Below are positions 1 through 64,000 of a DNA stretch of 64,000 nucleotides, piece by piece. Positions within the stretch are counted from its first letter, which is position 1. The number at the start of each line of letters is the position of its first letter. The notes under the pieces were generated by a model. The model had not been told where the DNA came from and made no database searches. It was given only the letters and a program-made list of their open reading frames with translations. Position numbers and translations under genes: made by a program. The stretch covers positions 6,648 through 70,647 of the forward strand of contig JBFLVV010000011.1 in the NCBI GenBank assembly GCA_040758275.1. Reading direction: 5' to 3'. This stretch comes from Pseudomonadota bacterium. GTDB taxonomy: Bacteria; Pseudomonadota; Gammaproteobacteria; Burkholderiales; Burkholderiaceae_D.

Positions 1-2400
1 GAGAACGACCGCGTGGCACTGCGCGGCACCCCGTCCTCGCTGACGCTCACCACCCTGAACGGCCACTCGGTCTCGAGCGGCGACTGGTTCTCGGACAACA
101 TCATCGCCGGCGGCCGCAGCGTCAGCTTCACCCTGTTCCCCTCCGAGCTGATCGGCCGCGTGACGGTCTATAAGGGTTCGCAGGCCAGCCTGATCGACGG
201 CGGCGCCATGGGCCTGATCGACATCGAAACCCGCAAGCCGCTGGACCTGCTGCGCAAGCAGACCATCACCGCCCAGGCCAGCGTCGGCGCCATGCATTCC
301 GAGTACGCCAAGAAGACCGACCCGCAGCTGAGCGGCATGGTCGCCTGGCGCAACGATGCGGCCACCGTCGGCGTGCTGTTCCAGGCCTTCCACCAGAAGC
401 GCCACCTGAGCCGCGTGGCCCAGGAAAACTCGATCTGGTGGGACAAGGTCGAAGCCGGCTCGCCGATCGCGAACGCGATCCCCGGCTCGGTCGGCGCGAT
501 CGTCAACTACCTGGGCGGCACCGCCTGGTTCGAGCAGGAGCGCACCCGTACCGGCGGCCTGGTCGACCTGCAGATCCGTCCGAACAAGGACCTGAACCTC
601 GACCTGACGGTGTTCCATTCGAAGATGGACGCGCCGAACGTCAACCACAACTTCATGCAGACCATGGGCCGCTTCCTGGGCAATGCCTGGGCCGCGCCGT
701 CCTTCCCCGCATCGAACATCACGGGCACCGTCAGCAATGGCGTGATCACTTCGGTGTCGGCCACCGTCCCGGCCAACTGCACCGTGTGCGCCGACATGTC
801 GGGTTCGATCCAGGAGATCTTCGCGCGTCCGGTCGCGGAGAGCCAGTCGCAGTTCGTCAACCTCGACGGCAAGTACCGCATCAACGAGCTGTGGACCGTG
901 AGCGGCAAGGTCGGCACCACCAAGGGCAAGGGCAATACCGAGAGCGGGGCGCTGAGCAATCCGATTCCCTTCGGCGCCATCAGCTATAACCTGAACGGCA
1001 CGGACAAGGCGATCAGCTATGTGACCGCAGGCAGTGCCCAGCATGCCATCGGCGGCGGCTACGGCGGCGTGCCGGGCACCTTCGGTTCCCACGTCACCTC
1101 GAAGGACGAGGAGACCTATGCCCAGCTCGACCTCGAGCGCAGCCTGGACCATTCCTTCTTCCGCACCATCAAGTTCGGCGTGCGCGGCGCCAAGCATGAA
1201 CGCAGCCTGTCGGTGATCGACAATGGCCCGCTGGCGGGACTGACCGATCCGAAGAACCTGCCCCTGTACGGCCTGACCACCTTCCCGGAACACCTCAAGG
1301 ACGTTGCCGGGGTCGGCTCGAACTACTGGACCTTCAGCCAGGCGAGCGTGAACGACTGGGTGCGCAAGTACACCGGCTTCCTGGTGCGCCGCCGCCAGGC
1401 CGAATTCGACATCAAGGAACCGACCGCCTCGGCCTATGTGCAGGCCGACTTCGGCAACGACGCCGGCCTGTCCGGCAACTTCGGCGTGCGTTACGCCCGC
1501 ACCAAGGAGGACGTGCTCAAGTACGAGATGGGTCCTTCGGGCAGCTTCGAGCCGCGCAAGTACGAGAACAGCTACAAGGACGTGCTGCCCAGCCTGAACA
1601 TCCGCTACGAGATCTCGCGCGACATGGTCCTGCGTTCGGGCCTCTCGCGCACCCTGGCGCGTCCGGAACTGGGCGCCATGGCCGGCATCGACCTGCGCGA
1701 CCAGCAGCGCACCGGCACCACCGGCAACCCGAACCTGGCGCCGATCACCTCGGACAACTTCGACGTCGGCGTCGACTGGTACTTCGCACCGCGCTCGCTG
1801 CTGGCAGCGAACGTCTTCTATGCCGATATCGACGGCTACGTGTCCTACGGCGCCAGCTCGGGCATCTACTACAACCAGCAGGCCCAGGCCAATACCGAGT
1901 ACCAGACCAGTTCACCGATCAACTCGACGGCCAAGGTCAAGGGCGTGGAGCTGAACTATATCCAGACCCTGCCGCTCGGCTTCGGCTACAACGTGAACTA
2001 CACCTACACCGATGCCGAAGAGACCGGACGCAAGCCCGGTTCGGCCTGCGGCGCCGTGCAGTACGCGGACTGCACGATGATCGGCGCCTCGAAGAATGCG
2101 GCCAACGTCGGCGCCTACTTCGAGAACGACCAGTTCAGCGCGCGGGTGAACTACAGCTGGCGCTCGGGCTTCCTGAACGGCTTCAGCCGCAACACGGCCC
2201 AGTTCCAGGATTCCGTGGGCACGCTGTCGGCGACCTTCTCCTACCGCATCAGCGAGAACCTCAGCCTGTCCCTGGACGGCAAGGACCTGAACAACCCGAC
2301 GCACCGTTCGATCGTCAAGAACCCGGGCGCGCAGGACCTGCCGGGATCGATCTACCGTAACGGCCGCCAGTGGTTCCTGACCCTGAACGGCAAGCTCTGA
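1..2400 (+). CDS. TonB-dependent receptor, 5'-truncated (reading frame is open from position 1)
   Basis: Plug-domain motif ELIGRVTVYKG...GAMGLIDIETRKP, NPNLAP motif in the C-terminal barrel, and a C-terminal strand GRQWFLTLNGKL. Adjacent to GlcNAc/chitin genes. Confidence 0.93.
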   Translation, partial: ENDRVALRGTPSSLTLTTLNGHSVSSGDWFSDNIIAGGRSVSFTLFPSELIGRVTVYKGSQASLIDGGAMGLIDIETRKPLDLLRKQTITAQASVGAMHSEYAKKTDPQLSGMVAWRNDAATVGVLFQAFHQKRHLSRVAQENSIWWDKVEAGSPIANAIPGSVGAIVNYLGGTAWFEQERTRTGGLVDLQIRPNKDLNLDLTVFHSKMDAPNVNHNFMQTMGRFLGNAWAAPSFPASNITGTVSNGVITSVSATVPANCTVCADMSGSIQEIFARPVAESQSQFVNLDGKYRINELWTVSGKVGTTKGKGNTESGALSNPIPFGAISYNLNGTDKAISYVTAGSAQHAIGGGYGGVPGTFGSHVTSKDEETYAQLDLERSLDHSFFRTIKFGVRGAKHERSLSVIDNGPLAGLTDPKNLPLYGLTTFPEHLKDVAGVGSNYWTFSQASVNDWVRKYTGFLVRRRQAEFDIKEPTASAYVQADFGNDAGLSGNFGVRYARTKEDVLKYEMGPSGSFEPRKYENSYKDVLPSLNIRYEISRDMVLRSGLSRTLARPELGAMAGIDLRDQQRTGTTGNPNLAPITSDNFDVGVDWYFAPRSLLAANVFYADIDGYVSYGASSGIYYNQQAQANTEYQTSSPINSTAKVKGVELNYIQTLPLGFGYNVNYTYTDAEETGRKPGSACGAVQYADCTMIGASKNAANVGAYFENDQFSARVNYSWRSGFLNGFSRNTAQFQDSVGTLSATFSYRISENLSLSLDGKDLNNPTHRSIVKNPGAQDLPGSIYRNGRQWFLTLNGKL

Positions 2401-2411
2401 GTCCTAAGACT

Positions 2412-2513
2412 CCGTAGGGTGGGCAATCCTTTGCCCACGCGTTCAACTATCAAGGGCGTCGTCACAGCGCGTCCGGAGTTGAACGCGTGGGCGGAGGACC
2501 GCCCACCCTACGG
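2412..2513. repeat. REP doublet (REPIN-like, GTAG family), copy 1
   Basis: CGTAGGGTGGGCAATCCTTTGCCCACGCGTTCAACT (2413-2448) faces an inverted copy AGTTGAACGCGTGGGCGGAGGACCGCCCACCCTACG (2477-2512). A related doublet lies at 26481-26588. Confidence 0.85.
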
Positions 2514-2544
2514 TGCATGGCTAAAACCTTGGGAGTGCCCCACC

Positions 2545-4095
2545 ATGAAAAACGCCTCGAACATCAAGCAGATCGTGATCGTCGGCGGAGGAACGGCGGG
2601 CTGGATGAGCGCCCTGATCTTGGCCGATACGCTGGCACAGTCGACCACCATGCAAGGCGCCAGCATCACCCTGCTGGAGTCGCCCGTCGTCGGAACCATC
2701 GGCGTCGGCGAAGGCTCGACCCACGCCCTCAAGCGCTTCTTCGACACGCTGCGCATCGCCGAATCCGAGTGGATGCCGGCCTGCCACGCGACCTATAAAT
2801 GCGGCATCACGTTTGACGGCTGGTCGACGCGGCCCGGCTTCACCAGCTACTTCCACCAGTTCTCGACCATGGTGGACAACCTCACCCAGCCTTTCTTCAT
2901 GGCCAATGTGCAGGCGCGCCTGCGCGGCGTGGATGCACCTGGCTGGCCGAACGACTACTTCCTGTCGGCGCACCTCGTCAGGAACAAGCTGGCCCCGGTC
3001 ACCCCGGAACACTTCCCTTTCACGGCGAACTACGGTTTCCATTTCGACGCCACCCTGCTGGCGCGCTTCCTGCGCAAGAAGGCGCTGGAGCGGGGCGTGC
3101 GCCACCGCCAGTGCCACATCGTCGCGTCGAACCTCGATGCGGCCGGGGATATCGCCAGCGTCCGTTGCTCGGCGGGGGAGGAGTTCGCGGCCGACCTGTT
3201 CATCGACTGCTCGGGCTTTACCGGCCTGCTCATCGACAAGGCACTGAAAACACCCTTCCACAGCTATGCCAATGACCTGGCCAACGACGCTGCCGTGGCG
3301 ATGCCGACCCCGCACGACGGCGACATCGCGCCGCACACGGTGTCCACGGCCTTGAAGCACGGCTGGGCGTGGCAGATTCCGCTGACCACCCGCTATGGCA
3401 ACGGCTACGTCTACAGCAAGGCCTATTGCAGCGCCGACCAGGCGGAATACGAGCTGCGCGAACGACTCGGCCTGCTGGACTCAAGCGTGACGGCGCGCCA
3501 CCTGGCGATGAAGGTCGGGCGGGTGGAGCAGCATTGGAACCGCAACTGCGTGGCGATCGGCCTGTCGCAGGGATTCCTCGAGCCGCTGGAGGCGACGGCG
3601 CTGTTCCTGACCCAGACGGCGGCGGCGATCTTCGCGGCTTACCTGGAAGCGGGCGACTACGGCGAACGCGCGCGCCAGGCCTATAACCGCGAGGTGAATG
3701 GCTATTTCGACGGCCACCGCGACTACATCGTCGCCCACTACAAGACCAACAGCCGCCCCGATACCGCCTACTGGCGCGACCGCGCCAGGGACCCCGGCGC
3801 GGTCTCGGATTCGCTGCGCCAGGTCTTCGACACCTGGCTCGGGGGCAGGGACCTGGCCGCGGAGATCACGCGCCAGGGCCTCGACAAGTACTACCCGATC
3901 GGCTCATGGTATGCGCTGCTGGCCGGCATGGGCGTGTTCCCGCCGCCGACGCCGGCGCAGGCCAATCCGGCCTACGGGCAGCAGGCGCGCGAGATGCAGG
4001 AGTTCCTGCGCCGCTGCACGCTGAACTTCCGTAATCACATGGAGGTCTTGCGCGAGTACGAGAGCGCGGCCGGCGAGCAGGCAAGGGCCGCGTGA
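2545..4095 (+). CDS. Tryptophan-halogenase-family flavin-dependent enzyme
   Basis: GGGTAG FAD motif, GVGEGS, ATYKCGITFDGW (catalytic Lys position), GWAWQIP and GFLEPLEAT. ATG 2545 chosen because GGGAG lies upstream; the ORF-track start at 2419 falls inside the REP. Confidence 0.9.
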   Translation: MKNASNIKQIVIVGGGTAGWMSALILADTLAQSTTMQGASITLLESPVVGTIGVGEGSTHALKRFFDTLRIAESEWMPACHATYKCGITFDGWSTRPGFTSYFHQFSTMVDNLTQPFFMANVQARLRGVDAPGWPNDYFLSAHLVRNKLAPVTPEHFPFTANYGFHFDATLLARFLRKKALERGVRHRQCHIVASNLDAAGDIASVRCSAGEEFAADLFIDCSGFTGLLIDKALKTPFHSYANDLANDAAVAMPTPHDGDIAPHTVSTALKHGWAWQIPLTTRYGNGYVYSKAYCSADQAEYELRERLGLLDSSVTARHLAMKVGRVEQHWNRNCVAIGLSQGFLEPLEATALFLTQTAAAIFAAYLEAGDYGERARQAYNREVNGYFDGHRDYIVAHYKTNSRPDTAYWRDRARDPGAVSDSLRQVFDTWLGGRDLAAEITRQGLDKYYPIGSWYALLAGMGVFPPPTPAQANPAYGQQAREMQEFLRRCTLNFRNHMEVLREYESAAGEQARAA

Positions 4096-4109
4096 AGCCG
4101 CGCCGCGAC

Positions 4110-4856
4110 TTACAGCGCGTTCAGTTCGGCGACGAAGTCGTACATGTCGCCGCGGAAGAAGGAGCGGCAGAACTCGACGGCGCGCCCGTCCGCAAGAAAG
4201 CCGAGCCGCTCCACGCACAGGCCCGCCGCGCCGGGCCTGGATTCCAGCAGCTCGGCCTGTTCCTGGTTCAGGACGATCGCGGACAGGCGCTGCAGGGCGC
4301 GCACCGGGCGGTGGCCGGTCTTGCCGAGCGCCTCGTACATCGAGGCGTCGACGTCGTCGATGCTGCCCAGGGCGCTCTTGACCAGGGTCGCGTATTCGAT
4401 GCACATCGGGATGCCGTCGGCGCAGCGGATGCGGTTGAAGCGGTAGACCGGCGCGCCGGGCGAAAGGCGGAAGCGCAGCGCTTCTTCCGGCGTGACCGAG
4501 CCTTCCTGGCGCTTGAGCCAGCGGCTGCTCGGGACCTGCCCGCGCGCGCGGATGTCTTCCGAGAAGGAGGTCAGCTTGGCGAAGTTCTTTTCGACCCGCG
4601 GATGCACATTGATGTAGGTGCCGGAGCCCGGCGTGCGCGCCAGGATGCCGTCCGCCACCAGGCCGTCGATGGCCTTGCGCACGGTAATGCGCGAGATGCC
4701 CAGCTCGGTGGCCAGCTGCCGCTCGGCCGGCAAGGCCCGGTTGGGGCCGAAGAGGTGCTGCTCGATCGCCTGCCGCAGCGCGATTTCGAGCTGCTGGTAG
4801 AGGGGCAGGTTTCCGCCGGCGGCGACGGTTTGCATGATCCCCAGGAGCGGACTCAT
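4110..4856 (-). CDS. GntR family regulator with UTRA domain (HutC/NagQ-like), paralog 1
   Basis: PLYQQL...LPAERQLATELGISRITVRKAI wHTH, followed by LTSFSEDI and a UTRA-type C-terminus. Confidence 0.92.
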   Translation of the reverse strand: MSPLLGIMQTVAAGGNLPLYQQLEIALRQAIEQHLFGPNRALPAERQLATELGISRITVRKAIDGLVADGILARTPGSGTYINVHPRVEKNFAKLTSFSEDIRARGQVPSSRWLKRQEGSVTPEEALRFRLSPGAPVYRFNRIRCADGIPMCIEYATLVKSALGSIDDVDASMYEALGKTGHRPVRALQRLSAIVLNQEQAELLESRPGAAGLCVERLGFLADGRAVEFCRSFFRGDMYDFVAELNAL

Positions 4857-5019
4857 CAGATGTTTCCTTAGGTAAATTCTTGCTTGGGCAGCTGATGATC
4901 ATACCAAAAAACATGCACGCCGCATTGGCGGATTGCGGCCATTTTCTTATCTGACGCCCGCAGTGGCGCTAACCCGCCGGACCGCTCTGTGTGGCGCCGG
5001 CCTTGCACGAGGAATGACG

Positions 5020-6000
5020 ATGAAGCTGAAAGCTGTTTGCATCCTGCTGGCGCTTGCCACCAGCGCCCAGGCGGCGCCCCTGATGCGCGGGCCCTACAAG
5101 CACGTGCCCCAGCACCTGGGCGAGGACCTGGTGCTCGCGGCCGCGCCAGGCGGCGTACGCGCGCCCTACGTCGACGACGGCAAAGCGATGTACGGCAACG
5201 CGACCGTGTCGCTGGCCTTCGCGACCGGCGAATGCGGCAAGGAGACCTGGGGCGAGCCGGATGCGGACGCGCTCATGCGGGCCAACGTCCCGGCCTTCGT
5301 GAAGGCGGGCGTGCCCTATGTGATCTCGACCGGCGGCGCCGAAGGCATCTTCACGTGCACCACGCGCGCCGGCATGGACCGCTTCGTGGCGCGCTATATG
5401 TCGCCCATGCTGGCCGGCTTCGACTTCGACATCGAGACCGGGCAGACCGAGAAGCAGGTGGCGAGCCTGCTCAAACAGGTGCGCTACGCCCAGCAGAAGC
5501 ATCCGAAGCTGCGCTACAGCTTCACCATCGCCACCGTCGCCGCCTCGGACGGTAGCCGCCGCAGCCTCAACGAGACCGGGCAGATGGTGCTGCGCCAACT
5601 GCGCAAGAGCGGCATCAAGGACTACGTCATCAACCTGATGGTGATGAACCACGATACCGGCAAGCCTGCCAACTGCGTGGTGGGTGACAGCGGCAACTGC
5701 GACATGGGACGCTCCGCGATCCAGGCGGTGCGCAATGTGAACGAACGCTACAAGGTGCCGCTGTCGCAGCTCGCCATCACGGCCATGATCGGCGAGAACG
5801 ACAGGCCGAACAACCAGACCACGATCGAGGATGCGCGCGTGATGACGGAAGCGGCCGAGCGCATGGGACTGGCCGGCCTGCATTACTGGTCGCTCGACCG
5901 CGATACGCCCTGCACCGAAAAGGTGACGGCGGCCAGCCCGGTGTGCAGCGGACTTAACGTGGCGGCGGGCGAGTATGCCCGCGCCTTCGGTTTGAAATAA
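5020..6000 (+). CDS. Secreted GH18 chitinase-like glycoside hydrolase (short, catalytic domain only)
   Basis: Signal peptide MKLKAVCILLALATSAQA, ISTGG motif, GFDFDIE (DxDxE) and terminal HYWSLDRD. SD GAGGA at 5009-5013. Confidence 0.82.
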   Translation: MKLKAVCILLALATSAQAAPLMRGPYKHVPQHLGEDLVLAAAPGGVRAPYVDDGKAMYGNATVSLAFATGECGKETWGEPDADALMRANVPAFVKAGVPYVISTGGAEGIFTCTTRAGMDRFVARYMSPMLAGFDFDIETGQTEKQVASLLKQVRYAQQKHPKLRYSFTIATVAASDGSRRSLNETGQMVLRQLRKSGIKDYVINLMVMNHDTGKPANCVVGDSGNCDMGRSAIQAVRNVNERYKVPLSQLAITAMIGENDRPNNQTTIEDARVMTEAAERMGLAGLHYWSLDRDTPCTEKVTAASPVCSGLNVAAGEYARAFGLK

Positions 6001-6009
6001 GGGCGTCGT

Positions 6010-7512
6010 TCAGGGGGCGAATCCCGGTACGGGAATGATGCCCTCTGCCTCGAGGCGGCCGTCCAGCCAGTCCCGGACCGCCTCGAGGGCCGGCATCGCG
6101 AAACCGTAGGTGATCAGGGCCGGCGCCTCGATGTCCAGCGCGTGATAGGGGTTCCACAGCGCCAGGTGCAGGTCCGGCCGCCAGCTGCGGCGCGCATGCT
6201 CGCCATAGCGCAGGCGCGAGGTGGAGGCGAGGATGGTGTAGCTGCCGTCGTCCGGCAGCGCGTCCCAGTCGAAGCCGTCCTCGTCGACGAAGGTCACCAG
6301 CTCGAGCGCGCCCACTCCGCTCAGGCAGGCGGCGATCACGTCGGCCGGCACGCCCGCCTCCGACACGCCATCGCTGACCACGTCGCGGCGCGCGACCAGG
6401 CGCAGCCTGGCGCCCGGCGGCGGGCGGCGTGGTGCGCGATAGGCGGTGAGGCCGCGGCGCCAGCCCTCGACCATGCGCTGCCGGTCGGTGGCTTCCTCGT
6501 CGTAGGGCGCCTGGCCGCAGGGATAGCGCGCGGCCAGCGCGGTCAGCCTGGCGCGCCGCTGCGCCGCTTCCCTAGGCGGAACGGCGCCAGAAGCGAGGGC
6601 ATGCGCGATCGCGGCCAGCGTCTCTTCCTGGGTTTCACGGGTGCCGAGCGCCATCACCATGTCGGCGCCCGCCTGGAGCGCCTGCACCGCCGCCTGGCCG
6701 GCGCCGTAGCGTCCGGCGATGGCATGCATGTCCATGCCGTCGGTGATGATGACGCCGCGGTAGTCCCATGCTTCGCGCAGCAGGCCGCCCAGGATGGGAC
6801 GGGACATGGTGGCGGGATAATCGGGATCGAGGCTGGGGTAGACGATGTGGGCGCTCATGATGGCGGGAGCAATGGGCGCGGCCATGCGGAAGGGGAGGAA
6901 TTCGAAGCGTTCCAGTTCTGCCAACGGCTTGTTCACGACGGGCAGCTCGCGGTGCGAGTCGACGTGGGTATCGCCGTGGCCCGGGAAGTGTTTGACGCAG
7001 CAGGCCACGCCCTGCGCCTGGCTGCCTTCCATCCAGGCCAGGGCCAGTTCGGTCGCGCGTACGGGTTCGGCGCCGAAGGAGCGTTCGGCGATCACGGGAT
7101 TGTCGGGGTTGTTGTTCAGGTCGAGCACCGGTGCGAAGTTCCAGTTGAAGCCGAGCGACCTGACCGCGCGCGCGACGGCCGCGCCGGTCTGGCGCGCGAG
7201 CTCCAGGTCGTCGGCCGCACCCAGGCCCATCGCCGCGGGCGGCGGCGGCAGCCAGGTCGAGCGCACCACGGCGCCGCCTTCCTGGTCGATGGCGATCAGG
7301 GCCTCCGGTCCCATCGCGTCGCGCAGGGCCGCCGTGAGCGTGCGTACCTGTTCGGCGTCGCGCATATTGCCTCTGAAGAGGCAGACGCCGCCGATACTGT
7401 TCTCGCGCAGGAATGCGCCCGTTGCGGCATCGAGTTCGGTGCCGGGGAAGCGGATCATCATCAGCTGTCCGGCGATTTTCCTGTACTGCGGGTCCAGGCT
7501 TGTCTGGCTCAT
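6010..7512 (-). CDS. nagZ: GH3 beta-N-acetylhexosaminidase
   Basis: IDQEGGAV, KHFPGHGDTHVDSH (NagZ-type Asp-His dyad) and IITDGMDM nucleophile. No signal peptide. Confidence 0.88.
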   Translation of the reverse strand: MSQTSLDPQYRKIAGQLMMIRFPGTELDAATGAFLRENSIGGVCLFRGNMRDAEQVRTLTAALRDAMGPEALIAIDQEGGAVVRSTWLPPPPAAMGLGAADDLELARQTGAAVARAVRSLGFNWNFAPVLDLNNNPDNPVIAERSFGAEPVRATELALAWMEGSQAQGVACCVKHFPGHGDTHVDSHRELPVVNKPLAELERFEFLPFRMAAPIAPAIMSAHIVYPSLDPDYPATMSRPILGGLLREAWDYRGVIITDGMDMHAIAGRYGAGQAAVQALQAGADMVMALGTRETQEETLAAIAHALASGAVPPREAAQRRARLTALAARYPCGQAPYDEEATDRQRMVEGWRRGLTAYRAPRRPPPGARLRLVARRDVVSDGVSEAGVPADVIAACLSGVGALELVTFVDEDGFDWDALPDDGSYTILASTSRLRYGEHARRSWRPDLHLALWNPYHALDIEAPALITYGFAMPALEAVRDWLDGRLEAEGIIPVPGFAP

Positions 7513-7548
7513 TGGTGCTCCGTGCTTGAAGGGTGCTTGTTCAGAGGG

Positions 7549-8283
7549 TTAGCGCTGCGACTCGGTGACGTAGCCGTAGTAGTCGCTGCGGAACCAGGAA
7601 TGGGTCAGTTCGACGGCGGCGCCGGAGCCGAGATAGCTCACCCGCGTGATGTGCAGCATGGCGGTGTTCGGCGCCAAATCGGTCAGGCGCGCCTGCGCGG
7701 CGCTGGCGTTGACCGCGCGGATGTGCTGCAGGGCGCGCACCGGGTGGATGCCGCGCTCTTCCAGGTAGTCGTAGAGCGAATCGCCGACTGCCTGCGGATC
7801 GGGCATGTAGACGGCCGGGATGGTGGAGGTCTCGATCGCCATCACGATCTCGTCGGCGGTGCGCAGGCGCTTGAGCCGGACCACCGGCATGTTCGGCGAC
7901 AGGCCCAGCGACAGCATCTCGAGCGGCGTGGCGGCGCCAAGCTCGCGCGACAGCCAGATGGAGCCGGCCTTCGCGCCGCGCTGGCTGAGCTCCTCGGAAA
8001 AGCTGGACAGCCGCGACAGGGGTTGCTCGAGCTTGGGTGTGATATAGGTGCCTGAGCCACGGACCCGGGTCAGGACGCCGCGCTCGCACAGGAGGTCGAT
8101 CGCCTTGCGTGCGGTGACGCGCGAGATGCTCAGCATGCCGGACAGCGTGCGCTCGGAGGGCAGGGCCTCATTGGCGCGCCAGCGGCCCTTGCCGATCGCG
8201 TTCGACAGCTTGTTCGCCAGCTGGATGTACAGGGGCGTCACGTCCGCGGGATCAGGCCGGAAGGCCTGCAGTTCTTCGTCCAT
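7549..8283 (-). CDS. GntR family regulator with UTRA domain (HutC/NagQ-like), paralog 2
   Basis: PLYIQL...LPSERTLSGMLSISRVTARKAI and LSSFSEEL. Start set at ATG 8283 (MDEELQ). Confidence 0.9.
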   Translation of the reverse strand: MDEELQAFRPDPADVTPLYIQLANKLSNAIGKGRWRANEALPSERTLSGMLSISRVTARKAIDLLCERGVLTRVRGSGTYITPKLEQPLSRLSSFSEELSQRGAKAGSIWLSRELGAATPLEMLSLGLSPNMPVVRLKRLRTADEIVMAIETSTIPAVYMPDPQAVGDSLYDYLEERGIHPVRALQHIRAVNASAAQARLTDLAPNTAMLHITRVSYLGSGAAVELTHSWFRSDYYGYVTESQR

Positions 8284-8399
8284 TGCGGTCAAGAGGCGAG
8301 GGCGCCGCAAGCGTCTGCGCTGAGAAGATGCTGGGTCATCGTGGCCTTTCTTGCAATAAAGTCCGGTAAATATAGGTCGGACCGTACCACTAAGTCAAT

Positions 8400-8565
8400 C
8401 GGTATTTGATTGGTATTGAGTCTGCTCCGGCGTGCACACACTGCGGTACAGAGCAGGCGTATGCGCGTTGAATGCGGATGGAATGGTGCGGGAGGAGGCG
8501 TGCACAGAGCACTGATGAGTAAATTGGTAATTACCAGTGGTTTATAACTTTTTGTTCTGGTACCA
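8400..8565. promoter_or_regulatory. Cluster of TGGTA(T) boxes, candidate GntR (NagQ-like) operators
   Basis: CGGTATT (8400) and TGGTATT (8411) as direct repeats 11 bp apart; perfect palindrome TGGTAATTACCA (8525-8536); TGGTACCA (8558-8565). ATACCA (TGGTAT on minus) also occurs at 4901-4906 upstream of paralog 1. Confidence 0.5.
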
Positions 8566-8569
8566 TGAA

Positions 8570-8671
8570 TCGCCGGCTCCAGTCTGCCTGCCGGCGACGG
8601 CGGTTCGAACGCTCACAGTCTCTCCTCTGTGAGTTCCCCCGAGTCCCTTTACCGGGACCCGGGGGTTTTTT
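8570..8671 (+). ncRNA. Candidate sRNA or structured leader: three hairpins, an anti-SD-like loop and a terminator
   Basis: Stem TCGCCGGC/GCCGGCGA (8570-8597); stem CTCACAG/CTGTGAG with loop TCTCTCCT (8612-8633); GC-rich stem 8636-8665 followed by T6. Confidence 0.55.
8636..8671 (+). terminator. Rho-independent terminator upstream of the MFS gene
   Basis: CCCCCGAGTCCC-TTTACC-GGGACCCGGGGG (11 of 12 paired) followed by TTTTTT. Confidence 0.8.
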
Positions 8672-8707
8672 ACGTGTAGGTGCATTCAATTCATCTTTGG
8701 GGTGTCC

Positions 8708-10117
8708 ATGAAGCGACTCGATTCAGATTCGGCCAGCGGTTCGACGAGAGAAGTCGTCGTCGCGATGTGTTTTGTGGGCATGCTGTTCTTCATCCTGGGC
8801 TTCGTCACCTGGCTCAATGGCTCCCTGATTCCCTACCTGAAGATCGTTTGTGACCTGAGCAATTTCCAGGCCCTGTTCGTCACCTTTGCCTTCTACATCG
8901 CCTACACGGTGATGGCCCTGCCATCGGCTGCGGTGCTGGACAAGGTCGGCTACAAGCACGGCATGACCATTGGCCTGGGCGTCATGGCAACCGGCGCCTT
9001 GCTCTTCATTCCGGCGGCCCGCAGCGCCGCCTATCCGCTGTTCCTGCTGGCCCTGTTTACCCTGGCGACTGGCGCCACGCTCATGCAGACGGCCGTCAAT
9101 CCTTACCTGGTCTGCATCGGTTCGCGCGAGAGCGCCGCCATGCGCATCAGCATCATGGGACTGTTCAACAAGGGCGCCGGCGTCGTCGTGCCGCTTCTGT
9201 TCGCGTCACTAATGCTGTCGGGCGTCGGCAATGTCTCGGACGTGGCCCTCGAGGCCATGGGCGCGGCCCAGAAGGAGGCCCTGCGCGCCCAGCTTGCCGA
9301 GCGGCTGGTCTTCCCTTATGTGGTCATGGCGGGCGGCCTGTTGCTGGTCATGGTGATCGTGCACTTCTCGACCCTGCGCGAGATCACGCCGGAGAAGGAT
9401 GCAGGCGACGTTACCGTACGCCGCTTTGGTGTGCTGCAGTTCCCCCAGCTGGTGCTTGGCGCCCTGGCCCTCTTCGCGTATGTCGGCGTGGAAGTCATTG
9501 CAGGGGATACCATCGGGCTCTACGGCCAGCAGCTGAACGTGCAGAACTTCGGCGTGCTGACTTCCTACACCATGGCCTTCATGGTGCTCGGCTACCTGGT
9601 GGGGACCGTCGCCATTCCGCGCCTGCTGGCGCAAAAGACCGCCTTGATGCTCTCGGCCCTGCTCGGACTCCTGTTCACTTGCGGCGTGCTGTTCGGCTCG
9701 TCCACCGATACTGGTCTCGCCCGGGTCCTGCTGGGCTGGCTGGGCGTGCCGGTAGTGCCGGACACGGTGCTGTACCTGGCACTGCTGGGCTTTGCCAATG
9801 CGCTGGTGTGGCCGGCGATCTGGCCGCTGGCGCTGGAGGGATTGGGCAAGTACACGGCCGCGGGGTCGGCCCTGCTGGTGATGGGCGTGGCGGGAGGCGC
9901 GCTGCTGCCCATGCTCTATGGTCACTTCGCGGATGCCGCGCATCCGCAAACGGCTTATGCGGTGATGCTGCCGTGCTATGGCCTGATTCTGTTCTACGCG
10001 CTGAAGGGGCACAGCTTGCGGCGCTGGGGGTGGGGCCAGCTTCCTGTCACGCAGTCTGGCGTATCGTCCGCCGGGAAAATGTCGAGTGCTTCCGCGCAGA
10101 AGGAACCCAGCCGCTAA
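8708..10117 (+). CDS. FucP/GluP-family sugar MFS transporter, probably GlcNAc (NagP-like)
   Basis: FFILGFVTWLNGSLIPYLK, LMQTAVNPY, YVGVEV, ANALVWPAIWPLAL and GVAGGALLP are FucP-family signatures. Substrate inferred from context. Confidence 0.88.
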   Translation: MKRLDSDSASGSTREVVVAMCFVGMLFFILGFVTWLNGSLIPYLKIVCDLSNFQALFVTFAFYIAYTVMALPSAAVLDKVGYKHGMTIGLGVMATGALLFIPAARSAAYPLFLLALFTLATGATLMQTAVNPYLVCIGSRESAAMRISIMGLFNKGAGVVVPLLFASLMLSGVGNVSDVALEAMGAAQKEALRAQLAERLVFPYVVMAGGLLLVMVIVHFSTLREITPEKDAGDVTVRRFGVLQFPQLVLGALALFAYVGVEVIAGDTIGLYGQQLNVQNFGVLTSYTMAFMVLGYLVGTVAIPRLLAQKTALMLSALLGLLFTCGVLFGSSTDTGLARVLLGWLGVPVVPDTVLYLALLGFANALVWPAIWPLALEGLGKYTAAGSALLVMGVAGGALLPMLYGHFADAAHPQTAYAVMLPCYGLILFYALKGHSLRRWGWGQLPVTQSGVSSAGKMSSASAQKEPSR

Positions 10118-10307
10118 TCAGGAGGGTTGCACGCGACACCGCCTTTCGCTGTGGATTGCGCGCTCACCTGCATCACAGCGCAGGGCGATCTTCGGATAAT
10201 TCCGAATGATTTTTCCTTCGTTCAAGTGTCGTGATCCTGCTCAAGAGCGCCAGAAAGTTCCCGACGTGTAATCGCAAGAATCACGCGGCTACTGAACGGA
10301 GGAAGCG

Positions 10308-13286
10308 ATGCTGGACCTTGCCAATGACTTGGGCATATCGGCCTTGCTGGCGCGCTTCACCCAGGATACCCGTCTCATCCGCCTGACAACCGCGCTGGGC
10401 AGCGACCTGCTGGCCGAGTGCGTGCGCGGCGAAGAAGCGATGAGCCAGGGCTACGCCTTCGACATCGAAGCGCTCTCGACAGACGCCCACCTGGAGCTGA
10501 AGCGCCTGATCGGCCAGCCAGCCCTGGTGCAACTGCTGACCTCGACCAGCCATGAGGATCTGCGCCCCTTCCATGGCTACGTCAGTTCGGTCGAGATGAC
10601 GGGCGCCAACGGCGGCTTCGCCCGCTACCTCCTCAGGCTCACTCCCTGGACCAGCTTCCTCTCGCACGGACGGGACAGCCGCATCTTCCAGGACATGAGC
10701 GTCTTCGACATCCTCGACGTCGTCTTCGGCAGCTACACCGGCCGGGGACGGATCGCTCCCGCCTGGCGCTTCGACATCGCCGACCCAAGCGTCTATCCGA
10801 AACGCAGCCTCACCACCCAGTACCAGGAAAGCGACCTCGCTTTCGCCGAGCGCCTGATGCTGGAAGAGGGCTTGTTCTACTTCTTCGAGCACAGCGGTGA
10901 GCCGGACAGCCCCTCGCTGGGCAGCCACACACTGGTGATCGCCGACCACAACGGCGCCTTCCAACCGAACGCCCAGGCCACCGTCGAGTTCACCCGCCCT
11001 GGCGCCGTCATGAAAGCGGACAGCATCGACCGCTGGCGCAGCGAATCGCGCCTGCTGACGAATGCCATCGAGCTGGGCAGCTGGGACTACCGCACGGTAC
11101 GCCATCGCCAGGTACAGGCCGCGTCAAGCGGCGACGGACCACAGCTGTGCCACCGTGACGCGCCCGGCGTCTACGCTTGGCAAGACCGCGAGCAGGGCCA
11201 GCGCCTTGTCGACAACCATCTTCAGGCCATCGACGTAAGACGCCAGGTCTATGTCGGCGCGGGGACGGTGCGCACCTTCGCCCCGGGCACGACCTTTACC
11301 CTGCACGGCCACGCGGTACTCGACAGTTTGGACCATGACGATGGGAGGACGTTCGCCATCGTCCGGGCCGTTCATCTGATGCACAACAACCTGGGCGCGG
11401 ACCTGCTCGATGGCGTCCACAAGCTGCTGGGGCAGGGGAGTGTGGCTGCAGCTGCGGCTGGAGAAACTGCCTGGAGGATGCCGGAGGATCGACCGCTGTA
11501 CCGCAACCGCATCGACGCCATCCCGGCAAGCCTGCCTTACCGCAGCTGTGCCGGCGACGGCCGCGGCGCCATCCTGCACCCCAGGCCGACCGTCCACGGG
11601 CAGCAGACCGCCGTCGTCGTCGGTCCGCCTGGGGCGGTCGTTCATACGGACCGGGATCACCGCATCAAGGTGCAGTTCCACTGGCAACGCGGTGCGGCCA
11701 GCCACAGCCGCATGGAGCATCCGTCGCCGGACGGCCATACCGGCGCCCCTGGCGACGACAAGGCCGGCACCTGGGTGCGTGTGGCGACGCCGGTGGCCGG
11801 CGCGAACTGGGGCAGCAATATGGTGCCGCGCGTCGGGCAGGAGGTGCTGGTGGATTTCATCGATGGCGATATCGACCGGCCTGTCGTGATCGGCTGCCTG
11901 TACAACGGACGCGGGCGCCCGGATGCGGCGCACAACGCGGTCGGGCAGGGAGCCGGCGCGGTGACGGGCAACGCGGCGCCATGGTTCCCGGGGGAGAGCG
12001 GCGGGCATGCGCATCCTGCGGTGCTGTCGGGCTTCAAGTCGCAGGCAATGGGGGCCAGCCAGAGCGGGGATGGGGCCTACAACCAGTTGGTGTTCGACGA
12101 TACCGCGGGGCAGGGACGGATTGCTCTTCAACACCATTCGAAAGCGCATGACGGGGCGGCCGAGCTGAATCTGGGACATCTGCGGCACCAGAGCGGCAAC
12201 GAGCGGCTGGACACGGTGGGTTTTGGTGCGGAACTCAAGACGGCAAACAGTGCAGCCTTGCGTGCGGGGCAGGGCATGTTGCTGTCGACGGATGCGCGCA
12301 CCGGGGTACGTGGCAGCCAGCTGGGTGCGAGCGAGGCGGTGAGCCAGATCGAAGCATGCCATGGCCTGCAGCTTGATCTCGCGACGCTGGCGCAGAAGCA
12401 CAACGCCAAGCTGAAGGATGAGCCGGAGCCTGCGGATTGTCCGGCAATCAAGCAGATGGCGCACAGCGCGGAAGTCTTGCAGAACATGGATGGGACGGCC
12501 GAGGCGTATAGCGAGCCGCAGCTGCAATTGTCGAGCCCGGCAGGCATCGTTGCCTGCACGCCGGCGGATGCCGTGGTGTCGGCGGGGACGACCGGCAGCA
12601 TCGTTGCGGGGCAGGACATCAATTTTGCTGTGCAGGGGAATGCGTCCACGCTGGTGGCGAAGGGGATCAGCTTTTTCACCTATGGCAAGACGACGAATGC
12701 ATCGAAGCCGAATCAGGAGGTGGGCATCAAGCTGCATGCGGCCAGTGGGAAATTCAGCAGCCAGAGCCAGTCAGGGCCGACTTCGCTGACGGCAGACAAG
12801 AAGATCACCGTCGCCAGCATCACGAAATCGGTGTCGATTTCGGCGCCGAAAAAACATGTGCTGCTGACTGCGCAGGGCGCTTACATCAAGCTCGAGGGTG
12901 GGAATATCGAGGTGCATGCGCCAGGGAAGGTGGACTTCAAGGCGAGCAAGAAGGAGCTGGCTGGGCCGCGCAATGTCAGCATTGACGTACCTCGCCTACC
13001 TACACCTGAAGAACTTCTGAGTGCCGAAAAGCCGTTTTACAGTCAGCGGTTCGATCTGTCCCATTTAGCGTTGAATCATCCACTAGGATTTTCAACTGAG
13101 CGTTTGCCGTACGAGGTATTCGATGCTGAGGGCAAGTTTATTACGTCGGGGGTAACAGATGCTAATGGCCTGACAGACCGGATATTGACCAATTCCGAGA
13201 CCGATCTCATTATGTTAATTGGTGGTGGGTCGTGGCAAGTGGAAGAATATATTGAAGCCGCTAAGGAAGATCACACAGTGAAATAG
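10308..13286 (+). CDS. vgrG: Type VI secretion spike protein VgrG with DUF2345 and a C-terminal extension
   Basis: QYQESDLAFAERLMLEEGLFYFFEH, DHRIKVQFHWQR, WVRVA..AGANWG..VPRVGQEVLVDFIDGDIDRPVVIGCLYNG, GIEV..PG/KELAGP end of DUF2345. SD GGAGG upstream. Confidence 0.95.
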   Translation: MLDLANDLGISALLARFTQDTRLIRLTTALGSDLLAECVRGEEAMSQGYAFDIEALSTDAHLELKRLIGQPALVQLLTSTSHEDLRPFHGYVSSVEMTGANGGFARYLLRLTPWTSFLSHGRDSRIFQDMSVFDILDVVFGSYTGRGRIAPAWRFDIADPSVYPKRSLTTQYQESDLAFAERLMLEEGLFYFFEHSGEPDSPSLGSHTLVIADHNGAFQPNAQATVEFTRPGAVMKADSIDRWRSESRLLTNAIELGSWDYRTVRHRQVQAASSGDGPQLCHRDAPGVYAWQDREQGQRLVDNHLQAIDVRRQVYVGAGTVRTFAPGTTFTLHGHAVLDSLDHDDGRTFAIVRAVHLMHNNLGADLLDGVHKLLGQGSVAAAAAGETAWRMPEDRPLYRNRIDAIPASLPYRSCAGDGRGAILHPRPTVHGQQTAVVVGPPGAVVHTDRDHRIKVQFHWQRGAASHSRMEHPSPDGHTGAPGDDKAGTWVRVATPVAGANWGSNMVPRVGQEVLVDFIDGDIDRPVVIGCLYNGRGRPDAAHNAVGQGAGAVTGNAAPWFPGESGGHAHPAVLSGFKSQAMGASQSGDGAYNQLVFDDTAGQGRIALQHHSKAHDGAAELNLGHLRHQSGNERLDTVGFGAELKTANSAALRAGQGMLLSTDARTGVRGSQLGASEAVSQIEACHGLQLDLATLAQKHNAKLKDEPEPADCPAIKQMAHSAEVLQNMDGTAEAYSEPQLQLSSPAGIVACTPADAVVSAGTTGSIVAGQDINFAVQGNASTLVAKGISFFTYGKTTNASKPNQEVGIKLHAASGKFSSQSQSGPTSLTADKKITVASITKSVSISAPKKHVLLTAQGAYIKLEGGNIEVHAPGKVDFKASKKELAGPRNVSIDVPRLPTPEELLSAEKPFYSQRFDLSHLALNHPLGFSTERLPYEVFDAEGKFITSGVTDANGLTDRILTNSETDLIMLIGGGSWQVEEYIEAAKEDHTVK

Positions 13287-13334
13287 GCGCGAAGCTGCTC
13301 CGGGCATCACAGGCTCTTTAGATATCAAACACCT

Positions 13335-14582
13335 ATGGCTGAAAAAATTTATACTATTCAAGTATTATTCTTGGATGCTGATCGAAATCCGATAAAGGAT
13401 CAGCGTTATCGACTCTATTTTAACGGTGCAATGGTTTCCGCTCAAACCGGGTTGGATGGCTTGTCAAAAAAAATAAGAACAAAATCCTCCGGTGACGAGA
13501 TACAGATAGCTGTCGAGAGATTAGATAAATCAATCAAAGTTGTTGCCCGAGTGTTTTCTGAGGTTGGGAGTAAACTGGTTACATTGATCAGCCCGAAGAT
13601 CAAGATTGCTAGTTCGACCTTACCCCATACCACCGCCTCCGCTGGACAAGTACCCAGCAAGAAAGAATCTGGCCCTCCAATCTACGATCCGCAGAGGCCG
13701 AAAAGCCCGACGGTGAAGAAAGATTTTGGCACAACCGTCGCGGCGCAAAAAAATCAGGCTGGAAATCCTGTCTCGAAGATCGAAGGAGATATACCGAACC
13801 TCGAGTTTTTAGACGAATTTAATGGCGAGGTCATGACTGACGATGATTACCTGTGGGCGTCAAAAAGACTTGGCATTGAATTTGCTGCGATCAAGGCTTT
13901 TGCGATCGTTGAGTCCATGGGTAAGGGCTTTATAACGATTCGAGATAAAACCCTACCTAAAATTCTATACGAGCGCCATAAATTCGCTGCATTTACAAAC
14001 AATGAGTTCAGCAAGCTAAACCCAGACATATCGTCACCTTGTGGCTATTATTATCGGGAGCAACTGTATGTGCCAGCAACCAAAGAGAACAAGAAGCGGA
14101 AGAAGATTCCTGAGGATGTAGATTATTATCGTCCGGTAAACACCAAGGACAACGACGAGACAAAGGCTGAAGCGAGGAAATTCAAGGATCTCGTCAAAAG
14201 TGAGGTACTGGACTACGAGACGCATGCATATTTTGATGGAATAGGTAGCTATAGACGACTGATTAAAGCATACAAACTACATCCGGAAGCAGCGCTTGAA
14301 AGCTGTTCTTGGGGCAGTTTTCAAATTATGGGGGAGTATTGGAAGACAATGGGGTACGCGAGTGTGGCCGAATTTACGAAATCGATGTCTCGCTCACCGA
14401 AGGATCAGGTAAAAGCTTTTGTCTTGTACATTGAGCTTGTAAATCCAAAAATAAGGAAATATTTAAAGGCCTTGGATTGGGAGTCTGCTGCGAGAGCATA
14501 TAATGGACCAAGTTACCGATTGAATAAGTATCACATAAAAATCCGAGAAGCATATGAGAAGTTTAAACGGGAGGAGTCATGA
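13335..14582 (+). CDS. Putative T6SS effector with C-terminal N-acetylmuramidase (DUF3380-like) domain
   Basis: AIKAFAIVES.G.GF...PKILYERHKF, AALESCSWGSFQIMG and WESAARAYNGPSY..NKYH motifs. AT-rich, directly downstream of vgrG, no signal peptide. Confidence 0.8.
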   Translation: MAEKIYTIQVLFLDADRNPIKDQRYRLYFNGAMVSAQTGLDGLSKKIRTKSSGDEIQIAVERLDKSIKVVARVFSEVGSKLVTLISPKIKIASSTLPHTTASAGQVPSKKESGPPIYDPQRPKSPTVKKDFGTTVAAQKNQAGNPVSKIEGDIPNLEFLDEFNGEVMTDDDYLWASKRLGIEFAAIKAFAIVESMGKGFITIRDKTLPKILYERHKFAAFTNNEFSKLNPDISSPCGYYYREQLYVPATKENKKRKKIPEDVDYYRPVNTKDNDETKAEARKFKDLVKSEVLDYETHAYFDGIGSYRRLIKAYKLHPEAALESCSWGSFQIMGEYWKTMGYASVAEFTKSMSRSPKDQVKAFVLYIELVNPKIRKYLKALDWESAARAYNGPSYRLNKYHIKIREAYEKFKREES

Positions 14583-15244
14583 AAAAAAATGCGATGTTAA
14601 TTATCCTGGCCATACTCCAATGCGCAAGTATTTCGCTTCATGCTCACGAGTTGAAGCGTTCGGCTAAGACCGATAGCTGGGAGAATCCGTTCATAGCCTA
14701 CGGATACAATCCGAAGACTAGAATAACAACAGGATATTTAGCGGCGCTAAGGATTTCTCCAGGGAGGACCGATGAGTGCAAGTTAGTATTCGCTGGCGAC
14801 ATCGATAAATCTCATAATTTTTCTGTGAAATATACTGCAGAGACCGGGACTAATGGGAGCCAAGAGCCACCGCGTAGGAGTGTTTCTCTATTCGGGAGGC
14901 AGGATGCTTCAGAGCTTAAGTTCATAAAGAAAGACATGGGGGGGGATTGTGATTGGGTACTCCCATTTGTCGTCGAGTCAGAAGTGCCAGAAAATCCAGA
15001 TGAAGTTATCGTTGCAATGGAAGCTAAAAATGTCGGAGATTGGGTTTCCGTGTATGTAATTAGAGCGAAGAAAGCGCAGTTCTATAGTCAACCGGACAGT
15101 TCAACAGCGAAGAAGGCTTTCCTGGTGAAAGGCGATGTTATTTACGTTTATGAAGAGCAGCCTGAGTGGTATTTTGTTAAGTACGATAACGGGAGGAGAA
15201 AGACGGAAGGGTGGATAAAAAGGTCCGACACATTGCAACCGTAA
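14579..15244 (+). CDS. Putative periplasmic immunity protein with C-terminal SH3b-like domain
   Basis: Sec signal peptide; C-terminal KAQFYSQPD...KAFLVKGDVIYVYEEQPEWYFVKY..GWIK resembles SH3b. ATGA overlap with the effector stop and GAGGAG SD; AT-rich. Confidence 0.65.
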   Translation: MKKNAMLIILAILQCASISLHAHELKRSAKTDSWENPFIAYGYNPKTRITTGYLAALRISPGRTDECKLVFAGDIDKSHNFSVKYTAETGTNGSQEPPRRSVSLFGRQDASELKFIKKDMGGDCDWVLPFVVESEVPENPDEVIVAMEAKNVGDWVSVYVIRAKKAQFYSQPDSSTAKKAFLVKGDVIYVYEEQPEWYFVKYDNGRRKTEGWIKRSDTLQP

Positions 15245-15370
15245 CTTTGTTATGTACTCAGAGTCTTTGCATTACCGGTAAGGCGAGATGCACCAAAATT
15301 TGCGGGCCTTGAAAATTCGATTGTGAGTACAACATGCAGTTTTAACCACATCACGATGAGGAGCACCACC

Positions 15371-16027
15371 ATGAGCCCATCCGATACCCAAAAACTGCAT
15401 GACTTCCTCGGCCAACTCGTCCAGGCCCGCGGCATCCAGAAAGACCCCGAAGCCGATGCCCTGATCCAGCGCGCCGTCGCCCAGCAACCGGACGCCGCCT
15501 ACCTGCTGGTCCAACGCGCACTGCTGATGGAGCAGGCCCTCGACGCCGCCAGGTCGCGCATCGCCATGCTGGAAAGCCAGCTCGACAACCAGCAGCGCAG
15601 CAGCGGCGGCTTCCTCGATCCGAACAGCTGGGGCAACCGCCACCGCTCCCATCCGCCGCAACACCACCAATCCCAACACATGTCCTGGCAGCACGCCTTC
15701 CCCAGCTTCTCCAACCGCAGCGGTGGTGGCTTCCTGCGTGGTGGTGGGGGCGGAGGCTTGCTCGGCTCGATCGCCGCAACCGCCGCCGGGGTCGCGGCGG
15801 GCAGCTTCCTCTTCCACGGCCTCGACAACCTGTTCCACGACCACGATGCCGGCGGCAACGCCAGCCACTTGCTGTCCGATAACGACCAGTCAGGCAGTGC
15901 GCTGGCCGACCAGGCCGGCATCAACGACATCGGCCAGTCCGACAACCTGCTCGACGATGGAGGCGGCCTCGACGGCCCCGGCGGCTTCTTCGACGGCGAC
16001 GGTTCCGACGAGGGCCTGTTCGGCTAA
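15371..16027 (+). CDS. DUF2076 family protein
   Basis: KDPEADALIQRAVAQQPDAAYLLVQRALLMEQAL, Gly-rich GFLRGGGGGGLLGSIAATAAGVAAG and an acidic tail. SD GAGGAG at 15358. Confidence 0.8.
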   Translation: MSPSDTQKLHDFLGQLVQARGIQKDPEADALIQRAVAQQPDAAYLLVQRALLMEQALDAARSRIAMLESQLDNQQRSSGGFLDPNSWGNRHRSHPPQHHQSQHMSWQHAFPSFSNRSGGGFLRGGGGGGLLGSIAATAAGVAAGSFLFHGLDNLFHDHDAGGNASHLLSDNDQSGSALADQAGINDIGQSDNLLDDGGGLDGPGGFFDGDGSDEGLFG

Positions 16028-16034
16028 GAGAACC

Positions 16035-16817
16035 TCACATCTGCTGGAACAGGTAACCGTGGTTCCGGCTTACCTCCAGCAGTTCCGGGTAGTTGCGCAG
16101 CTTGACCATCTGCCGTCCGCGCAGGTCGCGCGTGACCTCGAGGATGGCGTCCACCCGCACCAGGGTGGAGCGGTGGATGCGCCAGAACTCGTCCGGGTCC
16201 AGCTCGTCCGCCAGCTCCTTGAGCGTCTTGCGGATCAGGAGCTGGGTGCTGGCCGTCTGCACGCAGGTGTACTTGTCGTCGGCCTGGAAGAACAGGATTT
16301 CGCGGGTGCTGACCATGCGCAGGCTGCCGCCCACTTGCGCCTGGATCCAGCGCAGGTAGTTTGGCTTGGCGGCGGCGCTGCCTCCCTTGAGCAGAGCACC
16401 CAGCTCGGCCAGTTGCGCGCCGATGTCCTGTGGCGCCGCCGCATTGCCGGCGAGGCGCTTGCGCAGGCGCTCGCAGGTGGTCTGCAGGCGCGCCGGCGTC
16501 ACCGGTTTCAACAGGTAGTCGATCGCGCCTTGTTCAAAAGCGTCCAGCGCATACTGGTCGTAGGCGGTGGCGAACACGATGTGGCAGCGGTCGTAGAGCT
16601 GGCGCGCCGCGTCGATGCCGCCCATGCCGGGCATGCGGATGTCGAGGAAGACGATATCGGGCTTGTGCTGGGCGGCCAGGGCCACCGCTTCGGCGCCATT
16701 GGCCGCTTCGGCCACGATGCGCAGCTCGGGCCATGCTTCCGCGAGGCGCGTGCGCAGCTGTTCGCGCAGCGGCGCCTCGTCGTCGGCGATCAGTGCGGCT
16801 AGCGTAGCAGCGGGCAT
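16035..16817 (-). CDS. LytTR family response regulator
   Basis: ALIADDE, FLDIRMP (phospho-Asp), DYLLKP and C-terminal FWRIHRSTLV LytTR motif. ATG overlaps the kinase stop (TGATG). Confidence 0.93.
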   Translation of the reverse strand: MPAATLAALIADDEAPLREQLRTRLAEAWPELRIVAEAANGAEAVALAAQHKPDIVFLDIRMPGMGGIDAARQLYDRCHIVFATAYDQYALDAFEQGAIDYLLKPVTPARLQTTCERLRKRLAGNAAAPQDIGAQLAELGALLKGGSAAAKPNYLRWIQAQVGGSLRMVSTREILFFQADDKYTCVQTASTQLLIRKTLKELADELDPDEFWRIHRSTLVRVDAILEVTRDLRGRQMVKLRNYPELLEVSRNHGYLFQQM

Positions 16818-17707
16818 CAATCGAACTCCGTCATCCGGTAGGGCAGGCGGATCGAGGCGCAGGCGCCGCCGCCAGGGGGCATTTCGATCACCAGCTCGGC
16901 ATCCTTCCCGTACAGCAGGGCCAGGCGTTCGCGGATATTGGCCAGGCCCACGCCCTCGTCGGCGTGCAGGTCGATGCCGACGCCGTCGTCGCAGACGTCG
17001 ACGTGCAGGGTCGCGCCGACCACGTGGCCGCGCACGGTGATGGTGCCGCCCGCCACTTTGGGCTCCAGGCCGTGCTTGATCGCGTTCTCGATCAGGGTCT
17101 GCAGCATCATCGGCGGGAAGGGCGCGCTGCCGAGGAAGTCCGGCACCTCGAAGCGCACCGCCAGGCGTTCCTTCATGCGCGCTTGCATGATTGCCAGGTA
17201 GGCACGCGACAGCTCGACCTGCTTGCCCAGGGTGCCGCCGCCACCTGCGCGCATCTGCGGCAGCGAGGAGCGCAGGTATTCGATGAGGTGGGCGTGTACG
17301 CGCGCCGCCTCCTTCGGGTCGGTCTCGATCAGCTGGCCGATCAGGGCCAGGGTGTTGAACAGGAAGTGCGGCTCGACCTGGGCCTGCAGGGTCGCCATCT
17401 GCGCCTCCATCAGGCGCCGCTCGAGGGTGGCGACGTTGGCCTTGTCCGCGGCTTCCTGGGCGGTGAGTTCGGCGCGGCGCTTGCCGCCGGCCAGGACCTT
17501 CACGCCGAAGGAGATCAGGATGAACCAGACGGCCGGCTCGGTCAGGTTGAGCAGGATGCCGAACACGAAGACCAGGAACCAGGTCACGTACAGCTGGCGC
17601 CACTCGACCAGGGCCAGCCAGTCGAAGAAGCGCCACCACAGGACGCTGGCTTCGTTGACGGCTTCGCGCACGAAGTCGATTGCGCGGTTGATCGGAGCGG
17701 CAGCCAT
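16817..17707 (-). CDS. LytS-type sensor histidine kinase (His_kinase PF06580-like) with a short membrane hairpin
   Basis: LQAQVEPHFLFNTL H-box, LQTLIENAIKHG N-box and DDGVG G-box. Confidence 0.92.
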   Translation of the reverse strand: MAAAPINRAIDFVREAVNEASVLWWRFFDWLALVEWRQLYVTWFLVFVFGILLNLTEPAVWFILISFGVKVLAGGKRRAELTAQEAADKANVATLERRLMEAQMATLQAQVEPHFLFNTLALIGQLIETDPKEAARVHAHLIEYLRSSLPQMRAGGGGTLGKQVELSRAYLAIMQARMKERLAVRFEVPDFLGSAPFPPMMLQTLIENAIKHGLEPKVAGGTITVRGHVVGATLHVDVCDDGVGIDLHADEGVGLANIRERLALLYGKDAELVIEMPPGGGACASIRLPYRMTEFD

Positions 17708-17710
17708 GAT

Positions 17711-17971
17711 TTACTCCACGATCTGTTGCGGACGGCGGCCGAACAGGGCCGCTGCGACGAATTTCAGCAGCAGGAAGCCGACGAACAGGGTCAGCGCGAG
17801 GGGCACGATGGTCATCAGGCAGGCCAGCACGATCGACACGGCCAGCAGGGCCGGCCAGGGCAGGGCGGCCAGGGTGCGGGCGCCCGAGCGCACGGCACGG
17901 TTGCACTTGCGGCCGATGTCTTCCATGTCGGCGACAAAGGAGCGGAAAGCGGAGCGGGTGGCGGTTTTCAT
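17711..17971 (-). CDS. 86-aa membrane protein, first gene of the LytTR operon
   Basis: Hydrophobic stretch LPWPALLAVSIVLACLMTIVPLALTLFVGFLLLK; stop lies 3 nt before the kinase ATG, in the same frame. Confidence 0.7.
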   Translation of the reverse strand: MKTATRSAFRSFVADMEDIGRKCNRAVRSGARTLAALPWPALLAVSIVLACLMTIVPLALTLFVGFLLLKFVAAALFGRRPQQIVE

Positions 17972-18101
17972 GCGGTATGTCCTTTGGTAGAGGTGATGGC
18001 GCTACTGTAGGACGGCGCCGCCGTGCGCGCCACGGTCATCCGACGAATGGTCGGATTCCCGGGTTTAGCGGTCAAGAGGACGGATAGGCGGGAAGGAGCG
18101 T

Positions 18102-18659
18102 TTACTTGCGCTCGTCCCAGTAGCGGCGCAGCAGGCCGTAATTGACCGTGTCGGCCATCTCGCCGTGCACGAACCAGCGCTCCGGCATATAGCCTTCCTT
18201 GCGAAAGCCCAGCCGCTCCAGCAGGGCGCTCGACGCGGTATTGCGCGGGTCGATGTCGGCCTCGATGCGGTTCAGGCGCAGCTCGTGGAAGGCGTAGTCG
18301 ATGCCGGTGGCCAGCGCCTCGCTGGCGTAGCCCTTGCCCCAGTGCGCGCTGCCGAGGGCGTAGCCGATTTCGCAACGGCGGTTCTTCGGGAAGAAGCGGT
18401 GCAGGTTGAGGGAGCCGATCAGCTGTCCGGTAGCGGCCAGCTCGATGCCGAAGCGTACCTCCGACTGTTCGCGGTAGCTGGCGAGCGCCTGCTCGATCAT
18501 GGCCTCGGCGTCGCGCACCGAGGTCCAGGGCTCGGAGCTCCAGTATTGCACCACGGCGGGGTCGGAAAACACGGCAAGCAGGTCCGGCGCATCGTCCAGG
18601 GTGAACGGGCGCAGGGTCAGGCGGTCGGTCGTCAGGATAGGAGTAGCGTAAATAGACAT
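18102..18659 (-). CDS. GNAT acetyltransferase, RimJ/RimL type
   Basis: TTDRLTLRPF, EIGYAL...WGKGYASEA and NTASSALLERLGFRKEG motifs. Start ATG 18659. Confidence 0.9.
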   Translation of the reverse strand: MSIYATPILTTDRLTLRPFTLDDAPDLLAVFSDPAVVQYWSSEPWTSVRDAEAMIEQALASYREQSEVRFGIELAATGQLIGSLNLHRFFPKNRRCEIGYALGSAHWGKGYASEALATGIDYAFHELRLNRIEADIDPRNTASSALLERLGFRKEGYMPERWFVHGEMADTVNYGLLRRYWDERK

Positions 18660-18721
18660 GAGCTGGACATGGCGAAACCTGTTGTTATACATGCATGATA
18701 GCACCGTGCTTCCGGCCTGTT

Positions 18722-19348
18722 CTATGAGACGGAAGTGACAGCCCGGACCACCAGCTCGCCGACCAGCTGTTCGGCGTCCTCGAAGTCGGCCCGGGTGAGT
18801 TCCGGCCGGCCCAGCACCAGGGCCATTTGCGCCGCGAAGTCGGCATAGGACTGGGTCATGGCCCAGAGCGCGAACAGCAGGTGGGTCGCGTTCACGCGCG
18901 CAATCCGCCCGTCCGCCATCCAGCGCTCGAACACGGCGATGTCCCGGCGCAGCAGCGGGACCACGCGGGCGCGGATCTGCTCGCCGTAGAACTTGGCGCC
19001 GCCAATCACCTCCATCGCATACACGCGCGAGGCCCAGGGCTGCTCGCGCGAGAAGCGCAGCTTGGCGCGGACGTAGGCGCGCAGCACCTCGCCAGGCTCG
19101 CCCGCGCTGCCGGCCAGGTGTTCCATGCGGGCGAGCCAGTCGTCCAGCACGTCGTCGAGCACGCGCTGGTAGAGGCTGGGCTTGGTCGGGAAGTAGTAGA
19201 GCAGGTTCTGCTTCGAGATGCCGGCCGCTTGCGCCACCGCGGCGATGGTCGTGCCCTCGAAGCCGCACTCGGCGAACAGGCGGGTGGCGGCCTGCAGGAT
19301 GGCGGTTTCGACCTTGTCGCGCTTGCTCGGGAGGGCCTGAATGTCCAT
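18722..19348 (-). CDS. rutR: TetR family regulator, RutR/PydR-like
   Basis: ILQAATRLFAECGFEGTT..VA..AGISKQNLLYYFPTK and HLLFALWAMTQSYADF RutR-type C-terminus; adjacent to the pyrimidine catabolism operon. Confidence 0.82.
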   Translation of the reverse strand: MDIQALPSKRDKVETAILQAATRLFAECGFEGTTIAAVAQAAGISKQNLLYYFPTKPSLYQRVLDDVLDDWLARMEHLAGSAGEPGEVLRAYVRAKLRFSREQPWASRVYAMEVIGGAKFYGEQIRARVVPLLRRDIAVFERWMADGRIARVNATHLLFALWAMTQSYADFAAQMALVLGRPELTRADFEDAEQLVGELVVRAVTSVS

Positions 19349-19357
19349 CGTGTTCTC

Positions 19358-20833
19358 CTAGCGCTGCGCGCGCAGGAAGGTTAGCAGTTGCGGATCGGCG
19401 GCATACGCCACGTTGAAGCGGAACCAGATGCGTTCCGGTGTGCGCTGGGTGAAGAACTCGCCGGGCGCGAGCAGGATGCCGGCCTTGAGCGCGGTGTCGG
19501 CGATGGTGCGGGCGCTGCGCCCCGGCGTTGGCGGCCCGTCCCAACCGGCGCTGACGAACATGCCGCCGCGCGGCTGGGCCAGCGGGCGCAGGCCGGCGTC
19601 GCGCAGGGCGTCCAGGGATGCTTCGCGCGCGGCGTCGAGGCGGGCCGCGAGGCGCGCCACCATGCGCCGGTAGGAGCGGGTGCTGGTCGCCTCGAACACG
19701 GCGCGCTCGTTGATCTCCGAGGTCGTCAGGCCCGCCAGCATCTTCACGCGCAGCAGTTCCGGCACCAGCGAACGGGATGCGCACAGGGAGCCGACGCGCA
19801 GCACCGGCGACAGGGTCTTGGAAAAGCTGCCGACCCGGATCACCCGGCGCAGGCCGTCCATCGCGGCCAGCGAGGCTTCGCCGGGCGCGGCCAGTTCGCG
19901 GTAGATGTCGTCCTCCACCAGCCAGAAGTCGAACTGCTCGGCCAGCGCGAGCAGGCGGTGGGCCTGGGCCTGGCTCAGGAACGTGCCGAGGGGATTCTGC
20001 AGCACGGTGTTGACGAACATGAGCTTTGGCTGCAGCACGGCGGCCTGGCGCGCCAGTTCTTCCATGTCCAGGCCCGATTCGCTGCGCCGGATGCCGACCG
20101 GGACGCAGCCGTGGTGGCGGATCAGGGACAGCAGGTTGCTGTAGCCGGGGTCTTCGACCAGCACCACGTCGCCCGGCCGCGCCAGGGTGCGCAGGATCAG
20201 GTCGAAGGCGTGGGTCGCGCCGTGGGTCAGCAGCACCTGGTCCGGGTCGACAGGGAACAGCTCCGCGCCCAGGGTGGTGGCGAGGTGCTGGCGCAGGGCG
20301 GGCAGGCCAAGCGGGTGGCCATAACCGCGCAGGCGGCCGGCCGGGATCTTCATGGCGTGGCGCACCGCGTCCAGCAGGGTGTTGTCACCATACCACTCCG
20401 GCGGCAGCCAGCCGGCGCCGACCGGCAGGGCGTCCGACTGCCCGGAATACAGGTCCGGCGCCAGGGCGTCGATCTCGGATTGCAGGCTGGGCGTGGGGAG
20501 GGTCGGGCAGGCGGCCTGGGGCAGGCTGCGGGCGACGAAGAAGCCGGCGCCGCGCCGCGAGGAGAGCAGTCCCAGCTGGTGCAGGCGCTCATAGGCCTCG
20601 ACCACCGTGAATGTGCTGACGCCATTGCACTTTGCGAATTGTCTAACTGAAGGCATTTTCGTGCCGGTACCGAGCTGGCGCTCGTTTACCATCGTCGAGA
20701 TGGCCGCGACGATTTGTTCGACCAGGCTGCCGCGCCTGGCCCTATCGATGGAAAGCGTCGGCCATGTCATACCGGGCGCCGCCAAAGGCATTTCGCAAGG
20801 AAACTCTTCTGTCAAAACAGCTTGTTCCATCAT
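19358..20833 (-). CDS. MocR/GabR family regulator (GntR wHTH plus PLP aminotransferase-like domain)
   Basis: MPSVRQFA...VSTFTVVEAYERL, VEDPGY, LQNPLG, VEDDIY and SFSKTLSP (PLP Lys). Exact start uncertain. Confidence 0.9.
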   Translation of the reverse strand: MMEQAVLTEEFPCEMPLAAPGMTWPTLSIDRARRGSLVEQIVAAISTMVNERQLGTGTKMPSVRQFAKCNGVSTFTVVEAYERLHQLGLLSSRRGAGFFVARSLPQAACPTLPTPSLQSEIDALAPDLYSGQSDALPVGAGWLPPEWYGDNTLLDAVRHAMKIPAGRLRGYGHPLGLPALRQHLATTLGAELFPVDPDQVLLTHGATHAFDLILRTLARPGDVVLVEDPGYSNLLSLIRHHGCVPVGIRRSESGLDMEELARQAAVLQPKLMFVNTVLQNPLGTFLSQAQAHRLLALAEQFDFWLVEDDIYRELAAPGEASLAAMDGLRRVIRVGSFSKTLSPVLRVGSLCASRSLVPELLRVKMLAGLTTSEINERAVFEATSTRSYRRMVARLAARLDAAREASLDALRDAGLRPLAQPRGGMFVSAGWDGPPTPGRSARTIADTALKAGILLAPGEFFTQRTPERIWFRFNVAYAADPQLLTFLRAQR

Positions 20834-20950
20834 CACCGCTCCGCGCCAAAGGGCTGCAACTGTGCAGGTCGGACTGCCTGTACGGTTGGCCTGTTTTTAC
20901 CTTGGTGTATCTGTGCCGGTGTTGCCTTGCTGACTATTATTGATCAATAT

Positions 20951-20966
20951 TTTGCCAACTGGTAAA
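20951..20966. promoter_or_regulatory. Candidate RutR box
   Basis: TTTGCCAACTGGTAAA is a near-palindrome matching the known RutR consensus TTGACCAnnTGGTCAA at 13 of 16 positions (n counted as match). It lies 30 bp upstream of the operon start. Confidence 0.6.
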
Positions 20967-20996
20967 AAATTTCGCCGCCATGGCAAGGAGAGACGC

Positions 20997-22313
20997 ATGA
21001 ACGAATCCAGGCCCAGCTCGATGTCCGCATTCTGGATGCCTTTCACCAATAACCGGGATTTCAAGGCCAGTCCGCGCCTGCTCGTGTCCGCCGAGGGGAT
21101 GTATTACCAGGACGTCGACGGCAATCGCATCCTCGACGGCACGGCTGGCCTCTGGTGTGTTCCTTGCGGCCATGCCCAGCCGCGCATCACCCAGGCGGTC
21201 AGCGAGATGGTCGGCCAGCTGGATTTCGCGCCCACCTTCCAGATGGGACACCCGGCCGCCTTCGACCTGGCCGAGCAGCTGATGGACTACACCGGCCACA
21301 AGTTCGGCCACGTCTTCTATACCAACTCCGGTTCCGAGGCGGTGGACACGGCCCTCAAGATGGCGCTGGCCTACCACAAGGCGCGCGGCGAGGGTGGGCG
21401 TACCCGCCTGATCGGCCGCGAGCGCGGCTATCACGGTGTCGGCTTCGGCGGCCTGTCGGTGGGCGGCATCGGCAACAACCGCAAGAGCTTCGGCCCGCTC
21501 CTGCCGGGCGTCGACCACCTGCCGCACACGCACAACCTGCTCAAGAACGCCTTCTCGCGCGGCGAGCCCGACTTCGGCGCCGAGCTGGCCGACGAGCTGG
21601 AACGCCTCGTCACCCTGCACGACGCCTCGACCATCGCGGCGGTGATCATCGAGCCGGTATCCGGCTCCACCGGCGTGCTGGTGCCGCCCAAGGGCTACCT
21701 CAAGCGCCTGCGCGAGATCTGCGACAAGCACGGCATCCTCTTGATCTTCGACGAAGTCATCACCGGCTTCGGCAGGCTGACGACACCTTTCGCCAGCGAC
21801 TACTTCGGCGTCGAGCCGGACATGATGACCACCGCGAAAGGCCTCACCAACGGCGTGGTGCCGATGGGCGCCGTGTTCTCCAAGCGCTTCATCCACGACG
21901 CCTTCATGGACGCGCCGCCGGGCATCGAGCTGTTCCACGGCTACACCTATTCGGGCCACCCGCTGGCCTGCGCGGCCGGCATCGCCACCCTGCAGGTCTT
22001 CCGCGAACAGGGCGTCATCGAGAACGCCAGGGCGATGCAGGCCTACTTCGAGGATGCGCTGCATTCGCTGCGCGGCCTGCCGCACGTGATCGACCTGCGT
22101 TCGATCGGCCTGGTGGCCGGCATCGAACTCGAACCCATCGCCGGCAAACCGGGCGCGCGCGCCTACGCCGCCTTCAAGCAGGCTTTCGCCGACGGTATCC
22201 TGATCCGCGTGACGGGCGACATCATTGCGCTGTCGCCGCCGCTCATCCTCGACAAGCAGCACATCGACGAACTGTTCGGCAAGCTCGCCAACGTATTGAA
22301 CAACCTGGACTAA
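20997..22313 (+). CDS. Omega-amino acid (beta-alanine):pyruvate aminotransferase, class III PLP
   Basis: [39 protein letters not shown] and [15 protein letters not shown] upstream. Confidence 0.92.
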
Positions 22314-22317
22314 GTAC

Positions 22318-23811
<1,494 letters not shown>

Positions 23812-23855
23812 CGTTGCGCAGCATGTTCGTCGTCTCACAATATGAAGGGATGCAC

Positions 23856-25220
23856 ATGATTGAATCACTCCAGCACCTGCCGCCGGCGGCAGGTTCGAAC
23901 GGCGAACTCGCCGCGCAATTCACCGACCTGGCGCCGCCCCTGAACGCGCGCCAGGCGGCGCTCGAGGCGGCGCGTTGCCTCTATTGCTACGACGCGCCCT
24001 GCATGAATGCCTGCCCGACCGGCATCGACGTGGCGGGCTTCATCCGCAACATCCAGGACCAGAACATCGATGGCGCCGCCTACGGCATCCTGAAGGCGAA
24101 CATCTTCGGCGGCAGCTGCGCCCGCGTCTGCCCCACCGAGATCCTGTGCGAACAATCCTGCGTGCGCAACAACCCGGCCGAGCGCGAGCCCGTGCGCATC
24201 GGCCTGCTGCAGCGCTATGCGATCGACAATGCACGCTTCGCAGGCCATCCTTTCGCACGCGCACCTTCCACAGGCCGGACCATCGCCGTGGTCGGGGCCG
24301 GCCCGGCCGGCCTGTCCTGCGCGCACCGCCTGGCCATGCTGGGCAACGACGTGGTCGTCTACGAGGCGCGTGAGAAGGCGGGTGGCCTGAACGAGTACGG
24401 CATCGCCAAATACAAGCTGCCGGGCGACTTCGCGCAGCAGGAAGTCGACTTCCTGATGGCCATCGGCGGCATCCACATCGAGTATGGCCGCCGGCTCGGC
24501 GAGAACCTCAGCCTGGCCGACCTGCACACCCGCTACGATGCGGTGTTCCTGGGCATCGGCCTGGCCGCCAGCCGGGCGCTGGGCCTGACGGGCGAGGACG
24601 CGCCGGGCCTGGTGGCCGCGATCGACTACATCGCCGCGCTGCGCCAGGCCGGCGACCTGTCCCGGCTGCCGGTGCCGCGCCGCGCGATCGTCATCGGCGC
24701 CGGCAACACGGCGATCGACATGGCGGTGCAGATCAAGCGCCTGGGGGCGGAAGACGTCACCCTGGTCTACCGCCGCGGGCTGGAATCGATGAGCGCGACC
24801 GGCCACGAGATCGAGATCGCCAAGGCCAATTTCGTGCGCATCCGCACCTGGGCCGCGCCGCTCGAGGTATTGCTCGACGGGGAAGGCCGGGTCGCCGGCA
24901 TGCGCTTCGAACAGACCCGCATGGAAGAAGGGCGCCTGGTACGCACCGGCGGCTACGTCGAGATCGCGGCCGACGCCGTGTTCAAGGCCATCGGCCAGGG
25001 CATGTGCGAGGACGGCCTGGGCGAGGCATTGGCCCGCGAGGGCGACCGGATCCGCATCGACGCACACTTCCGCACGGCGATCCCCGGCATCTATGCGGGC
25101 GGCGACTGTGTCGCGCCGGGGCAGGACCTCACGGTGCAGGCCGTCCAGCACGGCAAGCTGGCGGCCCTCGCCATCCACGAAGACATCCAGGCAAGCACGG
25201 AGGCAGCATGGCCGACCTGA
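23856..25220 (+). CDS. preT: Dihydropyrimidine dehydrogenase subunit PreT (PydX)
   Basis: CLYCYDAPCMNACP and CARVCPTEILCEQSC Fe-S motifs, GAGPAG and GAGNTAID. Start could be 23823, 23850 or 23856. Confidence 0.9.
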   Translation: MIESLQHLPPAAGSNGELAAQFTDLAPPLNARQAALEAARCLYCYDAPCMNACPTGIDVAGFIRNIQDQNIDGAAYGILKANIFGGSCARVCPTEILCEQSCVRNNPAEREPVRIGLLQRYAIDNARFAGHPFARAPSTGRTIAVVGAGPAGLSCAHRLAMLGNDVVVYEAREKAGGLNEYGIAKYKLPGDFAQQEVDFLMAIGGIHIEYGRRLGENLSLADLHTRYDAVFLGIGLAASRALGLTGEDAPGLVAAIDYIAALRQAGDLSRLPVPRRAIVIGAGNTAIDMAVQIKRLGAEDVTLVYRRGLESMSATGHEIEIAKANFVRIRTWAAPLEVLLDGEGRVAGMRFEQTRMEEGRLVRTGGYVEIAADAVFKAIGQGMCEDGLGEALAREGDRIRIDAHFRTAIPGIYAGGDCVAPGQDLTVQAVQHGKLAALAIHEDIQASTEAAWPT

Positions 25221-26485
25221 GCATCGATTTCTGCGGCATCAAGAGCCCGAACCCCTTCTGGCTGGCCTCCGCGCCGCCGACCGACAAGGCCTATAACGTC
25301 GTGCGCGCCTTCGAGGCGGGGTGGGGCGGGGCGGTGTGGAAGACCCTGGGCGAAGACCCGCCGGCGGTGAACGTCTCCTCGCGCTACTCGGCCCACTACG
25401 GCAAGAACCGAGAGGTCATCGGTTTCAACAACATCGAGCTGATCACCGACCGCAGCCTCGAGATCAATCTGCGCGAGATCACCCAGGTCAAGAAGGATTG
25501 GCCGGACCGCGCCATGATCGTGTCCCTGATGCTGCCCTGCGAAGAAGCGCCCTGGGCGGCGATCCTTCCGCTGGTCGAGGCCACCGGCGCCGACGGCATC
25601 GAACTGAATTTCGGCTGCCCGCACGGCATGCCCGAGCGCGGCATGGGCGCGGCCGTCGGCCAGGTGCCGGAGTATGTCCAGATGGTGACCAGCTGGTGCA
25701 AGAAGCACACCAAGTTACCTGTCATCGTCAAGCTGACCCCGAACATCACCGACGTGCGCCATCCGGCCCGCGCCGCGCTCGCTGGCGGGGCGGATGCGGT
25801 ATCGCTCATCAACACGGTGAACTCGATCACCCACCTGGACCTGGACCGCATGGTGGCCTACCCCATCGTGGGCGGGGCCAGCACCCACGGCGGCTACTGC
25901 GGCTCGGCGGTCAAACCGATTGCGCTGAACATGGTGGCCGAGATCGCGCGTGATCCGGTGACGGCCCGCCTGCCGATTTCCGGCATCGGCGGCATTGGCA
26001 ACTGGCGCGACGCGGCCGAGTTCATCGCGCTGGGCGCCGGCTGCGTGCAGGTGTGCACGGCCGCCATGCTGCATGGATTCCGCATCGTCGAAGAGATGAA
26101 GGACGGCCTGTCGCGCTGGATGGACACGCAGGGCTACGCCGATATCGCCGCCTTTTCCCGCAAGGCCGTGCGCAATACGACCGACTGGAAGTACCTGGAC
26201 ATGAATTACCAGGTGATTGCCCACATCGACCAGGACAAGTGCATCAAATGCGGCAAGTGCTACGTGGCCTGCGAAGACACCTCGCACCAGGCCATCGCGC
26301 GCGCCGTCGACGAGGCGGGAACCCGGCGCTTCGAGGTGATCCGCGAGGAATGCGTGGGCTGCAACCTGTGCGAGATCACCTGTCCGGTGGAGGCCTGCAT
26401 CACCATGGTGCCGCAGGAGAGCGGCAAGCCCTATATGAACTGGACACAGGACCCGCGCAATCCAAGAGCGGAGGTTGTCGCGTAG
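25208..26485 (+). CDS. preA: Dihydropyrimidine dehydrogenase subunit PreA (PydA)
   Basis: NPFWLASAPP, ELNFGCPHGM, VKLTPN and two C-terminal 4Fe-4S motifs (CIKCGKC, CVGCNLC). Confidence 0.95.
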   Translation: MADLSIDFCGIKSPNPFWLASAPPTDKAYNVVRAFEAGWGGAVWKTLGEDPPAVNVSSRYSAHYGKNREVIGFNNIELITDRSLEINLREITQVKKDWPDRAMIVSLMLPCEEAPWAAILPLVEATGADGIELNFGCPHGMPERGMGAAVGQVPEYVQMVTSWCKKHTKLPVIVKLTPNITDVRHPARAALAGGADAVSLINTVNSITHLDLDRMVAYPIVGGASTHGGYCGSAVKPIALNMVAEIARDPVTARLPISGIGGIGNWRDAAEFIALGAGCVQVCTAAMLHGFRIVEEMKDGLSRWMDTQGYADIAAFSRKAVRNTTDWKYLDMNYQVIAHIDQDKCIKCGKCYVACEDTSHQAIARAVDEAGTRRFEVIREECVGCNLCEITCPVEACITMVPQESGKPYMNWTQDPRNPRAEVVA

Positions 26486-26588
26486 GGTGGGCGGTCCTCC
26501 GCCCACGCGTTCAACTACATGGTGAATTGCGGCGCATCGGCCATTCCCAGGCTGCTTGAACGCGTGGGCGGGGACCGCCCACCCTACG
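26481..26588. repeat. REP doublet (REPIN-like, GTAG family), copy 2
   Basis: CGTAGGGTGGGCGGTCCTCCGCCCACGCGTTCAACT (26481-26516) faces inverted TTGAACGCGTGGGCGGGGACCGCCCACCCTACG (26556-26588). Its GTAG contains the preA stop codon. Confidence 0.85.
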
Positions 26589-26662
26589 AACACCGCGCAA
26601 CCGTCCATACGATTGCGCTACACTCGGTCGCACATCTTGCCACCGACGAGGAGAGTCCGACC

Positions 26663-29555
<2,893 letters not shown>

Positions 29556-29566
29556 GGAGAGCGAGC

Positions 29567-30805
29567 ATGACTGACCTGCGCATCAATGGCGAGCGCCTGT
29601 GGCAATCGCTGATGGACCTGGCCGCCATCGGCGCCACCGAGAAGGGCGGCGTCAAGCGCCTGGCCCTGACGGACCTCGACCGCCAGGGCCGCGACCTGGT
29701 GGTGCGCTGGGGACGCGAGGCGGGGCTGGAAGTGACGGTCGATCAGATCGGTAACGTCTTCATGCGCCGCGAGGGGCGCAACCCGAACGCGTTCCCCATC
29801 GTCACCGGCAGCCACGTCGACACCCAGCCCACCGGCGGCAAGTTCGACGGCAACTACGGCGTGCTCGCCGGCCTGGAAGTCGTGCGCACCCTGAACGAGC
29901 GCGGCATCCAGACCGAGGCGCCGATCGAGGTCGCCTTCTGGACCAATGAAGAGGGCTCGCGCTTCGTGCCGGTGATGATGGGTTCCGGCGTGTTCTGCGG
30001 CGCCTTCAGCCTGGAGACGGCCTACAATGCCCGCGACGTCGATGGCAAAAGCGTGCGCGAGGAACTGGAACGCATCGGCTACCTCGGCGACGAGGTGCCG
30101 GGCCGCCACCCGATCGGCGCCTATTTCGAAACCCACATCGAGCAGGGCCCGGTGCTGGAGGATGCGGACAAGGTGATCGGCGTGGTGCCGGCCGTGATGG
30201 GCCTGTCCTGGTACGACTGTGTCGTCAGCGGCATGGAAGCGCATGCCGGCCCGACCCCGATGGGCCTGCGCCGCGATGCGCTGCAGGTGGCCACCACCAT
30301 CATGCAGGAAGTCGTCCGGATCGCGAACCGCTATCCGCCCTATGGCCGGGGCACGGTCGGCATGGTGCAGGTGTTTCCGAACAGCCGCAACGTGATCCCG
30401 GGCCAGGTCAAGTTCAGCATCGACCTGCGCAACGTGAGCGACACGCTCCTGAACACGATGCACGAAGAGATGCTGGCCTTCGTCGCGCAGACGCGCCAGG
30501 AGAGCGGCCTGGGTATCGAGGTGGAGCGCGTGTCCTACTACCCGCCTTGCCCCTTCCACCCGGACTGCGTGAACGCGGTGCGGGCTGCCACCGAAAAACT
30601 GGGCTATTCGAGCATGGATGTGGTGTCCGGCGCCGGCCACGACGCCATCTACGCGGCGCGCGTCGCCCCTGCCGGCATGATCTTCGTGCCCTGCAAGGAC
30701 GGCATCAGCCACAACGAGATCGAGGACGCCCGGCCGGATCACCTGGAGGCCGGCTGCAATGTGCTGCTGCATGCGATGCTGGAGCGGGCGGGTACCGTGA
30801 GCTGA
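29567..30805 (+). CDS. Beta-ureidopropionase / N-carbamoyl-beta-alanine amidohydrolase (M20 Zn hydrolase, PydC-like)
   Basis: GSHVDTQP.GGKFDG, NEEG, ETHIEQGP, GAGHDA and ISHNEIE: all metal ligands intact. Last gene of the pyd operon. Confidence 0.9.
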   Translation: MTDLRINGERLWQSLMDLAAIGATEKGGVKRLALTDLDRQGRDLVVRWGREAGLEVTVDQIGNVFMRREGRNPNAFPIVTGSHVDTQPTGGKFDGNYGVLAGLEVVRTLNERGIQTEAPIEVAFWTNEEGSRFVPVMMGSGVFCGAFSLETAYNARDVDGKSVREELERIGYLGDEVPGRHPIGAYFETHIEQGPVLEDADKVIGVVPAVMGLSWYDCVVSGMEAHAGPTPMGLRRDALQVATTIMQEVVRIANRYPPYGRGTVGMVQVFPNSRNVIPGQVKFSIDLRNVSDTLLNTMHEEMLAFVAQTRQESGLGIEVERVSYYPPCPFHPDCVNAVRAATEKLGYSSMDVVSGAGHDAIYAARVAPAGMIFVPCKDGISHNEIEDARPDHLEAGCNVLLHAMLERAGTVS

Positions 30806-30838
30806 ACTGTCGAGCGTGGCGACGCCAATCCTGTCGAA

Positions 30839-31345
30839 ATGGCATCATCCCGAAAAACCATCGGGAGGGTGCGCAAGGTGTGGATCGAGAGGAGCTGGTT
30901 GACGATACAGCAGGAATTCGCCGACGTGGGCAGCGTCGAGGACATCACCCGCATCGTGCTGCGCCTGCTGGTGGCGGTGGCGCTGGGCGGCATGCTTGGC
31001 TATGAACGTGAATCGGTCGGCGCCTCGGCCGGCCTGCGCACCCATATGCTGGTCTCGCTCGGCTCGGCCCTTTTCGTCCTGATTCCCCTGCAGGCGGGGA
31101 TGGAGATCGGCGACCTTTCGCGCGTGCTGCAGGGCGTCACTGCGGGCATCGGATTCATCGGTGCGGGGGCCATCCTCAAGCATACCCAGAAGGACGACAT
31201 CAAGGGTGTCACCACGGCCGCCAGCGTGTGGCTGACCGCGGCGATCGGCATCGCGGCCGGCATGGGACGCGAGGCGACGGCGGTGCTCAGCGCCCTGTTC
31301 GCGCTGGCGATCCTGGCAATCCTGCGGCTCGAAACAAAGAAGTGA
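30839..31345 (+). CDS. MgtC/SapB family membrane protein
   Basis: GYERE...AGLRTHMLV, GIGFIGAGAI and GVTTAASVWLTAAIGIAAG. Start may be GTG 30878. Confidence 0.9.
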   Translation: MASSRKTIGRVRKVWIERSWLTIQQEFADVGSVEDITRIVLRLLVAVALGGMLGYERESVGASAGLRTHMLVSLGSALFVLIPLQAGMEIGDLSRVLQGVTAGIGFIGAGAILKHTQKDDIKGVTTAASVWLTAAIGIAAGMGREATAVLSALFALAILAILRLETKK

Positions 31346-31358
31346 ATCCCGCCGGCGC

Positions 31359-31979
31359 CTAGATCAGCGCCAGCTCGATACCCCGCAGGACCGCGCGTAC
31401 CCGGTCGCGCACGCCCAGCTTCGACAGGATGCTGGAAACGTGGTTCTTCACGGTCCCTTCGCTCGCGCCCAGGTGGGCGGCGATCTCGCCGTTGCTCAGG
31501 CCTGCCGCCACGAGCGCCAGCACCTCGGTCTCGCGCGCCGTGAGCACGCCACCGGGAGCAGCATGACTGCGCTCGAACGATTCGCGGATGCGCTCCGTCA
31601 GCGCGGGGCGGAACAGGGTGGCGCCGCCCGCCACCGCCCGGATGCCCTCGGCCAGCCGCTCCAGCGAGATATCCTTGAGCACGAAGCCGCGCGCCCCTAA
31701 ACGCATGGCCTCCAGCAGCGCATCCTCGTCGTCGAAGGTGGTGAGCATGATCGCCGGTGGCAGCGGTCCGCCGGGATCGCGCAGCAGATCGATGCCGCTG
31801 GCGCCGGGCATGCGCACGTCAAGGAGCAGCACGTCCACGCTGGTCTGGGCCAGCACGCGCCGCGCCTCGATGCCGTCGGCGGCTTCGGCTACCACGCGGA
31901 TGTCCTCGGTCAGGTCGAGCAGGCCGCGGATGCCGCTGCGCACCAGGGTCTGGTCGTCGACCAGGGCGACGCGGATCAT
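31359..31979 (-). CDS. NarL/LuxR family response regulator
   Basis: VALVDDQ, LLDVRMP and LTARETEVLAL...SNGEIA...GTVKNHVSSILSKL. Confidence 0.95.
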   Translation of the reverse strand: MIRVALVDDQTLVRSGIRGLLDLTEDIRVVAEAADGIEARRVLAQTSVDVLLLDVRMPGASGIDLLRDPGGPLPPAIMLTTFDDEDALLEAMRLGARGFVLKDISLERLAEGIRAVAGGATLFRPALTERIRESFERSHAAPGGVLTARETEVLALVAAGLSNGEIAAHLGASEGTVKNHVSSILSKLGVRDRVRAVLRGIELALI

Positions 31980-33214
31980 GCCGGCACCGCCTGCGGCGGG
32001 AGGCGCAGTTCCAGTGCGAAGCCGCCCCCTGGCTGCGCCCCGTAGCGCAGTTCGCCGTCCAGGTCAGCCAGCCGTTCACGGATGCCGCGCAGGCCGTTGC
32101 CTTCGACCAGGCCGGACTCGCCGCAGCCGTCATCGTGCACCCGTGCGACCGTCATGCCATCTTCCTCCTGCAGCACGATATCCAGCCGGCGCGCATGCGC
32201 GTGGCGCAGGGCATTGGTGATCGCTTCCTGGATGCAGCGGAACAGGACGTGCGCCACCGGCGCAGGATAGCGGCTGGCAGCCGGGTCGATGCGCACGCTG
32301 ACGGCAACGCCCGGGATCCCATCGCCCAGCAGGCGGATGGCCTCGGCCAGGTCGATGGTCTGGTCCTGCCGGGTGCTGGATACGACATTGCGCACCTGCG
32401 CCAGCAGGGTGCCGCTGGCGTCGCGCGCCGTATGCAGGGCGGGCGGCGTCGCGTCCCTGGCCTGGCGCAGCGCCAGGTCGAGGTGCAGGTTGAGCGCAGT
32501 GAGGTGATGGCCGACGGCGTCGTGCAGGTCGCGCGCGATGCGCAGGCGTTCCGCGCCCCGCACCGTCTCGGCCAGCAGCGACTGGGTGGCGAGCATCTGC
32601 GCGTGGGCCGTCGCCAGCGATTGCCGCATCCGGTGTTCGCGCAGCACCAGGCGGCCGGCGATGAAACCAGCCGCCTTGATCAGTCGCTCCGCCGACACGT
32701 AGGCGAGCAGTGACCAGCGCGGCGGCTGGTTCAGGCGCGTGACGAGGTCCAGTACCAGCAGGGTGTCCACGGCCACGCCGGCCAGGTATTGCAGCACCAG
32801 CATTCCCAGGGCGCGGCGCCAGGGCAGCAGCATGGCCAGGTGGGCACTGGCGAGCACGTGCAGCGGCAGCGAGTCGAGCACCACCGCGCAGGCGACCAGC
32901 AGCGCGAGCAGGATGGTGCGGCGGAGCATCGTGGTCGCCAGGCAGGCCATGGTTGATACCAGCGCGAACAGGACGCAGCCCACGGCCTTCCATGCCGCGA
33001 ACAGCTGGACTGCTTGCGGCACGTCGCGCGGGTGGAGGCTGCCGCGCCAGTCGCCCGTCATGGCGGCCGACAAGAGGCCCAAGGGATTGTGCAGGGAAAT
33101 GCGACTGCTGAGCGCCGCCGCGACATCGAGCCCCCCGAACAGCAGCGCCGCCGCCACGGCGAACATCCAGGGCGGGATGGAAGGAAGCTTGCTGGCGGTC
33201 GGTTCGTGCGTCAT
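31976..33214 (-). CDS. Membrane sensor histidine kinase, HisKA_3 type
   Basis: ERLRIARDLHDAVGHHLT, QEAITNALRHA, DDGCG and GNGLRGIRERL; multiple N-terminal hydrophobic segments; ATGA-type overlap with the regulator. Confidence 0.93.
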   Translation of the reverse strand: MTHEPTASKLPSIPPWMFAVAAALLFGGLDVAAALSSRISLHNPLGLLSAAMTGDWRGSLHPRDVPQAVQLFAAWKAVGCVLFALVSTMACLATTMLRRTILLALLVACAVVLDSLPLHVLASAHLAMLLPWRRALGMLVLQYLAGVAVDTLLVLDLVTRLNQPPRWSLLAYVSAERLIKAAGFIAGRLVLREHRMRQSLATAHAQMLATQSLLAETVRGAERLRIARDLHDAVGHHLTALNLHLDLALRQARDATPPALHTARDASGTLLAQVRNVVSSTRQDQTIDLAEAIRLLGDGIPGVAVSVRIDPAASRYPAPVAHVLFRCIQEAITNALRHAHARRLDIVLQEEDGMTVARVHDDGCGESGLVEGNGLRGIRERLADLDGELRYGAQPGGGFALELRLPPQAVPA

Positions 33215-33280
33215 TGGCGTCGCGGATCGTGGGGGTGTCGCATTCTAGCGGAAGGCCGGGCGTGACCCGGCCGAGGGCGA

Positions 33281-33871
33281 TCAGAAGCTCAATTTCAGGC
33301 CGGCCTGCAGCTGCTGCCGGCGCAGCTTGTAGCCTTCCTCGCGTACGGTGCCGTAATGCTCGAATTCGAGCGTCCCCGCGAGCTGCTCGGTGAACTTGTA
33401 CGCCGCGCCGATGCCGAACATCGGCTTGGTGCCGTCGATCTTGCGGTCGTGCGTGCCGGCGTTGGACATCTCGAAGCGGCTGTGCGCCACGCCCAGCTTG
33501 GCGTGCAGGTCGACCCTGTCGCTCACCGCCACCGTGCCTTTCGCAGCCAGGTAAAGCGCCCGCGCTTGCAGGCGCGGTTCGGTGGCGGTGCCGTACAGGC
33601 GCTTGTCGAATTCATGCTTGCCGGTCGTTCCGGAGAAGCCGGCTTCCACCGCGAAGTAGTCGCTCAGATCGACGCCGCCGTAGAGTTTAATGGGCAGGGG
33701 ATGGTTCTTGCTGCTGAAGCGCTCACCGGCGCTGTTCTCCAGCGTCGATTTCGACTGGCCCGTCGCCACGCCGGCATAGAAGCGGGGGAGGGCGTCTTTT
33801 TCGGCAGCGTGGACGGCAGGAACTGCGATGACGGACAGGGCAAGCGAGCTTGCGAGTGCGTGTTTGATCAT
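33281..33871 (-). CDS. OmpA-like 8-stranded outer membrane beta-barrel protein
   Basis: Signal peptide, FYAGVATG, YFAVEAGF, LHAKLGVA, GIGAAYKF..LEFEHY and terminal GLKLSF. Confidence 0.8.
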   Translation of the reverse strand: MIKHALASSLALSVIAVPAVHAAEKDALPRFYAGVATGQSKSTLENSAGERFSSKNHPLPIKLYGGVDLSDYFAVEAGFSGTTGKHEFDKRLYGTATEPRLQARALYLAAKGTVAVSDRVDLHAKLGVAHSRFEMSNAGTHDRKIDGTKPMFGIGAAYKFTEQLAGTLEFEHYGTVREEGYKLRRQQLQAGLKLSF

Positions 33872-33967
33872 GGATGGCTTTCCGATTCAGGTTGTCCGCT
33901 GCGTCACCGAGATGCAGCGTGTGCCTGGATTGTCGGAGCGCGGCGCGTCCGCCGCATGTGCCATTCG

Positions 33968-35722
33968 TCATGCGTATGTCTGAATGCGGCGCAGGAAGCC
34001 GAGCAGCACCTCGCCCGCCACCTCGGCATCGTCCGCCGTCATCGTCTCCAGCGGATTGTGGCTGATGCCGCCATTCCCGCAGCGGGCGAACAGCATGGCC
34101 ACTTCGGTGATCTTCGCCATCTCCATCGCGTCGTGGCCGGCGCCGGACAGCAGGTCGAAGCGCGGCAGGCCGGCCTCCTCGATGGCGGCGCCGAGCATGT
34201 CCATCAGGCGCGGCGAACAGGGGGCGGCGTCGGCCTCCACCAGCTTCCACAGCTTTTCCCCGATGCCGCGCCGTGCGCAGATGGCGGAGATGCCGGCCAG
34301 GATGTCATCCACCGCGGCCAGACGTTCCGCATCAACGGCCGCCCGGATGTCGAGCGACAGCCGGCACTGCCCGGGAATCACGTTGACCGAACCGGAAGGC
34401 ACCTCGAGCTGGCCGACCGTGCCGACCAGGGAGCCGCGTCCGCTGCAGCGCGCTTCCACCAGCAGCACGATTTCGGCGGCGGCCGCCGCCGCGTCGCGTC
34501 GCATGTCCATGGGCGTGGTGCCGGCATGGCTGGCGACGCCGCCCAGCTCGACCAGGTAGCGCGAGCTGCCCGCGATTGCTGTCACCACGCCGACCGGCAG
34601 GCCGCGCTGCAGCAGCACCGGTCCCTGCTCGATATGGACTTCGACGAAGCCGAGCAGGGAATCCGGGGAGCGGGCAATGGCGGAAATGGCGGATGGACCG
34701 TGGCCGACCGCCTCCAATGCGGAGCGCATCGACACGCCGTCGGCGTCGCGCTGCTCCAGCAGGGCGGCGTCGAAATGCCCGGTGATGGCGCTGCTGCCCA
34801 GGAAGGTGCCGCGATACCGCACCCCTTCCTCTTCCGCGAAACCGACGACTTCCAGATGGAAGGGCAGGCGCTCGCCACGTTCGTTCAGGTACTGCACCAG
34901 CGCGATCGGCAACAGGATGCCGAGCCGGCCGTCGTATTTTCCGCCGTTGCGCACGGTGTCGTAGTGCGAGCCGGTCATCAGGACCCTGGCGTCGGCCTGC
35001 GCCGCCGCGTAGCGCCCGACCACGTTGCCGACCGCGTCGATATGGGTATCCATGCCGGCCGCGCGCATCCACTCGGCCAATTGAGAGGCGGTGCGCAGGT
35101 GCGCCGGCGTCATGTAGGCGCAGGTCAGGCCCTCTTCGGTGTCGCTGATGGCGCCCAGGGTCTCGGCCCAGTCCATTACCCGCGGCCCGAAGCGCAGCTC
35201 CACGGCGAGCAGGGCGTTCAGGCGGATCTCGGCGATGCGGTGCACCTGGCGCAGGCATTCCTGCATCTCGAGGTCGATCCCGTTCTCCAGGCGCCGCGCG
35301 AAGGTGGCGATGATGGCGCTGCGGGTCAGGCCGCGCCCGGTCGGCCCCTTCACCGCGAGGATGAAGGGAAAGCCGAACTTCTCCCCGTACTGCGCGTTCA
35401 GTTCCTGCAGCCGCGCATATTCCTCGGGGCTGCAGCGGTCCAGGCCCGATGCCGCCTGCTCGCCCGTCGACTCCGCCGTGAGTTCGCCTGCGATGGCGGC
35501 CTTGCCGGCCAGTTCCGGGTGGGCGCGCAGCAGCGCCAGCTGCTCGTCGTTCGAGGCCTGCGTGACCACAGTCTGCAAGGCCTGCTTGAGGGCGGCGAGG
35601 CTGGGGAAGGGACGATACGCGGCCGCGCGCTCGGCGATCCATGGCGAGTGCTCGTAGATGCCGCGCAGGGCGTCGACAAAGGCGGCGGGCGGGCAGCTGT
35701 TCAGGTCCGGCAGGGTGGTCAT
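33968..35722 (-). CDS. Bifunctional OHCU decarboxylase (UraD) / allantoate amidohydrolase fusion
   Basis: N-terminal IYEHSPWIA, LLRAHPELAG, YGEKFGFPFILAV; C-terminal GSHYDTV..GGKYDGRLG, EEEG, EVHIEQG, GHDA and ISHNPLE. Confidence 0.92.
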   Translation of the reverse strand: MTTLPDLNSCPPAAFVDALRGIYEHSPWIAERAAAYRPFPSLAALKQALQTVVTQASNDEQLALLRAHPELAGKAAIAGELTAESTGEQAASGLDRCSPEEYARLQELNAQYGEKFGFPFILAVKGPTGRGLTRSAIIATFARRLENGIDLEMQECLRQVHRIAEIRLNALLAVELRFGPRVMDWAETLGAISDTEEGLTCAYMTPAHLRTASQLAEWMRAAGMDTHIDAVGNVVGRYAAAQADARVLMTGSHYDTVRNGGKYDGRLGILLPIALVQYLNERGERLPFHLEVVGFAEEEGVRYRGTFLGSSAITGHFDAALLEQRDADGVSMRSALEAVGHGPSAISAIARSPDSLLGFVEVHIEQGPVLLQRGLPVGVVTAIAGSSRYLVELGGVASHAGTTPMDMRRDAAAAAAEIVLLVEARCSGRGSLVGTVGQLEVPSGSVNVIPGQCRLSLDIRAAVDAERLAAVDDILAGISAICARRGIGEKLWKLVEADAAPCSPRLMDMLGAAIEEAGLPRFDLLSGAGHDAMEMAKITEVAMLFARCGNGGISHNPLETMTADDAEVAGEVLLGFLRRIQTYA

Positions 35723-35809
35723 GTTCAAGATTGCCTCCGTGGAGTCCGGGGATGATAAATCCTGCAACCCTGCCAGCTTATACGCTTGTGCGCATAGCGT
35801 GTATTGCGC

Positions 35810-36748
35810 CTACTTGGCCACCAGGGCGCGCGCGGCGCTGCTGACCTGGTCGCGCAGCCATTTGTGTTCGGACGACTGGTGCACGCGCTGGTGCCACAGC
35901 TGGTAGAAGCGCATGGGCGGGAACTTGATCGGCACCGTGAAGCTTTTCAGGGGCAGGGTGCGTTCGTAGAAGCGGATGAACTGGCGGCCGGTGGTGAGCA
36001 CCAGGTCGCTCTGGGTCAGCATATAGGGAATCACCCCGAAGTAGGGCGACTCGACGGCCACCTTGCGCTGCATGCCCTGGCGGTCCAGGTAAGCGTCGAT
36101 CACGCCGTGGTAGCCGGGCAGCATCTGGGACGGCGCCACGTGCGGCAGCGAGAGGTAATCCTCGACCGTCATGGCGTCGACGGCCGTGCGCCGCGCATAG
36201 GGGCTGTCGGCGCGCATGGTGCAGATGATCGGGTCTTCGAAGAGCTTGGACATGTGCAGGTGGGCCGGCGGCTCGTCCCAGTTGGCGATCACGAGGTCCA
36301 TCTCGCCGTCGGACAGCATGCGCAGGTAGTCCAGGCCCGGGCCCAGGCTGTGGAACACGACCTTGCTGCCGGGCGAGCCGCGGCGCAGCGCCGCCACGAC
36401 GTTCGGCAGGAACTGGGTGTCGAGGTAGTCCGGTGCGGCGATGTGGAAGGTGCGCGTCGCTTCCTCCGGCACGAAGGGCGACTTCTTCACGAACAGGCCC
36501 TCGGCCTCATCCAGGATGCGCTTGGCGGGTTTGAGCAGGGTCTCCCCGTGCTGGGTCGGCACCATGCCGCGCGCGCCGCGTACCAAGAGCGGGTCGCCGG
36601 TCAGTTCGCGCAGTTTGCGCAAGGAGGCCGAGATCGAGGGCTGCGGCTGGTTCAGCTTGAGGGCGACGCGCGAAACGTTCTTCTCCACCAGCAGCAGGTA
36701 GAGGATGCGGATCAGGTGCAGGTCGAGGTGCTGGGGCAGGCTGGACAT
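35810..36748 (-). CDS. LysR family regulator of the urate genes
   Basis: DLHLIRIL..LL.EKNVSRVA.KLNQPQPSISASLRKLRELTGDPLLVR HTH; divergent from puuD. Confidence 0.93.
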   Translation of the reverse strand: MSSLPQHLDLHLIRILYLLLVEKNVSRVALKLNQPQPSISASLRKLRELTGDPLLVRGARGMVPTQHGETLLKPAKRILDEAEGLFVKKSPFVPEEATRTFHIAAPDYLDTQFLPNVVAALRRGSPGSKVVFHSLGPGLDYLRMLSDGEMDLVIANWDEPPAHLHMSKLFEDPIICTMRADSPYARRTAVDAMTVEDYLSLPHVAPSQMLPGYHGVIDAYLDRQGMQRKVAVESPYFGVIPYMLTQSDLVLTTGRQFIRFYERTLPLKSFTVPIKFPPMRFYQLWHQRVHQSSEHKWLRDQVSSAARALVAK

Positions 36749-36765
36749 CGTGCTGGCTTCGCTTT

Positions 36766-36798
36766 GCGTATATCAATCTGGTTATGTCGAATATACGC
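36766..36798. promoter_or_regulatory. Inverted repeat in the LysR/puuD divergent promoter
   Basis: GCGTATAT-N17-ATATACGC, perfect 8-bp arms. A related TATACGC...GCGTGTAT occurs at 35779-35804 upstream of the uraD fusion. Confidence 0.5.
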
Positions 36799-36862
36799 TA
36801 GTTTTCATGTTGCAGAAATTGAAATCACGCTATCGTCGAGGGATACCCATCAAGGAAGCCTT

Positions 36863-38110
36863 ATGGACGCCGTTGTTAACCTTGGATACCTGGGCCCCTA
36901 TGCCCTCGAATGGTTCAACCTGCTCGTGCGCTGGCTGCACATCATCACCGGCATCGCCTGGATCGGCGCTTCCTTCTATTTCGTCTGGCTCGACAACACC
37001 ATCCGCCCGCCGGCACCCGGCTCGGAACTGGCGAAGAAGGGCGTGTCGGGCGAGCTGTGGGCGGTGCATGGGGGCGGCTTCTACAACCCGCAGAAATACC
37101 TGGTGGCGCCCGCCGAGCTGCCCAGGGAACTCCACTGGTTCAAGTGGGAAGCCTATTCGACCTGGCTGTCGGGCTTCGCGCTGCTCGTCATCGTCTATTA
37201 CCTGAACGCCCAGGCCATGATGGTCGACCGCGGCGTGGCGGATCTCTCCAGCTGGCAGGCGATCGGCGTCGGCCTGGGCAGCCTGGTGGTCGGCTGGATC
37301 GTCTACGACCTGCTGTGCCGCTCGCCCCTGGGCAGGCACGACCTGGCCTTCGGCTTCACGATCTTCGCCTTCCTGGTCGCGAGCAGCTATGTGCTCACCC
37401 ACCTGCTCAGCGGCCGCGCCGCCTACCTGCATGTGGGCGCGATGATCGGCACCATGATGGTGGCGAACGTCGCCATGCTGATCATCCCGGGCCAGCGCAA
37501 GATGGTGAACGCCATGCTGGCGGGCGAGAAGCCCGATCCCGTCCACGGCATCAAGGCCAAGCAGCGCAGCGTCCACAATAACTATTTCACCCTGCCGGTG
37601 CTGTTCATCATGATCAGCAACCACTATGCGATGACCTACCGCCACGCATATTCCTGGGCGGTGCTGGCTGCGATCATGGCGGCGGGCGTGCTGATCCGCC
37701 ACTTCTTCAACCTGCGCCACAAGGGCCGTATCGAGTGGCGCTATCCGCTGGCCGGCGTGGCGCTCCTGGCCTGTGTCGCGGTGGCGATCGCACCGAAGGC
37801 GCCTGGACCAGCCGCAGCGGCGGCGCCCGGGATCGACGAGACGGCGCGCTTCGCCCAGGTCCGCACCATCATCGACCAGCGCTGCGTGTCCTGCCACGCC
37901 GCGCACCCGACCCAGCCGGGCTTCGCCACGGCGCCTGCGGGCGTGATGCTGGACACGGCGGAACACGTGAGCCAGAACGCCGCACGCATCTACCAGCAGA
38001 CCGTGCAGATGAAGGCGATGCCGCTGGCGAACCTCACCAACATGACCGATGCCGAACGGGCGCAGGTCGGCGCCTGGTTCGAAGCCGGCGCAAAAACAGG
38101 AAAGCACTGA
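36863..38110 (+). CDS. puuD: Membrane urate hydroxylase with C-terminal cytochrome c domain
   Basis: RWLHIITGIAWIGASFYFVWLD, ELWAVHGGGFY, HWFKWEAY, RSVHNNYFTLPV and C-terminal CVSCH heme motif. Confidence 0.92.
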   Translation: MDAVVNLGYLGPYALEWFNLLVRWLHIITGIAWIGASFYFVWLDNTIRPPAPGSELAKKGVSGELWAVHGGGFYNPQKYLVAPAELPRELHWFKWEAYSTWLSGFALLVIVYYLNAQAMMVDRGVADLSSWQAIGVGLGSLVVGWIVYDLLCRSPLGRHDLAFGFTIFAFLVASSYVLTHLLSGRAAYLHVGAMIGTMMVANVAMLIIPGQRKMVNAMLAGEKPDPVHGIKAKQRSVHNNYFTLPVLFIMISNHYAMTYRHAYSWAVLAAIMAAGVLIRHFFNLRHKGRIEWRYPLAGVALLACVAVAIAPKAPGPAAAAAPGIDETARFAQVRTIIDQRCVSCHAAHPTQPGFATAPAGVMLDTAEHVSQNAARIYQQTVQMKAMPLANLTNMTDAERAQVGAWFEAGAKTGKH

Positions 38111-39349
38111 ATGGACACCCAACTGCAAGCACGCCTGCTGGCCTGGATCGACGCCCACTTCGACGAGGAAGTCGGCTTCCTGCAGCAAGTCATCCGGATC
38201 CCGACCGACACCCCGCCGGGGAACAATGCGCCGCATGCCGAGGCCGTGGCAGGCATGCTGGAGCAGTACGGCTGGACGGCCGAGCGGCATGCCGTGCCCG
38301 CGCAGGCGGTGCGCGACTACGGCATGGAGAGCATCACCAACCTGATCGTGCGGCGCCCCTACGGTGCGGGCGGGCCGACCGTCGCGCTCAATGCCCACGG
38401 CGACGTGGTGCCGCCGGGCGAGGGCTGGACCAGGCCACCCTATGGCGCCGAGATCCATGACGGTGCGATGTATGGCCGCGCCGCCGCCGTCTCGAAGAGC
38501 GATTTCGCCACCTATGTGTTCGCGGTGCGGGCACTCGAAGCCCTCGGCGTGCCGCTCAAGGGCGCGCTCGAGCTGCACTTCACCTATGACGAGGAGTTCG
38601 GCGGCCTGTTAGGCCCGGGCTGGCTGCTGGAACAGAAGCTGACCCGGCCCGACTACGTGATCGCGGCCGGCTTCAGCTACAACATCGTCACCGCCCACAA
38701 CGCCTGCCTGCAGCTGGAGATCACGGTGCACGGCAAGGCCGGGCACGGCGCCATGCCCGAGACGGCGGTCGACGCGCTGCAGGCCGCGACCCGCATCCTG
38801 AACGCCATCTACGGCCAGCTTCCGGAGCTGAAGAAGATCAAGTCCAGGGTCCCGGGCATCGATTCCCCCACCATGCTGGTCGGGCGCATCGATGGCGGCA
38901 CCAATACCAATGTGGTGCCGGGCAAGGTGGTCATGAAGATGGACCGCCGCATGATTCCCGAGGAAGATCCGGTGGCGGTGGAAGCGCAGGTGCGCAGGCT
39001 GATCGAGGAGGCGGTGGCCGGCATGCCCGGCATCCGCCTCGAGATCCGGCGCCTGCTGCTCTCGCATGCGCTGCGGCCCCTGCCAGGTTCGGAACGCCTG
39101 GTGGAGAGCCTGCAGCGCCACGGCCGCGCAGTCCTCGGGGAGGAGATCCCGGCCCAGGGCACGCCGCTGTATGCGGATGCGCGCCTCTATGGCGAGCACG
39201 GCATCCCGGCGGTACTGTATGGCGCCGGCCCGCGCACGGTGCTCGAGGCGAACGCCAAGAAGGCCGACGAGCGCCTGGAGCTCGAGGACCTGCGCAAGGC
39301 CACCAAGGTGGTGGCCTTAACGCTGCTCGACTTCCTCGCCATCGCCTGA
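38111..39349 (+). CDS. M20 (ArgE/DapE-like) family protein with non-canonical metal site
   Basis: NAHGDVVP, YGRAAAVSKSD, YDEEFGG, GKAGHGA..P, GGTNTNVVPG and YGAGP...AKKADE give the M20 fold. Coupled to the puuD stop. Confidence 0.85.
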   Translation: MDTQLQARLLAWIDAHFDEEVGFLQQVIRIPTDTPPGNNAPHAEAVAGMLEQYGWTAERHAVPAQAVRDYGMESITNLIVRRPYGAGGPTVALNAHGDVVPPGEGWTRPPYGAEIHDGAMYGRAAAVSKSDFATYVFAVRALEALGVPLKGALELHFTYDEEFGGLLGPGWLLEQKLTRPDYVIAAGFSYNIVTAHNACLQLEITVHGKAGHGAMPETAVDALQAATRILNAIYGQLPELKKIKSRVPGIDSPTMLVGRIDGGTNTNVVPGKVVMKMDRRMIPEEDPVAVEAQVRRLIEEAVAGMPGIRLEIRRLLLSHALRPLPGSERLVESLQRHGRAVLGEEIPAQGTPLYADARLYGEHGIPAVLYGAGPRTVLEANAKKADERLELEDLRKATKVVALTLLDFLAIA

Positions 39350-41545
39350 TGGCGTGCGCGGGACGATGGCGAACTGCGGCCCGAGACCGTAGTCGGGCTT
39401 GACGCTGCGCGCCATGAACTGACGCCAGGCTTTCCGGCCAGGCTCGCCGAGCGCGTCCACCGCGTAGGCAAGGGCGGGCTGCATGTTGGAAGGGTAGCCG
39501 GCCTCGCTGTCCGAATAGCCGGTCATCTGGCCGGGCTTCACCTTGAGCGCGGCGGCCATCTGCGGACTGTCGCAGGGCAGGCCGAGCGTCTCTTCCGGCA
39601 TGCTGGCGCGGAAGGCCTGTCCAATGCTGGTGTAATAGGGGGCGGATGCGTTATCGCGCACCATCATGGAGTACATGGCGCCGTTCAGCCAGCAGGCGCC
39701 ATTGCCGGTCATGCGCTGCACCGGGAAGTCCGCCTTCCAGCGCAGCAGTTCGCGCGCCTTGTCGAAGCCCAGCTCGGCGACATGGCCGATGGCTGCAGTG
39801 AAAAAATCGTCCTGCCAGGGGGCGAGGCCGCGCTTGTCCTTGTAGACGACGGCGTAGCCGTTCACGATCACGCCCAGAGCATTCGCGTTCCGGTTGTGCG
39901 TATAGTTGCTGTTGTACCAGTCCAGGTTATGGTCGAGGATCTGCAGGAAGTGGCGCTTGAGCGGATGCTCGTCGGGCGTGATGTAGGCCGCCTCTCCCAG
40001 CGTGCGCATGCTCCAGGCCTGGCCGCGCACCTGCTCTGGCTTGAGCAGGCCCTTGCCGTGTTCACGGTAATCCGGATTCGATGCAAACACGTTATACATG
40101 GCCCAGAACTGCAGTTCTTCGAGGTAGAAGTGCTCACCCGTGAGCAGGTAGGGCAGATAGGCAAAGGCCGGCTGGTGGGATATGTCGTGCTTGTTCGGCG
40201 TAACGCAGGCGCTTTTCTGCGCGCATTCCGGGAACTTCTCTCGCTTGCCGGTCGCGGGATTGAACGACTCGGCGGCGCCGATGGCCGTCATGTAGGGGTA
40301 GTCGAGCAGGCTCACCGGCAGGCCGGTGCGGCGGTCGCGGTAGTGCATCGACCAGCTGCCCGCCAGGTCGGCGGTGCCCAGGGTCATCTCGCGGGCGCGC
40401 GGGTCCATGCCAAGCAGGTACATCGCGGCCCATGCCGGCAGCAGGCCGATGTCGGCCCGGCCGCCCGTGGTCGGCATGGCGCGCATGGCCATGCCGACGC
40501 CCATGGGCTCGGTCCTGTCGCCGGTCCACGATGCGTACATCCGCGCCAGCCGCTTCTCGTCGATATGCACCGACTGGTCGTAGTTCGGCAGGGCCTTCGA
40601 CGCGATCAGCTGGCGCGTGTCGTGGCGTACATGCACGGCAGGCACGCCGCCCCACCAGAACTGCTTGCGCCAGCGTGCATGGTGGTAGTGGTTCAACTGC
40701 TCGCGCTTGTAGACCTCGTCCTTCCCGACAGTGATGCGGGCGTCGTAGACGAAGTTCTGCGGGCCCGGCTCCCAGGTCCAGTTGTTCTCCACGGTGACGT
40801 CGACGCGGGCCCGGCCGGCCTGCGGATACCAGCGCAGGGCGAAGCGCGCGGCCAGGTGCGGATGGGCGCGGCCCTCGGCGTCGAGCAGGGGCGTGGACAC
40901 CAGCCATTCGCGCACGAGCGGGCCGTCGAGCCAGAGGGCTGGCTTGTTCTCCAGCAGCGGACGCAGGGTGGCGGCCCAGGTCTTGCCCTTGAAACGCGCC
41001 TCGACCCTGGCGTCCAGCTCCTTGGGGGGCAGCGCGCTGCCCGGCGTCGCGCCCTTGGAGGCGCCGGTCACCAGCCCGATCACGATGGGACGCGAGCCCG
41101 CCAGGCGTTCGAGCACCAGCGACACGACCGCATGCCGCACCGAGCCGTCGGGATGGTGGGCCTTGATGTCGGTTTGCACCGGCAGGGTGCCGCCGTCGGC
41201 AAGCTTCGCCTGCAGCTGCTGGCCGGGCTTGAACTCGCCGACGCCGAAGACCTGTCCGAAGGTGACCGGGACATCGGCCTGGTCGCGCTTGCCGCTGTTC
41301 TCGAAGGAGAGCGTGGCCAGCGCGCCGGGGATCGCAGCTGGGGGCGTGGGTGCGGGGCGTCCGGGCGTGCGGGGCTTATCCGCTTTTGCGGTCGGCCCCG
41401 TCCCGTAACGCAGTTCGATCACGCGCCCGGCATCGAGCCCGCCGCCGGCCGGCAAGCCCTTGGGGGTGTCGGGCAGGAACTGGGCGTGGGCCTCGCACAG
41501 GAGGGCAGTGGACAGGAAGAAGAGAATCAGGCGGGAGATCAGCAT
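39317..41545 (-). CDS. Secreted 742-aa protein of unknown function (possible RIFT-barrel plus alpha/alpha-barrel, lyase-like)
   Basis: Signal peptide ending AHA-Q, Pro-rich linker, VPVTFGQVF and HPDGSVRHAVVS, and aromatic-rich helical C-terminus. GC3-rich codon usage like neighbours. Confidence 0.75.
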   Translation of the reverse strand: MLISRLILFFLSTALLCEAHAQFLPDTPKGLPAGGGLDAGRVIELRYGTGPTAKADKPRTPGRPAPTPPAAIPGALATLSFENSGKRDQADVPVTFGQVFGVGEFKPGQQLQAKLADGGTLPVQTDIKAHHPDGSVRHAVVSLVLERLAGSRPIVIGLVTGASKGATPGSALPPKELDARVEARFKGKTWAATLRPLLENKPALWLDGPLVREWLVSTPLLDAEGRAHPHLAARFALRWYPQAGRARVDVTVENNWTWEPGPQNFVYDARITVGKDEVYKREQLNHYHHARWRKQFWWGGVPAVHVRHDTRQLIASKALPNYDQSVHIDEKRLARMYASWTGDRTEPMGVGMAMRAMPTTGGRADIGLLPAWAAMYLLGMDPRAREMTLGTADLAGSWSMHYRDRRTGLPVSLLDYPYMTAIGAAESFNPATGKREKFPECAQKSACVTPNKHDISHQPAFAYLPYLLTGEHFYLEELQFWAMYNVFASNPDYREHGKGLLKPEQVRGQAWSMRTLGEAAYITPDEHPLKRHFLQILDHNLDWYNSNYTHNRNANALGVIVNGYAVVYKDKRGLAPWQDDFFTAAIGHVAELGFDKARELLRWKADFPVQRMTGNGACWLNGAMYSMMVRDNASAPYYTSIGQAFRASMPEETLGLPCDSPQMAAALKVKPGQMTGYSDSEAGYPSNMQPALAYAVDALGEPGRKAWRQFMARSVKPDYGLGPQFAIVPRTPSGDGEEVEQR

Positions 41546-41566
41546 GGGGAAGAAAACCGTCCAATG

Positions 41567-41590
41567 AAAAAGGGCGCCCTGGGGCGCCCT
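41567..41590 (-). terminator. Rho-independent terminator after the S9 peptidase
   Basis: AGGGCGCC-CTGG-GGCGCCCT stem followed by a T-run on the minus strand (A-run 41567-41571 on plus). Confidence 0.7.
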
Positions 41591-41613
41591 GGATGTTACA
41601 CCTTATCTCCGAA

Positions 41614-44001
41614 TCACTTCGCCGGCTTGAGCGTGCGCTCGAACAGCTGCCAAATGCGGCGGTACTGGTCGTACCAGGCTTCCGGCTGCACGTAGCCGTG
41701 GCGCTCCAGCGGATAGCTGGCCAGCTCCCAGTGGTCCTTCTTGAGCTCGATCAAGCGCTGGGCCATGCGCACCGAGTCCTGGTAGAACACGTTATCGTCG
41801 ATCATGCCGTGGGCGATCAAGAGATGGCCCTGCAGCTTGTCCGCGTACTCGATCGGCGACGAGATTTTGTAGGCCACCGGGTCGATGTCCGGCGTATTCA
41901 GGATGTTGGCGGTGTACTCGTGGTTGTAGGTCACCCAGTCGGTCACCGGACGCAGGGCGGCGCCGGCCTTGAAGGTCTCCGGCGCGCGCAGCAGGGCCAT
42001 GAAGGTCATGAAGCCGCCGTAGCTGCCGCCGTAGACGCCCACGTTCTTCGCATCGCCCTGGTGCTGCGCGACCATGTAGTTCACGCCGTCGATGTAGTCG
42101 ACCAGTTCCGGGTGGCCCATCTGGCGGTAGATCGCGGTGCGCCACTTGGCGCCGTAGCCCTTGGAGGCGCGGTAGTCCATGTCGAGCACGATGTAGCCGT
42201 TCTGGACCAGCAGGTTGTGGAACATCTGCTCGCGGAAGTAATTCGGGTAGCGGCGGCTGACGTTCTGCAGGTAGCCGGCGCCGTGCACGAACATCACCAC
42301 CGGGTACTTCTTGCCCGGCTCGAGCTGGGCCGGGCGGTACAGCTTGGCCCAGACCGGGTCGCCGCCGTCGCTCGAAGGCACCGCCACGTACTGCGGCTCG
42401 ATCCAGCTGCGGGCTTTATAGGCTTCGCTGCGGGTATCGGTCAGCTTCACGGCCGCGCCGCCATTGGCGGGCACGGTGGCCACCTGCACCGGGGTGTAGC
42501 TGGCGGAGTAGTGGACCAGCAGCTTGCGCTCGTCCGGCGACAGGCGGAAGCGCTCGACGCCGTCCAGGCTGGTGACTTCCTTCACGCTGCCGCCCTTGGC
42601 GTCGACGGCGCAGACTTCGTAGTCACCCGGGGTGGCGCGGTTGCACATCACCCAGGCCAGGCTGCCGTCCTGGGACCAGCGCACGTCCGACGCTTCCCAC
42701 TTGCCGCTGGTGAGGGCGCGGGGCGCAGTCGAACCAACAGCGCCATTGGCGTCTTGCGTGTACAGGTGCGAGTAGCCGCTTTCCTCGGACAGGTACCACA
42801 GGGTGCGGTTGTCCGGCAGCCAGCCGAATTCGTTGTTGTCGTAGTTGATCCAGGCCTGGTCGGTGAGGCGGTGCAGGGGTTTCAGTTTTGCGCCCTGCAG
42901 GTCGACGGTGGCGATCCAGCGGTCCTTGTTGTCGACCGAACGCAGCATGACGGCGACACTGGCGCCGTTCGCGGTCCACTCGATGGCGTCGGCGCCGTCG
43001 ATCACGCGCACGGCGCGGTTGCCTTTCAGCGGGTCCTTCTTGGCGGCGGCGCGCAGCTCGGCCAGCGGGTCGGTGCCGACGCCCGGCAGCACGTCGAAGG
43101 ACAGGTCCTGCACCCGGTTGGTGCGCAGGTCGACCAGTTTCAGGGCATGCGCCGGCGGCATGGCGCGGCCGACGCGGGTGCGTACGTCCTCGAATTCCTC
43201 GTAGCCCGATTCCGTCACGTAGCGCGGCATCTTGCCGGCCTTGCCCTTGTCGGCGCCCTTCGGTTCGGTCACCACCAGCAGCCAGCGGCCGTCGGGCGAC
43301 AGCACGGTGCTCTCGATGCTCACCTTGTCGCCCAGGTAGATCGGGCTCGGGGGCAGGGTCGGGTCGCTGCGGCGCTGCTCGTTCATGCGCTGGCGCATGG
43401 CGTCACGGTCGTCCCTCTGGCGCTTCAGGTGTGCGCTCAGCTGCAGCTGCTGCTCGCGCAGCGGATCGTCTTCGCCGGCGGCCGGGTCTTTCGCTGCGCG
43501 CGGCAGGGCGGCCGGGCCGACGATCTTGCTGGCGCGCTCCCACAGATACCAGTCGTTGCCGATGCGGTAGTGGACGCCCCGCTCGTCGGCAGTGAACTGC
43601 ATGGCGTCCAGCTTGGCCGCGCCGCGCGTGATCTGCAGCAGGGCGCCGCTCTTGAGGTCGCGTTCGAACAGGTCGCCGTTACGCAGCATCAGGGCGCGGC
43701 TGTGATCGCGGTTGTAGACGACGTCGGCGCCGTCGATCTTCGCCAGCTCGGCATCCGCTACCTGCTTCGGCTTGGCGCCCTGGGTGACCACCCAGGTGTC
43801 GCGGATCGGCGAACCGTTGCGCTTCTGCTTGTAGTACACCTGTTTGCCGTCCCAGCTGAACCAGGCGGTCTCCACCGGGGTGCCGATCCAGTCGGGATGG
43901 GACATGGCCTGGTCGAGGGTGATGGACGTGGATGCCGCCGCCGGCAGTGCCAGGGCGAGGGCCGCCGCGAAGAGGGACAGGGAAGGTGTGCGCATTGTCA
44001 T
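41614..44001 (-). CDS. Secreted S9 family (prolyl oligopeptidase / DPP IV-like) peptidase
   Basis: Signal peptide, beta-propeller repeats, HGAGYLQ, GGSYGG nucleophile, HGMIDDNV and ERHGY (Ser-Asp-His). Start 44001 or 43995. Confidence 0.92.
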   Translation of the reverse strand: MTMRTPSLSLFAAALALALPAAASTSITLDQAMSHPDWIGTPVETAWFSWDGKQVYYKQKRNGSPIRDTWVVTQGAKPKQVADAELAKIDGADVVYNRDHSRALMLRNGDLFERDLKSGALLQITRGAAKLDAMQFTADERGVHYRIGNDWYLWERASKIVGPAALPRAAKDPAAGEDDPLREQQLQLSAHLKRQRDDRDAMRQRMNEQRRSDPTLPPSPIYLGDKVSIESTVLSPDGRWLLVVTEPKGADKGKAGKMPRYVTESGYEEFEDVRTRVGRAMPPAHALKLVDLRTNRVQDLSFDVLPGVGTDPLAELRAAAKKDPLKGNRAVRVIDGADAIEWTANGASVAVMLRSVDNKDRWIATVDLQGAKLKPLHRLTDQAWINYDNNEFGWLPDNRTLWYLSEESGYSHLYTQDANGAVGSTAPRALTSGKWEASDVRWSQDGSLAWVMCNRATPGDYEVCAVDAKGGSVKEVTSLDGVERFRLSPDERKLLVHYSASYTPVQVATVPANGGAAVKLTDTRSEAYKARSWIEPQYVAVPSSDGGDPVWAKLYRPAQLEPGKKYPVVMFVHGAGYLQNVSRRYPNYFREQMFHNLLVQNGYIVLDMDYRASKGYGAKWRTAIYRQMGHPELVDYIDGVNYMVAQHQGDAKNVGVYGGSYGGFMTFMALLRAPETFKAGAALRPVTDWVTYNHEYTANILNTPDIDPVAYKISSPIEYADKLQGHLLIAHGMIDDNVFYQDSVRMAQRLIELKKDHWELASYPLERHGYVQPEAWYDQYRRIWQLFERTLKPAK

Positions 44002-44102
44002 AAAGAGCTGAGTGGAAGGGACTTTCTTGCCAGAAAAACGCGCTTGCATTCTAGCTCAGCAGGCAATGTTGCGGTGAAGCGAAACAGGGGTAAAAAACGC
44101 CC

Positions 44103-44140
44103 AAAAAAACAGCGCCGCCGTACGTACGTACAGGCGGCGC
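44103..44140 (-). terminator. Rho-independent terminator downstream of the 36-aa ORF
   Basis: GCGCCGCC-13 nt loop-GGCGGCGC (44112-44140) followed on the minus strand by TGTTTTTTT. Confidence 0.75.
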
Positions 44141-44185
44141 ATGCATATATGGGGCGCTGCTGCGGCGCAGCGTGCGGGGCGTCGA

Positions 44186-44296
44186 TCAGCCGCGGACGGC
44201 CGGCGCCCAGCCGCCGTGGGCGGCGTAGAGTTCGATCGAAAAGCTGCGCACGGCGGCGATGGCGCTGGCGACAAGACGGCGGGTAGATGCGGCCAT
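44186..44296 (-). CDS. 36-aa small protein MAASTRRLVASAIAAVRSFSIELYAAHGGWAPAVRG (below the ORF-track cutoff)
   Basis: AAGGAGAA SD 4 nt before ATG 44296, TATACT -10-like hexamer at 44343-44348 (minus), TGA at 44186-44188, and its own terminator. Confidence 0.65.
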   Translation of the reverse strand: MAASTRRLVASAIAAVRSFSIELYAAHGGWAPAVRG

Positions 44297-44507
44297 GGTG
44301 TTCTCCTTGAATACAGTAAAGTGTGTTGCGATGTTGCGTTGCAGTATAAAGACGTCCGCGTCATAAATAAACTTTCGGTTTGTGATCTCAGCGATAGATG
44401 CGGCGAATAATTGTCGACTTCTCTCGCTCGCAGATATTTACGGCGCGAATGTCTCATTGCCGCCACTGTGAATGAAAAGGGCTTGCGAGCTCGGCTGCTT
44501 TGCGGGG

Positions 44508-44523
44508 TGGTGCGAATCTTGCA
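44508..44523 (+). promoter_or_regulatory. Candidate sigma54 promoter of nasTS
   Basis: TGGTGCGAATCTTGCA has GG-N10-GC spacing. Confidence 0.5.
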
Positions 44524-44535
44524 TGTCCTTCCGGC

Positions 44536-45177
44536 ATGAAATCACCAGGCAGTGCCTCACCTTCCTTGCGCATCGTTGTCGTCAATCCCCCACTCGCGAC
44601 GGAGGAACCGGACGTCACCGCCGCCGAACAGGCGCGCCGCAGCGCCGCCCTGCGCATCGGCCTGCTCGAATGCGGCTACGACCTGGTGGCCTCGCTGCCG
44701 GCCGACGCCTGGCTTGCGGAGCGCATCGGCCAGCTGCAGCCGGACATGATCATCGTCGACAGCGCCTCCAGCGCGCGCGACATCCTCGAGCACATCGTCA
44801 TCGCCACCATGGATGCGCGTCGCCCTATCGTGCTGTTCACCGAAGACGACACGCCAGGCAGCATGGACGCGGCCCTGGATGCCGGCGTTTCGGCCTATAT
44901 CGTGGCCGGGCTGCAGGCCGAGCGGGTCAAGCCGGTGCTCGATGTGGCGCTGGCGCGCTTCCGGCGCGAGCAGAAGCTGCTCGAGGAACTGGAAGGCACG
45001 CGCCAGAAGCTGGCCGAACGCAAGCTGGTCGACCGCGCCAAGGGTCTCCTGATGGCGCGCTACCGGCTGAGCGAAGAACAGGCCTACCAGCGCCTGCGCA
45101 GCATGGCGATGAACAAGAACATGAAGCTGGCCGAGATCGCGCAGCGGCTGATCGACGTGGAAGACCTGCTCGGCTAG
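44536..45177 (+). CDS. nasT: ANTAR-domain antiterminator (pseudo-receiver plus ANTAR)
   Basis: QPDMIIVD, RPIVLFTED, GVSAYIVAG and LAERKLVDRAKGLLM...EEQAYQRLRSMAMNKNMKL. Confidence 0.92.
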   Translation: MKSPGSASPSLRIVVVNPPLATEEPDVTAAEQARRSAALRIGLLECGYDLVASLPADAWLAERIGQLQPDMIIVDSASSARDILEHIVIATMDARRPIVLFTEDDTPGSMDAALDAGVSAYIVAGLQAERVKPVLDVALARFRREQKLLEELEGTRQKLAERKLVDRAKGLLMARYRLSEEQAYQRLRSMAMNKNMKLAEIAQRLIDVEDLLG

Positions 45178-45203
45178 CGCCGGCGGATGGATAAAGGATC
45201 ACT

Positions 45204-46340
45204 ATGGCAGTCTTTCAGGACGGCGGCGCGTGGCTCGCCGGCTCGGACAAACCGGAAGTTCGCACGGTGCGGATCGGCTTCATGCCGCTCGCCGATTGTG
45301 CGCCTGTGGTGATGGCGTCGGTGCTCGGCTTCGACGAGAAGCACGGGCTGCGCTTTCAACTCAGCCGCGAACTGTCCTGGACCGGCATGCGCGACCGCCT
45401 GCTGGCGGGTGAGCTCGATGCGGCCCACGTGCTGCACGGCCTGCTGGCCGGCCTGCAGATGGGGATCGGCACCCGGCCGCGCCAGATGGCGGTCCTGATG
45501 AACCTGAACCAGAACGGGCAGGGCATCACGCTCTCGCGCGTGCTTTCGCAGCAGGGGCTGAAGAGCGCGGCGCGGCGCCTGCGCTTCGCCCACACCTTCC
45601 CGACCGGGAACCATGCGATGTTCCTTTACTACTGGCTGGCGGCGCAGGGCATCGACCCGCTGGCGGACTGCGACATGGTGACGGTCCCGCCGGGCCAGAT
45701 GGCGGCCAGCCTGGCGGCCGGCCACATCGACGGCTTCTGCGCGGGCGAACCCTGGGGCCAGCGCGCCGTGCGCGAGGGTCTGGGCGCGCTGGCGGCCTCC
45801 AGCGACGCCATCTGGCCGGACCATCCGGGCAAGGTGCTCGGCACGAGCGCGGATTTCGCGGCCGCGCATCCGCACACCTGCCGCGCGATGATCGCGGCCC
45901 TGCTGGACACGGCGCGCTGGCTGGATGCGTCGCGCCTGAACCGCGAAGCGGCGGCCGAGGTGCTGTCCAGTCCCGGCTACGTGAACGCGGACCGCGGGCT
46001 GCTCCAGGTCTGCCTGACTGGACGCGGCAGCGACCCGGTGAACGTCCGTGGCCACAACGGCCTGCGCTTCTTCGGCGGCGGCGAGGCCACTTTTCCCTGG
46101 CTGTCCGACAGCATGTGGTTCCTGACCCAGCAGCGGCGCTGGGGGCTGCTTCGCACCGATCCGCACTGGCGGAGGGTAGCCGCGGAGCTCAACCGCATCG
46201 ACCTGTACCGCGATGCCGCCGCCCAGGCAGGTGTCGACGTCCCCGCTGCCGATACGCGCAGCTCGACCCTGCTCGACGGGCGCGTGTGGGACGGCAGCAA
46301 CCCCGAAGCCTACCTCGCCTCATTCGAGGGCGCGGCTTGA
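45204..46340 (+). CDS. nasS: Cytoplasmic nitrate sensor, NrtA/CmpA-like binding protein
   Basis: PEVRTVRIGFMPLADCAP, DGFCAGEPWG, WPDHPGKVL and SDSMWFLTQ..RWG. No signal peptide; follows nasT. Confidence 0.9.
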   Translation: MAVFQDGGAWLAGSDKPEVRTVRIGFMPLADCAPVVMASVLGFDEKHGLRFQLSRELSWTGMRDRLLAGELDAAHVLHGLLAGLQMGIGTRPRQMAVLMNLNQNGQGITLSRVLSQQGLKSAARRLRFAHTFPTGNHAMFLYYWLAAQGIDPLADCDMVTVPPGQMAASLAAGHIDGFCAGEPWGQRAVREGLGALAASSDAIWPDHPGKVLGTSADFAAAHPHTCRAMIAALLDTARWLDASRLNREAAAEVLSSPGYVNADRGLLQVCLTGRGSDPVNVRGHNGLRFFGGGEATFPWLSDSMWFLTQQRRWGLLRTDPHWRRVAAELNRIDLYRDAAAQAGVDVPAADTRSSTLLDGRVWDGSNPEAYLASFEGAA

Positions 46341-46355
46341 AGCGGTGCGCCCGCA

Positions 46356-46392
46356 TGCATCATTCGCGGGCATGTTGCACCGCAATGTAGCG
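46356..46392. promoter_or_regulatory. Tandem candidate NtrC sites
   Basis: TGCATCATTCGCGGGCA (46356-46372) and TGCACCGCAATGTAGCG (46376-46392) resemble TGCACCA-N3-TGGTGCA; they lie upstream of a sigma54 promoter. Confidence 0.55.
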
Positions 46393-46434
46393 CGCCGCGG
46401 GCGATCGACGCTGCGCTTCCCTCTGGCGCTGGCG

Positions 46435-46450
46435 TGGCACGGCTCTTGCT
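46435..46450 (+). promoter_or_regulatory. Sigma54 promoter of the nitrate assimilation operon
   Basis: TGGCAC-GGCTC-TTGCT matches the -24/-12 consensus exactly. Confidence 0.85.
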
Positions 46451-46463
46451 TATAGAGGGTACG

Positions 46464-46583
46464 GGGTCAATGGCGATCCTCTTCATACTTTCGCCGGTCT
46501 AACGAAGGACCGGCAACCAGGACAACGGCGTCCGCGGCTACCTGCTTCATTCACGAGCAGGAGCGCGGACGCCGTTTTGTTTT
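46464..46583 (+). promoter_or_regulatory. ANTAR-responsive leader RNA: hexaloop hairpins plus an overlapping terminator
   Basis: GGGTC-AATGGC-GATCC; GCCGGTCT-AACGAA-GGACCGGC; GGAC-AACGGC-GTCC (all loops A1/G4). Terminator AACGGCGTCCGCG (46524-46536) pairs with CGCGGACGCCGTT (46564-46576), then TTGTTTT. Confidence 0.85.
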
Positions 46584-46597
46584 CCAAAGGAAGAAAC

Positions 46598-47893
46598 ATG
46601 GCCAGCAAAGCGGACAGCATCAAGCTTCTCTCTTTCGACACGGCGCCGATGCGCGCCTTCCACCTGACCTGGGTGGCCTTCTTCATCTGCTTCTTCGCCT
46701 GGTTCGCCTGCGCACCGCTCATGCCGGTGATCAAAGGCGAATTCGGCCTCTCGATGGAGCAGGTCGCCAACATCAATATCGCGGCCGTCGCCATCACCAT
46801 CTTCGTGCGCCTCATCGTCGGCCCGCTGTGCGACCGCTACGGCCCGCGCAAGACCTATACCGGCCTGCTGCTGCTCGGCGCCATTCCCGTGCTGGGCGTG
46901 GCCATGGCGCAGAGCTACGAAAGCTTCCTGCTGTTCCGCCTCGGGATCGGCGCCGTGGGCGCCAGCTTCGTCATCACCCAGTACCATACCTCGGTGATGT
47001 TCGGCCCGAAGGTGGTCGGCACCGCCAACGCGGCGGCGGCCGGCTGGGGCAACAGCGGCGGCGGCGCCGCCCAGGCCCTGATGCCGCTGCTGCTGACAAG
47101 CCTCACCATGCTGGGCGTCTCGCAAGCCCTGAGCTGGCGCGTGGCCCTGGTGGTGCCGGGCCTGATGATGATCGTGATGGCCTTCTTCTACTGGCGCTAC
47201 ACCCAGGATTGCCCGGCCGGTAACTACGACGACTTGCGTGCGCAAGGCGACCTTCCCCAGGGCGGCAAGGGCGGATGGGCGAGCTTCCGCGAGGCCTGCC
47301 GCAACCACCGCGCCTGGCTGCTCTTCGTCACCTACGGCGCTTGCTTCGGCATCGAGATCTTCATCCACAACATCGCGGCCGTGTACTACGTCGACAAGTA
47401 CGGTCTCTCGCTGGGCGCCGCGGGCCTGGCGGCCGGCAGCTTCGGCCTGCTGGCCCTGTTCGCCCGCGCCCTGGGCGGCTGGTTGTCGGACCGCAGCGCA
47501 CGCAAGGGAAGCCTGAACAGCCGCGTCACCGTGCTCTTCGTCCTGATGATCGGCGAGGGCCTGGGCTTGCTGTGGTTCGCCCAGGCCGACGGCGTGGCCT
47601 TCGCCGTGATCGCCATGCTCTGCTTCGGCCTCTTCACCCACATGGCCTGCGGCGCCACCTATGCGCTGGTGCCCTTTGTCGCACCGAAGGCGCTGGGCGG
47701 CGTTGCCGGCATCGTCGGCGCGGGCGGCAATGTCGGCGCCGTGCTGGCCGGCTTCCTGATGAAGGGCACGGGCGACATCGCCCAGACCCTCACCATCCTG
47801 AGCGTGCTGGTGCTGGTCTCGAGCCTGTGCGCCATCGCCGCCCGTTTCACCATCACTGCAGCGCAGGACGCGCCGCTCGCAACAGCCGCATAA
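46598..47893 (+). CDS. NarK/NasA family nitrate/nitrite MFS transporter
   Basis: MRAFHLTWVAFFICFFAWFA, FVITQYHTSVMF...GTANAAAAGWGNSGGG nitrate signature, and ACGATYALVPF. Confidence 0.92.
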   Translation: MASKADSIKLLSFDTAPMRAFHLTWVAFFICFFAWFACAPLMPVIKGEFGLSMEQVANINIAAVAITIFVRLIVGPLCDRYGPRKTYTGLLLLGAIPVLGVAMAQSYESFLLFRLGIGAVGASFVITQYHTSVMFGPKVVGTANAAAAGWGNSGGGAAQALMPLLLTSLTMLGVSQALSWRVALVVPGLMMIVMAFFYWRYTQDCPAGNYDDLRAQGDLPQGGKGGWASFREACRNHRAWLLFVTYGACFGIEIFIHNIAAVYYVDKYGLSLGAAGLAAGSFGLLALFARALGGWLSDRSARKGSLNSRVTVLFVLMIGEGLGLLWFAQADGVAFAVIAMLCFGLFTHMACGATYALVPFVAPKALGGVAGIVGAGGNVGAVLAGFLMKGTGDIAQTLTILSVLVLVSSLCAIAARFTITAAQDAPLATAA

Positions 47894-47903
47894 GGAGTTC
47901 GCA

Positions 47904-50438
47904 ATGCATATCGTCGTCATCGGCCACGGCATGGTGGGCCATAAATTCGTCGAGACCCTGCTGGCAGCGGGCACGCCCGGCCTGCGGGTCACCATCCTCG
48001 GGGAGGAGCCGCGTCCCGCCTACGACAGGGTCCACCTGTCCGAATTCTTCAGCGGGAAGAGCGCCGAAGACCTGTCGCTCGTCGCGTCCGGCTTCTTCGA
48101 GCGCGACGATGCGCTGCTGCGGCTGAATGCCCGCGTGACCGGGATCGACCGCGAGGCGCGCACCGTGACCTTGGGCCACGGAGAAACCGTCGCCTACGAC
48201 AAACTGGTGCTGGCCACCGGCTCTTACCCCTTTGTGCCGCCCGTACCGGGCGCCGATCGCAAGGACTGCTTCGTCTACCGCACCATCGAAGACCTGGAGG
48301 CGATGCAGGAGTGTGGGGCGCGTTCGAAAACGGGCGTGGTGGTCGGCGGCGGCCTGCTGGGGCTCGAATGCGCCAAGGCGCTGCGCGACCTCGGCCTGCA
48401 GACCCACGTCGTCGAGTTCGCGCCGCGCCTGATGGCGGTGCAGGTCGACGAGCCAGGCGCGCGCGTCCTGCGCAACAAGATCGAGGAGCTGGGCGTGCAG
48501 GTGCATACCCAGAAGAACACCCTGGCCATCGTCGACGGCGAAGCGGGCACGCACCGCATGCAGTTCGCCGACGGTTCGCACCTGGAGGCGGACATGATCG
48601 TGTTCTCGGCCGGGATCCGTCCGCGCGACGAGCTGGCGCGCTACAGTGGCCTGGCGCTGGGCCAGCGTGGCGGCATCGTGATCGACGACCGCTGCCTGAC
48701 GTCCGACCCGAACATCTATGCCATCGGCGAGTGCGCGCTATGGAACGGCCAGCTGTTCGGACTGGTGGCGCCGGGCTATGACATGGCGCGTACGGCGGCT
48801 CGCCATATCCTGCTTGAGGAGGGCGCATTCACCGGCGCCGACATGAGCACCAAGCTCAAGCTGATGGGCGTGGACGTGGCCAGCATCGGCGACGCGCACG
48901 GCGCGACGAAGGGCGCGCGCAGCTACCAGTTCCTGGATGAGCGCAAGCAGGTCTACCGCAAGATCGTGACCTCCGATTGCGGCCAGTACCTGCTCGGCGC
49001 CGTGCTGGTCGGCGACGCCTCGCCCTACGGCGAGCTGCTGCAGATGATGCTGAACCGGATCGCGCTGCCGGCCTCGCCGGAAGTCCTGATCCTGCCGCAG
49101 CTCGACGGCGCGGCGCGTCCGGCGCTCGGCGTGGACGCCTTGCCCGCCAGTGCCCAGATCTGCTCGTGCAACGACGTGTCCAAGGGCGCGCTGTGCGAAG
49201 CGGTGGCGGGTGGCGCCAGTTCGATCGGCGCCCTGAAAAGCTGTACGAAGGCCGGCACCGCCTGCGGCGGCTGCGTGCCCCTGATGACCCAGGTGATGAA
49301 CGCCGAGCTGTCGCGCCTGGGCGTGGCGGTCAACGACCACCTGTGCGAACACTTTGCCTGCTCGCGCCAGGAGCTCTACCACATCGTACGCGTCGAGGGC
49401 ATCCGCAGCTTCGGCGAACTGCTGGCGAAGCATGGCAAGGGCCTCGGCTGCGATATCTGCAAGCCGGTGGCCGCAAATATCCTTGCATCCGCCTGGAACG
49501 ACTTCGTCCTGAAACCCGAACACGCCAGCCTGCAGGATTCGAACGACTACTTCCTCGGCAACATCCAGAAGGACGGCACCTATTCCGTGGTGCCGCGCAT
49601 GCCGGGCGGCGAGGTGACGGCGGACGGCCTGATCGCAGTCGGCCAGGTGGCCAAGAAGTATGGCTTGTACACCAAGATCACGGGCGGCCAGCGGGTCGAC
49701 CTGTTCGGCGCGCGCCTGGAGCAGCTGCCGCAGATCTGGGAAGAGCTGATCGCCGCCGGCTTCGAGTCCGGCCACGCCTACGGCAAGTCGCTGCGCACCG
49801 TGAAATCCTGCGTCGGTTCGACCTGGTGCCGCTATGGCGTGGGCGACAGCGTGGGCTTCGCGATCGCGCTGGAGAACCGCTACAAGGGCCTGCGCGCGCC
49901 GCACAAGATCAAGTTCGGCGTGTCCGGCTGCACCCGCGAGTGCGCCGAGGCGCAGGGCAAGGACGTGGGCCTGATCGCTACCGACAAGGGCTGGAATCTC
50001 TACGTCTGCGGTAACGGCGGCATGAAGCCGCGCCATGCGGAACTGATCGCTTCGAACCTCGACGAAGCGGCGGTGGTGAAGCTGGTCGACCGCTTCCTGA
50101 TGTTCTACGTGCGCACCGCCGGCCGCCTGCAGCGCACCAGCGTCTGGCGCGAGAACCTGGAGGGCGGGCTGGATTACCTGAAGCAGGTAGTGGTGGAGGA
50201 CAAGCTGGGCATCGCGCAGGAACTCGAGGCGCAAATGCAGCACGTGGTCGACACCTATGCCTGCGAATGGAAGGAGGCCGTCAGCAATCCCGCGGTGCGG
50301 CGCCGCTTCCGCCACTTCGTCAACAGCGAAGCGGCGGACAGCAATGTCGTGTTCGTGCCGGAGCGCGGCCAGATCCGCCCGGCCAATCTTGACGAGCGAC
50401 GCGGACGCGTCATCCCGATTGCCGCCAGCGCGGCCTGA
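47904..50438 (+). CDS. nirB: NADH-dependent nitrite reductase large subunit
   Basis: GHGMVG, GGGLLGLE, CSCN/CGGC and CEHF/CDICKP BFD motifs, KSCVGSTWC and SGCTRECAE siroheme/Fe-S ligands. Confidence 0.96.
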   Translation: MHIVVIGHGMVGHKFVETLLAAGTPGLRVTILGEEPRPAYDRVHLSEFFSGKSAEDLSLVASGFFERDDALLRLNARVTGIDREARTVTLGHGETVAYDKLVLATGSYPFVPPVPGADRKDCFVYRTIEDLEAMQECGARSKTGVVVGGGLLGLECAKALRDLGLQTHVVEFAPRLMAVQVDEPGARVLRNKIEELGVQVHTQKNTLAIVDGEAGTHRMQFADGSHLEADMIVFSAGIRPRDELARYSGLALGQRGGIVIDDRCLTSDPNIYAIGECALWNGQLFGLVAPGYDMARTAARHILLEEGAFTGADMSTKLKLMGVDVASIGDAHGATKGARSYQFLDERKQVYRKIVTSDCGQYLLGAVLVGDASPYGELLQMMLNRIALPASPEVLILPQLDGAARPALGVDALPASAQICSCNDVSKGALCEAVAGGASSIGALKSCTKAGTACGGCVPLMTQVMNAELSRLGVAVNDHLCEHFACSRQELYHIVRVEGIRSFGELLAKHGKGLGCDICKPVAANILASAWNDFVLKPEHASLQDSNDYFLGNIQKDGTYSVVPRMPGGEVTADGLIAVGQVAKKYGLYTKITGGQRVDLFGARLEQLPQIWEELIAAGFESGHAYGKSLRTVKSCVGSTWCRYGVGDSVGFAIALENRYKGLRAPHKIKFGVSGCTRECAEAQGKDVGLIATDKGWNLYVCGNGGMKPRHAELIASNLDEAAVVKLVDRFLMFYVRTAGRLQRTSVWRENLEGGLDYLKQVVVEDKLGIAQELEAQMQHVVDTYACEWKEAVSNPAVRRRFRHFVNSEAADSNVVFVPERGQIRPANLDERRGRVIPIAASAA

Positions 50439-50451
50439 ACAGGAGCCCATC

Positions 50452-50799
50452 ATGCAACGAGACCTGCAACTTCAACACTGGACCGCTGTCTGCGCCATCG
50501 ACGAGATCGTACCCGACACCGGCGTCTGCGCGCTGCTGAACGATCGCCAGGTGGCGATCTTCCGCGTCGGGGTGGAAGAGCCGCGCGTGTTCGCCATCGA
50601 TAACTTCGACCCCAACGCCGGGGCGGCGGTCCTGTCGCGCGGCCTGGTCGGCAGCATTGGCGAGCGCATCGTGGTCGCTTCGCCCATCTACAAGCAGCAC
50701 TTCGACCTGCACAGCGGCGAATGCCTGGAAGCGCCCGAGCATTCGGTGGCCAGCTATCCGGCCCGCGTGGAAGGAGGCAAGGTATGGATCGCCCCGTGA
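50452..50799 (+). CDS. nirD: Nitrite reductase small subunit
   Basis: AIDNFDP..GAAVLSRGLVG and VVASPIYKQHFDLHSGECLE. SD AGGAG upstream. Confidence 0.94.
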   Translation: MQRDLQLQHWTAVCAIDEIVPDTGVCALLNDRQVAIFRVGVEEPRVFAIDNFDPNAGAAVLSRGLVGSIGERIVVASPIYKQHFDLHSGECLEAPEHSVASYPARVEGGKVWIAP

Positions 50800-52007
50800 A
50801 ACAGAGGCTGGTCGTGGTCGGCAACGGCATGGCCGGCATGCGCACCGTCGAGGAGCTGTTGAAGCTCGACCCGGGCATGTACGACATCACCGTGTTCGGC
50901 GCGGAGCCGCGCGTGAATTACAACCGTATCCTGCTGTCTCCCGTACTGGCGGGCGAAAAGCAGCCGGAAGACATCGTGTTGCACCCGCGCGCCTGGTACG
51001 AGGAACACGGCATCGCCCTGCATGCGGGCGATCCGGTGGTGGCCATCGACCGCCATCGCCGCGTGGTGCGCGCGCGATCGGGGCTGGAAGTGGGCTACGA
51101 CCGGCTGCTGCTGGCGACCGGTTCGAGTCCCTTCATCGTACCGGTGCCGGGGGCGAAGCTGCCCGGCGTGATCGGTTTCCGCGACCTCGACGACGTCGAC
51201 ACCATGCTGGCGGCGGCCGGTCGCGGCGGCCATGCGGTCGTCATCGGCGGCGGCCTGCTCGGCCTCGAAGCGGCGAACGGCCTGCTGCGGCGCGGCATGG
51301 CGGTGACGGTGGTCCACCTCACCGACAGCCTGATGAACCAGCAGCTCGACCCGCAGGCAGCGCTGCTGCTCAAGGCGGCGCTGGAGCGGCGCGGCCTGCG
51401 CATCCTGCTGGGCGCGCAGACGGAAAGCATCGCAGGCAGAGACAAGGTGGAAGCGGTGCGCTTCGCCGACGGCCTCGAGGTGCCGGCCGACCTGGTCGTG
51501 ATGGCGGCCGGCGTGCGGCCGAACATCGCCCTGGCGCGCGAGGCCGGCCTGTACTGCGAACGCGCCGTCGTCGTCGACGACACCCTGCAGACCTATGACC
51601 CGCGCGTGTATGCGGTGGGCGAATGCGTCCAGCACCGCAAGGCGACCTTCGGCCTGGTGGCGCCGATCTGGGAACAGGCGCGCGTCTGCGCCGCCCACCT
51701 GGCCGGCTGCGGCCACCGCCGCTACGTGCAACAGGCGACCGCCACCAAGCTGAAGGTCACCGGCATCGACCTGTACTCGGCCGGCGACATTGTCGGCCTG
51801 GAGGGCAGCGAAGACCTGGTGCTGCGCGACCGCCATGCCGGCGTGTACAAGCGCCTGGTGCTGGCCGGGAACCGCGTCACCGGCGCCGTGCTGTACGGCG
51901 ACGTGGCGGACGGGCCCTGGTACTTCGACCTGATCCAGAGCGGCGCCGACATCTCCGCGATCCGCGACCGCCTGCTGTTCGGCCCGGCCCTGTGCGAGGC
52001 AGCGTGA
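50784..52007 (+). CDS. NAD(P)H/FAD electron-transfer subunit of assimilatory nitrate reductase (NirB N-terminal-like)
   Basis: VVVGNGMAG, YNRILLSPVL, GGGLLGLEAA, AVGECVQH and TKLKVTGIDL. No siroheme domain. Confidence 0.88.
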   Translation: MDRPVKQRLVVVGNGMAGMRTVEELLKLDPGMYDITVFGAEPRVNYNRILLSPVLAGEKQPEDIVLHPRAWYEEHGIALHAGDPVVAIDRHRRVVRARSGLEVGYDRLLLATGSSPFIVPVPGAKLPGVIGFRDLDDVDTMLAAAGRGGHAVVIGGGLLGLEAANGLLRRGMAVTVVHLTDSLMNQQLDPQAALLLKAALERRGLRILLGAQTESIAGRDKVEAVRFADGLEVPADLVVMAAGVRPNIALAREAGLYCERAVVVDDTLQTYDPRVYAVGECVQHRKATFGLVAPIWEQARVCAAHLAGCGHRRYVQQATATKLKVTGIDLYSAGDIVGLEGSEDLVLRDRHAGVYKRLVLAGNRVTGAVLYGDVADGPWYFDLIQSGADISAIRDRLLFGPALCEAA

Positions 52008-54685
52008 TGGGAGCGCCCATCGTTCCCATCGCCGCGGCGGTGCGCACCACCTGTCCCTATTGCGGCGTAGGGTGCGGCGTGAAAGCCACGCCCATGGCGG
52101 ACGGCGCCCTGATCGAGGGCGACCCGGAGCACATGGCGAGCCGTGGCCGCTTGTGCGTGAAGGGTTCGGCGCTGGGCGAAACCCTGGGCCTGGACGGCCG
52201 CCTGCTGGCGCCCGCGATGCGCGAGGAGGGCGGCCTGCGCACGGCGGGCTGGGACGAGGCGCTCGACAAGGTCGCGACAACCTTCGCCGCCATCATCGCC
52301 GAGCATGGTCCGGACGCGGTGGCGCTCTACGTCTCCGGCCAGCTGCTCACCGAAGACTACTACGTCGCCAACAAGTTCATGAAGGGTTTTGTCGGCAGCG
52401 CCAACATCGACACCAATTCGCGCCTGTGCATGTCCTCGAGCGTCGCCGGCCACAAGCGCGCCTTCGGCGAAGACCTGGTGCCCGGCTGCTACGAGGACTT
52501 CGAGCTGGCCGACCTGATCGTGCTGGTCGGCTCGAACACGGCCTGGTGCCACCCGACCCTGTTCCAGCGCATCGTGAAGGCGAGGGAAGCACGTCCCGGC
52601 CTGCGCATCGTCGCCATCGACCCGCGCCGCACGGCCACCTGCGAGCTGGCCGACCTGCACCTGCCCATCAAGGCGGGCAGCGATGTCTGGCTCTTCAACG
52701 GCCTGCTGGCCTACCTGGCGCAAACCGGGGCCGTCGATGCGGACTTCGTGGCCGCGCACACGCAGGGACTGGATGGCGCCCTGGCGGCGGCCGCCGAATG
52801 CGCGGATATCGGCTTCGTGGCGCGCAGCTGCGGCATCGATCCGCGCCTCGTGACCGAGTTCTACGAGGCTTTCGCCGCCACGGGCAAGACCGTCACCGCC
52901 TATTCGCAGGGCGTGAACCAGTCTTCCAGCGGCACCGACAAGGTCAACGCCATCATCAACTGCCACCTGATCACCAAGCGCATCGGCAAGCCGGGCATGG
53001 GCCCGTTCTCCCTGACGGGCCAGCCCAATGCCATGGGCGGGCGTGAAGTCGGCGGCCTCGCGAACATGCTCGCCAGCCATCTCGAACTCGACCAGCCCGC
53101 GCACCGCGAGCTGGTGCGCAGCTTCTGGGATGCCCCAAAGATGGCCGCCAGACCCGGCCTGAAGGCGGTCGACCTGTTCCGCGCCATCGAGGAGGGCAGC
53201 GTCAAGGCGGTCTGGATCATGGCCACCAATCCGGTGGTGAGCCTGCCCGACGCCGACCAGGTGCGGCGTGCGCTGGCGCGCTGCGAGCTGGTGGTGGTGT
53301 CGGACATGACGGCCGCCACCGACACCGCCGAACTCGCCGACGTGCTGCTGCCGGCCCTGGGTTGGGGAGAAAAGGACGGCACGGTCACCAATTCGGAACG
53401 CTGCATTTCGCGCCAGCGCGCCTTCCTGCCGGCGCCCGGCCAGGCGCGCGCCGACTGGTGGGTGCTCTGCCAGGTGGCCCGGCGCATGGGCTACCGGGGA
53501 TTCGATTACGCGGACGCCCACGCCATCTTCGACGAGCACGCCCGGCTGTCCGGCTGGCGCAATGAGGCTGGAGGCGCGCCGCGCGCCTTCCGCATCGACG
53601 GCCTGGCTGGCCTGGACCGCGCGGCCTACGACGCCCTCGAACCGGTCCAGTGGCCGGTGCCGCCAGGAGGCGAGGGCACGCCGAGGCTGTTCGCCGACGG
53701 CAGCTATGCCCATGCCGATGGCAAGGCGCGCTTCATCGCGACCAGTCCGCGCCTGCCGGCCAATGCGGCCGGCGGCGACTACCCCTTGACCCTGAACACC
53801 GGCCGCCTGCGCGACCAGTGGCACACCATGACGCGCACCGGCAAGTCGCCCCGCCTGGCCGGCCACGCGCCCGAGCCCTTCGTCGACATGCACCCGCACG
53901 ACGCGCTGCTGGCCGGCGTGCGCGAGGGAGAACTGGCGCGCGTGCGCAGCCGCTGGGGCACGCTGGTGGCGCGGGTCAGCCACGGCGGCGGCATCGCGCG
54001 CGGCAGCGCCTTCGTTCCGATTCACTGGACCGGCCAGAACGCCTCCGACGCACGGGTGGGGGCGGTCGTGAATCCCGCCGTCGACCCGGTCTCGGGCGAG
54101 CCGGAATTCAAGCACACGCCGGTGCGGGTCGAACCTTTTGCCCTGGCCTGGCACGGCTTCATCCTCAACCGCGCGCCGCTCGACCTGTCGGGCGTCGCCA
54201 ACTGGACGCGGGTCTGCGGCAGCGGTTTCCTGCGCTATGAACTGGGCGGCCGCGAAGCCGTCTCGCCGGAGTGGGCGAGGGCGCTGCTGGGTGCGGGAAG
54301 CGATGCGGACTGGATCGAATACGAGGACCGGACCGAAGGCATGCTGCGCTGCGCCCTGCTGGCCGGTGGGCGCCTGCAGGCCTGCCTGTTCGTCTCGCGC
54401 AGGCCGGACCTGCCGGCGCGCAGCTGGCTGGGCGGCCTGTTCGCCCAGGACGAATTGTCGGTCCGCGACCGCGCCACCCTGCTGGCCGGGCGTGCCGCGG
54501 TCCAGGGCAGCGATCCGGGACCGACGGTCTGCGCCTGCTTCGGCGTCGGCCGCAACACCATCCGCAGCGCCATCGTGCAGCAAAACCTGAAGGATACGGG
54601 CGCCGTCACCGCCTGCCTGCGCGCGGGCGGCAATTGCGGCTCCTGCCTGCCGGAGATCCGGCAACTGCTGGCCGAACCGCGCTAG
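52007..54685 (+). CDS. nasA: Assimilatory nitrate reductase catalytic subunit (Mo-bisPGD)
   Basis: TTCPYCGVGCG, NIDTNSRLCMSS, GQPNAMGGREVGG, LNTGRLRDQWHTMTRTG and C-terminal CACFGVG/CGSC BFD domain. Confidence 0.95.
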   Translation: MGAPIVPIAAAVRTTCPYCGVGCGVKATPMADGALIEGDPEHMASRGRLCVKGSALGETLGLDGRLLAPAMREEGGLRTAGWDEALDKVATTFAAIIAEHGPDAVALYVSGQLLTEDYYVANKFMKGFVGSANIDTNSRLCMSSSVAGHKRAFGEDLVPGCYEDFELADLIVLVGSNTAWCHPTLFQRIVKAREARPGLRIVAIDPRRTATCELADLHLPIKAGSDVWLFNGLLAYLAQTGAVDADFVAAHTQGLDGALAAAAECADIGFVARSCGIDPRLVTEFYEAFAATGKTVTAYSQGVNQSSSGTDKVNAIINCHLITKRIGKPGMGPFSLTGQPNAMGGREVGGLANMLASHLELDQPAHRELVRSFWDAPKMAARPGLKAVDLFRAIEEGSVKAVWIMATNPVVSLPDADQVRRALARCELVVVSDMTAATDTAELADVLLPALGWGEKDGTVTNSERCISRQRAFLPAPGQARADWWVLCQVARRMGYRGFDYADAHAIFDEHARLSGWRNEAGGAPRAFRIDGLAGLDRAAYDALEPVQWPVPPGGEGTPRLFADGSYAHADGKARFIATSPRLPANAAGGDYPLTLNTGRLRDQWHTMTRTGKSPRLAGHAPEPFVDMHPHDALLAGVREGELARVRSRWGTLVARVSHGGGIARGSAFVPIHWTGQNASDARVGAVVNPAVDPVSGEPEFKHTPVRVEPFALAWHGFILNRAPLDLSGVANWTRVCGSGFLRYELGGREAVSPEWARALLGAGSDADWIEYEDRTEGMLRCALLAGGRLQACLFVSRRPDLPARSWLGGLFAQDELSVRDRATLLAGRAAVQGSDPGPTVCACFGVGRNTIRSAIVQQNLKDTGAVTACLRAGGNCGSCLPEIRQLLAEPR

Positions 54686-54706
54686 CGCCTCCTGCGCACC
54701 CCTCAC

Positions 54707-54738
54707 AGGCCGGACAGCCCCGCTGTTCCGGCCTTTTA
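54707..54738 (+). terminator. Rho-independent terminator of the nas operon
   Basis: AGGCCGGACAGC-CCC-GCTGTTCCGGCCT (one bulge) followed by a T-run. Confidence 0.75.
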
Positions 54739-55066
54739 TGCGTCGTAAATGACCTCCTCATGACGCGTCCCCATCTTCCCTCTGTAAACACAGGAAACTG
54801 TGGCAAAACCGCAACAAACATGTTTAGGAAAACGGGGCTAAACTGCGCAGCTTTTTTGAAACTCAGTTGAGTTCCTCAAACCAACTTTGTATAACTGCCA
54901 CAACCGAAGTGCCATACCCAGAGACGCAGAGCCACCAGCATCACCGTTTAGTAAATGATGCCAAACGCACCTGCTGGCGCCGGTCCAAGTGTGCCGCGAG
55001 CCGGGAGTGTCCCCCGGTTGCGACAGATAAAGAGCCCATCCACAGGGCACAATAAGGAGATGTGAA

Positions 55067-58000
55067 ATGATGTTCAGCAAAGTTCTTGCATCGCGCCATG
55101 CCGTGCGTCCAAGCGCCACCCCCATCGCCACCGCGGTTGCGATGGCGGTCTTGAGCATGAGCGCCCAGGCCCAGACCACCACCGATGCACCGGCGGCCGG
55201 ACAAGCCGAGCCGGGCAAGGCGACCACCGTGGTCGTGACCGGCTACCGCTACGCGATCGAGAAGAGCCTCGACCAGAAGCGCGACGCGAACGCGATCGTC
55301 GAGGTCGTCACCGCCGAAGACGTCGGCAAATTCCCGGACAAGAACGTCGCGGACGCGCTTCAGCGCGTGCCGGGCGTGGTCGTCACCCGCAGCGGCGGCG
55401 AAGGCAAGAACGTCAGCGTGCGCGGCCTGTCGTCGGAACTGACGCTGACCCAGCTGAACGGCAACTACATCGCTACCGCCGAATCGAACGGCGATCCGAC
55501 CCGTTCCTTCAACTACACCCTGATGCCCTCGAACATGCTGGGCAGCGCCGAGCTGTACAAGACGCCGGAAGCGCGCCTCGACGAAGGCGGCATCGGCGGC
55601 ACCGTCATCCTGCGCACCCGCCGTCCGCTGGACGTCGAGTCGGGCAGCGGCTTCGTGAACATGGAAGGCACCTGGGCCGACACCACCAAGAAGACCGATC
55701 CCCAGATCTCCGGCCAGTACGCCTGGCACGACAAGAGCAACCGTTTCGGCGTGCTGGTCGGCTTCACCCAGCAGAAGCGCACCGTGCGCACCATGAGCGC
55801 GACCACCGAGAACTGGCAGTGGTATGGCGACGACTACGATGGCCACCCGGCGACCGACGTCAACGGCAAGCCTTCGGACCTGAATTCCTACTGGTGGGGC
55901 GAGTCGGGCTTCAATGACCAGAACGGCAAGTACTACACCAACTTCATGATGCCGACCTCGGTCAACTTCAACGTCCGCGAAGAAGAGCGCGAGCGCAAGG
56001 GCGGCCAGGTGACCCTGCAGTTCAAGCCGCTGCGCAACCTGAACATGACGGCGAACTACTTCCGCTTCGACCTGAAGCAGAATTCGCAGACCAACACCCT
56101 GAAGGTTCCGGAATGGAACATCGCGCGCTACGCCGGCGACGGCAACTGGCCGGGCGGCCGCCTGCTCGACGGCCTCACCTTCGATCCGAGCGGCACCATC
56201 GTCACCGGCGCCGACTACAGCATCCATCCGGGCAAGGCCTACTACTGCAGCGAAGCCCAGGCGGCCGCTGCCGGCCAGAAGCCGGGCGGTTGGGGTCCTG
56301 ACGACTGCACCGTGCCGACCCCGCAGATCACCGGCAGCTACAACCGCGAGAAATCGCTGTCGCAAGCCTTCGACCTCGAAGTCGAATGGAAGGGCGAGTC
56401 CATCGACGCCACCTTCAAGGGCGGCCGTACCTGGGCCAAGGGCGGCCCGGAACTGCAGTTCTCGGCGCCGATGAAGCCGCGCATGCAGAACGCCGACGGC
56501 AGCTGGTCGCTGGGTAACACCGCCACCTCCTGGAGCCTGGCGGGCACCCCGAGCATGACCTTCTCGCCGCAGCTGATGGCCAACCTGCGCAACGGCATCG
56601 CCGAGATCGACCTCGGTTCGACCGCCTCTTCCTGGACCAAGAACAGCACCGAACAGAACTACGCCCAGGCCGACTTCACCTGGCACACCGACAGCAGCTG
56701 GCTCGATTCGGTGCAGTTCGGCGCCAAGTACCGCGATGGCGGCATCAGCCGCAGCACCGGCAACAACTACTGGACCTGCAAGGGCCTGACCGGCTACGAC
56801 AACCGCTACCAGAACGGCTGCGACAACAACGCCAACAAGTTCCGTCCGGAATTCATGTACAGCGAGTCGCTGCCGAACATCGTCGGCGCCATCAATGCCA
56901 GCGCTTTCCCGGGCATTAACTTCCCGGCCTACATCAGCTACCTGAACAGCACCTATGGTGCGATGCAGACCCGTAACGAAGACAACTTCGTGTACAACGT
57001 CGACGAGAAGATCTCGGCCCTGTACTTCCAGGCCAACATCAAGACCGAGCGCCTGCGCGGTAACGTCGGCCTGCGCTACGTCCGCACCAAGCAGCATGCG
57101 GATTCGACGGACCAGGTCGATTACTACAACGACTACTTCTTCAACGGTCCTGACGGCAAACCGGCGCCTTGCCTCGCGGGCGGCGCACCGGCTGCCGGCG
57201 CACCGAGCGGCTCGGGTTGCATCAGCGGCTTCACCGTCCTGCCGGACAGCAACACCAACCCGGCAACCCGCCACATCTCGACCTTCGAGATCAGCGCGCT
57301 GGACCGCACCTACAACGACCTGCTGCCGAGCTTTAACCTGGCATACGACCTGAGCGACACCCTGCTGCTGCGCGCCGCCGCATCGAAGGTGATCGCACGT
57401 CCGAGCTATGGCGACATCGGCTCGCCGGGCAGCCTGCGCTACTTCAGCCAGGAATACGTCAACGACCGCCGCCTGATCGGTGGCGGCGACCAGCAGGGCT
57501 GGTATGGTTCGGGCAGCAACAAGAGCCTGGAACCGTACCAGGCCGACCAGTATGACCTGGGCCTGGAGTGGTACTTCCAGCGCGGCTCGGTGCTGGGTGG
57601 CGGCCTGTTCCGCAAGAACGTGAAGAACTTCTCGGTGCCCGTGGTCCGTGACATCCAGCTGAGCATCGCCGGCCAGAACGTGACCGTGCAGAACTACAGC
57701 ACCAGCGCCGGCGGCCGTGACGCGGTGTCGCAGGGTGTCGAGCTGTACACCCAGCACACCTTCAACAACGGCATCGGCTTCCAGCTGAACTACACGTACA
57801 ACGACACCAACCAGGCCGCCATCACCCTGGAAGACGGCACCGAGATCGGCAAGTCGCCGCTGGTCGGCAGCGCCAAGAACCAGACCAACCTGACCGTGTT
57901 CTACTCGAACGACAAGATGCTGCTGCGCGCTTCGTACAACCGCCGCGGCGAGGTCGTGAACGGACTGGTCAACGGCCTGAACGTGTATGAAGAGCCGTAC

Positions 58001-58180
58001 AGCCAGATCGACCTGAACGCGGCCTACAACTTCACCAAGCAGCTCAGCCTGACCGCCTCGGTGCTGAACCTGACGAAGGAAGAGACCCGCGCCTATCTGG
58101 GCAACGACACCAAGAACCGCTTCTACTCGAACGGTTACACCGGACGTGTCGCTTACGTGGGCCTGAACTACAAGTTCTAA
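55067..58180 (+). CDS. TonB-dependent receptor (carbohydrate-locus type)
   Basis: Signal peptide, TonB box TVVVTG, AEDVGKFPDKNVADALQRVPGV, GEGKNVSVRGL, LDEGGIGGTV and terminal YVGLNYKF. SD AAGGAG. Confidence 0.96.
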   Translation: MMFSKVLASRHAVRPSATPIATAVAMAVLSMSAQAQTTTDAPAAGQAEPGKATTVVVTGYRYAIEKSLDQKRDANAIVEVVTAEDVGKFPDKNVADALQRVPGVVVTRSGGEGKNVSVRGLSSELTLTQLNGNYIATAESNGDPTRSFNYTLMPSNMLGSAELYKTPEARLDEGGIGGTVILRTRRPLDVESGSGFVNMEGTWADTTKKTDPQISGQYAWHDKSNRFGVLVGFTQQKRTVRTMSATTENWQWYGDDYDGHPATDVNGKPSDLNSYWWGESGFNDQNGKYYTNFMMPTSVNFNVREEERERKGGQVTLQFKPLRNLNMTANYFRFDLKQNSQTNTLKVPEWNIARYAGDGNWPGGRLLDGLTFDPSGTIVTGADYSIHPGKAYYCSEAQAAAAGQKPGGWGPDDCTVPTPQITGSYNREKSLSQAFDLEVEWKGESIDATFKGGRTWAKGGPELQFSAPMKPRMQNADGSWSLGNTATSWSLAGTPSMTFSPQLMANLRNGIAEIDLGSTASSWTKNSTEQNYAQADFTWHTDSSWLDSVQFGAKYRDGGISRSTGNNYWTCKGLTGYDNRYQNGCDNNANKFRPEFMYSESLPNIVGAINASAFPGINFPAYISYLNSTYGAMQTRNEDNFVYNVDEKISALYFQANIKTERLRGNVGLRYVRTKQHADSTDQVDYYNDYFFNGPDGKPAPCLAGGAPAAGAPSGSGCISGFTVLPDSNTNPATRHISTFEISALDRTYNDLLPSFNLAYDLSDTLLLRAAASKVIARPSYGDIGSPGSLRYFSQEYVNDRRLIGGGDQQGWYGSGSNKSLEPYQADQYDLGLEWYFQRGSVLGGGLFRKNVKNFSVPVVRDIQLSIAGQNVTVQNYSTSAGGRDAVSQGVELYTQHTFNNGIGFQLNYTYNDTNQAAITLEDGTEIGKSPLVGSAKNQTNLTVFYSNDKMLLRASYNRRGEVVNGLVNGLNVYEEPYSQIDLNAAYNFTKQLSLTASVLNLTKEETRAYLGNDTKNRFYSNGYTGRVAYVGLNYKF

Positions 58181-58193
58181 GCGTTTCCGTTTC

Positions 58194-58255
58194 CTCCCCG
58201 GTGCATCCTGCCGGGGAGTCTTTTTCCCAGGCTTTGCCGGTTGTTCCGGCAAGGC
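58194..58255 (+). terminator. Terminator-like hairpin plus a second hairpin between the receptor and the halogenase gene
   Basis: CTCCCCGG/CCGGGGAG followed by TCTTTTT; GCTTTGCCGG/CCGGCAAGGC. Confidence 0.6.
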
Positions 58256-58275
58256 CGTCTTCGTTTGGGACATTC

Positions 58276-59796
58276 ATGGAAAAGCAGGACCGCATCCGTT
58301 CGATCACGGTCGTCGGTGGCGGCAGCGCGGGCTGGATGGCCGCAGCATGCCTCGTCACCTATCTCGGGAAGGGCGCCACCGTCCGTTTGGTCGAGTCCGA
58401 GGAAATCGGCATCGTCGGCGTGGGGGAGGCGAGTGTCCCCCATATCCGCATGTTCAACAGCCAGTGGCTGGGCATCGACGAAGCGGATTTCGTCAAGCGC
58501 ACCCACGCTACCGTCAAGCTGGGCATCGAGTTCAATGACTGGGCCAGGCTCGGCGACAGCTACCTGCACGGCTTCGGCACCATCGGCCGCGCCGTCGGGC
58601 CGCTGCCTTTCCACCAGTTCTGGCTCAAGCTGCACAAGCAGGGACGCGCGGCGCCGATCGGCGCCTATTCGGCGCAGACGGTGATGGCGCCGCAAGGCCG
58701 GTTCGCGCCGGGCGACCGGAACGCGCCTCCGGGCTCGCCCCTGGCCGATATCGCCTATGCATACCACTTCGACGCGACCCTGTATGCGCGCTTCCTGCGC
58801 GAGCTGGCGGAGCAGCGCGGTGTGCAGCGCATCGAAGGCAAGATCGTCAAGGTCAACCAGCGCGCGGACAACGGTTTCATCGAGTCGCTGGTGCTGGAAA
58901 ATGGCCAGCTCGTCGAGGGCGAACTGTTCATCGACTGCTCGGGCTTCCGCGGACTGCTCATCGAAGACACCCTGAAAACTGGCTACGTCGACTGGTCGCA
59001 TTGGCTGCCTTGCGACCGTGCGATGGCCGTGCCCAGCGAGAAGGTCGATCCGATCACGCCGTACACGAAGTCGACCGCGCGCGAGGCCGGCTGGCAGTGG
59101 CGCATTCCGCTGCAGCACCGCACCGGCAACGGCTACGTCTACTCGAGCAAGTACATCAGCGACGATGAGGCAGCAAGCACGCTGCTCGCGAACCTGGACG
59201 GCAAGGCCCTGGCCGATCCGCGCCCGCTGCGTTTCACCACCGGCATGCGCAATAAATTCTGGAACAAGAACGTCGTGGCGCTGGGCCTGGCCAGCGGCTT
59301 CCTGGAGCCGCTCGAGTCGACCAGCATTTATCTCGCGCAGTCGGGCATCACGCGTTTATTGAGCCTGTTCCCGACGCGCGACATGAGCCCCTTGCTCATC
59401 GACCGCTACAACCGCGAATCGGCCTTCGAGTACGAGCGCGTGCGTGACTTCCTGATCCTGCACTACCACGCCACCGAGCGCAACGACACGCCGTTCTGGG
59501 ACTACTGCCGCACCATGCCGGTGCCGGACAGCCTGCGCGAAGCGATGGACCTGTTCCGCTACGACGGACGCTACTTCCGCAACGGCGAGGATTTCTTCGC
59601 GCTGCCAAGCTGGGTCCAGGTGATGCTGGGCCAGCGCATCGTTCCGCAGAACTACCACCCGATCGTCGACGAGATGCCGGAAGAGAAGCTCGTCGAACAC
59701 GTCGAAGGCATCCGCACGCTCATTTCGCGTGCCGTGTCCACCATGCCGACCCACCAGGAGTGGGTCGACCGTTACTGGAAAGCGAACACACTGTGA
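58276..59796 (+). CDS. Tryptophan-halogenase-family flavin-dependent enzyme
   Basis: [24 protein letters not shown] (catalytic Lys position), [14 protein letters not shown] and GFLEPLEST. Confidence 0.92.
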
Positions 59797-62441
59797 GCCA
59801 TCGTCCATTGCTGGGTCCTTTCGCGCGCCTGCTGCTGGGCGCCGTGCTGGCCATCGCCACCGCCTCGGCCATGGCGGCTTCGCCAGGCCAGATCCTCATC
59901 GACAAGGGCTGGACCTTCCGCCTGCTGCCGGGCAGCGCCCAGGCGGACGCCCATCTGGAAGCGGCGCCATGGCGTGCGGCGACCGTGCCGGGCACCGTGC
60001 ACACCGACCTGTTCGCACACAAGGTCATCGCCGACCCCTATGTCGGCGCCCCCGAGGCCGGCCTGCAGTGGATCGGCCTGGCGGACTGGGAATACCAGAC
60101 GCGCTTCGATGCGCCGCGTGATGTGCTGGGACGGGCACGCAGTGACCTCGTATTCAAGGGCCTCGATACCTATGCCGAGGTCTGGCTCAATGGCGAGCAG
60201 CTCCTGAAGGCCGACAACGCCCACCGTACCTGGCGCCTGCCGGTCCAGGGTAAGCTGCGCGCAAAGGGCAACGAGCTGCGCATCGTGTTCCGCTCGCCGA
60301 TCGCGACCCTGCTCCCGCAGGTGCAGGCGATGCCGAACAAGATCGCCGGTAACTATCCTTCCCCGTATGGCGACGAGCCGAAAGACGCGATGACCGGCAA
60401 TTTCGCACGCAAGCCGGCCTACCATTACGGCTGGGACTGGGGGCCGCGTTACGTGACCGCCGGCATCAGCAAGCCCGTCGTGCTGCAAAGCTGGGATACG
60501 GTCCGCATCGAGGACCTGCAGCTGCGCCAGGACCACGTGGATGCCGCGCGCGCCGAAGTCGCCGCGATCGCCACCCTGGATGCGGTGCGCGATGGCGCGG
60601 CCACGCTGCGCCTGTGGCAGACGGCGCCGGGCGGCAAGCGTAACCTGGCGGCGCAGCAGGAAGTGCGCTTGCGTGCGGGCGCCAACCGCATCGAGCTGCC
60701 GGTCCGGATCGATCAGCCGCAGCGCTGGTTCCCGACCGGCTATGGCGCCCAGCCGCTGTACCGCTACGAGCTGGAAGTGGGCGAGGGCAAGGCGACCGTG
60801 GCCAAGCTGGCCGCGCGCACCGGCCTGCGCAGCGTGGTGCTGCGCCGCGACCCGGACGAGAAGGGCAAGAGCTTCTACTTCCTCGTCAACGGCATCCCGG
60901 TCTTCGCCAAGGGCGCGAATACCATCCCCTTCGACATGTTCCAGCCGCGTGTGACGAGGGCGCAGCTGCGCCGGGTGCTGGAGTCGGCGCGCGATGCGAA
61001 CATGAACATGCTGCGCAGCTGGGGCGGCGGCTATTACGAGAACGACGATTTCTTCGAGCTGGCCGACGAGCTGGGCCTGATGGTCTGGCAGGACTTCATG
61101 TTCGGCGGCGGCATGCAGCCGGCCTACGACGACGCCTTCCGCGGCAGCGTGGTGGCGGAGGCGCGCGACCAGGTGCGGCGCCTGCGCAACCATCCGAGCG
61201 TCGTCCTCTGGTGCGGCAACAACGAGGAAGAGATCGCGTGGAAGTACTGGGGACACGGCAAGGACCTGAAGAAGGCCGATCCCGCTTTCGCGGACAAGGT
61301 CTGGAAGGGCTATGTGCAGCTCTTCGGCGGCGATTTGCGCCAGGTGGTGGCGGAAGAAGGCGGCGGCATCGGCTACTGGTCCAGTTCCCCCGGTGACGAC
61401 CTGGCGGAAGTGGCCAACACCCCGGCCAGCGGCGACATGCACTACTGGGAAGTCTGGGGCAACCCGGCGCATCCGGTCACGAAATACCTGGAGATCACGC
61501 CGCGCTTCATGTCCGAGTTCGGCCTGCAGGCCTGGCCGGTGCAGCGTACGGTCGACGCTTTCGCGAAGCGCGCGGAGCAGGGCGTGGCCACGCCGGTGAT
61601 CGAGGCGCACCAGAAGTTCCTGGCGGGTAAAGGCAACGAACGCCTGATGAAGTATGTGAAGGACGAATTCGGCGAACCGACGGATTTCGGCCGCTTCATC
61701 TACCTGAGCCAGGTGATGCAGGCCGAGGGCATCGAGCTGGCGGCCCTGCACCACCGCGCCAGCCGTCCCTTCACCATGGGTTCCCTGTACTGGCAGCTGA
61801 ACGACGTGTGGCCGGGGGCCTCCTGGTCGAGCATCGACTGGTTCGGCCGCTGGAAGGCGCTGCAGTTCCATGCGCGCCGCTTCTTTGCACCGGTGGCGGT
61901 GTCCGCGCTGCGTAACGCAGCCGGCAAGACGCAGGTACACCTGCTGAACGACCGCACCCAGGCCGTGCGCGGCGAACTGCGCCTGCGCGTGATGACGCTC
62001 GACGGTGCCATCTTGCGCGACGAGCGCAAGCCGGTCGAGATGGCGCCGCTGTCGGCATCGAGGGTCGCGGACTACGTGGACGCCGACCTGCTCGGCCGGG
62101 CCGACCCGGCATCCACCGTGGCGGTCTTCGAGCTGCGCGCGGAAGGCGAACCGGCTTCGCGCCGCGTGGTGTACTTCAAGGCGGCCAAGGACATGGCATG
62201 GCCAGAGCCCGGCCTGCAGGCGCAATGGCGCAGCAAAGGCGGCGCCTATGTGCTCGAGCTGCAGGCGGCGACCCTGGTGCGGGGCCTGTGGATCGATGCG
62301 GGCGAGGCCGAGGTGTCGGACAATGCCCTGACCCTGCTGCCAGGGGAACGCGTCAGCCTGCGTGTGTCGTCGAAGGCCGGCCTGGCTGCTCTGCGCAAGG
62401 GCTTGCGCCTGCAAACCATGACAAAAGACATCGCCTATTAA
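59793..62441 (+). CDS. Secreted GH2 beta-mannosidase
   Basis: Signal peptide, [41 protein letters not shown] (acid/base), FMSEFG (nucleophile) and YWQLND.W. GTGA overlap with the halogenase stop. Confidence 0.9.
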
Positions 62442-62496
62442 CAAAAGTTTGTTTACTAAAAATGAGCTAAAAAAGCCGCGCTTTACGCAACTGCGG

Positions 62497-62526
62497 TTGA
62501 CGCTGCCAAAACGCCGCTGATATAAA
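62497..62526 (+). promoter_or_regulatory. Sigma70-like promoter of the LacI gene
   Basis: TTGACG-N18-TATAAA. Confidence 0.55.
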
Positions 62527-62622
62527 AACTGACTATGAAAAGGAGTGGCGCGAAGGCGCCCTCCGACAGCAGGAAGACGCGCTACAAAACGCGTTTAATA
62601 AAACAAAGACTGGAGACTTTTC

Positions 62623-62670
62623 ATGCACGTCATTTCGCTGCATGGCCGGCGCCTGGAGCTGCGGCCATGA
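62623..62670 (+). CDS. Candidate 15-aa leader ORF MHVISLHGRRLELRP coupled to LacI
   Basis: TGGAGA SD 6 nt upstream of ATG 62623; TGA 62668-62670 overlaps the LacI ATG (ATGA). Confidence 0.4.
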   Translation: MHVISLHGRRLELRP

Positions 62671-63653
62671 GCCAGGTAACCCTGCGCGACATCGCGGAAA
62701 CCACCGGCCTGTCGATCGGCACGGTCTCGCGCGCGCTGAAGAACCAGGCCGGCATGACCGAAGTCACCCGCGACAAGGTGCGCGAGGCGGCCCTGCGCCT
62801 GGGCTATGACTTCTCGCAGCTGAAAAAGGGACGCATCCGCCGCATCGCCTTCCTGCTCCACAGCCAGCACAACACCCTGGCCTCCAGCCCCTTCTTCTCG
62901 CCCGTCCTGCACGGCGCCGAGGAGGCCTGCCGCCGCGAAGGCGTGGCCCTGTCCTTCATCGCGGTCGGTCCTGCCGAACCGGTGCTGGGCCAGATCCGCC
63001 TGCACCAGCCCGACGCCATTATCTGCGCCGGCTTCTTCGAACCCGAAGTGCTGGCCGCCCTGCAGCAGGTCGGCAAACCCATGGTGCTGGTCGACATGCA
63101 CCGGCGCGGCTTCACCTCGGTCAATCCGGACAATCTGCGCGGCGGCTATCTCGCCACCCAGCACCTGCTGCGCACCGGCCGCAAGCGCATCGCCATGCTC
63201 TCCGGCTCGCTGGCCCACTACAGCATCCAGCAGCGCAACCGGGGCTTCCGCCAGGCCCTGTTCGACGCCAAGGTCCACGCCGACCCCGACCTCGAAGTCA
63301 TCGTGCCCTCGATGGGCGAGGGCGACGAGGCCGTGGCCGAAGCCATGCGCAGCCTGCTCAGCCTTCCGAAGCGCGCCGACGCGGTGTTCTGCTACAACGA
63401 CAGCACGGCGCTGGCCGCCATGAAGTTCTGCCTGAACGAAGGCCTGAAGGTCCCCTACGACATCGCGATCGTCGGCTTCGACGACATCGCCGCGGCGGCT
63501 GCCGCGATTCCCCCATTGAGCACGGTACGCGTCGACAAGGAAGCGCTGGGCCGGGCCGGGGTCGAGCTCTTGCTCCACAAGCCAGACGAACAGCCATCCC
63601 AGATTACCGTGCCGGTCGAGATGATCGTGCGCGAGAGCAGTTACGACGATTAG
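62667..63653 (+). CDS. LacI family transcriptional regulator
   Basis: VTLRDIAETTGLSIGTVSRAL HTH, DNLRGGYLATQHL, AVFCYND, VGFDDI and LSTVRVD. Confidence 0.94.
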   Translation: MSQVTLRDIAETTGLSIGTVSRALKNQAGMTEVTRDKVREAALRLGYDFSQLKKGRIRRIAFLLHSQHNTLASSPFFSPVLHGAEEACRREGVALSFIAVGPAEPVLGQIRLHQPDAIICAGFFEPEVLAALQQVGKPMVLVDMHRRGFTSVNPDNLRGGYLATQHLLRTGRKRIAMLSGSLAHYSIQQRNRGFRQALFDAKVHADPDLEVIVPSMGEGDEAVAEAMRSLLSLPKRADAVFCYNDSTALAAMKFCLNEGLKVPYDIAIVGFDDIAAAAAAIPPLSTVRVDKEALGRAGVELLLHKPDEQPSQITVPVEMIVRESSYDD

Positions 63654-63678
63654 TCCCCACCCGCCCTTACACGACAAT

Positions 63679-64000
63679 ATGACCACTCTCCCGAACTTCC
63701 GCAGCCCGGACGTCCTGCTCGACCACGCGCGCCACACGATGCGCTTCTACCATCCGCGCGCGATCGACCCCCAAGGGGGCATGTTCCACTACTTCAAGGA
63801 CGACGGCGCGGTCTATGACGCCAGCCACCGCCACCTGGTGAGCAGCACGCGCTTCGTGTTCACCTATGCGATGGCCTACCGCCACTTCCAGGACCCGGCC
63901 TACCTCGAGGGCCTGAAGCACGCGGTGCGTTTCGTGCGCGAGGCCCATCGCGCCTCGGACGGTGACGGCTATGCCTGGATGCTCGACGGGGGCAAGATCG
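63679..64000 (+). CDS. AGE family epimerase/isomerase (mannose isomerase-like), 3'-truncated by the window end
   Basis: Hand translation gives MTTLPNFRSPDVLLDHARHTMRFYHPRAIDPQGGMFHYFKDDGAVYDASHRHLVSSTRFVFTYAMA, the typical YihS/AGE N-terminus. Confidence 0.85.
   Translation, partial: MTTLPNFRSPDVLLDHARHTMRFYHPRAIDPQGGMFHYFKDDGAVYDASHRHLVSSTRFVFTYAMAYRHFQDPAYLEGLKHAVRFVREAHRASDGDGYAWMLDGGKI

Follow-up and report, generated by a model that had tools for sequence, protein, structure and literature searches.

A probable orphan T6SS vgrG island with an exchangeable muramidase effector and predicted immunity cassette in a soil Massilia

Described systems related to the locus

Muramidases of the Tge families (Tse3/Tge1, Tge2, Tge3) are delivered by type VI secretion systems (T6SSs) to the periplasm of prey cells and are neutralised by periplasmic Tgi immunity proteins. 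They form lysozyme-like sequence families different from that of ORF2, the muramidase gene studied here. For its neighbour ORF3, the curated immunity families of Pfam and NCBIfam and the PDB provided no match. PF11860 domains were already predicted as T6SS toxins in the type I C-terminus of V. cholerae VgrG-3 (PMC5361080), in WHIX-N-acetylmuramidase effectors (PMC12135965) and in Pantoea agglomerans Ame (bioRxiv 10.1101/2023.03.17.533219), all of which are predictions only in the literature found. They share with our locus the toxin domain, a downstream immunity gene and cassette-like variability. However, they are delivered by VgrG fusion, WHIX domain or hcp island, respectively, whereas ORF2 is a separate cargo that has its own beta-sandwich N-domain and a corresponding tail on VgrG or PAAR. 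An earlier note on this DNA proposed that the pair may be uncharacterised, which holds for this effector family and immunity family, but not for PF11860 as a T6SS toxin domain.

The catalytic fold of ORF2 and its Glu-Glu-His-Tyr cleft residues are shared with the phage endolysins Pae87 (7q4s/7q4t), AP3gp15 (5nm7), LysT84 (7rum) and Salmonella phage Gp110, and N-acetylmuramidase activity was demonstrated for the phage enzymes. The Pae87 cleft contains E29, E46, H48 and Y174, with E29/E46 validated by mutation (PMC8972805), and the effector residues also map to E101 of AP3gp15, likewise validated by mutation (PMC5674055). Unlike these enzymes, ORF2 possesses no PG_binding_1 domain but a beta-sandwich N-domain and a linker, carries a beta-lobe insertion of ~54 aa, lies behind vgrG and not among lysis genes, and has a dedicated periplasmic partner.

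For loading onto the spike, the N-terminal Ig-like and LysM region of A. baumannii Tae17 binds the C-terminal TTR-like region of VgrG17 (PMC11796386). As in our locus, Tae17 is a vgrG-linked cargo peptidoglycan hydrolase with a downstream immunity gene and no separate adaptor gene (PMC11796386). It also resembles ORF2, by description, in its N-terminal Ig-like beta-sandwich, and most ORF2 relatives likewise carry LysM. However, LysM stands ahead of the beta-sandwich in these relatives, a different domain order, and Tae17 combines a lytic transglycosylase with an amidase whereas ORF2 is a single PF11860 muramidase. In P. aeruginosa the TTR-like tails of VgrG4b and VgrG5 specify PldA and PldB, and swapping the tail redirects the effector in such systems (PMC6684961). 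VgrG4b-PldA, VgrG5-PldB and EAEC VgrG1-Tle1 (6sjl) are likewise encoded in orphan vgrG islands, where the choice of the adjacent effector depends on a TTR-like VgrG tail. Their effectors are phospholipases, though, and the VgrG tail of our locus is only weakly similar (residues 741-822 of 6sjl, E 0.03, phmmer). In V. cholerae auxiliary clusters, recombination swaps effector-immunity modules at one and the same locus, and immunity genes are kept without effector (PMC5361080), as observed here. In contrast to the V. cholerae orphan immunity arrays, our locus has one slot per allele, and the exchange differs in its crossover in the DUF2345-coding vgrG end and its setting in soil Massilia populations.

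The locus and the limits of the cassette

The analysed window is a stretch of 64 kb from a soil Massilia, and the locus was assigned to a Massilia/Telluria chromosome. All three genes described in the earlier note were recovered on the + strand at the positions given there: vgrG (10308-13286), the DUF3380-like muramidase gene without signal peptide (ORF2, 13335-14582) and the overlapping gene for a signal-peptide protein (ORF3, 14579-15244). This arrangement is very probably an orphan (‘auxiliary’) T6SS vgrG island with an exchangeable cassette of VgrG tail, muramidase effector and immunity protein. As a bacterial weapon the module is of a familiar type and fairly ordinary, though well supported. 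It is flanked by MFS, GntR, GH3, DUF2076 and LytTR/HK genes (Pfam on window ORFs). Consistent with the earlier note, no T6SS core gene was detected by Pfam among about 40 ORFs of the window, and tblastn of the window with Pseudoduganella lutea TagF, TssA, ClpV, TssG, TssF, TssE, Hcp and TssC was likewise negative. With none of its core genes seen in these 64 kb, a working T6SS apparatus is an assumption.

VgrG contains a gp27-like hub, a gp5 OB fold, T6SS_Vgr and a DUF2345 beta-prism in the expected order. Phage_GPD (PF05954), Phage_base_V (PF04717), T6SS_Vgr (PF13296) and DUF2345 (PF10106, aa 728-887) all exceed the Pfam gathering score, and NCBIfam TIGR03361 is matched with 343.5 bits (cut-off 186). 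The core (aa 1-887, 10308..12968) has a host-like GC content of 0.64-0.72. GC3 then drops from 0.75-0.9 to about 0.5 at aa ~870-900, directly past the motif KELAGP, the Pro codon of which ends at 12968, the point of the GC drop. The segment 12969-15322 has 44.6% GC compared to 66.7% in the remaining window, where no 2-kb stretch falls below 61%. Host-like GC returns at 15350-15400, and likeness to other alleles returns from about 15400. The composition shift (~12970) and recovery (near 15370) that the earlier note had seen are thus confirmed, and its hand counts of 39/60 GC in 11041-11100 and 25/60 in 13381-13440 are exact. At the 3' side, the cassette junction is an AT-rich spacer (15245..15371, no strand assigned) that ends at the probable ATG of the conserved DUF2076 gene (15372). 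Every cassette seen in this position, and also those of other genera, was low in GC; this is a standing property of such cassettes and therefore not by itself a date for acquisition.

Since the cassette boundary falls inside vgrG, the last ~105 aa of VgrG are part of the cargo. This AT-rich, cassette-specific extension (aa 888-992, 12969..13286, GC about 0.48) has no Pfam match. Its variability follows the effector and not the VgrG core: tails are about 50% identical where the cores are just 32% identical (L029, L058), 889-aa VgrG alleles lack the tail, VgrG P0176 carries an unrelated tail in its place, and the tail domain is also present on the PAAR proteins of L016 and L054. Profile comparison suggests that the tail is related to the N-terminal beta-sandwich of the effector (hhalign probability 94%). 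VgrG aa 888-992 is, as judged from sequence, probably a TTR-like adaptor for the effector.

The predicted muramidase and its linkage to the spike

ORF2 encodes 415 aa with a PF11860 Muramidase domain (formerly DUF3380) at aa 182-411 (E 2.6e-49, 168.3 bits, cut-off 22.3), covering the full profile (1-175). The AF2 model (pLDDT 89.8) shows a lysozyme-like fold of two lobes that matches Pae87 (7q4s; Foldseek E 3e-14, TM 0.86, rmsd 2.7), and sequence matches in PDB are 7q4s, 5nm7 and 7rum. On the basis of Pfam, PDB sequence matches and Foldseek, the catalytic domain was delimited to aa 166-415 (13830..14582). Its cleft residues E193, E213, H215 and Y399 are invariant in 98 homologues and align with E29, E46, H48 and Y174 of Pae87. 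A structured insertion of ~54 aa (aa 237-290, nt 14043-14204) is absent from the phage enzymes. ORF2 is thus a predicted N-acetylmuramidase that would cut the MurNAc-beta-1,4-GlcNAc bond, in line with the peptidoglycan-targeting effector proposed earlier.

Sequence inspection and the AF2 model revealed no Sec or Tat signal in ORF2; its N-terminus is not hydrophobic, and residues 6-13 are modelled as a beta-strand. This strand lies in an N-terminal beta-sandwich of six strands (aa 1-92, 13335..13610; AF2 pLDDT about 90), with Foldseek matches to carboxypeptidase-regulatory/TTR-like domains (E 5e-3 to 0.07). Among 1.84 billion representative proteins, this N-domain occurs nearly always together with PF11860. 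We propose that the Ig/TTR-like sandwich may be a docking domain for the VgrG tail. It is followed by a Pro/Lys-rich linker of lower confidence (aa 93-165, 13611..13829; AF2 pLDDT 60-82) with a beta-hairpin at aa 134-150, in which G132, G143 and D152 are conserved in the homologue alignment.

The T6SS association suggested by the earlier note is strengthened by the homologues, in which the genetic linkage between ORF2 and vgrG or PAAR spike genes is conserved. VgrG is encoded directly upstream of 37/42 N-domain homologues compared to 3/27 muramidase-only homologues (Fisher p = 1e-10), and four of the five exceptions follow a PAAR gene (L016, L054, L069) or a VgrG (DUF2345) fragment (L045). In P. 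lutea, the homologue lies inside a full T6SS cluster, between tssA-vgrG and clpV-tssG-tssE-hcp-tssC, and protein P0261 is a PAAR-LysM-N-domain-muramidase fusion. This fused relative should need no docking and nevertheless keeps the N-domain, so the N-domain could serve cell-wall binding instead of, or besides, spike loading.

The best matches of the catalytic domain are the phage endolysins Pae87, AP3gp15 and LysT84, and the segment is low in GC like many prophage remnants. ORF2 and ORF3 could therefore be read as phage-derived lysis cargo, an endolysin and an accessory protein that came to lie by vgrG through chance and act independently of a T6SS. We regard this as extremely improbable, because the low-GC segment begins inside vgrG, phage genes, among them any for an integrase, a holin or a spanin, are missing from the 64-kb window, and ORF3 is a beta-rich SH3b protein unlike a holin or spanin. 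Moreover, the enzyme with the N-domain adjoins VgrG or PAAR in 41/42 loci, whereas endolysin-like short forms do not.

Returning to the vgrG-linked effector, we infer the following course for secretion, docking, toxicity and mode of protection. The effector would be produced in the cytoplasm without signal peptide, and its N-terminal region, an Ig/TTR-like beta-sandwich that is joined by the linker to the PF11860 N-acetylmuramidase, would dock at the spike tip on the putative TTR-like adaptor, the VgrG tail of ~105 residues. A T6SS whose genes lie in another part of the genome would fire it into the periplasm of a neighbouring Gram-negative cell, where the Glu193/Glu213 pair may cleave the MurNAc-GlcNAc glycan backbone and the target would lyse. 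Sister cells would be shielded by the third part of the cassette, the predicted immunity protein ORF3, which Sec would export to the periplasm, where a disulfide between C67 and C124 would stabilise it and where it would neutralise the effector; its SH3b domain may keep it at the sacculus.

The predicted immunity protein and allelic exchange at the locus

ORF3 (221 aa, 14579..15244) is the immunity candidate. The gene overlaps ORF2 by 4 bp (ATGA), and GGAGG precedes its start by 5 nt; judging from these two features, it is translationally coupled to the effector gene. The N-terminus, MKKNAMLIILAILQCASISLHA followed by HE, is a Sec-type signal peptide (aa 1-22, nt 14579-14644). The model (AF2 pLDDT 85.6) has two domains. 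The first (aa ~28-150) is novel and beta-rich, its C67 and C124 are invariant, and Foldseek gave no match for it with E <= 1e-3. The second, an SH3b domain at the C-terminus (aa ~155-221), is the only part with a structural match in PDB (Foldseek). Searches of NCBIfam and PADLOC gave no hits, the PDB profile search gave nothing significant, and in Pfam only weak SH3_3/SH3_2 matches were obtained (aa 169-216). The family comprises just 54 proteins, in which the cysteines are conserved.

Comparison of the locus across related genomes, a check proposed in the earlier note, revealed both an allelic series and a recombination tract. The same Massilia locus occurs in at least four alleles with flanks in common: the present cassette, a version of it that is 62% identical, an unrelated membrane-toxin pair, and an effector-less allele (L088, L089) with the ORF3 homologue as orphan immunity gene. 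The vgrG core is 88-95% identical in nucleotides to the syntenic loci L003, L005, L088, L089 and L090, and the alleles part ways right after ...LAGP or ...LLGP, the two breakpoints lying near 12968 and near 15400. The vgrG 3' end therefore is a swap point, as the earlier note supposed. The periplasmic partner ORF3 is 52% identical compared to 92% for the VgrG core, and it diverges faster than the effector.

These data bear on the function of both proteins. SH3b domains are typical of the cell-wall-binding modules of lysins, and ORF3 matches no known immunity family; it might thus be a co-secreted or accessory factor, such as a peptidoglycan-binding helper or chaperone. This is quite unlikely, because a Sec signal peptide, together with the conserved disulfide cysteines, puts ORF3 in the producer's periplasm, off the cytoplasmic loading route, and because it is coupled downstream of the toxin gene, diverges faster than the effector and is retained alone upon effector deletion. 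Likewise, ORF2, a peptidoglycan hydrolase with genetic linkage to T6SS parts, could be no interbacterial toxin but a remodelling enzyme that, like TagX or MltE, makes an opening in the sacculus of its own cell so that the T6SS can assemble. This is very improbable, as the protein has neither a signal peptide nor a membrane anchor with which to enter the periplasm of its producer. Replacement of the slot by an unrelated membrane-toxin pair, the allele with the partner only and the fast divergence of this periplasmic partner indicate effector/immunity behaviour and not a core accessory. The predicted immunity role, which the earlier note had proposed for ORF3, is supported by the relatives that lost the effector and retain only the ORF3 homologue. 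An SH3b-containing immunity protein is unusual, and ORF3 could therefore have an additional or different role. Speculatively, and with considerable doubt, ORF3 might represent a new structural class of muramidase immunity, in which SH3b tethers the protein to the peptidoglycan of the producing cell and the disulfide-stabilised N-domain blocks the effector at the substrate; in parallel, the homologous TTR-like domains of spike tail and effector N-terminus might pair as a portable ‘plug-and-socket’ that is movable between VgrG and PAAR carriers. If so, protection by ORF3 would be organised at the sacculus and not by a freely diffusing inhibitor.

The tract at ~12400-15400 (12400..15400, no strand assigned) is nearly identical to the metagenomic locus L005 (98.9%, 34 mismatches/3000 nt), compared to 94.5% in the flanks (199/3600 nt; p = 1e-36). 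This difference indicates recent recombinational transfer, so that the recent acquisition claimed in the earlier note is upheld on this ground, GC alone giving no date. Homologous recombination probably both spreads the cassette among Massilia strains and replaces it there. One crossover arm would be the conserved 3' part of vgrG, which codes for DUF2345, and the other the DUF2076 gene downstream.

Finally, the module might be a silent or decaying orphan that no working T6SS can fire and that is kept for its immunity gene only. Close relatives already lack the effector and the VgrG tail, and core genes are absent within 64 kb. AT-rich DNA, moreover, is often silenced. We nevertheless consider this reading quite unlikely, since the three ORFs are intact, the catalytic residues are conserved, the same cassette moved intact between lineages recently, and the possession of several T6SSs is common in Massilia and Pseudoduganella (PMC11481896). 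An active island is also favoured by soil metatranscriptome assemblies, a signal of low depth that could include DNA carry-over: they contain near-identical pieces of the cassette, one of which runs from the end of vgrG into the start of ORF2.

Gene content and possible expression of the vgrG locus

The three claimed open reading frames were recovered, namely vgrG (ORF1, 10308-13286 (+), 992 aa), the predicted muramidase effector gene (ORF2, 13335-14582 (+), 415 aa) and the immunity candidate (ORF3, 14579-15244 (+), 221 aa). VgrG possesses the full domain series of Phage_GPD, Phage_base_V, T6SS_Vgr and DUF2345 (aa 728-887; Pfam) and matches TIGR03361 (NCBIfam). ORF2 and ORF3 overlap by ATGA, and GGAGG is located 5 nt 5' of the ORF3 start. 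The earlier note had described a shift in base composition after the KELAGP motif and had counted GC by hand. A recount gave exactly the same values, and GC3 indeed falls at VgrG aa ~870-900, directly past this motif, the Pro codon of which ends at 12968. The GC content of 12969-15322 is 44.6% vs 66.7% elsewhere, which is the sole such dip within the window. A promoter and terminator scan returned consensus-level matches only, which are enriched by AT-richness, and no terminator 3' of ORF3. The downstream DUF2076 ORF was listed at 15323-16027 from a GTG at 15323 (234 aa). Its orthologues are shorter (218-219 aa), and GAGGAG precedes an ATG at 15372. Probably, the true start is at 15372 and the AT-rich spacer of the cassette then reaches up to this position.

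The reported absence of T6SS core genes from the 64 kb holds: none was found by Pfam among the ~40 ORFs of the window, and tblastn with eight core proteins of a related T6SS cluster gave no match in the window. The scanned ORFs are catabolic, transport and regulatory genes, including TonB receptors, halogenase-like proteins and GntR/GH3/MFS genes, together with genes for nitrate/nitrite assimilation and for the catabolism of purines and pyrimidines. At 90% identity or more, NirB and a protein of the hydantoinase pathway fall into clusters with Massilia/Telluria proteins, and therefore the host is assigned to Massilia.

In four soil metatranscriptome assemblies, pieces of 150-310 nt with 0-2 mismatches were detected across the VgrG tail, ORF2 and ORF3 (13045-14739), one of which bridges the vgrG-ORF2 junction (13053-13362). 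This hints at expression of the cassette in soil, at low depth and with DNA carry-over as a possible source.

The predicted muramidase effector and its candidate immunity protein

ORF2 had been proposed to encode a DUF3380-like muramidase, and domain, sequence and structure comparisons bear this out. Residues 182-411 match PF11860 'Muramidase' (formerly DUF3380; Pfam, E 2.6e-49), and the sequence matches in the PDB are the phage endolysins Pae87 (7q4s, E 7e-35), AP3gp15 (5nm7) and LysT84 (7rum). PADLOC and NCBIfam gave no match to ORF2. In an AlphaFold2 model built from 98 homologues (mean pLDDT 89.8), the C-terminal domain superposes on Pae87 (Foldseek E 3e-14, TM 0.86). The catalytic residues validated by mutation are Glu29 and Glu46 in Pae87, equivalent to Glu101 and Glu118 in AP3gp15, and His48 and Tyr174 line the cleft (PMC8972805, PMC5674055). 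E193, E213, H215 and Y399 of ORF2 align to Pae87 Glu29, Glu46, His48 and Tyr174, and all four are unchanged throughout the 98-sequence homologue alignment. Relative to the phage enzymes, ORF2 harbors a structured insertion of ~54 aa (aa 237-290, window 14043-14204). The insertion is Lys/Asp-rich, lies in the beta-lobe of the muramidase and is also missing from the family members P0092, P0116 and P0119.

The first ~165 residues of ORF2 have no Pfam match. In the model, residues 1-92 form a six-stranded beta-sandwich (N-domain) with weak Foldseek matches to carboxypeptidase-regulatory and transthyretin-like domains. A HMMER scan of the N-terminal 160 aa against 1.84 billion representative proteins retrieved only 62 clusters; the count rests on this full scan, as only 2 matches came from a word-indexed search that used just the N-domain. 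Nearly all clusters are proteins of 400-470 aa with the ORF2 architecture, in most cases extended by a LysM at the N-terminus, and one metagenomic cluster (P0261) is a PAAR-LysM-N-domain-Muramidase fusion. The 2571-aa invasin-like protein P0249 was considered as a second N-domain architecture and rejected, its similarity being of the generic Ig/CarboxypepD_reg kind.

ORF3 starts with a Sec-type signal peptide (MKKNAMLIILAILQCASISLHA, followed by HE) and ends with a weak Pfam match to SH3. The family is small, with only 54 members in a collection of 5.8 billion proteins, across which C67, C124 and several Trp/Gly residues are unchanged. The AlphaFold2 model (pLDDT 85.6) matches known structures in the C-terminal SH3b domain only; for the N-terminal domain (aa ~28-150) no PDB structure match was obtained at E <= 1e-3. 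Profile searches with ORF3 against PDB, NCBIfam and PADLOC were negative, and Pfam at E <= 10 returned nothing useful for the VgrG tail, the N-domains of ORF2 and ORF3 or the muramidase insertion.

The VgrG tail and linkage to the T6SS

The cassette takes in the VgrG tail, the final ~105 residues of the protein. This tail is AT-rich and is ~50% identical in the loci L029 and L058, where the VgrG core shares only ~32% identity with that of the window. It weakly matches the TTR-bearing C-terminus of EAEC VgrG1 (6sjl, E 0.03). Comparison of a profile of 24 VgrG tails with a profile of 54 effector N-domains gave an hhalign probability of 94% over 51 columns. In A. baumannii, the N-terminal Ig-like+LysM region of the effector Tae17 binds the TTR-like C-terminus of its spike VgrG17 (PMC11796386), and in P. 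aeruginosa the TTR-like tails of VgrG4b and VgrG5 specify PldA and PldB (PMC6684961). The VgrG tail may likewise dock the ORF2 N-domain, which could also, or instead, attach to the cell wall, and the delivery architecture of the module, with this putative docking, mirrors that of Tae17/VgrG17.

Searching 5.8 billion proteins yielded 167 ORF2 homologues, mostly metagenomic, with Massilia, Pseudoduganella, Noviherbaspirillum, Paraburkholderia, Aquabacterium and Geobacterales as named hosts. The homologue of Pseudoduganella lutea lies within a complete T6SS cluster (tagF, ompA-like, tssA, vgrG, effector, 238-aa gene ... clpV, tssG, tssE, hcp, tssC). Linkage was counted over 80 genome loci, scoring only homologues with enough upstream sequence. 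A VgrG ends directly upstream of 37/42 N-domain-bearing homologues vs 3/27 muramidase-only ones (Fisher p = 1e-10). Five of the 42 are exceptions. In two of them, the Geobacterales loci L016 and L054, a PAAR protein of ~200 aa is encoded directly upstream (L016:9267-9854, L054:9213-9851), and the L016 protein matches, at its C-terminus, the window's VgrG tail. A Tox-PAAR-like gene lies in the vicinity in L069, and in L045 a DUF2345 fragment is located upstream. From the arrangement in L016 and L054 and the P0261 fusion, adaptor and effector therefore appear to be portable between VgrG and PAAR carriers.

PF11860 has been predicted as a T6SS toxin in the V. cholerae VgrG-3 I-type (PMC5361080), in WHIX effectors (PMC12135965) and in Pantoea Ame. 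Our literature search found no paper characterising a PF11860 T6SS effector or an ORF3-type immunity family. The module is solidly supported and experimentally attractive, will not surprise a specialist and leaves the understanding of T6SS islands unchanged. It adds a well-delimited, apparently unstudied family of cargo effectors predicted to cleave peptidoglycan glycan, along with the spike adaptor that fits them and a new family of candidate immunity proteins. Oxalobacteraceae and further Betaproteobacteria account for most of the effector family, with additional members in Geobacterales; the hosts live in soil and rhizosphere, habitats whose communities are shaped by T6SS warfare.

Alleles, cassette transfer and surroundings

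Comparison of the locus across genomes, as suggested in the earlier note, revealed four allele forms between common flanks (GntR-GH3-GntR-MFS-[vgrG...]-DUF2076-LytTR-HK), which were found again in several assemblies. Allele (a), in L005-L007, is the same cassette as in the window and was entered via P0001, a protein 99% identical to ORF2. Allele (b), in L003/L004, is a divergent cassette of the same kind in protein and DNA identity. Its VgrG core, DUF2076, HK and GntR proteins are 92-97% identical to those of the window, and its VgrG tail, effector and immunity protein 75%, 62% and 52%; the DNA identity drops from ~88% to ~60% between ~13000 and ~15400. Allele (c) (L090:2900-7947, L091:325-5372) encodes a 963-aa VgrG with the same core and an unrelated tail after ...KKQLLGP. 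Its cargo comprises a 436-aa protein whose C-terminal part contains transmembrane helices and, after it, a 262-aa polytopic membrane protein; both lack a Pfam match, have a GC of 0.45-0.49 and are probably an unrelated membrane-targeting effector/immunity pair. In allele (d) (L088:10001-13391, L089:7826-11216, syntenic to window 10308-15244), from close Massilia relatives with flanks 93-95% identical in nucleotides, VgrG is truncated to 889 aa and ends in ...KELAGPKK*. There is no muramidase gene, and a lone ORF3 homologue of 220 aa is present, in which signal peptide, Cys pair and SH3 tail are all preserved. By gene content, allele (d) is an effector-less form with a putative orphan immunity gene. 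Of the comparative arguments for ORF3 as the predicted immunity protein, it is the strongest, because loss of the toxin has left the homologue in place.

One contig from a soil metatranscriptome agrees with the window as far as 12967 and diverges from there on, and therefore the junction is placed at the Pro codon of LAGP. We read the sequence past 12967 as an allele (c)-like (L090-type) tail; a single soil community seems to host several of the alleles. Exchange of modules and orphan immunity, both seen here, are already known from Vibrio. The natural series at this one locus, which comprises two muramidase alleles that diverge from each other, a membrane toxin unrelated to them and an orphan-immunity form, is suited to work on how effectors turn over, how immunity genes are retained and what makes a spike tail specific, and the precise crossover after ...LAGP makes experimental use easy.

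The earlier note had proposed a recent acquisition, of which the recency stands and the low GC as its proof does not. Low GC was judged not to suffice as an argument for a recent import from an AT-rich donor, since all alleles and the distant homologues in other genera are equally AT-rich (GC 0.44-0.50 in genomes of 0.64-0.68); low GC alone does not date the event. The comparison with L005, a metagenomic contig, is informative instead. The flanks differ at 5.5% of positions (199/3600; 94.5% identical), whereas ~12400-~15400 differs at 1.1% (34/3000; 98.9% identical; binomial p = 1e-36 vs flanks). L088-L090 show similar flank divergence, but carry other cassettes. Judged from these alignments, the contrast between tract and flanks marks a recent transfer by recombination. 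The near-identical tract reaches from within the DUF2345-coding sequence to where the DUF2076 gene begins, which is consistent with homologous recombination in which the conserved DUF2345-coding and DUF2076 sequences serve as arms.

Two further ORFs, both lacking a Pfam match, are conserved in syntenic loci: an 86-aa ORF (17711-17971 (-)) upstream of a LytS-like kinase/LytTR regulator pair, and a 355-aa ORF (4933-6000 (+)) between a GntR gene and a GH3 gene. Two pairs of genes for a TonB-dependent receptor and a tryptophan-halogenase-like protein (13-8310 and 55067-63653) are accompanied by GntR/UTRA regulators, GH3, a GH2 mannosidase-like gene, a LacI regulator and an MFS transporter, and resemble loci for the use of glycans or amino sugars. 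Next to the first of them lies the vgrG island. This adjacency seems coincidental, because an unrelated toxin fills the same slot in other strains.

What the first reader, a model, noticed from the sequence alone, without database searches (positions are those of the whole stretch)
38111..39349. M20 protein in the urate operon has lost three of five canonical metal ligands
Seen, compared with ArgE/DapE motifs: the HxD His is kept (NAHGD) and DEE is kept. GRGxxDMKG becomes GRAAAVSKS (Asp to Val, 38489-38491), GEP becomes AGFS (Glu to Gly, 38669-38671) and AHxxDE becomes AKKADE (His to Lys, 39257-39259). The two other M20 enzymes in this window keep all ligands. The ORF is intact, has host-like codon usage and is coupled to puuD. 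Known: these residues build the dinuclear Zn site. Inference: a repurposed M20 fold (new chemistry, mononuclear or Lys-based site, or a binding/scaffold role) in purine catabolism. HIU hydrolase, allantoinase and the ureidoglycine steps are not encoded in the window.
Basis: partly seen in the sequence, partly recalled or inferred. Interest (0 to 1): 0.68.

Follow-up and report, generated by a model that had tools for sequence, protein, structure and literature searches.

The report
Metal-poor M20 enzyme of urate breakdown
The gene after the urate oxidase gene puuD encodes a well-conserved M20-fold protein that has lost three of its five metal-binding residues; its family sits in allantoin and urate breakdown operons of many bacteria, so it is probably an undescribed enzyme (or enzyme partner) of purine catabolism, not a decayed deacetylase.

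Summary
The ORF at 38111-39349 is an intact M20/ArgE-DapE-fold protein (AlphaFold pLDDT 96.7). It keeps His96, Asp98 and Glu161/Glu162. The bridging Asp is Val127, the site-1 Glu is gone (Ala186/Gly187), and the C-terminal His is Lys383.

This is not private decay. Val127 and Lys383 are fixed in 81 orthologs across Burkholderiales (67-96% identity). dN/dS is 0.10-0.15, as low as for puuD.

In 71 of 80 genome loci, the gene directly upstream belongs to purine catabolism:
- puuD in 49 loci
- a uraD-allantoate amidohydrolase (AAH) fusion in 21
- allantoicase in 1

More distant relatives (29-59% identity) also lack the Asp and the Glu but keep the His. They lie next to AAH in allantoin operons of Alphaproteobacteria and in PucR-regulated operons. 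No homolog of ureidoglycine aminohydrolase (AllE) was found in 92 loci. Ureidoglycolate lyase (AllA) was found in one.

Best reading (inferred, about 0.4): a metal-poor or metal-free enzyme that acts just after allantoate cleavage, on ureidoglycine and/or ureidoglycolate. Main rival: a non-catalytic partner of AAH. I found no curated model and no paper on this subfamily.

The parts
38111..39349 (+). M20x: a 412-aa M20/ArgE-DapE-fold protein with a degenerate metal site. This is the finding.
   Evidence: The ORF is intact. It matches Pfam M20 plus M20_dimer. TIGR01910 scores 213.1 bits against a cut-off of 217.6. The AlphaFold model has pLDDT 96.7 and pTM 0.93. The best Foldseek matches are DapE 7uoi, ArgE 8uw6 and 3pfo.
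38396..38404 (+). Codons for His96-Gly97-Asp98 (the HxD motif). The site-1 His ligand and the structural Asp are both kept.
   Evidence: Both residues are invariant in 81 orthologs and in the wider Val127 class.
38489..38491 (+). Val127 (GTC), at the position of the bridging Asp (DapE Asp100).
   Evidence: Alignments to 7uoi, 7rsf, 3pfo, 5vo3 and 3ic1. Val in 81 of 81 orthologs.
38591..38596 (+). Glu161-Glu162. Both the general base and the site-2 Glu ligand are kept.
   Evidence: Invariant.
38666..38671 (+). Ala186-Gly187, at the position of the site-1 Glu (DapE Glu163).
   Evidence: The pairwise alignment puts the Glu on Ala186. The profile alignment puts it on Gly187. Residues 185-189 hold no acidic residue in any of the 81 orthologs.
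39257..39259 (+). Lys383 (AAG), at the position of the C-terminal His ligand (DapE His349).
   Evidence: Lys in 80 of 81 orthologs, with a gap in the other one. Relatives at 53-59% identity still have His here.
38744..38746 (+). His212 of the lid (dimerisation) domain, kept.
   Evidence: It aligns with the 'GH.A.P' His of DapE and ArgE and is invariant in the Val127 class. That this His helps stabilise the transition state in DapE is from my own knowledge.
38945..38950 (+). Arg279-Arg280 of the DRR motif in the lid domain, kept.
   Evidence: Invariant in the Val127 class. A role in binding the substrate carboxylate is an inference by analogy with DapE and ArgE.
36863..38110 (+). puuD, the membrane cytochrome-c urate oxidase. 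It is the first gene of the operon, and its stop codon abuts the M20x start codon.
   Evidence: Pfam Urate_ox_N, E 5.7e-140. It has a C-terminal CVSCH haem motif. The junction reads tgaATG.
36766..36798 (.). Operator-like inverted repeat GCGTATAT-N17-ATATACGC between lysR and puuD.
   Evidence: Read directly from the sequence. The core GTATAT...TATGTCGAATATAC is conserved in the same intergenic region of about 45 Oxalobacteraceae loci. Binding by the LysR regulator is an inference.
35810..36748 (-). LysR-family regulator, transcribed divergently from puuD-M20x.
   Evidence: Pfam HTH_1 plus LysR_substrate. Syntenic in the Oxalobacteraceae loci.
33968..35767 (-). Fusion of OHCU decarboxylase (UraD) with an allantoate amidohydrolase-like M20 domain that keeps a complete ligand set.
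   Evidence: Pfam OHCU_decarbox plus M20. NF006775 scores 504 bits against a cut-off of 479, and TIGR03164 scores 186 bits against a cut-off of 96. Ligands checked.

Best explanation
M20x belongs to an uncharacterised, widespread branch of the ArgE/DapE part of the M20 family that has given up the two-metal centre.

What is kept:
- the fold
- the general-base Glu161
- His96 and Glu162
- the lid-domain residues His212 and Arg279/Arg280 (these bind and polarise N-acyl or N-carbamoyl amino acids in classical members; that role is from my own knowledge)

Proposed function:
- M20x works in the ureide part of purine catabolism, directly after allantoate is cleaved by an allantoate amidohydrolase (AAH) or, in one locus, by allantoicase.
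- Its most likely substrates are (S)-ureidoglycine and/or (S)-ureidoglycolate. Both are N-carbamoyl glycines and fit an ArgE/DapE-type pocket.
- It would convert them towards glyoxylate, most simply by eliminating urea or ammonia. That is acid-base chemistry and needs no di-metal-activated water.
- In this way it would fill the place that AllE (ureidoglycine aminohydrolase) and AllA (ureidoglycolate lyase) occupy in other bacteria.

Proposed active site:
- In the older form of the family, His96, Glu162 and His383 could hold a single metal.
- In the Burkholderiales purine clade, which includes this window, the His is replaced by Lys383. Its ammonium group may take over the electrostatic role of that metal.

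What is shown and what is inferred:
- Shown: the fold, the residue pattern, its conservation and selection, and the gene linkage.
- Inferred: the substrate, the reaction type, the metal content and the role of Lys383.
For: 1. The fold is real and selection is strong.
- The AlphaFold model has pLDDT 96.7, and its best structural matches are DapE and ArgE.
- 81 orthologs share 67-96% identity, with Val127, Lys129, Phe188 and (in 80 of 81) Lys383 fixed.
- dN/dS is 0.10-0.15, against 0.11-0.24 for puuD and 0.16-0.31 for uraD-AAH.
- Between Massilia and Comamonadaceae, M20x is 67-72% identical, while PuuD is 46-51% and UraD-AAH is 52-59%.

2. The catalytic and binding residues are invariant down to about 28% identity: His96, Asp98, Glu161, Glu162, His212, Arg279, Arg280, Asp356 and Arg358.

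3. Gene linkage in 80 genome loci:
- puuD directly upstream of M20x in 49 loci
- uraD-AAH directly upstream of M20x in 21 loci, inside GntR-puuE-uraD/AAH-M20x operons that lie beside uraH, puuD, xdhC, guanine deaminase, glycerate kinase and gcl/hyi
- puuE-allantoicase-M20x in Castellaniella

4. The deeper family shows the same partner:
- AAH then M20x as a pair in Roseomonas and Azospirillum; the pair overlaps by 4 nt in Roseomonas
- racemase-puuE-AAH-M20x in Aminobacter, beside urea transporter and urease genes
- AAH-M20x-puuE on a metagenome contig
- racemase-M20x-AAH-PucR-allantoinase-like, and M20x-AAH-PucR-amidohydrolase, in relatives at 29-36% identity

5. The expected next enzymes are missing from these loci. 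An AllE homolog was found in 0 of 92 loci, AllA in 1 and allantoicase in 1, while AAH-like genes were found in 71.

6. The AAH partners keep their own full ligand set and their own lid motif (HAGT.PM..R.D), so they do not visibly need a second subunit.

7. M20 relatives are known to work with a single metal. EcAAH has Mn only in site II, and an L-N-carbamoylase has a single Co site (PMC6117287).
Against: - No biochemical or genetic data exist for any member that I could find.
- Eight orthologs (Collimonas, Herbaspirillum, Noviherbaspirillum) have no purine gene within 10 kb.
- Other branches of the same ligand-poor radiation sit next to ornithine cyclodeaminase-like genes or hydantoinase clusters, so the family is functionally diverse.
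- Tight translational coupling with AAH fits a protein complex as well as it fits consecutive enzymes.
- AllE, AllA, UraH and PuuE could be encoded elsewhere in these genomes. I could only see 10-15 kb on either side.
- tblastn with E. coli queries can miss divergent cupin proteins.
- I had no access to model coordinates, so I could not check whether Asp131, Ser128 or other class-specific invariant residues rebuild a metal site.
Confidence: 0.4

Rival explanations
1. M20x is a non-catalytic M20 paralog (a pseudoenzyme). It pairs through its dimerisation domain with the AAH-like M20 enzyme and stabilises it, regulates it, or channels the unstable ureidoglycine.
For: Only two of five metal ligands remain. 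The gene is almost always adjacent to an AAH-like M20 gene and is often translationally coupled to it. M20 proteins dimerise through the lid domain (established knowledge). More distant relatives (P0129, P0130) have also lost His96 and the general base.
Against: The general base Glu161, His96, His212 and Arg279/Arg280 are invariant over the AAH-linked class. M20x is more conserved than AAH itself. The AAH partners keep their own lid residues and ligands. In Castellaniella, and in 49 Oxalobacteraceae loci, M20x is not next to AAH on the same strand. Collimonas and Herbaspirillum orthologs have no AAH gene within 10 kb.
Confidence: 0.22
2. M20x works in purine catabolism but at another step. Candidates are a replacement for HIU hydrolase or allantoinase (both missing from the Massilia locus), allantoin racemisation, or handling of a side product of PuuD.
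For: In Oxalobacteraceae M20x is co-transcribed with puuD. Neither uraH nor puuE lies within 10 kb there.
Against: In 18 Comamonadaceae-type loci a canonical UraH (ending in YRGS) and a PuuE sit in the same cluster as M20x. The alphaproteobacterial AAH-M20x pairs have no urate oxidase nearby. Aminobacter and the PucR-type operons already encode a racemase and an allantoinase.
Confidence: 0.1
3. M20x is an ordinary metal-dependent ArgE/DapE-type deacylase or carbamoylase whose metal site is rebuilt by nearby residues, for example the class-specific invariant Asp131.
For: TIGR01910 scores only 4.5 bits below its cut-off. Asp131, Ser128 and His196 are invariant in the class. Mononuclear M20 enzymes exist (PMC6117287).
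Against: The bridging Asp is a hydrophobic Val in all orthologs. The site-1 Glu is replaced by Ala/Gly and the site-2 His by Lys. All DapE and ArgE equivalog models score far below their cut-offs, for example TIGR01246 at 81 against 362 and TIGR01892 at 136 against 298. The gene context is purine catabolism, not lysine or arginine synthesis.
Confidence: 0.08
4. M20x is a decaying or strain-private remnant with no function.
For: Three canonical ligands are missing.
Against: The ORF is intact and the substitutions are fixed in 81 orthologs over several families. dN/dS is 0.10-0.15. The fold is predicted with confidence. Synteny is conserved.
Confidence: 0.01

Closest known systems
DapE (N-succinyl-L,L-diaminopimelate desuccinylase) and ArgE (acetylornithine deacetylase), M20 family
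   Same: Both have the two-domain fold. Foldseek gives E 2e-34 to 7uoi and E 4e-32 to 8uw6, with TM-scores of 0.74-0.80. The HxD motif, the DEE general base plus ligand, the lid-domain His and the DRR/Arg motif are all present.
   Different: The bridging Asp is Val, the site-1 Glu is Ala/Gly and the site-2 His is Lys. Equivalog models score far below their cut-offs. The gene context is purine catabolism rather than amino-acid biosynthesis.
Allantoate amidohydrolase (AllC/AAH), ureidoglycolate amidohydrolase and L-carbamoylases (M20 carbamoylase branch)
   Same: They share the M20 superfamily, the same pathway and the same operons, and act on N-carbamoyl-glycine-type substrates. Variable metal occupancy is known in this branch (PMC6117287).
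   Different: M20x belongs to the ArgE/DapE branch, not the carbamoylase branch. The AAH partners score 356-435 bits on TIGR01879, whereas that model is not among the 25 best matches shown for M20x (55 matched in all). AAH keeps His/Asp/Glu/His/His; M20x keeps only two ligand positions.
AllE (UGlyAH, a Mn-cupin) and AllA (ureidoglycolate lyase)
   Same: M20x sits after the allantoate-cleaving gene. E. coli keeps allE beside allC; Pseudomonas keeps allA after alc (from my own knowledge). The function proposed for M20x overlaps theirs.
   Different: The folds are unrelated and there is no sequence similarity. Activity of M20x on these substrates has not been tested. Neither homolog is found in the M20x loci, apart from one AllA match.
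5-nitroanthranilate aminohydrolase (PDB 5k8m to 5k8p), an atypical M20 enzyme
   Same: It is among the closest structural matches (TMq 0.78-0.82) and sequence matches (profile E 1e-42). From my own memory of the 2016 paper, it uses a labile single metal loaded together with the substrate and performs non-peptidase chemistry.
   Different: Identity is only about 20%. Its ligand pattern was not compared here. It comes from a different pathway (nitroaromatic degradation).
PuuE allantoinase (a metal-independent member of the polysaccharide deacetylase family)
   Same: It is a precedent, in the same pathway and often the same operon, of a metallohydrolase fold that works without its ancestral metal. 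That PuuE is metal-independent is from my own knowledge. The gene itself was identified.
   Different: The fold and the reaction are unrelated. It is an analogy, not a relative.

Membership tests
Peptidase M20 (fold and superfamily) | A catalytic alpha/beta domain with an inserted dimerisation (lid) domain | tested here: met
   Pfam PF01546 at E 4e-25 and PF07687 at E 2.5e-18. AlphaFold model with pLDDT 96.7. Foldseek probability 1.00 to DapE, ArgE and CPG2.
Peptidase M20 (co-catalytic metallohydrolase) | Five ligands of the two-metal site: His, bridging Asp, Glu, Glu/Asp and His | tested here: not met
   Only His96 and Glu162 remain. Val127, Ala186/Gly187 and Lys383 replace the other three. 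The pattern is fixed in 81 orthologs.
Peptidase M20 (co-catalytic metallohydrolase) | General-base Glu next to the ligand Glu, and the Asp of the HxD motif | tested here: met
   Glu161 and Asp98 are present and invariant.
ArgE/DapE family deacylase (TIGR01910 subfamily) | Score at or above the curated cut-off of 217.6 bits | tested here: inconclusive
   M20x scores 213.1 bits, just below the cut-off. Orthologs and relatives scatter around it, from 165 to 227 bits.
DapE or ArgE proper (equivalog models) | Score above the cut-off of TIGR01246, NF009557, TIGR01892 or NF003474 | tested here: not met
   Scores against cut-offs are 81/362, 106/284, 136/298 and 89/460 bits.
Allantoate amidohydrolase / hydantoinase-carbamoylase amidases (TIGR01879) | Match to the family model, and the His/Asp/Glu/His/His ligand set | tested here: not met
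   The model is not among the 25 best matches shown for M20x (55 matched in all). The two neighbouring M20 proteins score 356 and 435 bits and keep the ligands.
Ureidoglycine aminohydrolase (AllE) / ureidoglycolate lyase (AllA), as functional analogs only | Catalysis on (S)-ureidoglycine or (S)-ureidoglycolate | not testable with these tools
   The only evidence is gene position after AAH or allantoicase and the absence of AllE and AllA homologs in the loci.
Mononuclear atypical M20 enzymes (5-nitroanthranilate aminohydrolase type) | A single labile metal site formed together with the substrate | not tested
   Only structural and sequence similarity was seen. Ligand positions of 5k8m were not compared, and the metal content of M20x is unknown.

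The most novel reading that the evidence does not exclude
M20x and its relatives are a new enzyme of the ureide pathway. On this reading, an M20 fold has swapped its two-metal centre for a Lys/Glu/His acid-base site (Lys383 replacing the last His ligand in Burkholderiales). It removes the remaining ureido or amino group from ureidoglycine or ureidoglycolate to give glyoxylate. It would thereby replace both the Mn-cupin AllE and the lyase AllA in many Proteobacteria and in PucR-regulated operons.
Probability: 0.3. Interest if true: 0.8.

Novelty: new variant of a known kind. Interest (0 to 1): 0.62.

Why it matters
- The bacterial route from allantoate to glyoxylate is taken to need AllE plus AllA or a ureidoglycolate amidohydrolase. 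Many Burkholderiales and alphaproteobacterial loci, and PucR-regulated operons on metagenome contigs, show an AAH gene without either of these nearby, and instead carry this ligand-poor M20 gene.
- If M20x is the missing enzyme, a gap in purine and allantoin nitrogen recycling in common soil and rhizosphere bacteria would be closed.
- Thousands of genes now named 'ArgE/DapE family deacylase' or 'succinyl-diaminopimelate desuccinylase' would need a corrected name.
- It would be a clear case of a co-catalytic metallohydrolase fold turned to metal-poor chemistry.
- If it is instead a dead partner of AAH, it would be, as far as I could find, an undescribed bacterial M20 pseudoenzyme with a defined partner.
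- The wider point holds either way: of the 58 nearest full-length cluster representatives, only 17 keep all five ligands. Ligand-poor M20 proteins are therefore a large, unexplored group.

Tried and rejected
- **HIU hydrolase replacement.** Rejected. 18 loci carry a canonical UraH beside M20x.
- **Hidden allantoinase in the window.** The AllB-like gene 28104-29555 scores as a dihydropyrimidinase. It lies in a reductive pyrimidine cluster with PreA, an NCS1 permease, an M20 carbamoylase, an aminotransferase and an aldehyde dehydrogenase.
- **Strain-private decay.** Rejected.
- **Literature.** Nine full-text searches found nothing on this subfamily. I also read the PuuD paper (PMC4562309), the ureidoglycine carbamoyltransferase paper (PMC4016543), a pseudopeptidase review and a guanidine review. 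The Puggioni et al. 2014 Biochemistry paper on gene context in the ureide pathway is not in the library, so I could not check it.
- **Annotated context from large Burkholderia, Caballeronia and Variovorax replicons.** The records carry no gene table in PLSDB.
- **Curated models.** NCBIfam has no model specific to the subfamily.
- **Heterodimer model.** I did not try an AlphaFold model of a fused M20x-AAH pair. Without interface scores or a homodimer control, the result could not have been interpreted.
- **Whole-genome presence or absence of allE, allA, uraH and puuE.** Could not be done.
Full report
**1. The observation**

The window has 66% G+C and is Massilia-like; the closest proteins and loci come from Massilia. 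The ORF 38111-39349 (+) is intact, 412 aa long, and has a GC3 of 0.89 like its neighbours. It matches Pfam Peptidase_M20 and M20_dimer. Its best NCBIfam match is the broad ArgE/DapE subfamily model TIGR01910, at 213.1 bits against a cut-off of 217.6. All DapE and ArgE equivalog models score far below their cut-offs.

Alignments to solved DapE and ArgE structures give this picture of the five metal ligands:

| DapE ligand | M20x residue | Status |
|---|---|---|
| His67 | His96 | kept |
| Asp100 (bridging) | Val127 | lost |
| Glu134/Glu135 | Glu161/Glu162 | kept |
| Glu163 | Ala186 or Gly187 | lost |
| His349 | Lys383 | lost |

The Glu163 position depends on the alignment. The pairwise alignment gives Ala186 and the profile alignment gives Gly187. 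Residues 185-189 contain no acidic residue either way.

Each former metal site therefore keeps one ligand. The general base Glu161 and the Asp98 of the HxD motif are intact.

**2. The neighbourhood in the window**

- puuD (Urate_ox_N, with a C-terminal CVSCH haem motif) runs from 36863 to 38110. Its TGA stop abuts the M20x ATG, and an AGGAAAG sequence lies 6 nt upstream.
- A LysR regulator (35810-36748) and a fusion of OHCU decarboxylase with an allantoate amidohydrolase-like M20 domain (33968-35767) are transcribed divergently. For the fusion, NF006775 scores 504 bits against a cut-off of 479.
- The lysR-puuD spacer carries an inverted repeat, GCGTATAT-N17-ATATACGC (36766-36798). Its core is conserved in about 45 Oxalobacteraceae loci.
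- The other M20 gene (29567-30805) belongs to a reductive pyrimidine cluster. That cluster contains a PreA-like dehydrogenase, an NCS1 permease, a dihydropyrimidinase (TIGR02033 at 573 bits against a cut-off of 393), a carbamoylase, an aminotransferase and an aldehyde dehydrogenase.
- Both of these M20 proteins keep the full His/Asp/Glu/His/His ligand set.
- The window has no HIU hydrolase, PuuE, allantoicase, AllE or AllA.

**3. Not decay**

A scan of one genome per species returned more than 580 relatives, and the best 80 loci were kept. In those 80 orthologs plus the window (67-96% identity; Oxalobacteraceae, Comamonadaceae, Alcaligenaceae and others):

- Val127, Ser128, Lys129, Phe188, His96, Asp98 and Glu161/Glu162 are invariant.
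- Lys383 is present in 80 of 81 sequences; the other has a gap there.

dN/dS against close Massilia orthologs is 0.10-0.15. The comparable values are 0.11-0.24 for puuD and 0.16-0.31 for uraD-AAH. Between Massilia and Comamonadaceae, M20x is more conserved (67-72%) than PuuD (46-51%) or UraD-AAH (52-59%).

AlphaFold2, run with a 55-sequence alignment, gives pLDDT 96.7 and pTM 0.93. The nearest solved folds are DapE, ArgE, the putative deacetylase 3pfo and 5-nitroanthranilate aminohydrolase.

**4. Gene linkage among the orthologs**

Of the 80 genome loci:

| Gene directly upstream of M20x | Loci |
|---|---|
| puuD (Oxalobacteraceae) | 49 |
| uraD-AAH fusion | 21 |
| allantoicase, in a puuE-alc-M20x operon (Castellaniella) | 1 |
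| no purine gene within 10 kb (Collimonas, Herbaspirillum, Noviherbaspirillum) | 8 |
| contig too short to tell | 1 |

The count of 49 includes L018, where puuD overlaps the M20x start by a few bases; one search listed that locus separately.

The Comamonadaceae-type clusters read GntR-puuE-(uraD-AAH)-M20x. On the opposite strand they carry uraH, xdhC and puuD, together with xanthine dehydrogenase, guanine deaminase, glycerate kinase or gcl/hyi. Canonical UraH and PuuE coexist with M20x in these clusters, so M20x does not replace either of them.

**5. The deeper family**

A search of 1.8 billion cluster representatives found 478 relatives at E <= 1e-30. Of the 58 nearest full-length representatives, only 17 keep all five ligands and 41 keep one to three. 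The protein therefore sits inside a large ligand-poor radiation of ArgE/DapE-like proteins.

Relatives at 53-59% identity have Val for the bridging Asp and no site-1 Glu, but they still have the C-terminal His (NAHRADE or NGHRADE). These include Roseomonas, Azospirillum and Burkholderia homologs and a metagenome protein; the Aminobacter homolog (about 55% identical) belongs to the same class. The His-to-Lys change is thus the only loss specific to the Burkholderiales purine clade.

Context of these relatives:

- **Roseomonas and Azospirillum:** AAH followed directly by the M20x-like gene. The two genes overlap by 4 nt in Roseomonas, where a LysR gene also lies alongside.
- **Aminobacter pSR1:** allantoin racemase-like gene, puuE, AAH, M20x-like gene, followed by urea transporter and urease genes.
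- **Metagenome contig L081:** AAH, M20x-like gene, puuE.
- **Relatives at 29-36% identity:** racemase, M20x-like, AAH, PucR, allantoinase-like amidohydrolase; and M20x-like, AAH, PucR, amidohydrolase. Start and stop codons overlap in these operons.
- **Burkholderia aenigmatica:** C-N hydrolase, amidohydrolase, M20x-like gene, racemase.
- **Other branches:** next to ornithine cyclodeaminase-like genes, and in one case next to urease. On Burkholderia plasmid pBTU the gene lies with an amino-acid ABC transporter, oxidase-like genes and a dihydropyrimidinase.

Across 92 loci, AAH-like genes occur in 71. E. coli AllE homologs occur in none, AllA in one and allantoicase in one.

Across the AAH-linked class, down to about 28% identity, the following are invariant: His96, Asp98, Arg123, Ser128, Lys129, Asp131, Asp160, Glu161, Glu162, His196, His212, Asp278, Arg279, Arg280, Asp356, Arg358, Asp386 and Glu387.

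**6. Interpretation**

The shown facts are these:

- an intact, strongly constrained M20 fold
- a metal site reduced to two ligands plus a Lys
- preserved general base and lid residues
- a conserved place in urate and allantoin operons next to the allantoate-cleaving enzyme
- no AllE or AllA in those operons

From these I infer that M20x acts right after allantoate cleavage. Ureidoglycine (the AAH product) and ureidoglycolate (the allantoicase product) are both N-carbamoyl glycines, the kind of ligand an ArgE/DapE pocket binds.

Converting either one to glyoxylate by eliminating urea or ammonia is acid-base chemistry. It needs no di-metal-activated water. That would explain why the metal centre could be lost while Glu161, His96, His212 and the Arg pair stayed fixed.

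A function that removes the remaining ureido group fits both the AAH context and the Castellaniella allantoicase context. A pure AllE-like deaminase fits only the AAH context.

In the older form of the family, His96, Glu162 and His383 could hold one metal. M20 relatives with a single occupied site are known (PMC6117287). In the clade of this window, Lys383 may take over that role. All of this is inference. I put the specific statement at about 0.4, and the general statement 'functions in allantoin/ureide catabolism' at about 0.85.

**7. Rivals**

- **Non-catalytic partner of AAH, about 0.22.** Adjacency and translational coupling argue for it. The invariant catalytic residues, the higher conservation than AAH, the self-sufficient AAH lid motifs and the loci without an adjacent AAH argue against it.
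- **Another step of the pathway, about 0.1.** UraH, PuuE and racemase genes coexist with M20x in many clusters, which disfavours this.
- **An ordinary deacylase with a rebuilt metal site, about 0.08.** I cannot fully exclude this, because I had no model coordinates to see where the invariant Asp131 points.
- **Decay.** Excluded.

**8. Known or new**

NCBIfam has no model for the subfamily. Source annotations are generic or wrong ('ArgE/DapE family deacylase', 'succinyl-diaminopimelate desuccinylase'). Nine literature searches and six papers consulted gave nothing on it. One relevant paper (Puggioni et al. 2014, Biochemistry) could not be consulted.

I classify M20x as a new variant of a known kind: a known fold with an undescribed active-site type and a probable new pathway role.

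**9. Limits**

- Only 10-15 kb of context per locus was available.
- No whole-genome profiles could be made.
- I had no coordinates for the model.

Noticed in passing
window 10308-15244: A type VI secretion spike gene (VgrG, with Phage_GPD, T6SS_Vgr and DUF2345 domains) is followed by an N-acetylmuramidase (13335-14582) and a small ORF with no family match (14579-15244). This looks like an effector plus immunity island. The three ORFs did not pass the GC3 filter (>0.78) that the surrounding genes pass.
   Followed up: partly
window 18722-30805: A complete-looking reductive pyrimidine catabolism cluster. It holds a TetR (YcdC-like) regulator, a MocR-type GntR regulator, a class-III aminotransferase, an aldehyde dehydrogenase, a PreA-like dehydrogenase (25004-26485), an NCS1 permease, a dihydropyrimidinase and an M20 carbamoylase. 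In many Oxalobacteraceae loci it lies directly beside the urate genes.
   Followed up: partly
window 36766-36798: A perfect 8-bp inverted repeat, GCGTATAT-N17-ATATACGC, lies between lysR and puuD. Its core, GTATAT...TATGTCGAATATAC, is conserved in about 45 Oxalobacteraceae loci. It is a likely operator of the LysR regulator.
   Followed up: partly
window 39317-41545 (-): A 742-aa convergent gene whose only family match is a short PcRGLX-like N-terminal domain. Its 3' end overlaps the 3' end of M20x by 33 nt, which leaves no room for a terminator between the two genes.
   Followed up: no
window 44472-54685: A nitrate/nitrite assimilation gene set: an NMT1_2 binding protein, an MFS transporter, a NirB-like nitrite reductase at 47904-50438 and a further flavoprotein reductase.
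   Followed up: no
L058 11319-12533 (Aquabacterium MAG): An ORF with a eukaryote-type ubiquitin domain (Pfam ubiquitin, E 1e-28) lies directly downstream of the M20x ortholog. It could be contamination of the MAG, a transfer, or a bacterial ubiquitin-like gene.
   Followed up: no
L093, L099, L102 (metagenome contigs): Other ligand-poor branches of the same M20 radiation (P0145, P0185, P0198) sit next to ornithine cyclodeaminase/mu-crystallin genes. P0198 also lies next to a urease gamma/beta gene. This suggests further unknown functions in the radiation.
   Followed up: partly
L083 (Burkholderia plasmid pBTU) and L088 (B. aenigmatica plasmid): M20x-like genes (about 57% identical, with His383 kept) lie in hydantoinase-type clusters. 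One holds a dihydropyrimidinase, a DHDPS-like gene and oxidase subunits. The other holds a C-N hydrolase, an amidohydrolase and an Asp/Glu racemase. These may be non-orthologous allantoin or hydantoin pathways.
   Followed up: partly

Follow-up and report, generated by a model that had tools for sequence, protein, structure and literature searches.

A halogenase gene follows the sugar-type TonB-dependent receptor gene of a betaproteobacterial mannoside locus

In loci from Alpha-, Beta- and Gammaproteobacteria, a TonB-dependent receptor gene and a flavin-dependent halogenase (FDH) gene form a conserved unit, and the glycoside hydrolases that surround this unit are interchangeable. The locus that we analyzed (positions 55067-62441) lies in a 64,000-nt stretch of DNA, referred to here as the window, from a Massilia-like betaproteobacterium of soil. 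Judging by its sequence, the halogenase of this locus is a member of group C (BrvH/Xcc4156/Xcc4345, 'indole-type') and not a free-tryptophan halogenase. The neighborhood of receptor and halogenase is not new; Iyer et al. (2010) described it and read it as siderophore-related (PMC2938197), and in the searchable open literature we found no paper tying it to carbohydrate loci. The observation is real and ordinary in kind. Proteins of this clade, which comprises 2,559 clusters (50% identity) at E≤1e-30, are routinely misnamed 'tryptophan 7-halogenase' and tallied by genome mining as natural-product enzymes. Their actual context, a TonB-dependent receptor and mostly a carbohydrate locus, changes the reading of such hits and frames the question as the role of a halogenase in outer-membrane nutrient uptake.

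Gene order and junctions of the mannoside locus

The window contains the following features, all on the + strand:

1-2400, +: first TonB-dependent receptor, TIGR01782 type, in a GlcNAc/chitooligosaccharide-type locus; the window start removes its 5' end
2545-4095, +: first halogenase paralogue, 35% identical to the second halogenase
55067-58180, +: second TonB-dependent receptor, with signal peptide, Plug (PF07715) and TonB_dep_Rec barrel (PF00593)
58181-58275, +: receptor-halogenase spacer with two terminator-like hairpins
58194-58218, +: hairpin 1, CTCCCCGG...CCGGGGAG, then TCTTTTT
58230-58256, +: hairpin 2, GGCTTTGCCGG...CCGGCAAGGCC
58276-59796, +: second flavin-dependent halogenase, 506 aa, without signal peptide, PF04820
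59793-62441, +: GH2 β-mannosidase, GTG start inside the halogenase stop (GTGA), predicted to be periplasmic
62667-63653, +: LacI-family regulator; the ORF opens at 62535, and 328-aa orthologues fit the start at 62667
63679-64000, +: AGE-superfamily (GlcNAc_2-epim) gene, N-terminal part, interrupted by the window end

Every element that the first-pass annotation had placed in this locus, from the receptor and the hairpins through the halogenase and GH2 to LacI and AGE, was found in that order. The GTGA overlap that it had reported is also present: the GTG start of the GH2 gene at 59793 overlaps the halogenase TGA at 59794-59796 ('ctGTGAgcc'). This start gives GH2 a signal peptide of 28 residues, and the same 4-bp overlap occurs in the gene calls of three orthologous loci (L081, L083 and L087). 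The GH2 protein matched the β-mannosidase structures 6BYC/6BYE with 913 bits and 2JE8 with 559 bits. We assigned the locus to mannosides because the orthologous Massilia loci continue after the AGE gene with PfkB, GH92, MFS and GH31 genes. As for an inner-membrane transporter, the window stops within the AGE gene, and L081, L083 and L087 have the MFS gene three genes further on.

The receptor at 55067-58180 belongs to the oligosaccharide-type subfamily TIGR01782 ('TonB-Xanth-Caul'; NCBIfam, 737 bits vs a cut-off of 310). Together with the GH2 β-mannosidase and the LacI regulator it supplies the receptor, carbohydrate-degrading enzyme and sugar regulator that a CUT locus combines. The CUT loci of Xanthomonas and Caulobacter (Blanvillain et al. 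2007, PMC1790865) share with the window locus the TIGR01782 receptor, a CAZyme and LacI, to which the orthologous loci add the MFS gene. The window locus differs from them in its betaproteobacterial host and in its halogenase, which is neither part of the CUT-locus definition nor mentioned in PMC1790865.

Each of the two TonB-dependent receptors in the window has a halogenase gene directly after it, and the window contains no third receptor of this kind and no third halogenase. The 35% identity of the two halogenases agrees with the earlier description of them as clearly divergent. A Pfam search found no flavin reductase gene within the window, and no NRPS, PKS, RiPP precursor or similar scaffold-forming enzyme either in the window or in the orthologous loci. 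Neither SapC nor JmjC/Cupin_8 genes were found in the window.

The spacer between receptor and halogenase has a fold z-score of -4.66. Hairpin 1 resembles an intrinsic terminator, or an attenuator, after the receptor gene, and the orthologues L001-L003 have a hairpin of other sequence at its position. The base of the hairpin 2 stem, TTGCC...GGCAA, is kept in six of seven orthologous spacers (GGCGA in L003), with a loop of varying length. In the predicted fold of the spacer, the ribosome-binding site and the AUG of the halogenase are paired, and the gap from hairpin 2 to the halogenase ATG is too short to hold a promoter. Folding of 39 receptor-to-halogenase spacers (37 from the related loci, all co-directional and 20-400 nt long, and the two from the window) showed 35 of them to be strongly structured. 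Both gene junctions are bridged by assembled metatranscriptome contigs. At a related Caulobacter locus, RNA-seq coverage from unstranded reads runs without a break from the receptor across the halogenase into the following gene, and ribosome footprints are present in the Caulobacter halogenase ORF at a density below that of the receptor ORF.

Family and active-site motifs of the halogenase

The halogenase ORF extends from 58201 to 59796, and its likely start is the ATG at 58276, which puts GGGSAGW at residues 14-20. The protein matched PF04820 over profile positions 2-458 of 458 with 652 bits (cut-off 21). The motifs that the first-pass annotation had called intact are all kept: the GxGxxG FAD motif near the N-terminus (G14-G15-G16-S17-A18-G19-W20), the catalytic lysine K81, which aligns with K79 of PrnA, the WxWxIP motif (W273-Q-W275-R-I277-P278), and E347 in GFLEPLES, which is aligned with CFLEPLES of PrnA, whose catalytic glutamate is E346. 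Among the 116 halogenases of the 80 related loci, GxGxxG is conserved in at least 112, the catalytic lysine is present in 110 and the glutamate in 109; the lysine or the glutamate is lost in about 5% of the family members in the loci. Across the clade, conservation reaches at least 95% at 104 positions, H98, F100 and C-terminal-module residues among them, and the dN/dS of 0.14-0.16, the same as that of the GH2 gene, indicates purifying selection on the halogenase.

The PDB entries 9LUQ (544 bits), 6Y1W (529 bits) and 6FRL (469 bits) matched the halogenase over nearly its full length, and its identity to Xcc4156 and 9LUQ is 50-51% over the full length. The alignment with PrnA (~290 bits) covers residues 7-428 and ends at 428 of 538; beyond this point PrnA has 110 further residues and the halogenase 78, which bears out the short C-terminal lid described earlier. 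The group C motifs ATxPxI and HxFG are present as ASVPHI and HGFGT, and those of Xcc-b100-4345 are listed as ATVPHI and HGFGT (PMC8269204). The 'Trp4' motif denotes a C-terminal tryptophan-binding module and is lacking in BrvH and the Xcc enzymes (PMC8269204). The window halogenase likewise lacks this free-tryptophan ('Trp4'-type) module and falls into one group with BrvH and the Xcc enzymes. Database names such as 'tryptophan 7-halogenase' are unsupported for the protein encoded at 58276-59796.

Xcc4156 (6Y1W), Xcc-b100-4345 and Xcc-b100-1333 from Xanthomonas campestris, BrvH (6FRL) from Brevundimonas, and 9LUQ belong to the same Pfam family and to group C, and have the same C-terminal module without the tryptophan-binding motif. 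Biochemistry exists for the Xcc and BrvH relatives: in vitro halogenation of indole derivatives has been reported for Xcc4156, BrvH and close relatives (PMC7336383, PMC8269204), and Xcc4156 and BrvH have no known native substrate (PMC7336383). Xcc4156 likewise lies in a receptor-headed operon; there, however, the halogenase follows SapC and Cupin_8 and precedes a TonB gene without any hydrolase, whereas the window halogenase sits between the receptor and GH2. With PrnA, RebH, PyrH and Thal, the window halogenase has in common the FAD-binding fold, the catalytic lysine and glutamate, and WxWxIP. It differs from these PrnA-type enzymes in its C-terminal substrate module, which is shorter and without the free-tryptophan motif, and in its location outside natural-product gene clusters.

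The receptor as the constant partner

The gene upstream of the halogenase was scorable in 66 of the 80 loci. Immediately upstream was a TonB-dependent receptor gene in 47 of these 66 loci, co-directional in 42, compared with 11 receptors among 707 other genes (Fisher p ~6e-49), which corresponds to an odds ratio of 157, or of 18 when counted most conservatively. The presence of two receptor-halogenase loci in 64 kb, as the first-pass annotation had it, was confirmed, and the pairing is beyond chance. The remaining 19 scorable loci have no receptor directly upstream. One halogenase clade pairs with two receptor architectures, Plug with barrel and CarboxypepD_reg with OMP_b-brl_4, and arrays of 2-5 tandem halogenases occur after single receptors.

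The relatives of the halogenase are located in carbohydrate loci of the three proteobacterial classes, where the glycoside hydrolases found downstream come from at least 14 families. The halogenases of a single clade (46-80% identity) are followed by hydrolases of GH13, GH3, GH2, GH30, GH67, GH97, GH43, GH32, GH92, GH1 and GH39; the GH13 loci among them are of the starch type, with a substrate that has no aglycone. Orthologues in Duganella and Rugamonas (79-81% identity) retain the receptor and not GH2, and the Xcc4156-type modules, in the order receptor-SapC-Cupin_8-FDH-TonB, have no adjacent hydrolase; the module around Xcc4156 and its relatives carries its own TonB gene once. Meanwhile, 13 of 47 co-directional genes 3' of the halogenase could start in overlap with the halogenase stop codon. 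Because a receptor is found upstream in 47 of 66 loci while the hydrolases vary or are absent, the constant partner is the receptor, not the glycosidase or a given sugar. The earlier proposal that these enzymes are integral parts of carbohydrate operons therefore stands in part: purifying selection, tight linkage to the next gene and relatives in carbohydrate loci agree with it, but the conserved partner is the receptor and not the glycosidase.

Proposed function and competing readings

We lean slightly towards a genuine cytoplasmic two-component FDH of the BrvH/Xcc4156 type that acts in a LacI-controlled mannoside operon, on a substrate likely to be common to TonB-dependent uptake modules, since receptor and halogenase are conserved and the hydrolases interchangeable. 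The halogenase would be transcribed from the receptor promoter within this mannoside-utilization operon, in the order receptor, attenuating hairpins, halogenase, translationally coupled periplasmic β-mannosidase, LacI and AGE. We infer that FADH2 supplied by an unlinked flavin reductase, together with O2 and halide, would yield hypohalous acid, which Lys81 (with Glu347) would steer onto an electron-rich aromatic ring, with the conserved His98/Phe100 pair keeping this ring in place; the substrate could, for example, be a small aromatic or indolic molecule, and would most likely not be the glycan or its aglycone. Against this explanation stand the lack of a known halogenated product or native substrate for any clade member and the lack of a flavin reductase gene in the window. 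Furthermore, each receptor locus has its own divergent paralogue, which is odd if all modules share a substrate, and the support for co-transcription is indirect, coming from assembled contigs, unstranded reads and a related species. The in vitro activities of the relatives are reportedly weak and favor bromide, a halide in short supply in soil and fresh water.

A chance or simply inherited adjacency, in which the halogenase gene is a passenger functionally unconnected to the receptor and the sugar locus, would fit the 19 loci without an upstream receptor; the receptor enrichment brings this reading close to refutation, and the span of the pairing over three classes and different receptor types, the purifying selection and the conserved overlap with the next gene make it highly improbable. 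The first-pass annotation suggested aglycones liberated by the glycosidase as a substrate; in this reading the halogenase would act in the cytoplasm on an aromatic aglycone, or on another product that the neighboring glycosidase cleaves from a natural glycoside imported through the receptor. The translational coupling of halogenase and GH2, here and in close orthologues, and the many glycoside hydrolases among the downstream genes that can overlap the halogenase stop are consistent with this idea. It is weakened, however, by the receptor being the constant partner: the hydrolase family changes freely within one clade, down to starch-type loci without an aglycone, the Duganella and Rugamonas orthologues keep only the receptor of the two, and the Xcc4156-type modules do without a hydrolase. 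In addition, the signal peptide would place GH2 in the periplasm and its absence would place the halogenase in the cytoplasm. We therefore regard the aglycone as unlikely, and as a poor general explanation.

The other suggestion of that annotation, a non-halogenating oxidoreductase, is disfavored as well. The protein could work as a flavin monooxygenase or oxidoreductase, or serve the uptake system without catalysis, for instance as its sensor or chaperone, and the family members that lost the lysine or the glutamate, as well as the missing flavin reductase, would suit such a role. K81, E347 and WxWxIP are nevertheless intact here and in ~95% of the relatives, and WxWxIP is held to block monooxygenation. 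We consider a loss of halogenation improbable: the clade has no known native substrate or product (PMC7336383), but in vitro halogenation of indole derivatives was reported for close relatives (PMC7336383, PMC8269204). Iyer et al. (2010) interpreted the neighborhood of a receptor, 1-3 halogenases, SapC and JmjC as a module that converts an amino-acid derivative into a halogenated, siderophore-like secondary metabolite and then re-imports this product (PMC2938197). The window shares with this module a TonB-class receptor followed by at least one halogenase homologue with intact Rossmann fold and catalytic lysine, and the module around Xcc4156, including its TonB gene, is the same. Yet the window has no SapC or JmjC genes, its receptors are of the sugar type and not the siderophore type (TIGR01782, 737 bits vs TIGR01783, 64 bits), and LacI control and mannoside catabolic genes, with scaffold enzymes absent, indicate a context of glycan catabolism; this interpretation is very unlikely to apply.

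Instead of a free metabolite, the halogenase might modify Trp or Tyr of the co-encoded receptor before its export, or another envelope protein or peptide, with co-encoded JmjC/Cupin_8 and 2OG oxygenases elsewhere adding hydroxylations. The receptor as the only invariant neighbor, a divergent halogenase paralogue for each receptor, the tandem arrays after single receptors and a C-terminal module without the free-tryptophan lid are compatible with a polypeptide substrate, as is a weak match of FDH1 to QhpG. We know of no report of a halogenated outer-membrane protein, direct support of any kind is lacking, and one halogenase clade pairs with two receptor architectures; we consider a polypeptide substrate unlikely. 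In its favor, the superfamily of the associated Cupin_8/JmjC enzymes is one that modifies peptides (PMC2938197), and the halogenase superfamily includes peptidyl-Trp enzymes such as MibH (cited in PMC8269204).

It would be a long shot that receptor-linked halogenases constitute a general, unrecognized accessory layer of TonB-dependent nutrient uptake in Proteobacteria, in which each paralogue acts on its own receptor or partner peptide or on an aromatic co-cargo of that receptor. On the receptor or peptide the halogenation would be post-translational; products of the glycan pathway would not be the substrates, and the JmjC/2OG oxygenases and SapC of other loci would add further modifications. 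If true, halogenation chemistry would be part of outer-membrane transport biology and not of natural-product synthesis. The two loci of the window are among the simplest versions of the module, because neither carries the extra SapC/JmjC genes, and together they make a pair of clean test cases within a single genome, one GlcNAc-type and one mannoside-type, each with a defined inducer class.

The mannoside-type locus and its halogenase

The elements that the first-pass annotation had listed for 55067-62441 (a receptor, hairpins, a halogenase, a GTGA-coupled GH2 gene, LacI and AGE) are all present, and the window carries another receptor-halogenase pair in a separate locus:

1-2400, first TonB-dependent receptor, in a locus separate from the mannoside locus
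2545-4095, first halogenase, after the first receptor
55067-58180, TonB-dependent receptor with Plug and barrel domains (Pfam); NCBIfam TIGR01782 'TonB-Xanth-Caul', 737 bits
58194-58218 and 58230-58256, two terminator-like hairpins in a 95-nt spacer (fold z = -4.66)
58276-59796, PF04820 'Trp_halogenase' gene (window halogenase; 652 bits), likely ATG at 58276, stop at 59796
59793-62441, GH2 beta-mannosidase gene; its GTG start overlaps the TGA stop of the halogenase ('ctGTGAgcc')
62667 (probable start), LacI gene, downstream of GH2
63679 (start), AGE-superfamily gene, downstream of LacI, cut by the window end

The GTG start at 59793 gives the GH2 protein a typical 28-residue signal peptide, and the protein matches beta-mannosidase structures with 913 bits (6BYC/6BYE) and 559 bits (2JE8). 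Close orthologues of the window halogenase (82-99% identity) belong to Massilia, Duganella, Pseudoduganella and Janthinobacterium, which points to a Massilia-like member of the Oxalobacteraceae as the source. The gene order in orthologous loci is receptor, halogenase, GH2, LacI, AGE, PfkB kinase, GH92, MFS and GH31; the locus is LacI-controlled and serves alpha- and beta-mannosides. The orthologous loci that we compared came from a metagenome (L081), Massilia sp. G4R7 (L083) and Massilia sp. WF1 (L087). The 4-bp halogenase/GH2 overlap recurs in each of them, and since the L087 block has another left flank, the block behaves as a unit. An imperfect palindrome (TTTTTGAAACTCA-GT-TGAGTTCCTCAAA, 54853-54880) in the long leader/promoter region that precedes the receptor gene is a candidate operator site for the LacI regulator of the locus.

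The window halogenase retains all the expected motifs, as had been annotated: GGGSAGW at residues 14-20, Lys81 aligned with the catalytic K79 of the free-tryptophan halogenase PrnA, an intact W273-x-W275-x-I-P motif, and Glu347 within GFLEPLES. His98 and Phe100 align with H101 and F103, which stack on the substrate ring in PrnA. The short C-terminal region and the divergence from the gene at 2545 were likewise borne out: the PrnA alignment ends at residue 428, the remaining module is shorter than that of PrnA and aligns instead to BrvH, Xcc4156 and PDB 9LUQ, and the two window halogenases are just 35% identical. Identity to Xcc4156 and 9LUQ, for which crystal structures exist, is 50-51% over the full length. 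The ASVPHI and HGFGT sequences match motifs given for Xcc-b100-4345, and the same study unites BrvH and three Xanthomonas enzymes in a 'group C' that is without the tryptophan-binding motif (PMC8269204). A literature search on PDB 9LUQ, 9LU2 and 9LTB found nothing. The protein has no signal peptide, which places it in the cytoplasm. The dN/dS values of its gene against two orthologues (0.14-0.16) equal those of GH2. Of the 116 halogenases compared (the two window copies and 114 from related loci), 110 retain the catalytic Lys and 109 the Glu, and 104 clade positions, His98 and Phe100 among them, show at least 95% conservation over three proteobacterial classes. The family is large, with 2,559 clusters (50% identity) reaching E<=1e-30.

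The receptor as the partner of the halogenase

Scanning one genome per species yielded 80 homologous loci (50-81% identity) that belong to Alpha-, Beta- and Gammaproteobacteria. In these loci, genes were called by a GC3-aware routine and neighbours were labelled by HMMER and Pfam. Receptors were detected by one HMM plus Pfam, the latter adding 10 of a second receptor class. In 47 of the 66 scorable loci (co-directional in 42), the gene directly upstream of the halogenase (or of the whole array, where halogenases are in tandem) encodes a receptor, compared to 11 receptors among the 707 other genes of those loci (Fisher odds ratio 157, p ~6e-49); the odds ratio is still 18 when all unlabelled genes of at least 700 aa count as missed receptors. 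The receptor architectures paired with the halogenase are Plug + barrel and CarboxypepD_reg + OMP_b-brl_4.

Tandem arrays of 2-5 halogenases occur in 14 of the 78 loci with a called halogenase gene. Single receptors head arrays of up to five paralogues (L030, L040, L043, L056, L078, L079), and the second array position is often taken by a very divergent copy (24-32% identity). The 984-aa database protein P0121, which matches the query halogenase in three stretches (the best being its residues 482-980), appears to be two halogenases fused together.

The genes behind the halogenase are diverse. The first downstream position (76 scanned) is occupied by GH13 (8), PF10091 (4), GH3 (4), GH2 (2), GH30 (2) and one each of GH67, GH97, GH43, GH32 and GH92, other occupants being Cupin_8, DUF6445, MFS and solute-binding proteins; GH13, GH97, GH30, GH1, GH39, GH43, GH92 and MFS appear at the second. 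Of 47 co-directional downstream genes, 13 have a possible start that overlaps the halogenase stop by 4 bp or 1 bp, and 25 start at most 30 nt away. The hydrolase family varies freely inside one halogenase clade, and orthologues in Duganella and Rugamonas (79-81% identity) have retained the receptor but not GH2.

No orthologue of Xcc4156 or BrvH was among the 80 loci; the context of the structurally characterised Xcc4156 was analysed separately, via the 99% identical protein P0271. Its gene order is receptor, SapC, Cupin_8, halogenase and TonB, while relatives in Pseudoxanthomonas and Dyella have receptor, halogenase, SapC, Cupin_8 and halogenase. The receptor / SapC / Cupin_8 / halogenase arrangement constitutes a second type of receptor-halogenase module. 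None of the Xcc4156-type loci L084, L085 and L086 has an adjacent hydrolase, the nearest being a GH39 gene ~8 kb off in L084. One of the three carries a dedicated TonB gene.

Since the hydrolase families are interchangeable and the Xcc4156-type loci have no adjacent hydrolase, the receptor is the invariant partner, which argues against a role that depends on a single glycan or on an aglycone set free by the glycosidase next to it. The first-pass annotation had proposed, as one possibility, that the enzyme acts on aglycones from the neighbouring glycosidase. This proposal is disfavoured by the constancy of the receptor rather than of the hydrolase and also by the separate compartments, GH2 being periplasmic and the halogenase cytoplasmic. 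Best supported is the reading that the protein is a true halogenase, which would work on an aromatic substrate in the cytoplasm; the enzyme would be co-expressed with the receptor and is evolutionarily tied to it. In the least conventional reading, the substrate may be the receptor or else a receptor-specific peptide or co-cargo.

The window gene adds a new member to an enzyme group that was already known, in a genomic setting that was likewise known and is unexplained. Papers on the Caulobacter mal and suc loci reportedly list such a halogenase gene and assign it no role. The receptor-halogenase pairing is already on record, and the literature says very little of its link with carbohydrate loci. 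For Alpha- and Gammaproteobacteria, Iyer et al. (2010) reported a conserved gene neighbourhood in which a TonB-class receptor is accompanied by SapC, a JmjC enzyme and between one and three homologues of tryptophan halogenases, and they predicted a halogenated siderophore-like product for it (PMC2938197). This was the sole description of the receptor link found in the searchable full-text literature, where we found no link of these halogenases to polysaccharide utilisation loci; the CUT-locus paper (Blanvillain 2007, PMC1790865) does not mention halogenases.

Intergenic structure and expression

We folded 39 receptor-halogenase spacers (median length 109 nt): the two in the window and those of 37 co-directional pairs whose genes are 20-400 nt apart. 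Since z is below -2 in 35 of 39, a structured spacer is a general feature, which fits a receptor expressed more than the genes behind it. Neither the window spacer nor the 5' leader matched an Rfam family. A LacI-type protein-binding site at hairpin 2 was considered and rejected, the arm spacing varying among orthologues. The predicted fold of 58178-58290 engages both the AUG of the halogenase and its putative ribosome-binding site (GGGA) in base pairs, the partner of the AUG region being the bases directly behind the receptor stop codon; such pairing would keep halogenase translation low or tie it to ribosomes finishing the receptor gene.

No sequencing run contains the window itself (share of its words at most 0.42); the sequences that could be aligned to it were related metagenome and metatranscriptome contigs. 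We mapped raw RNA-seq and Ribo-seq reads from 2026 to a related Caulobacter locus, L058, which contains LacI, receptor, halogenase and two further co-directional genes. RNA coverage is low and unbroken over the receptor and halogenase genes and the one that follows them, and plus-strand ribosome footprints per base are 0-1.0 in the halogenase ORF versus 0.2-3.8 in the receptor ORF. The Caulobacter homologue is transcribed and translated, below the level of its receptor. Soil metatranscriptome contigs (~95% identical) bridge 58046-58421 and 59586-60118, which is weak evidence because the contigs are assembled and the library labels uncertain. A 12,673-nt contig from run X9, labelled RNA-Seq (soil metagenome), is collinear with 54925-64000 at ~96% identity; as this is long for a transcript, X9 may contain DNA carry-over or be a mislabelled library.

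Other features of the window

The locus of the first pair also encodes two GntR/UTRA regulators, a NagZ-like GH3 and a NagP-type MFS, and is therefore of the GlcNAc/chitooligosaccharide type. A 355-aa ORF between one of its GntR genes and the GH3 gene (4933-6000, +) has zero Pfam/NCBIfam matches. The 64-kb window contains no third receptor or halogenase and no flavin reductase; its remaining genes are for nitrate assimilation, pyrimidine and purine catabolism, two-component systems and a VgrG. A 761-aa ORF (39317-41602, -) adjoining an S9 peptidase gene matches the N-terminal barrel of PcRGLX-like proteins weakly and is otherwise unannotated.

The G+C content is 62-71% except for an island of 52-54% around 12-16 kb. 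The low-G+C region (12000-16000) is situated partly in the 3' end of the VgrG gene (10308-13286) and directly behind it, and may represent an island of type VI effector/immunity genes. The coordinates of a DUF2076 gene are 15245-16027.

A nested palindrome of ~100 nt between the first receptor and the first halogenase (2413-2512) is not locus-specific: a second copy with conserved arms (CGTAGGGTGGGC..GCCCACGCGTTCAACTA ... TTGAACGCGTGGGCGG..CCGCCCACCCTACG) is located at 26481-26588, between a dihydropyrimidine dehydrogenase-like gene and a permease gene. The repeat (fold energy -95.9 kcal/mol, z = -9.4) resembles a REP- or MITE-like repeated extragenic palindrome.
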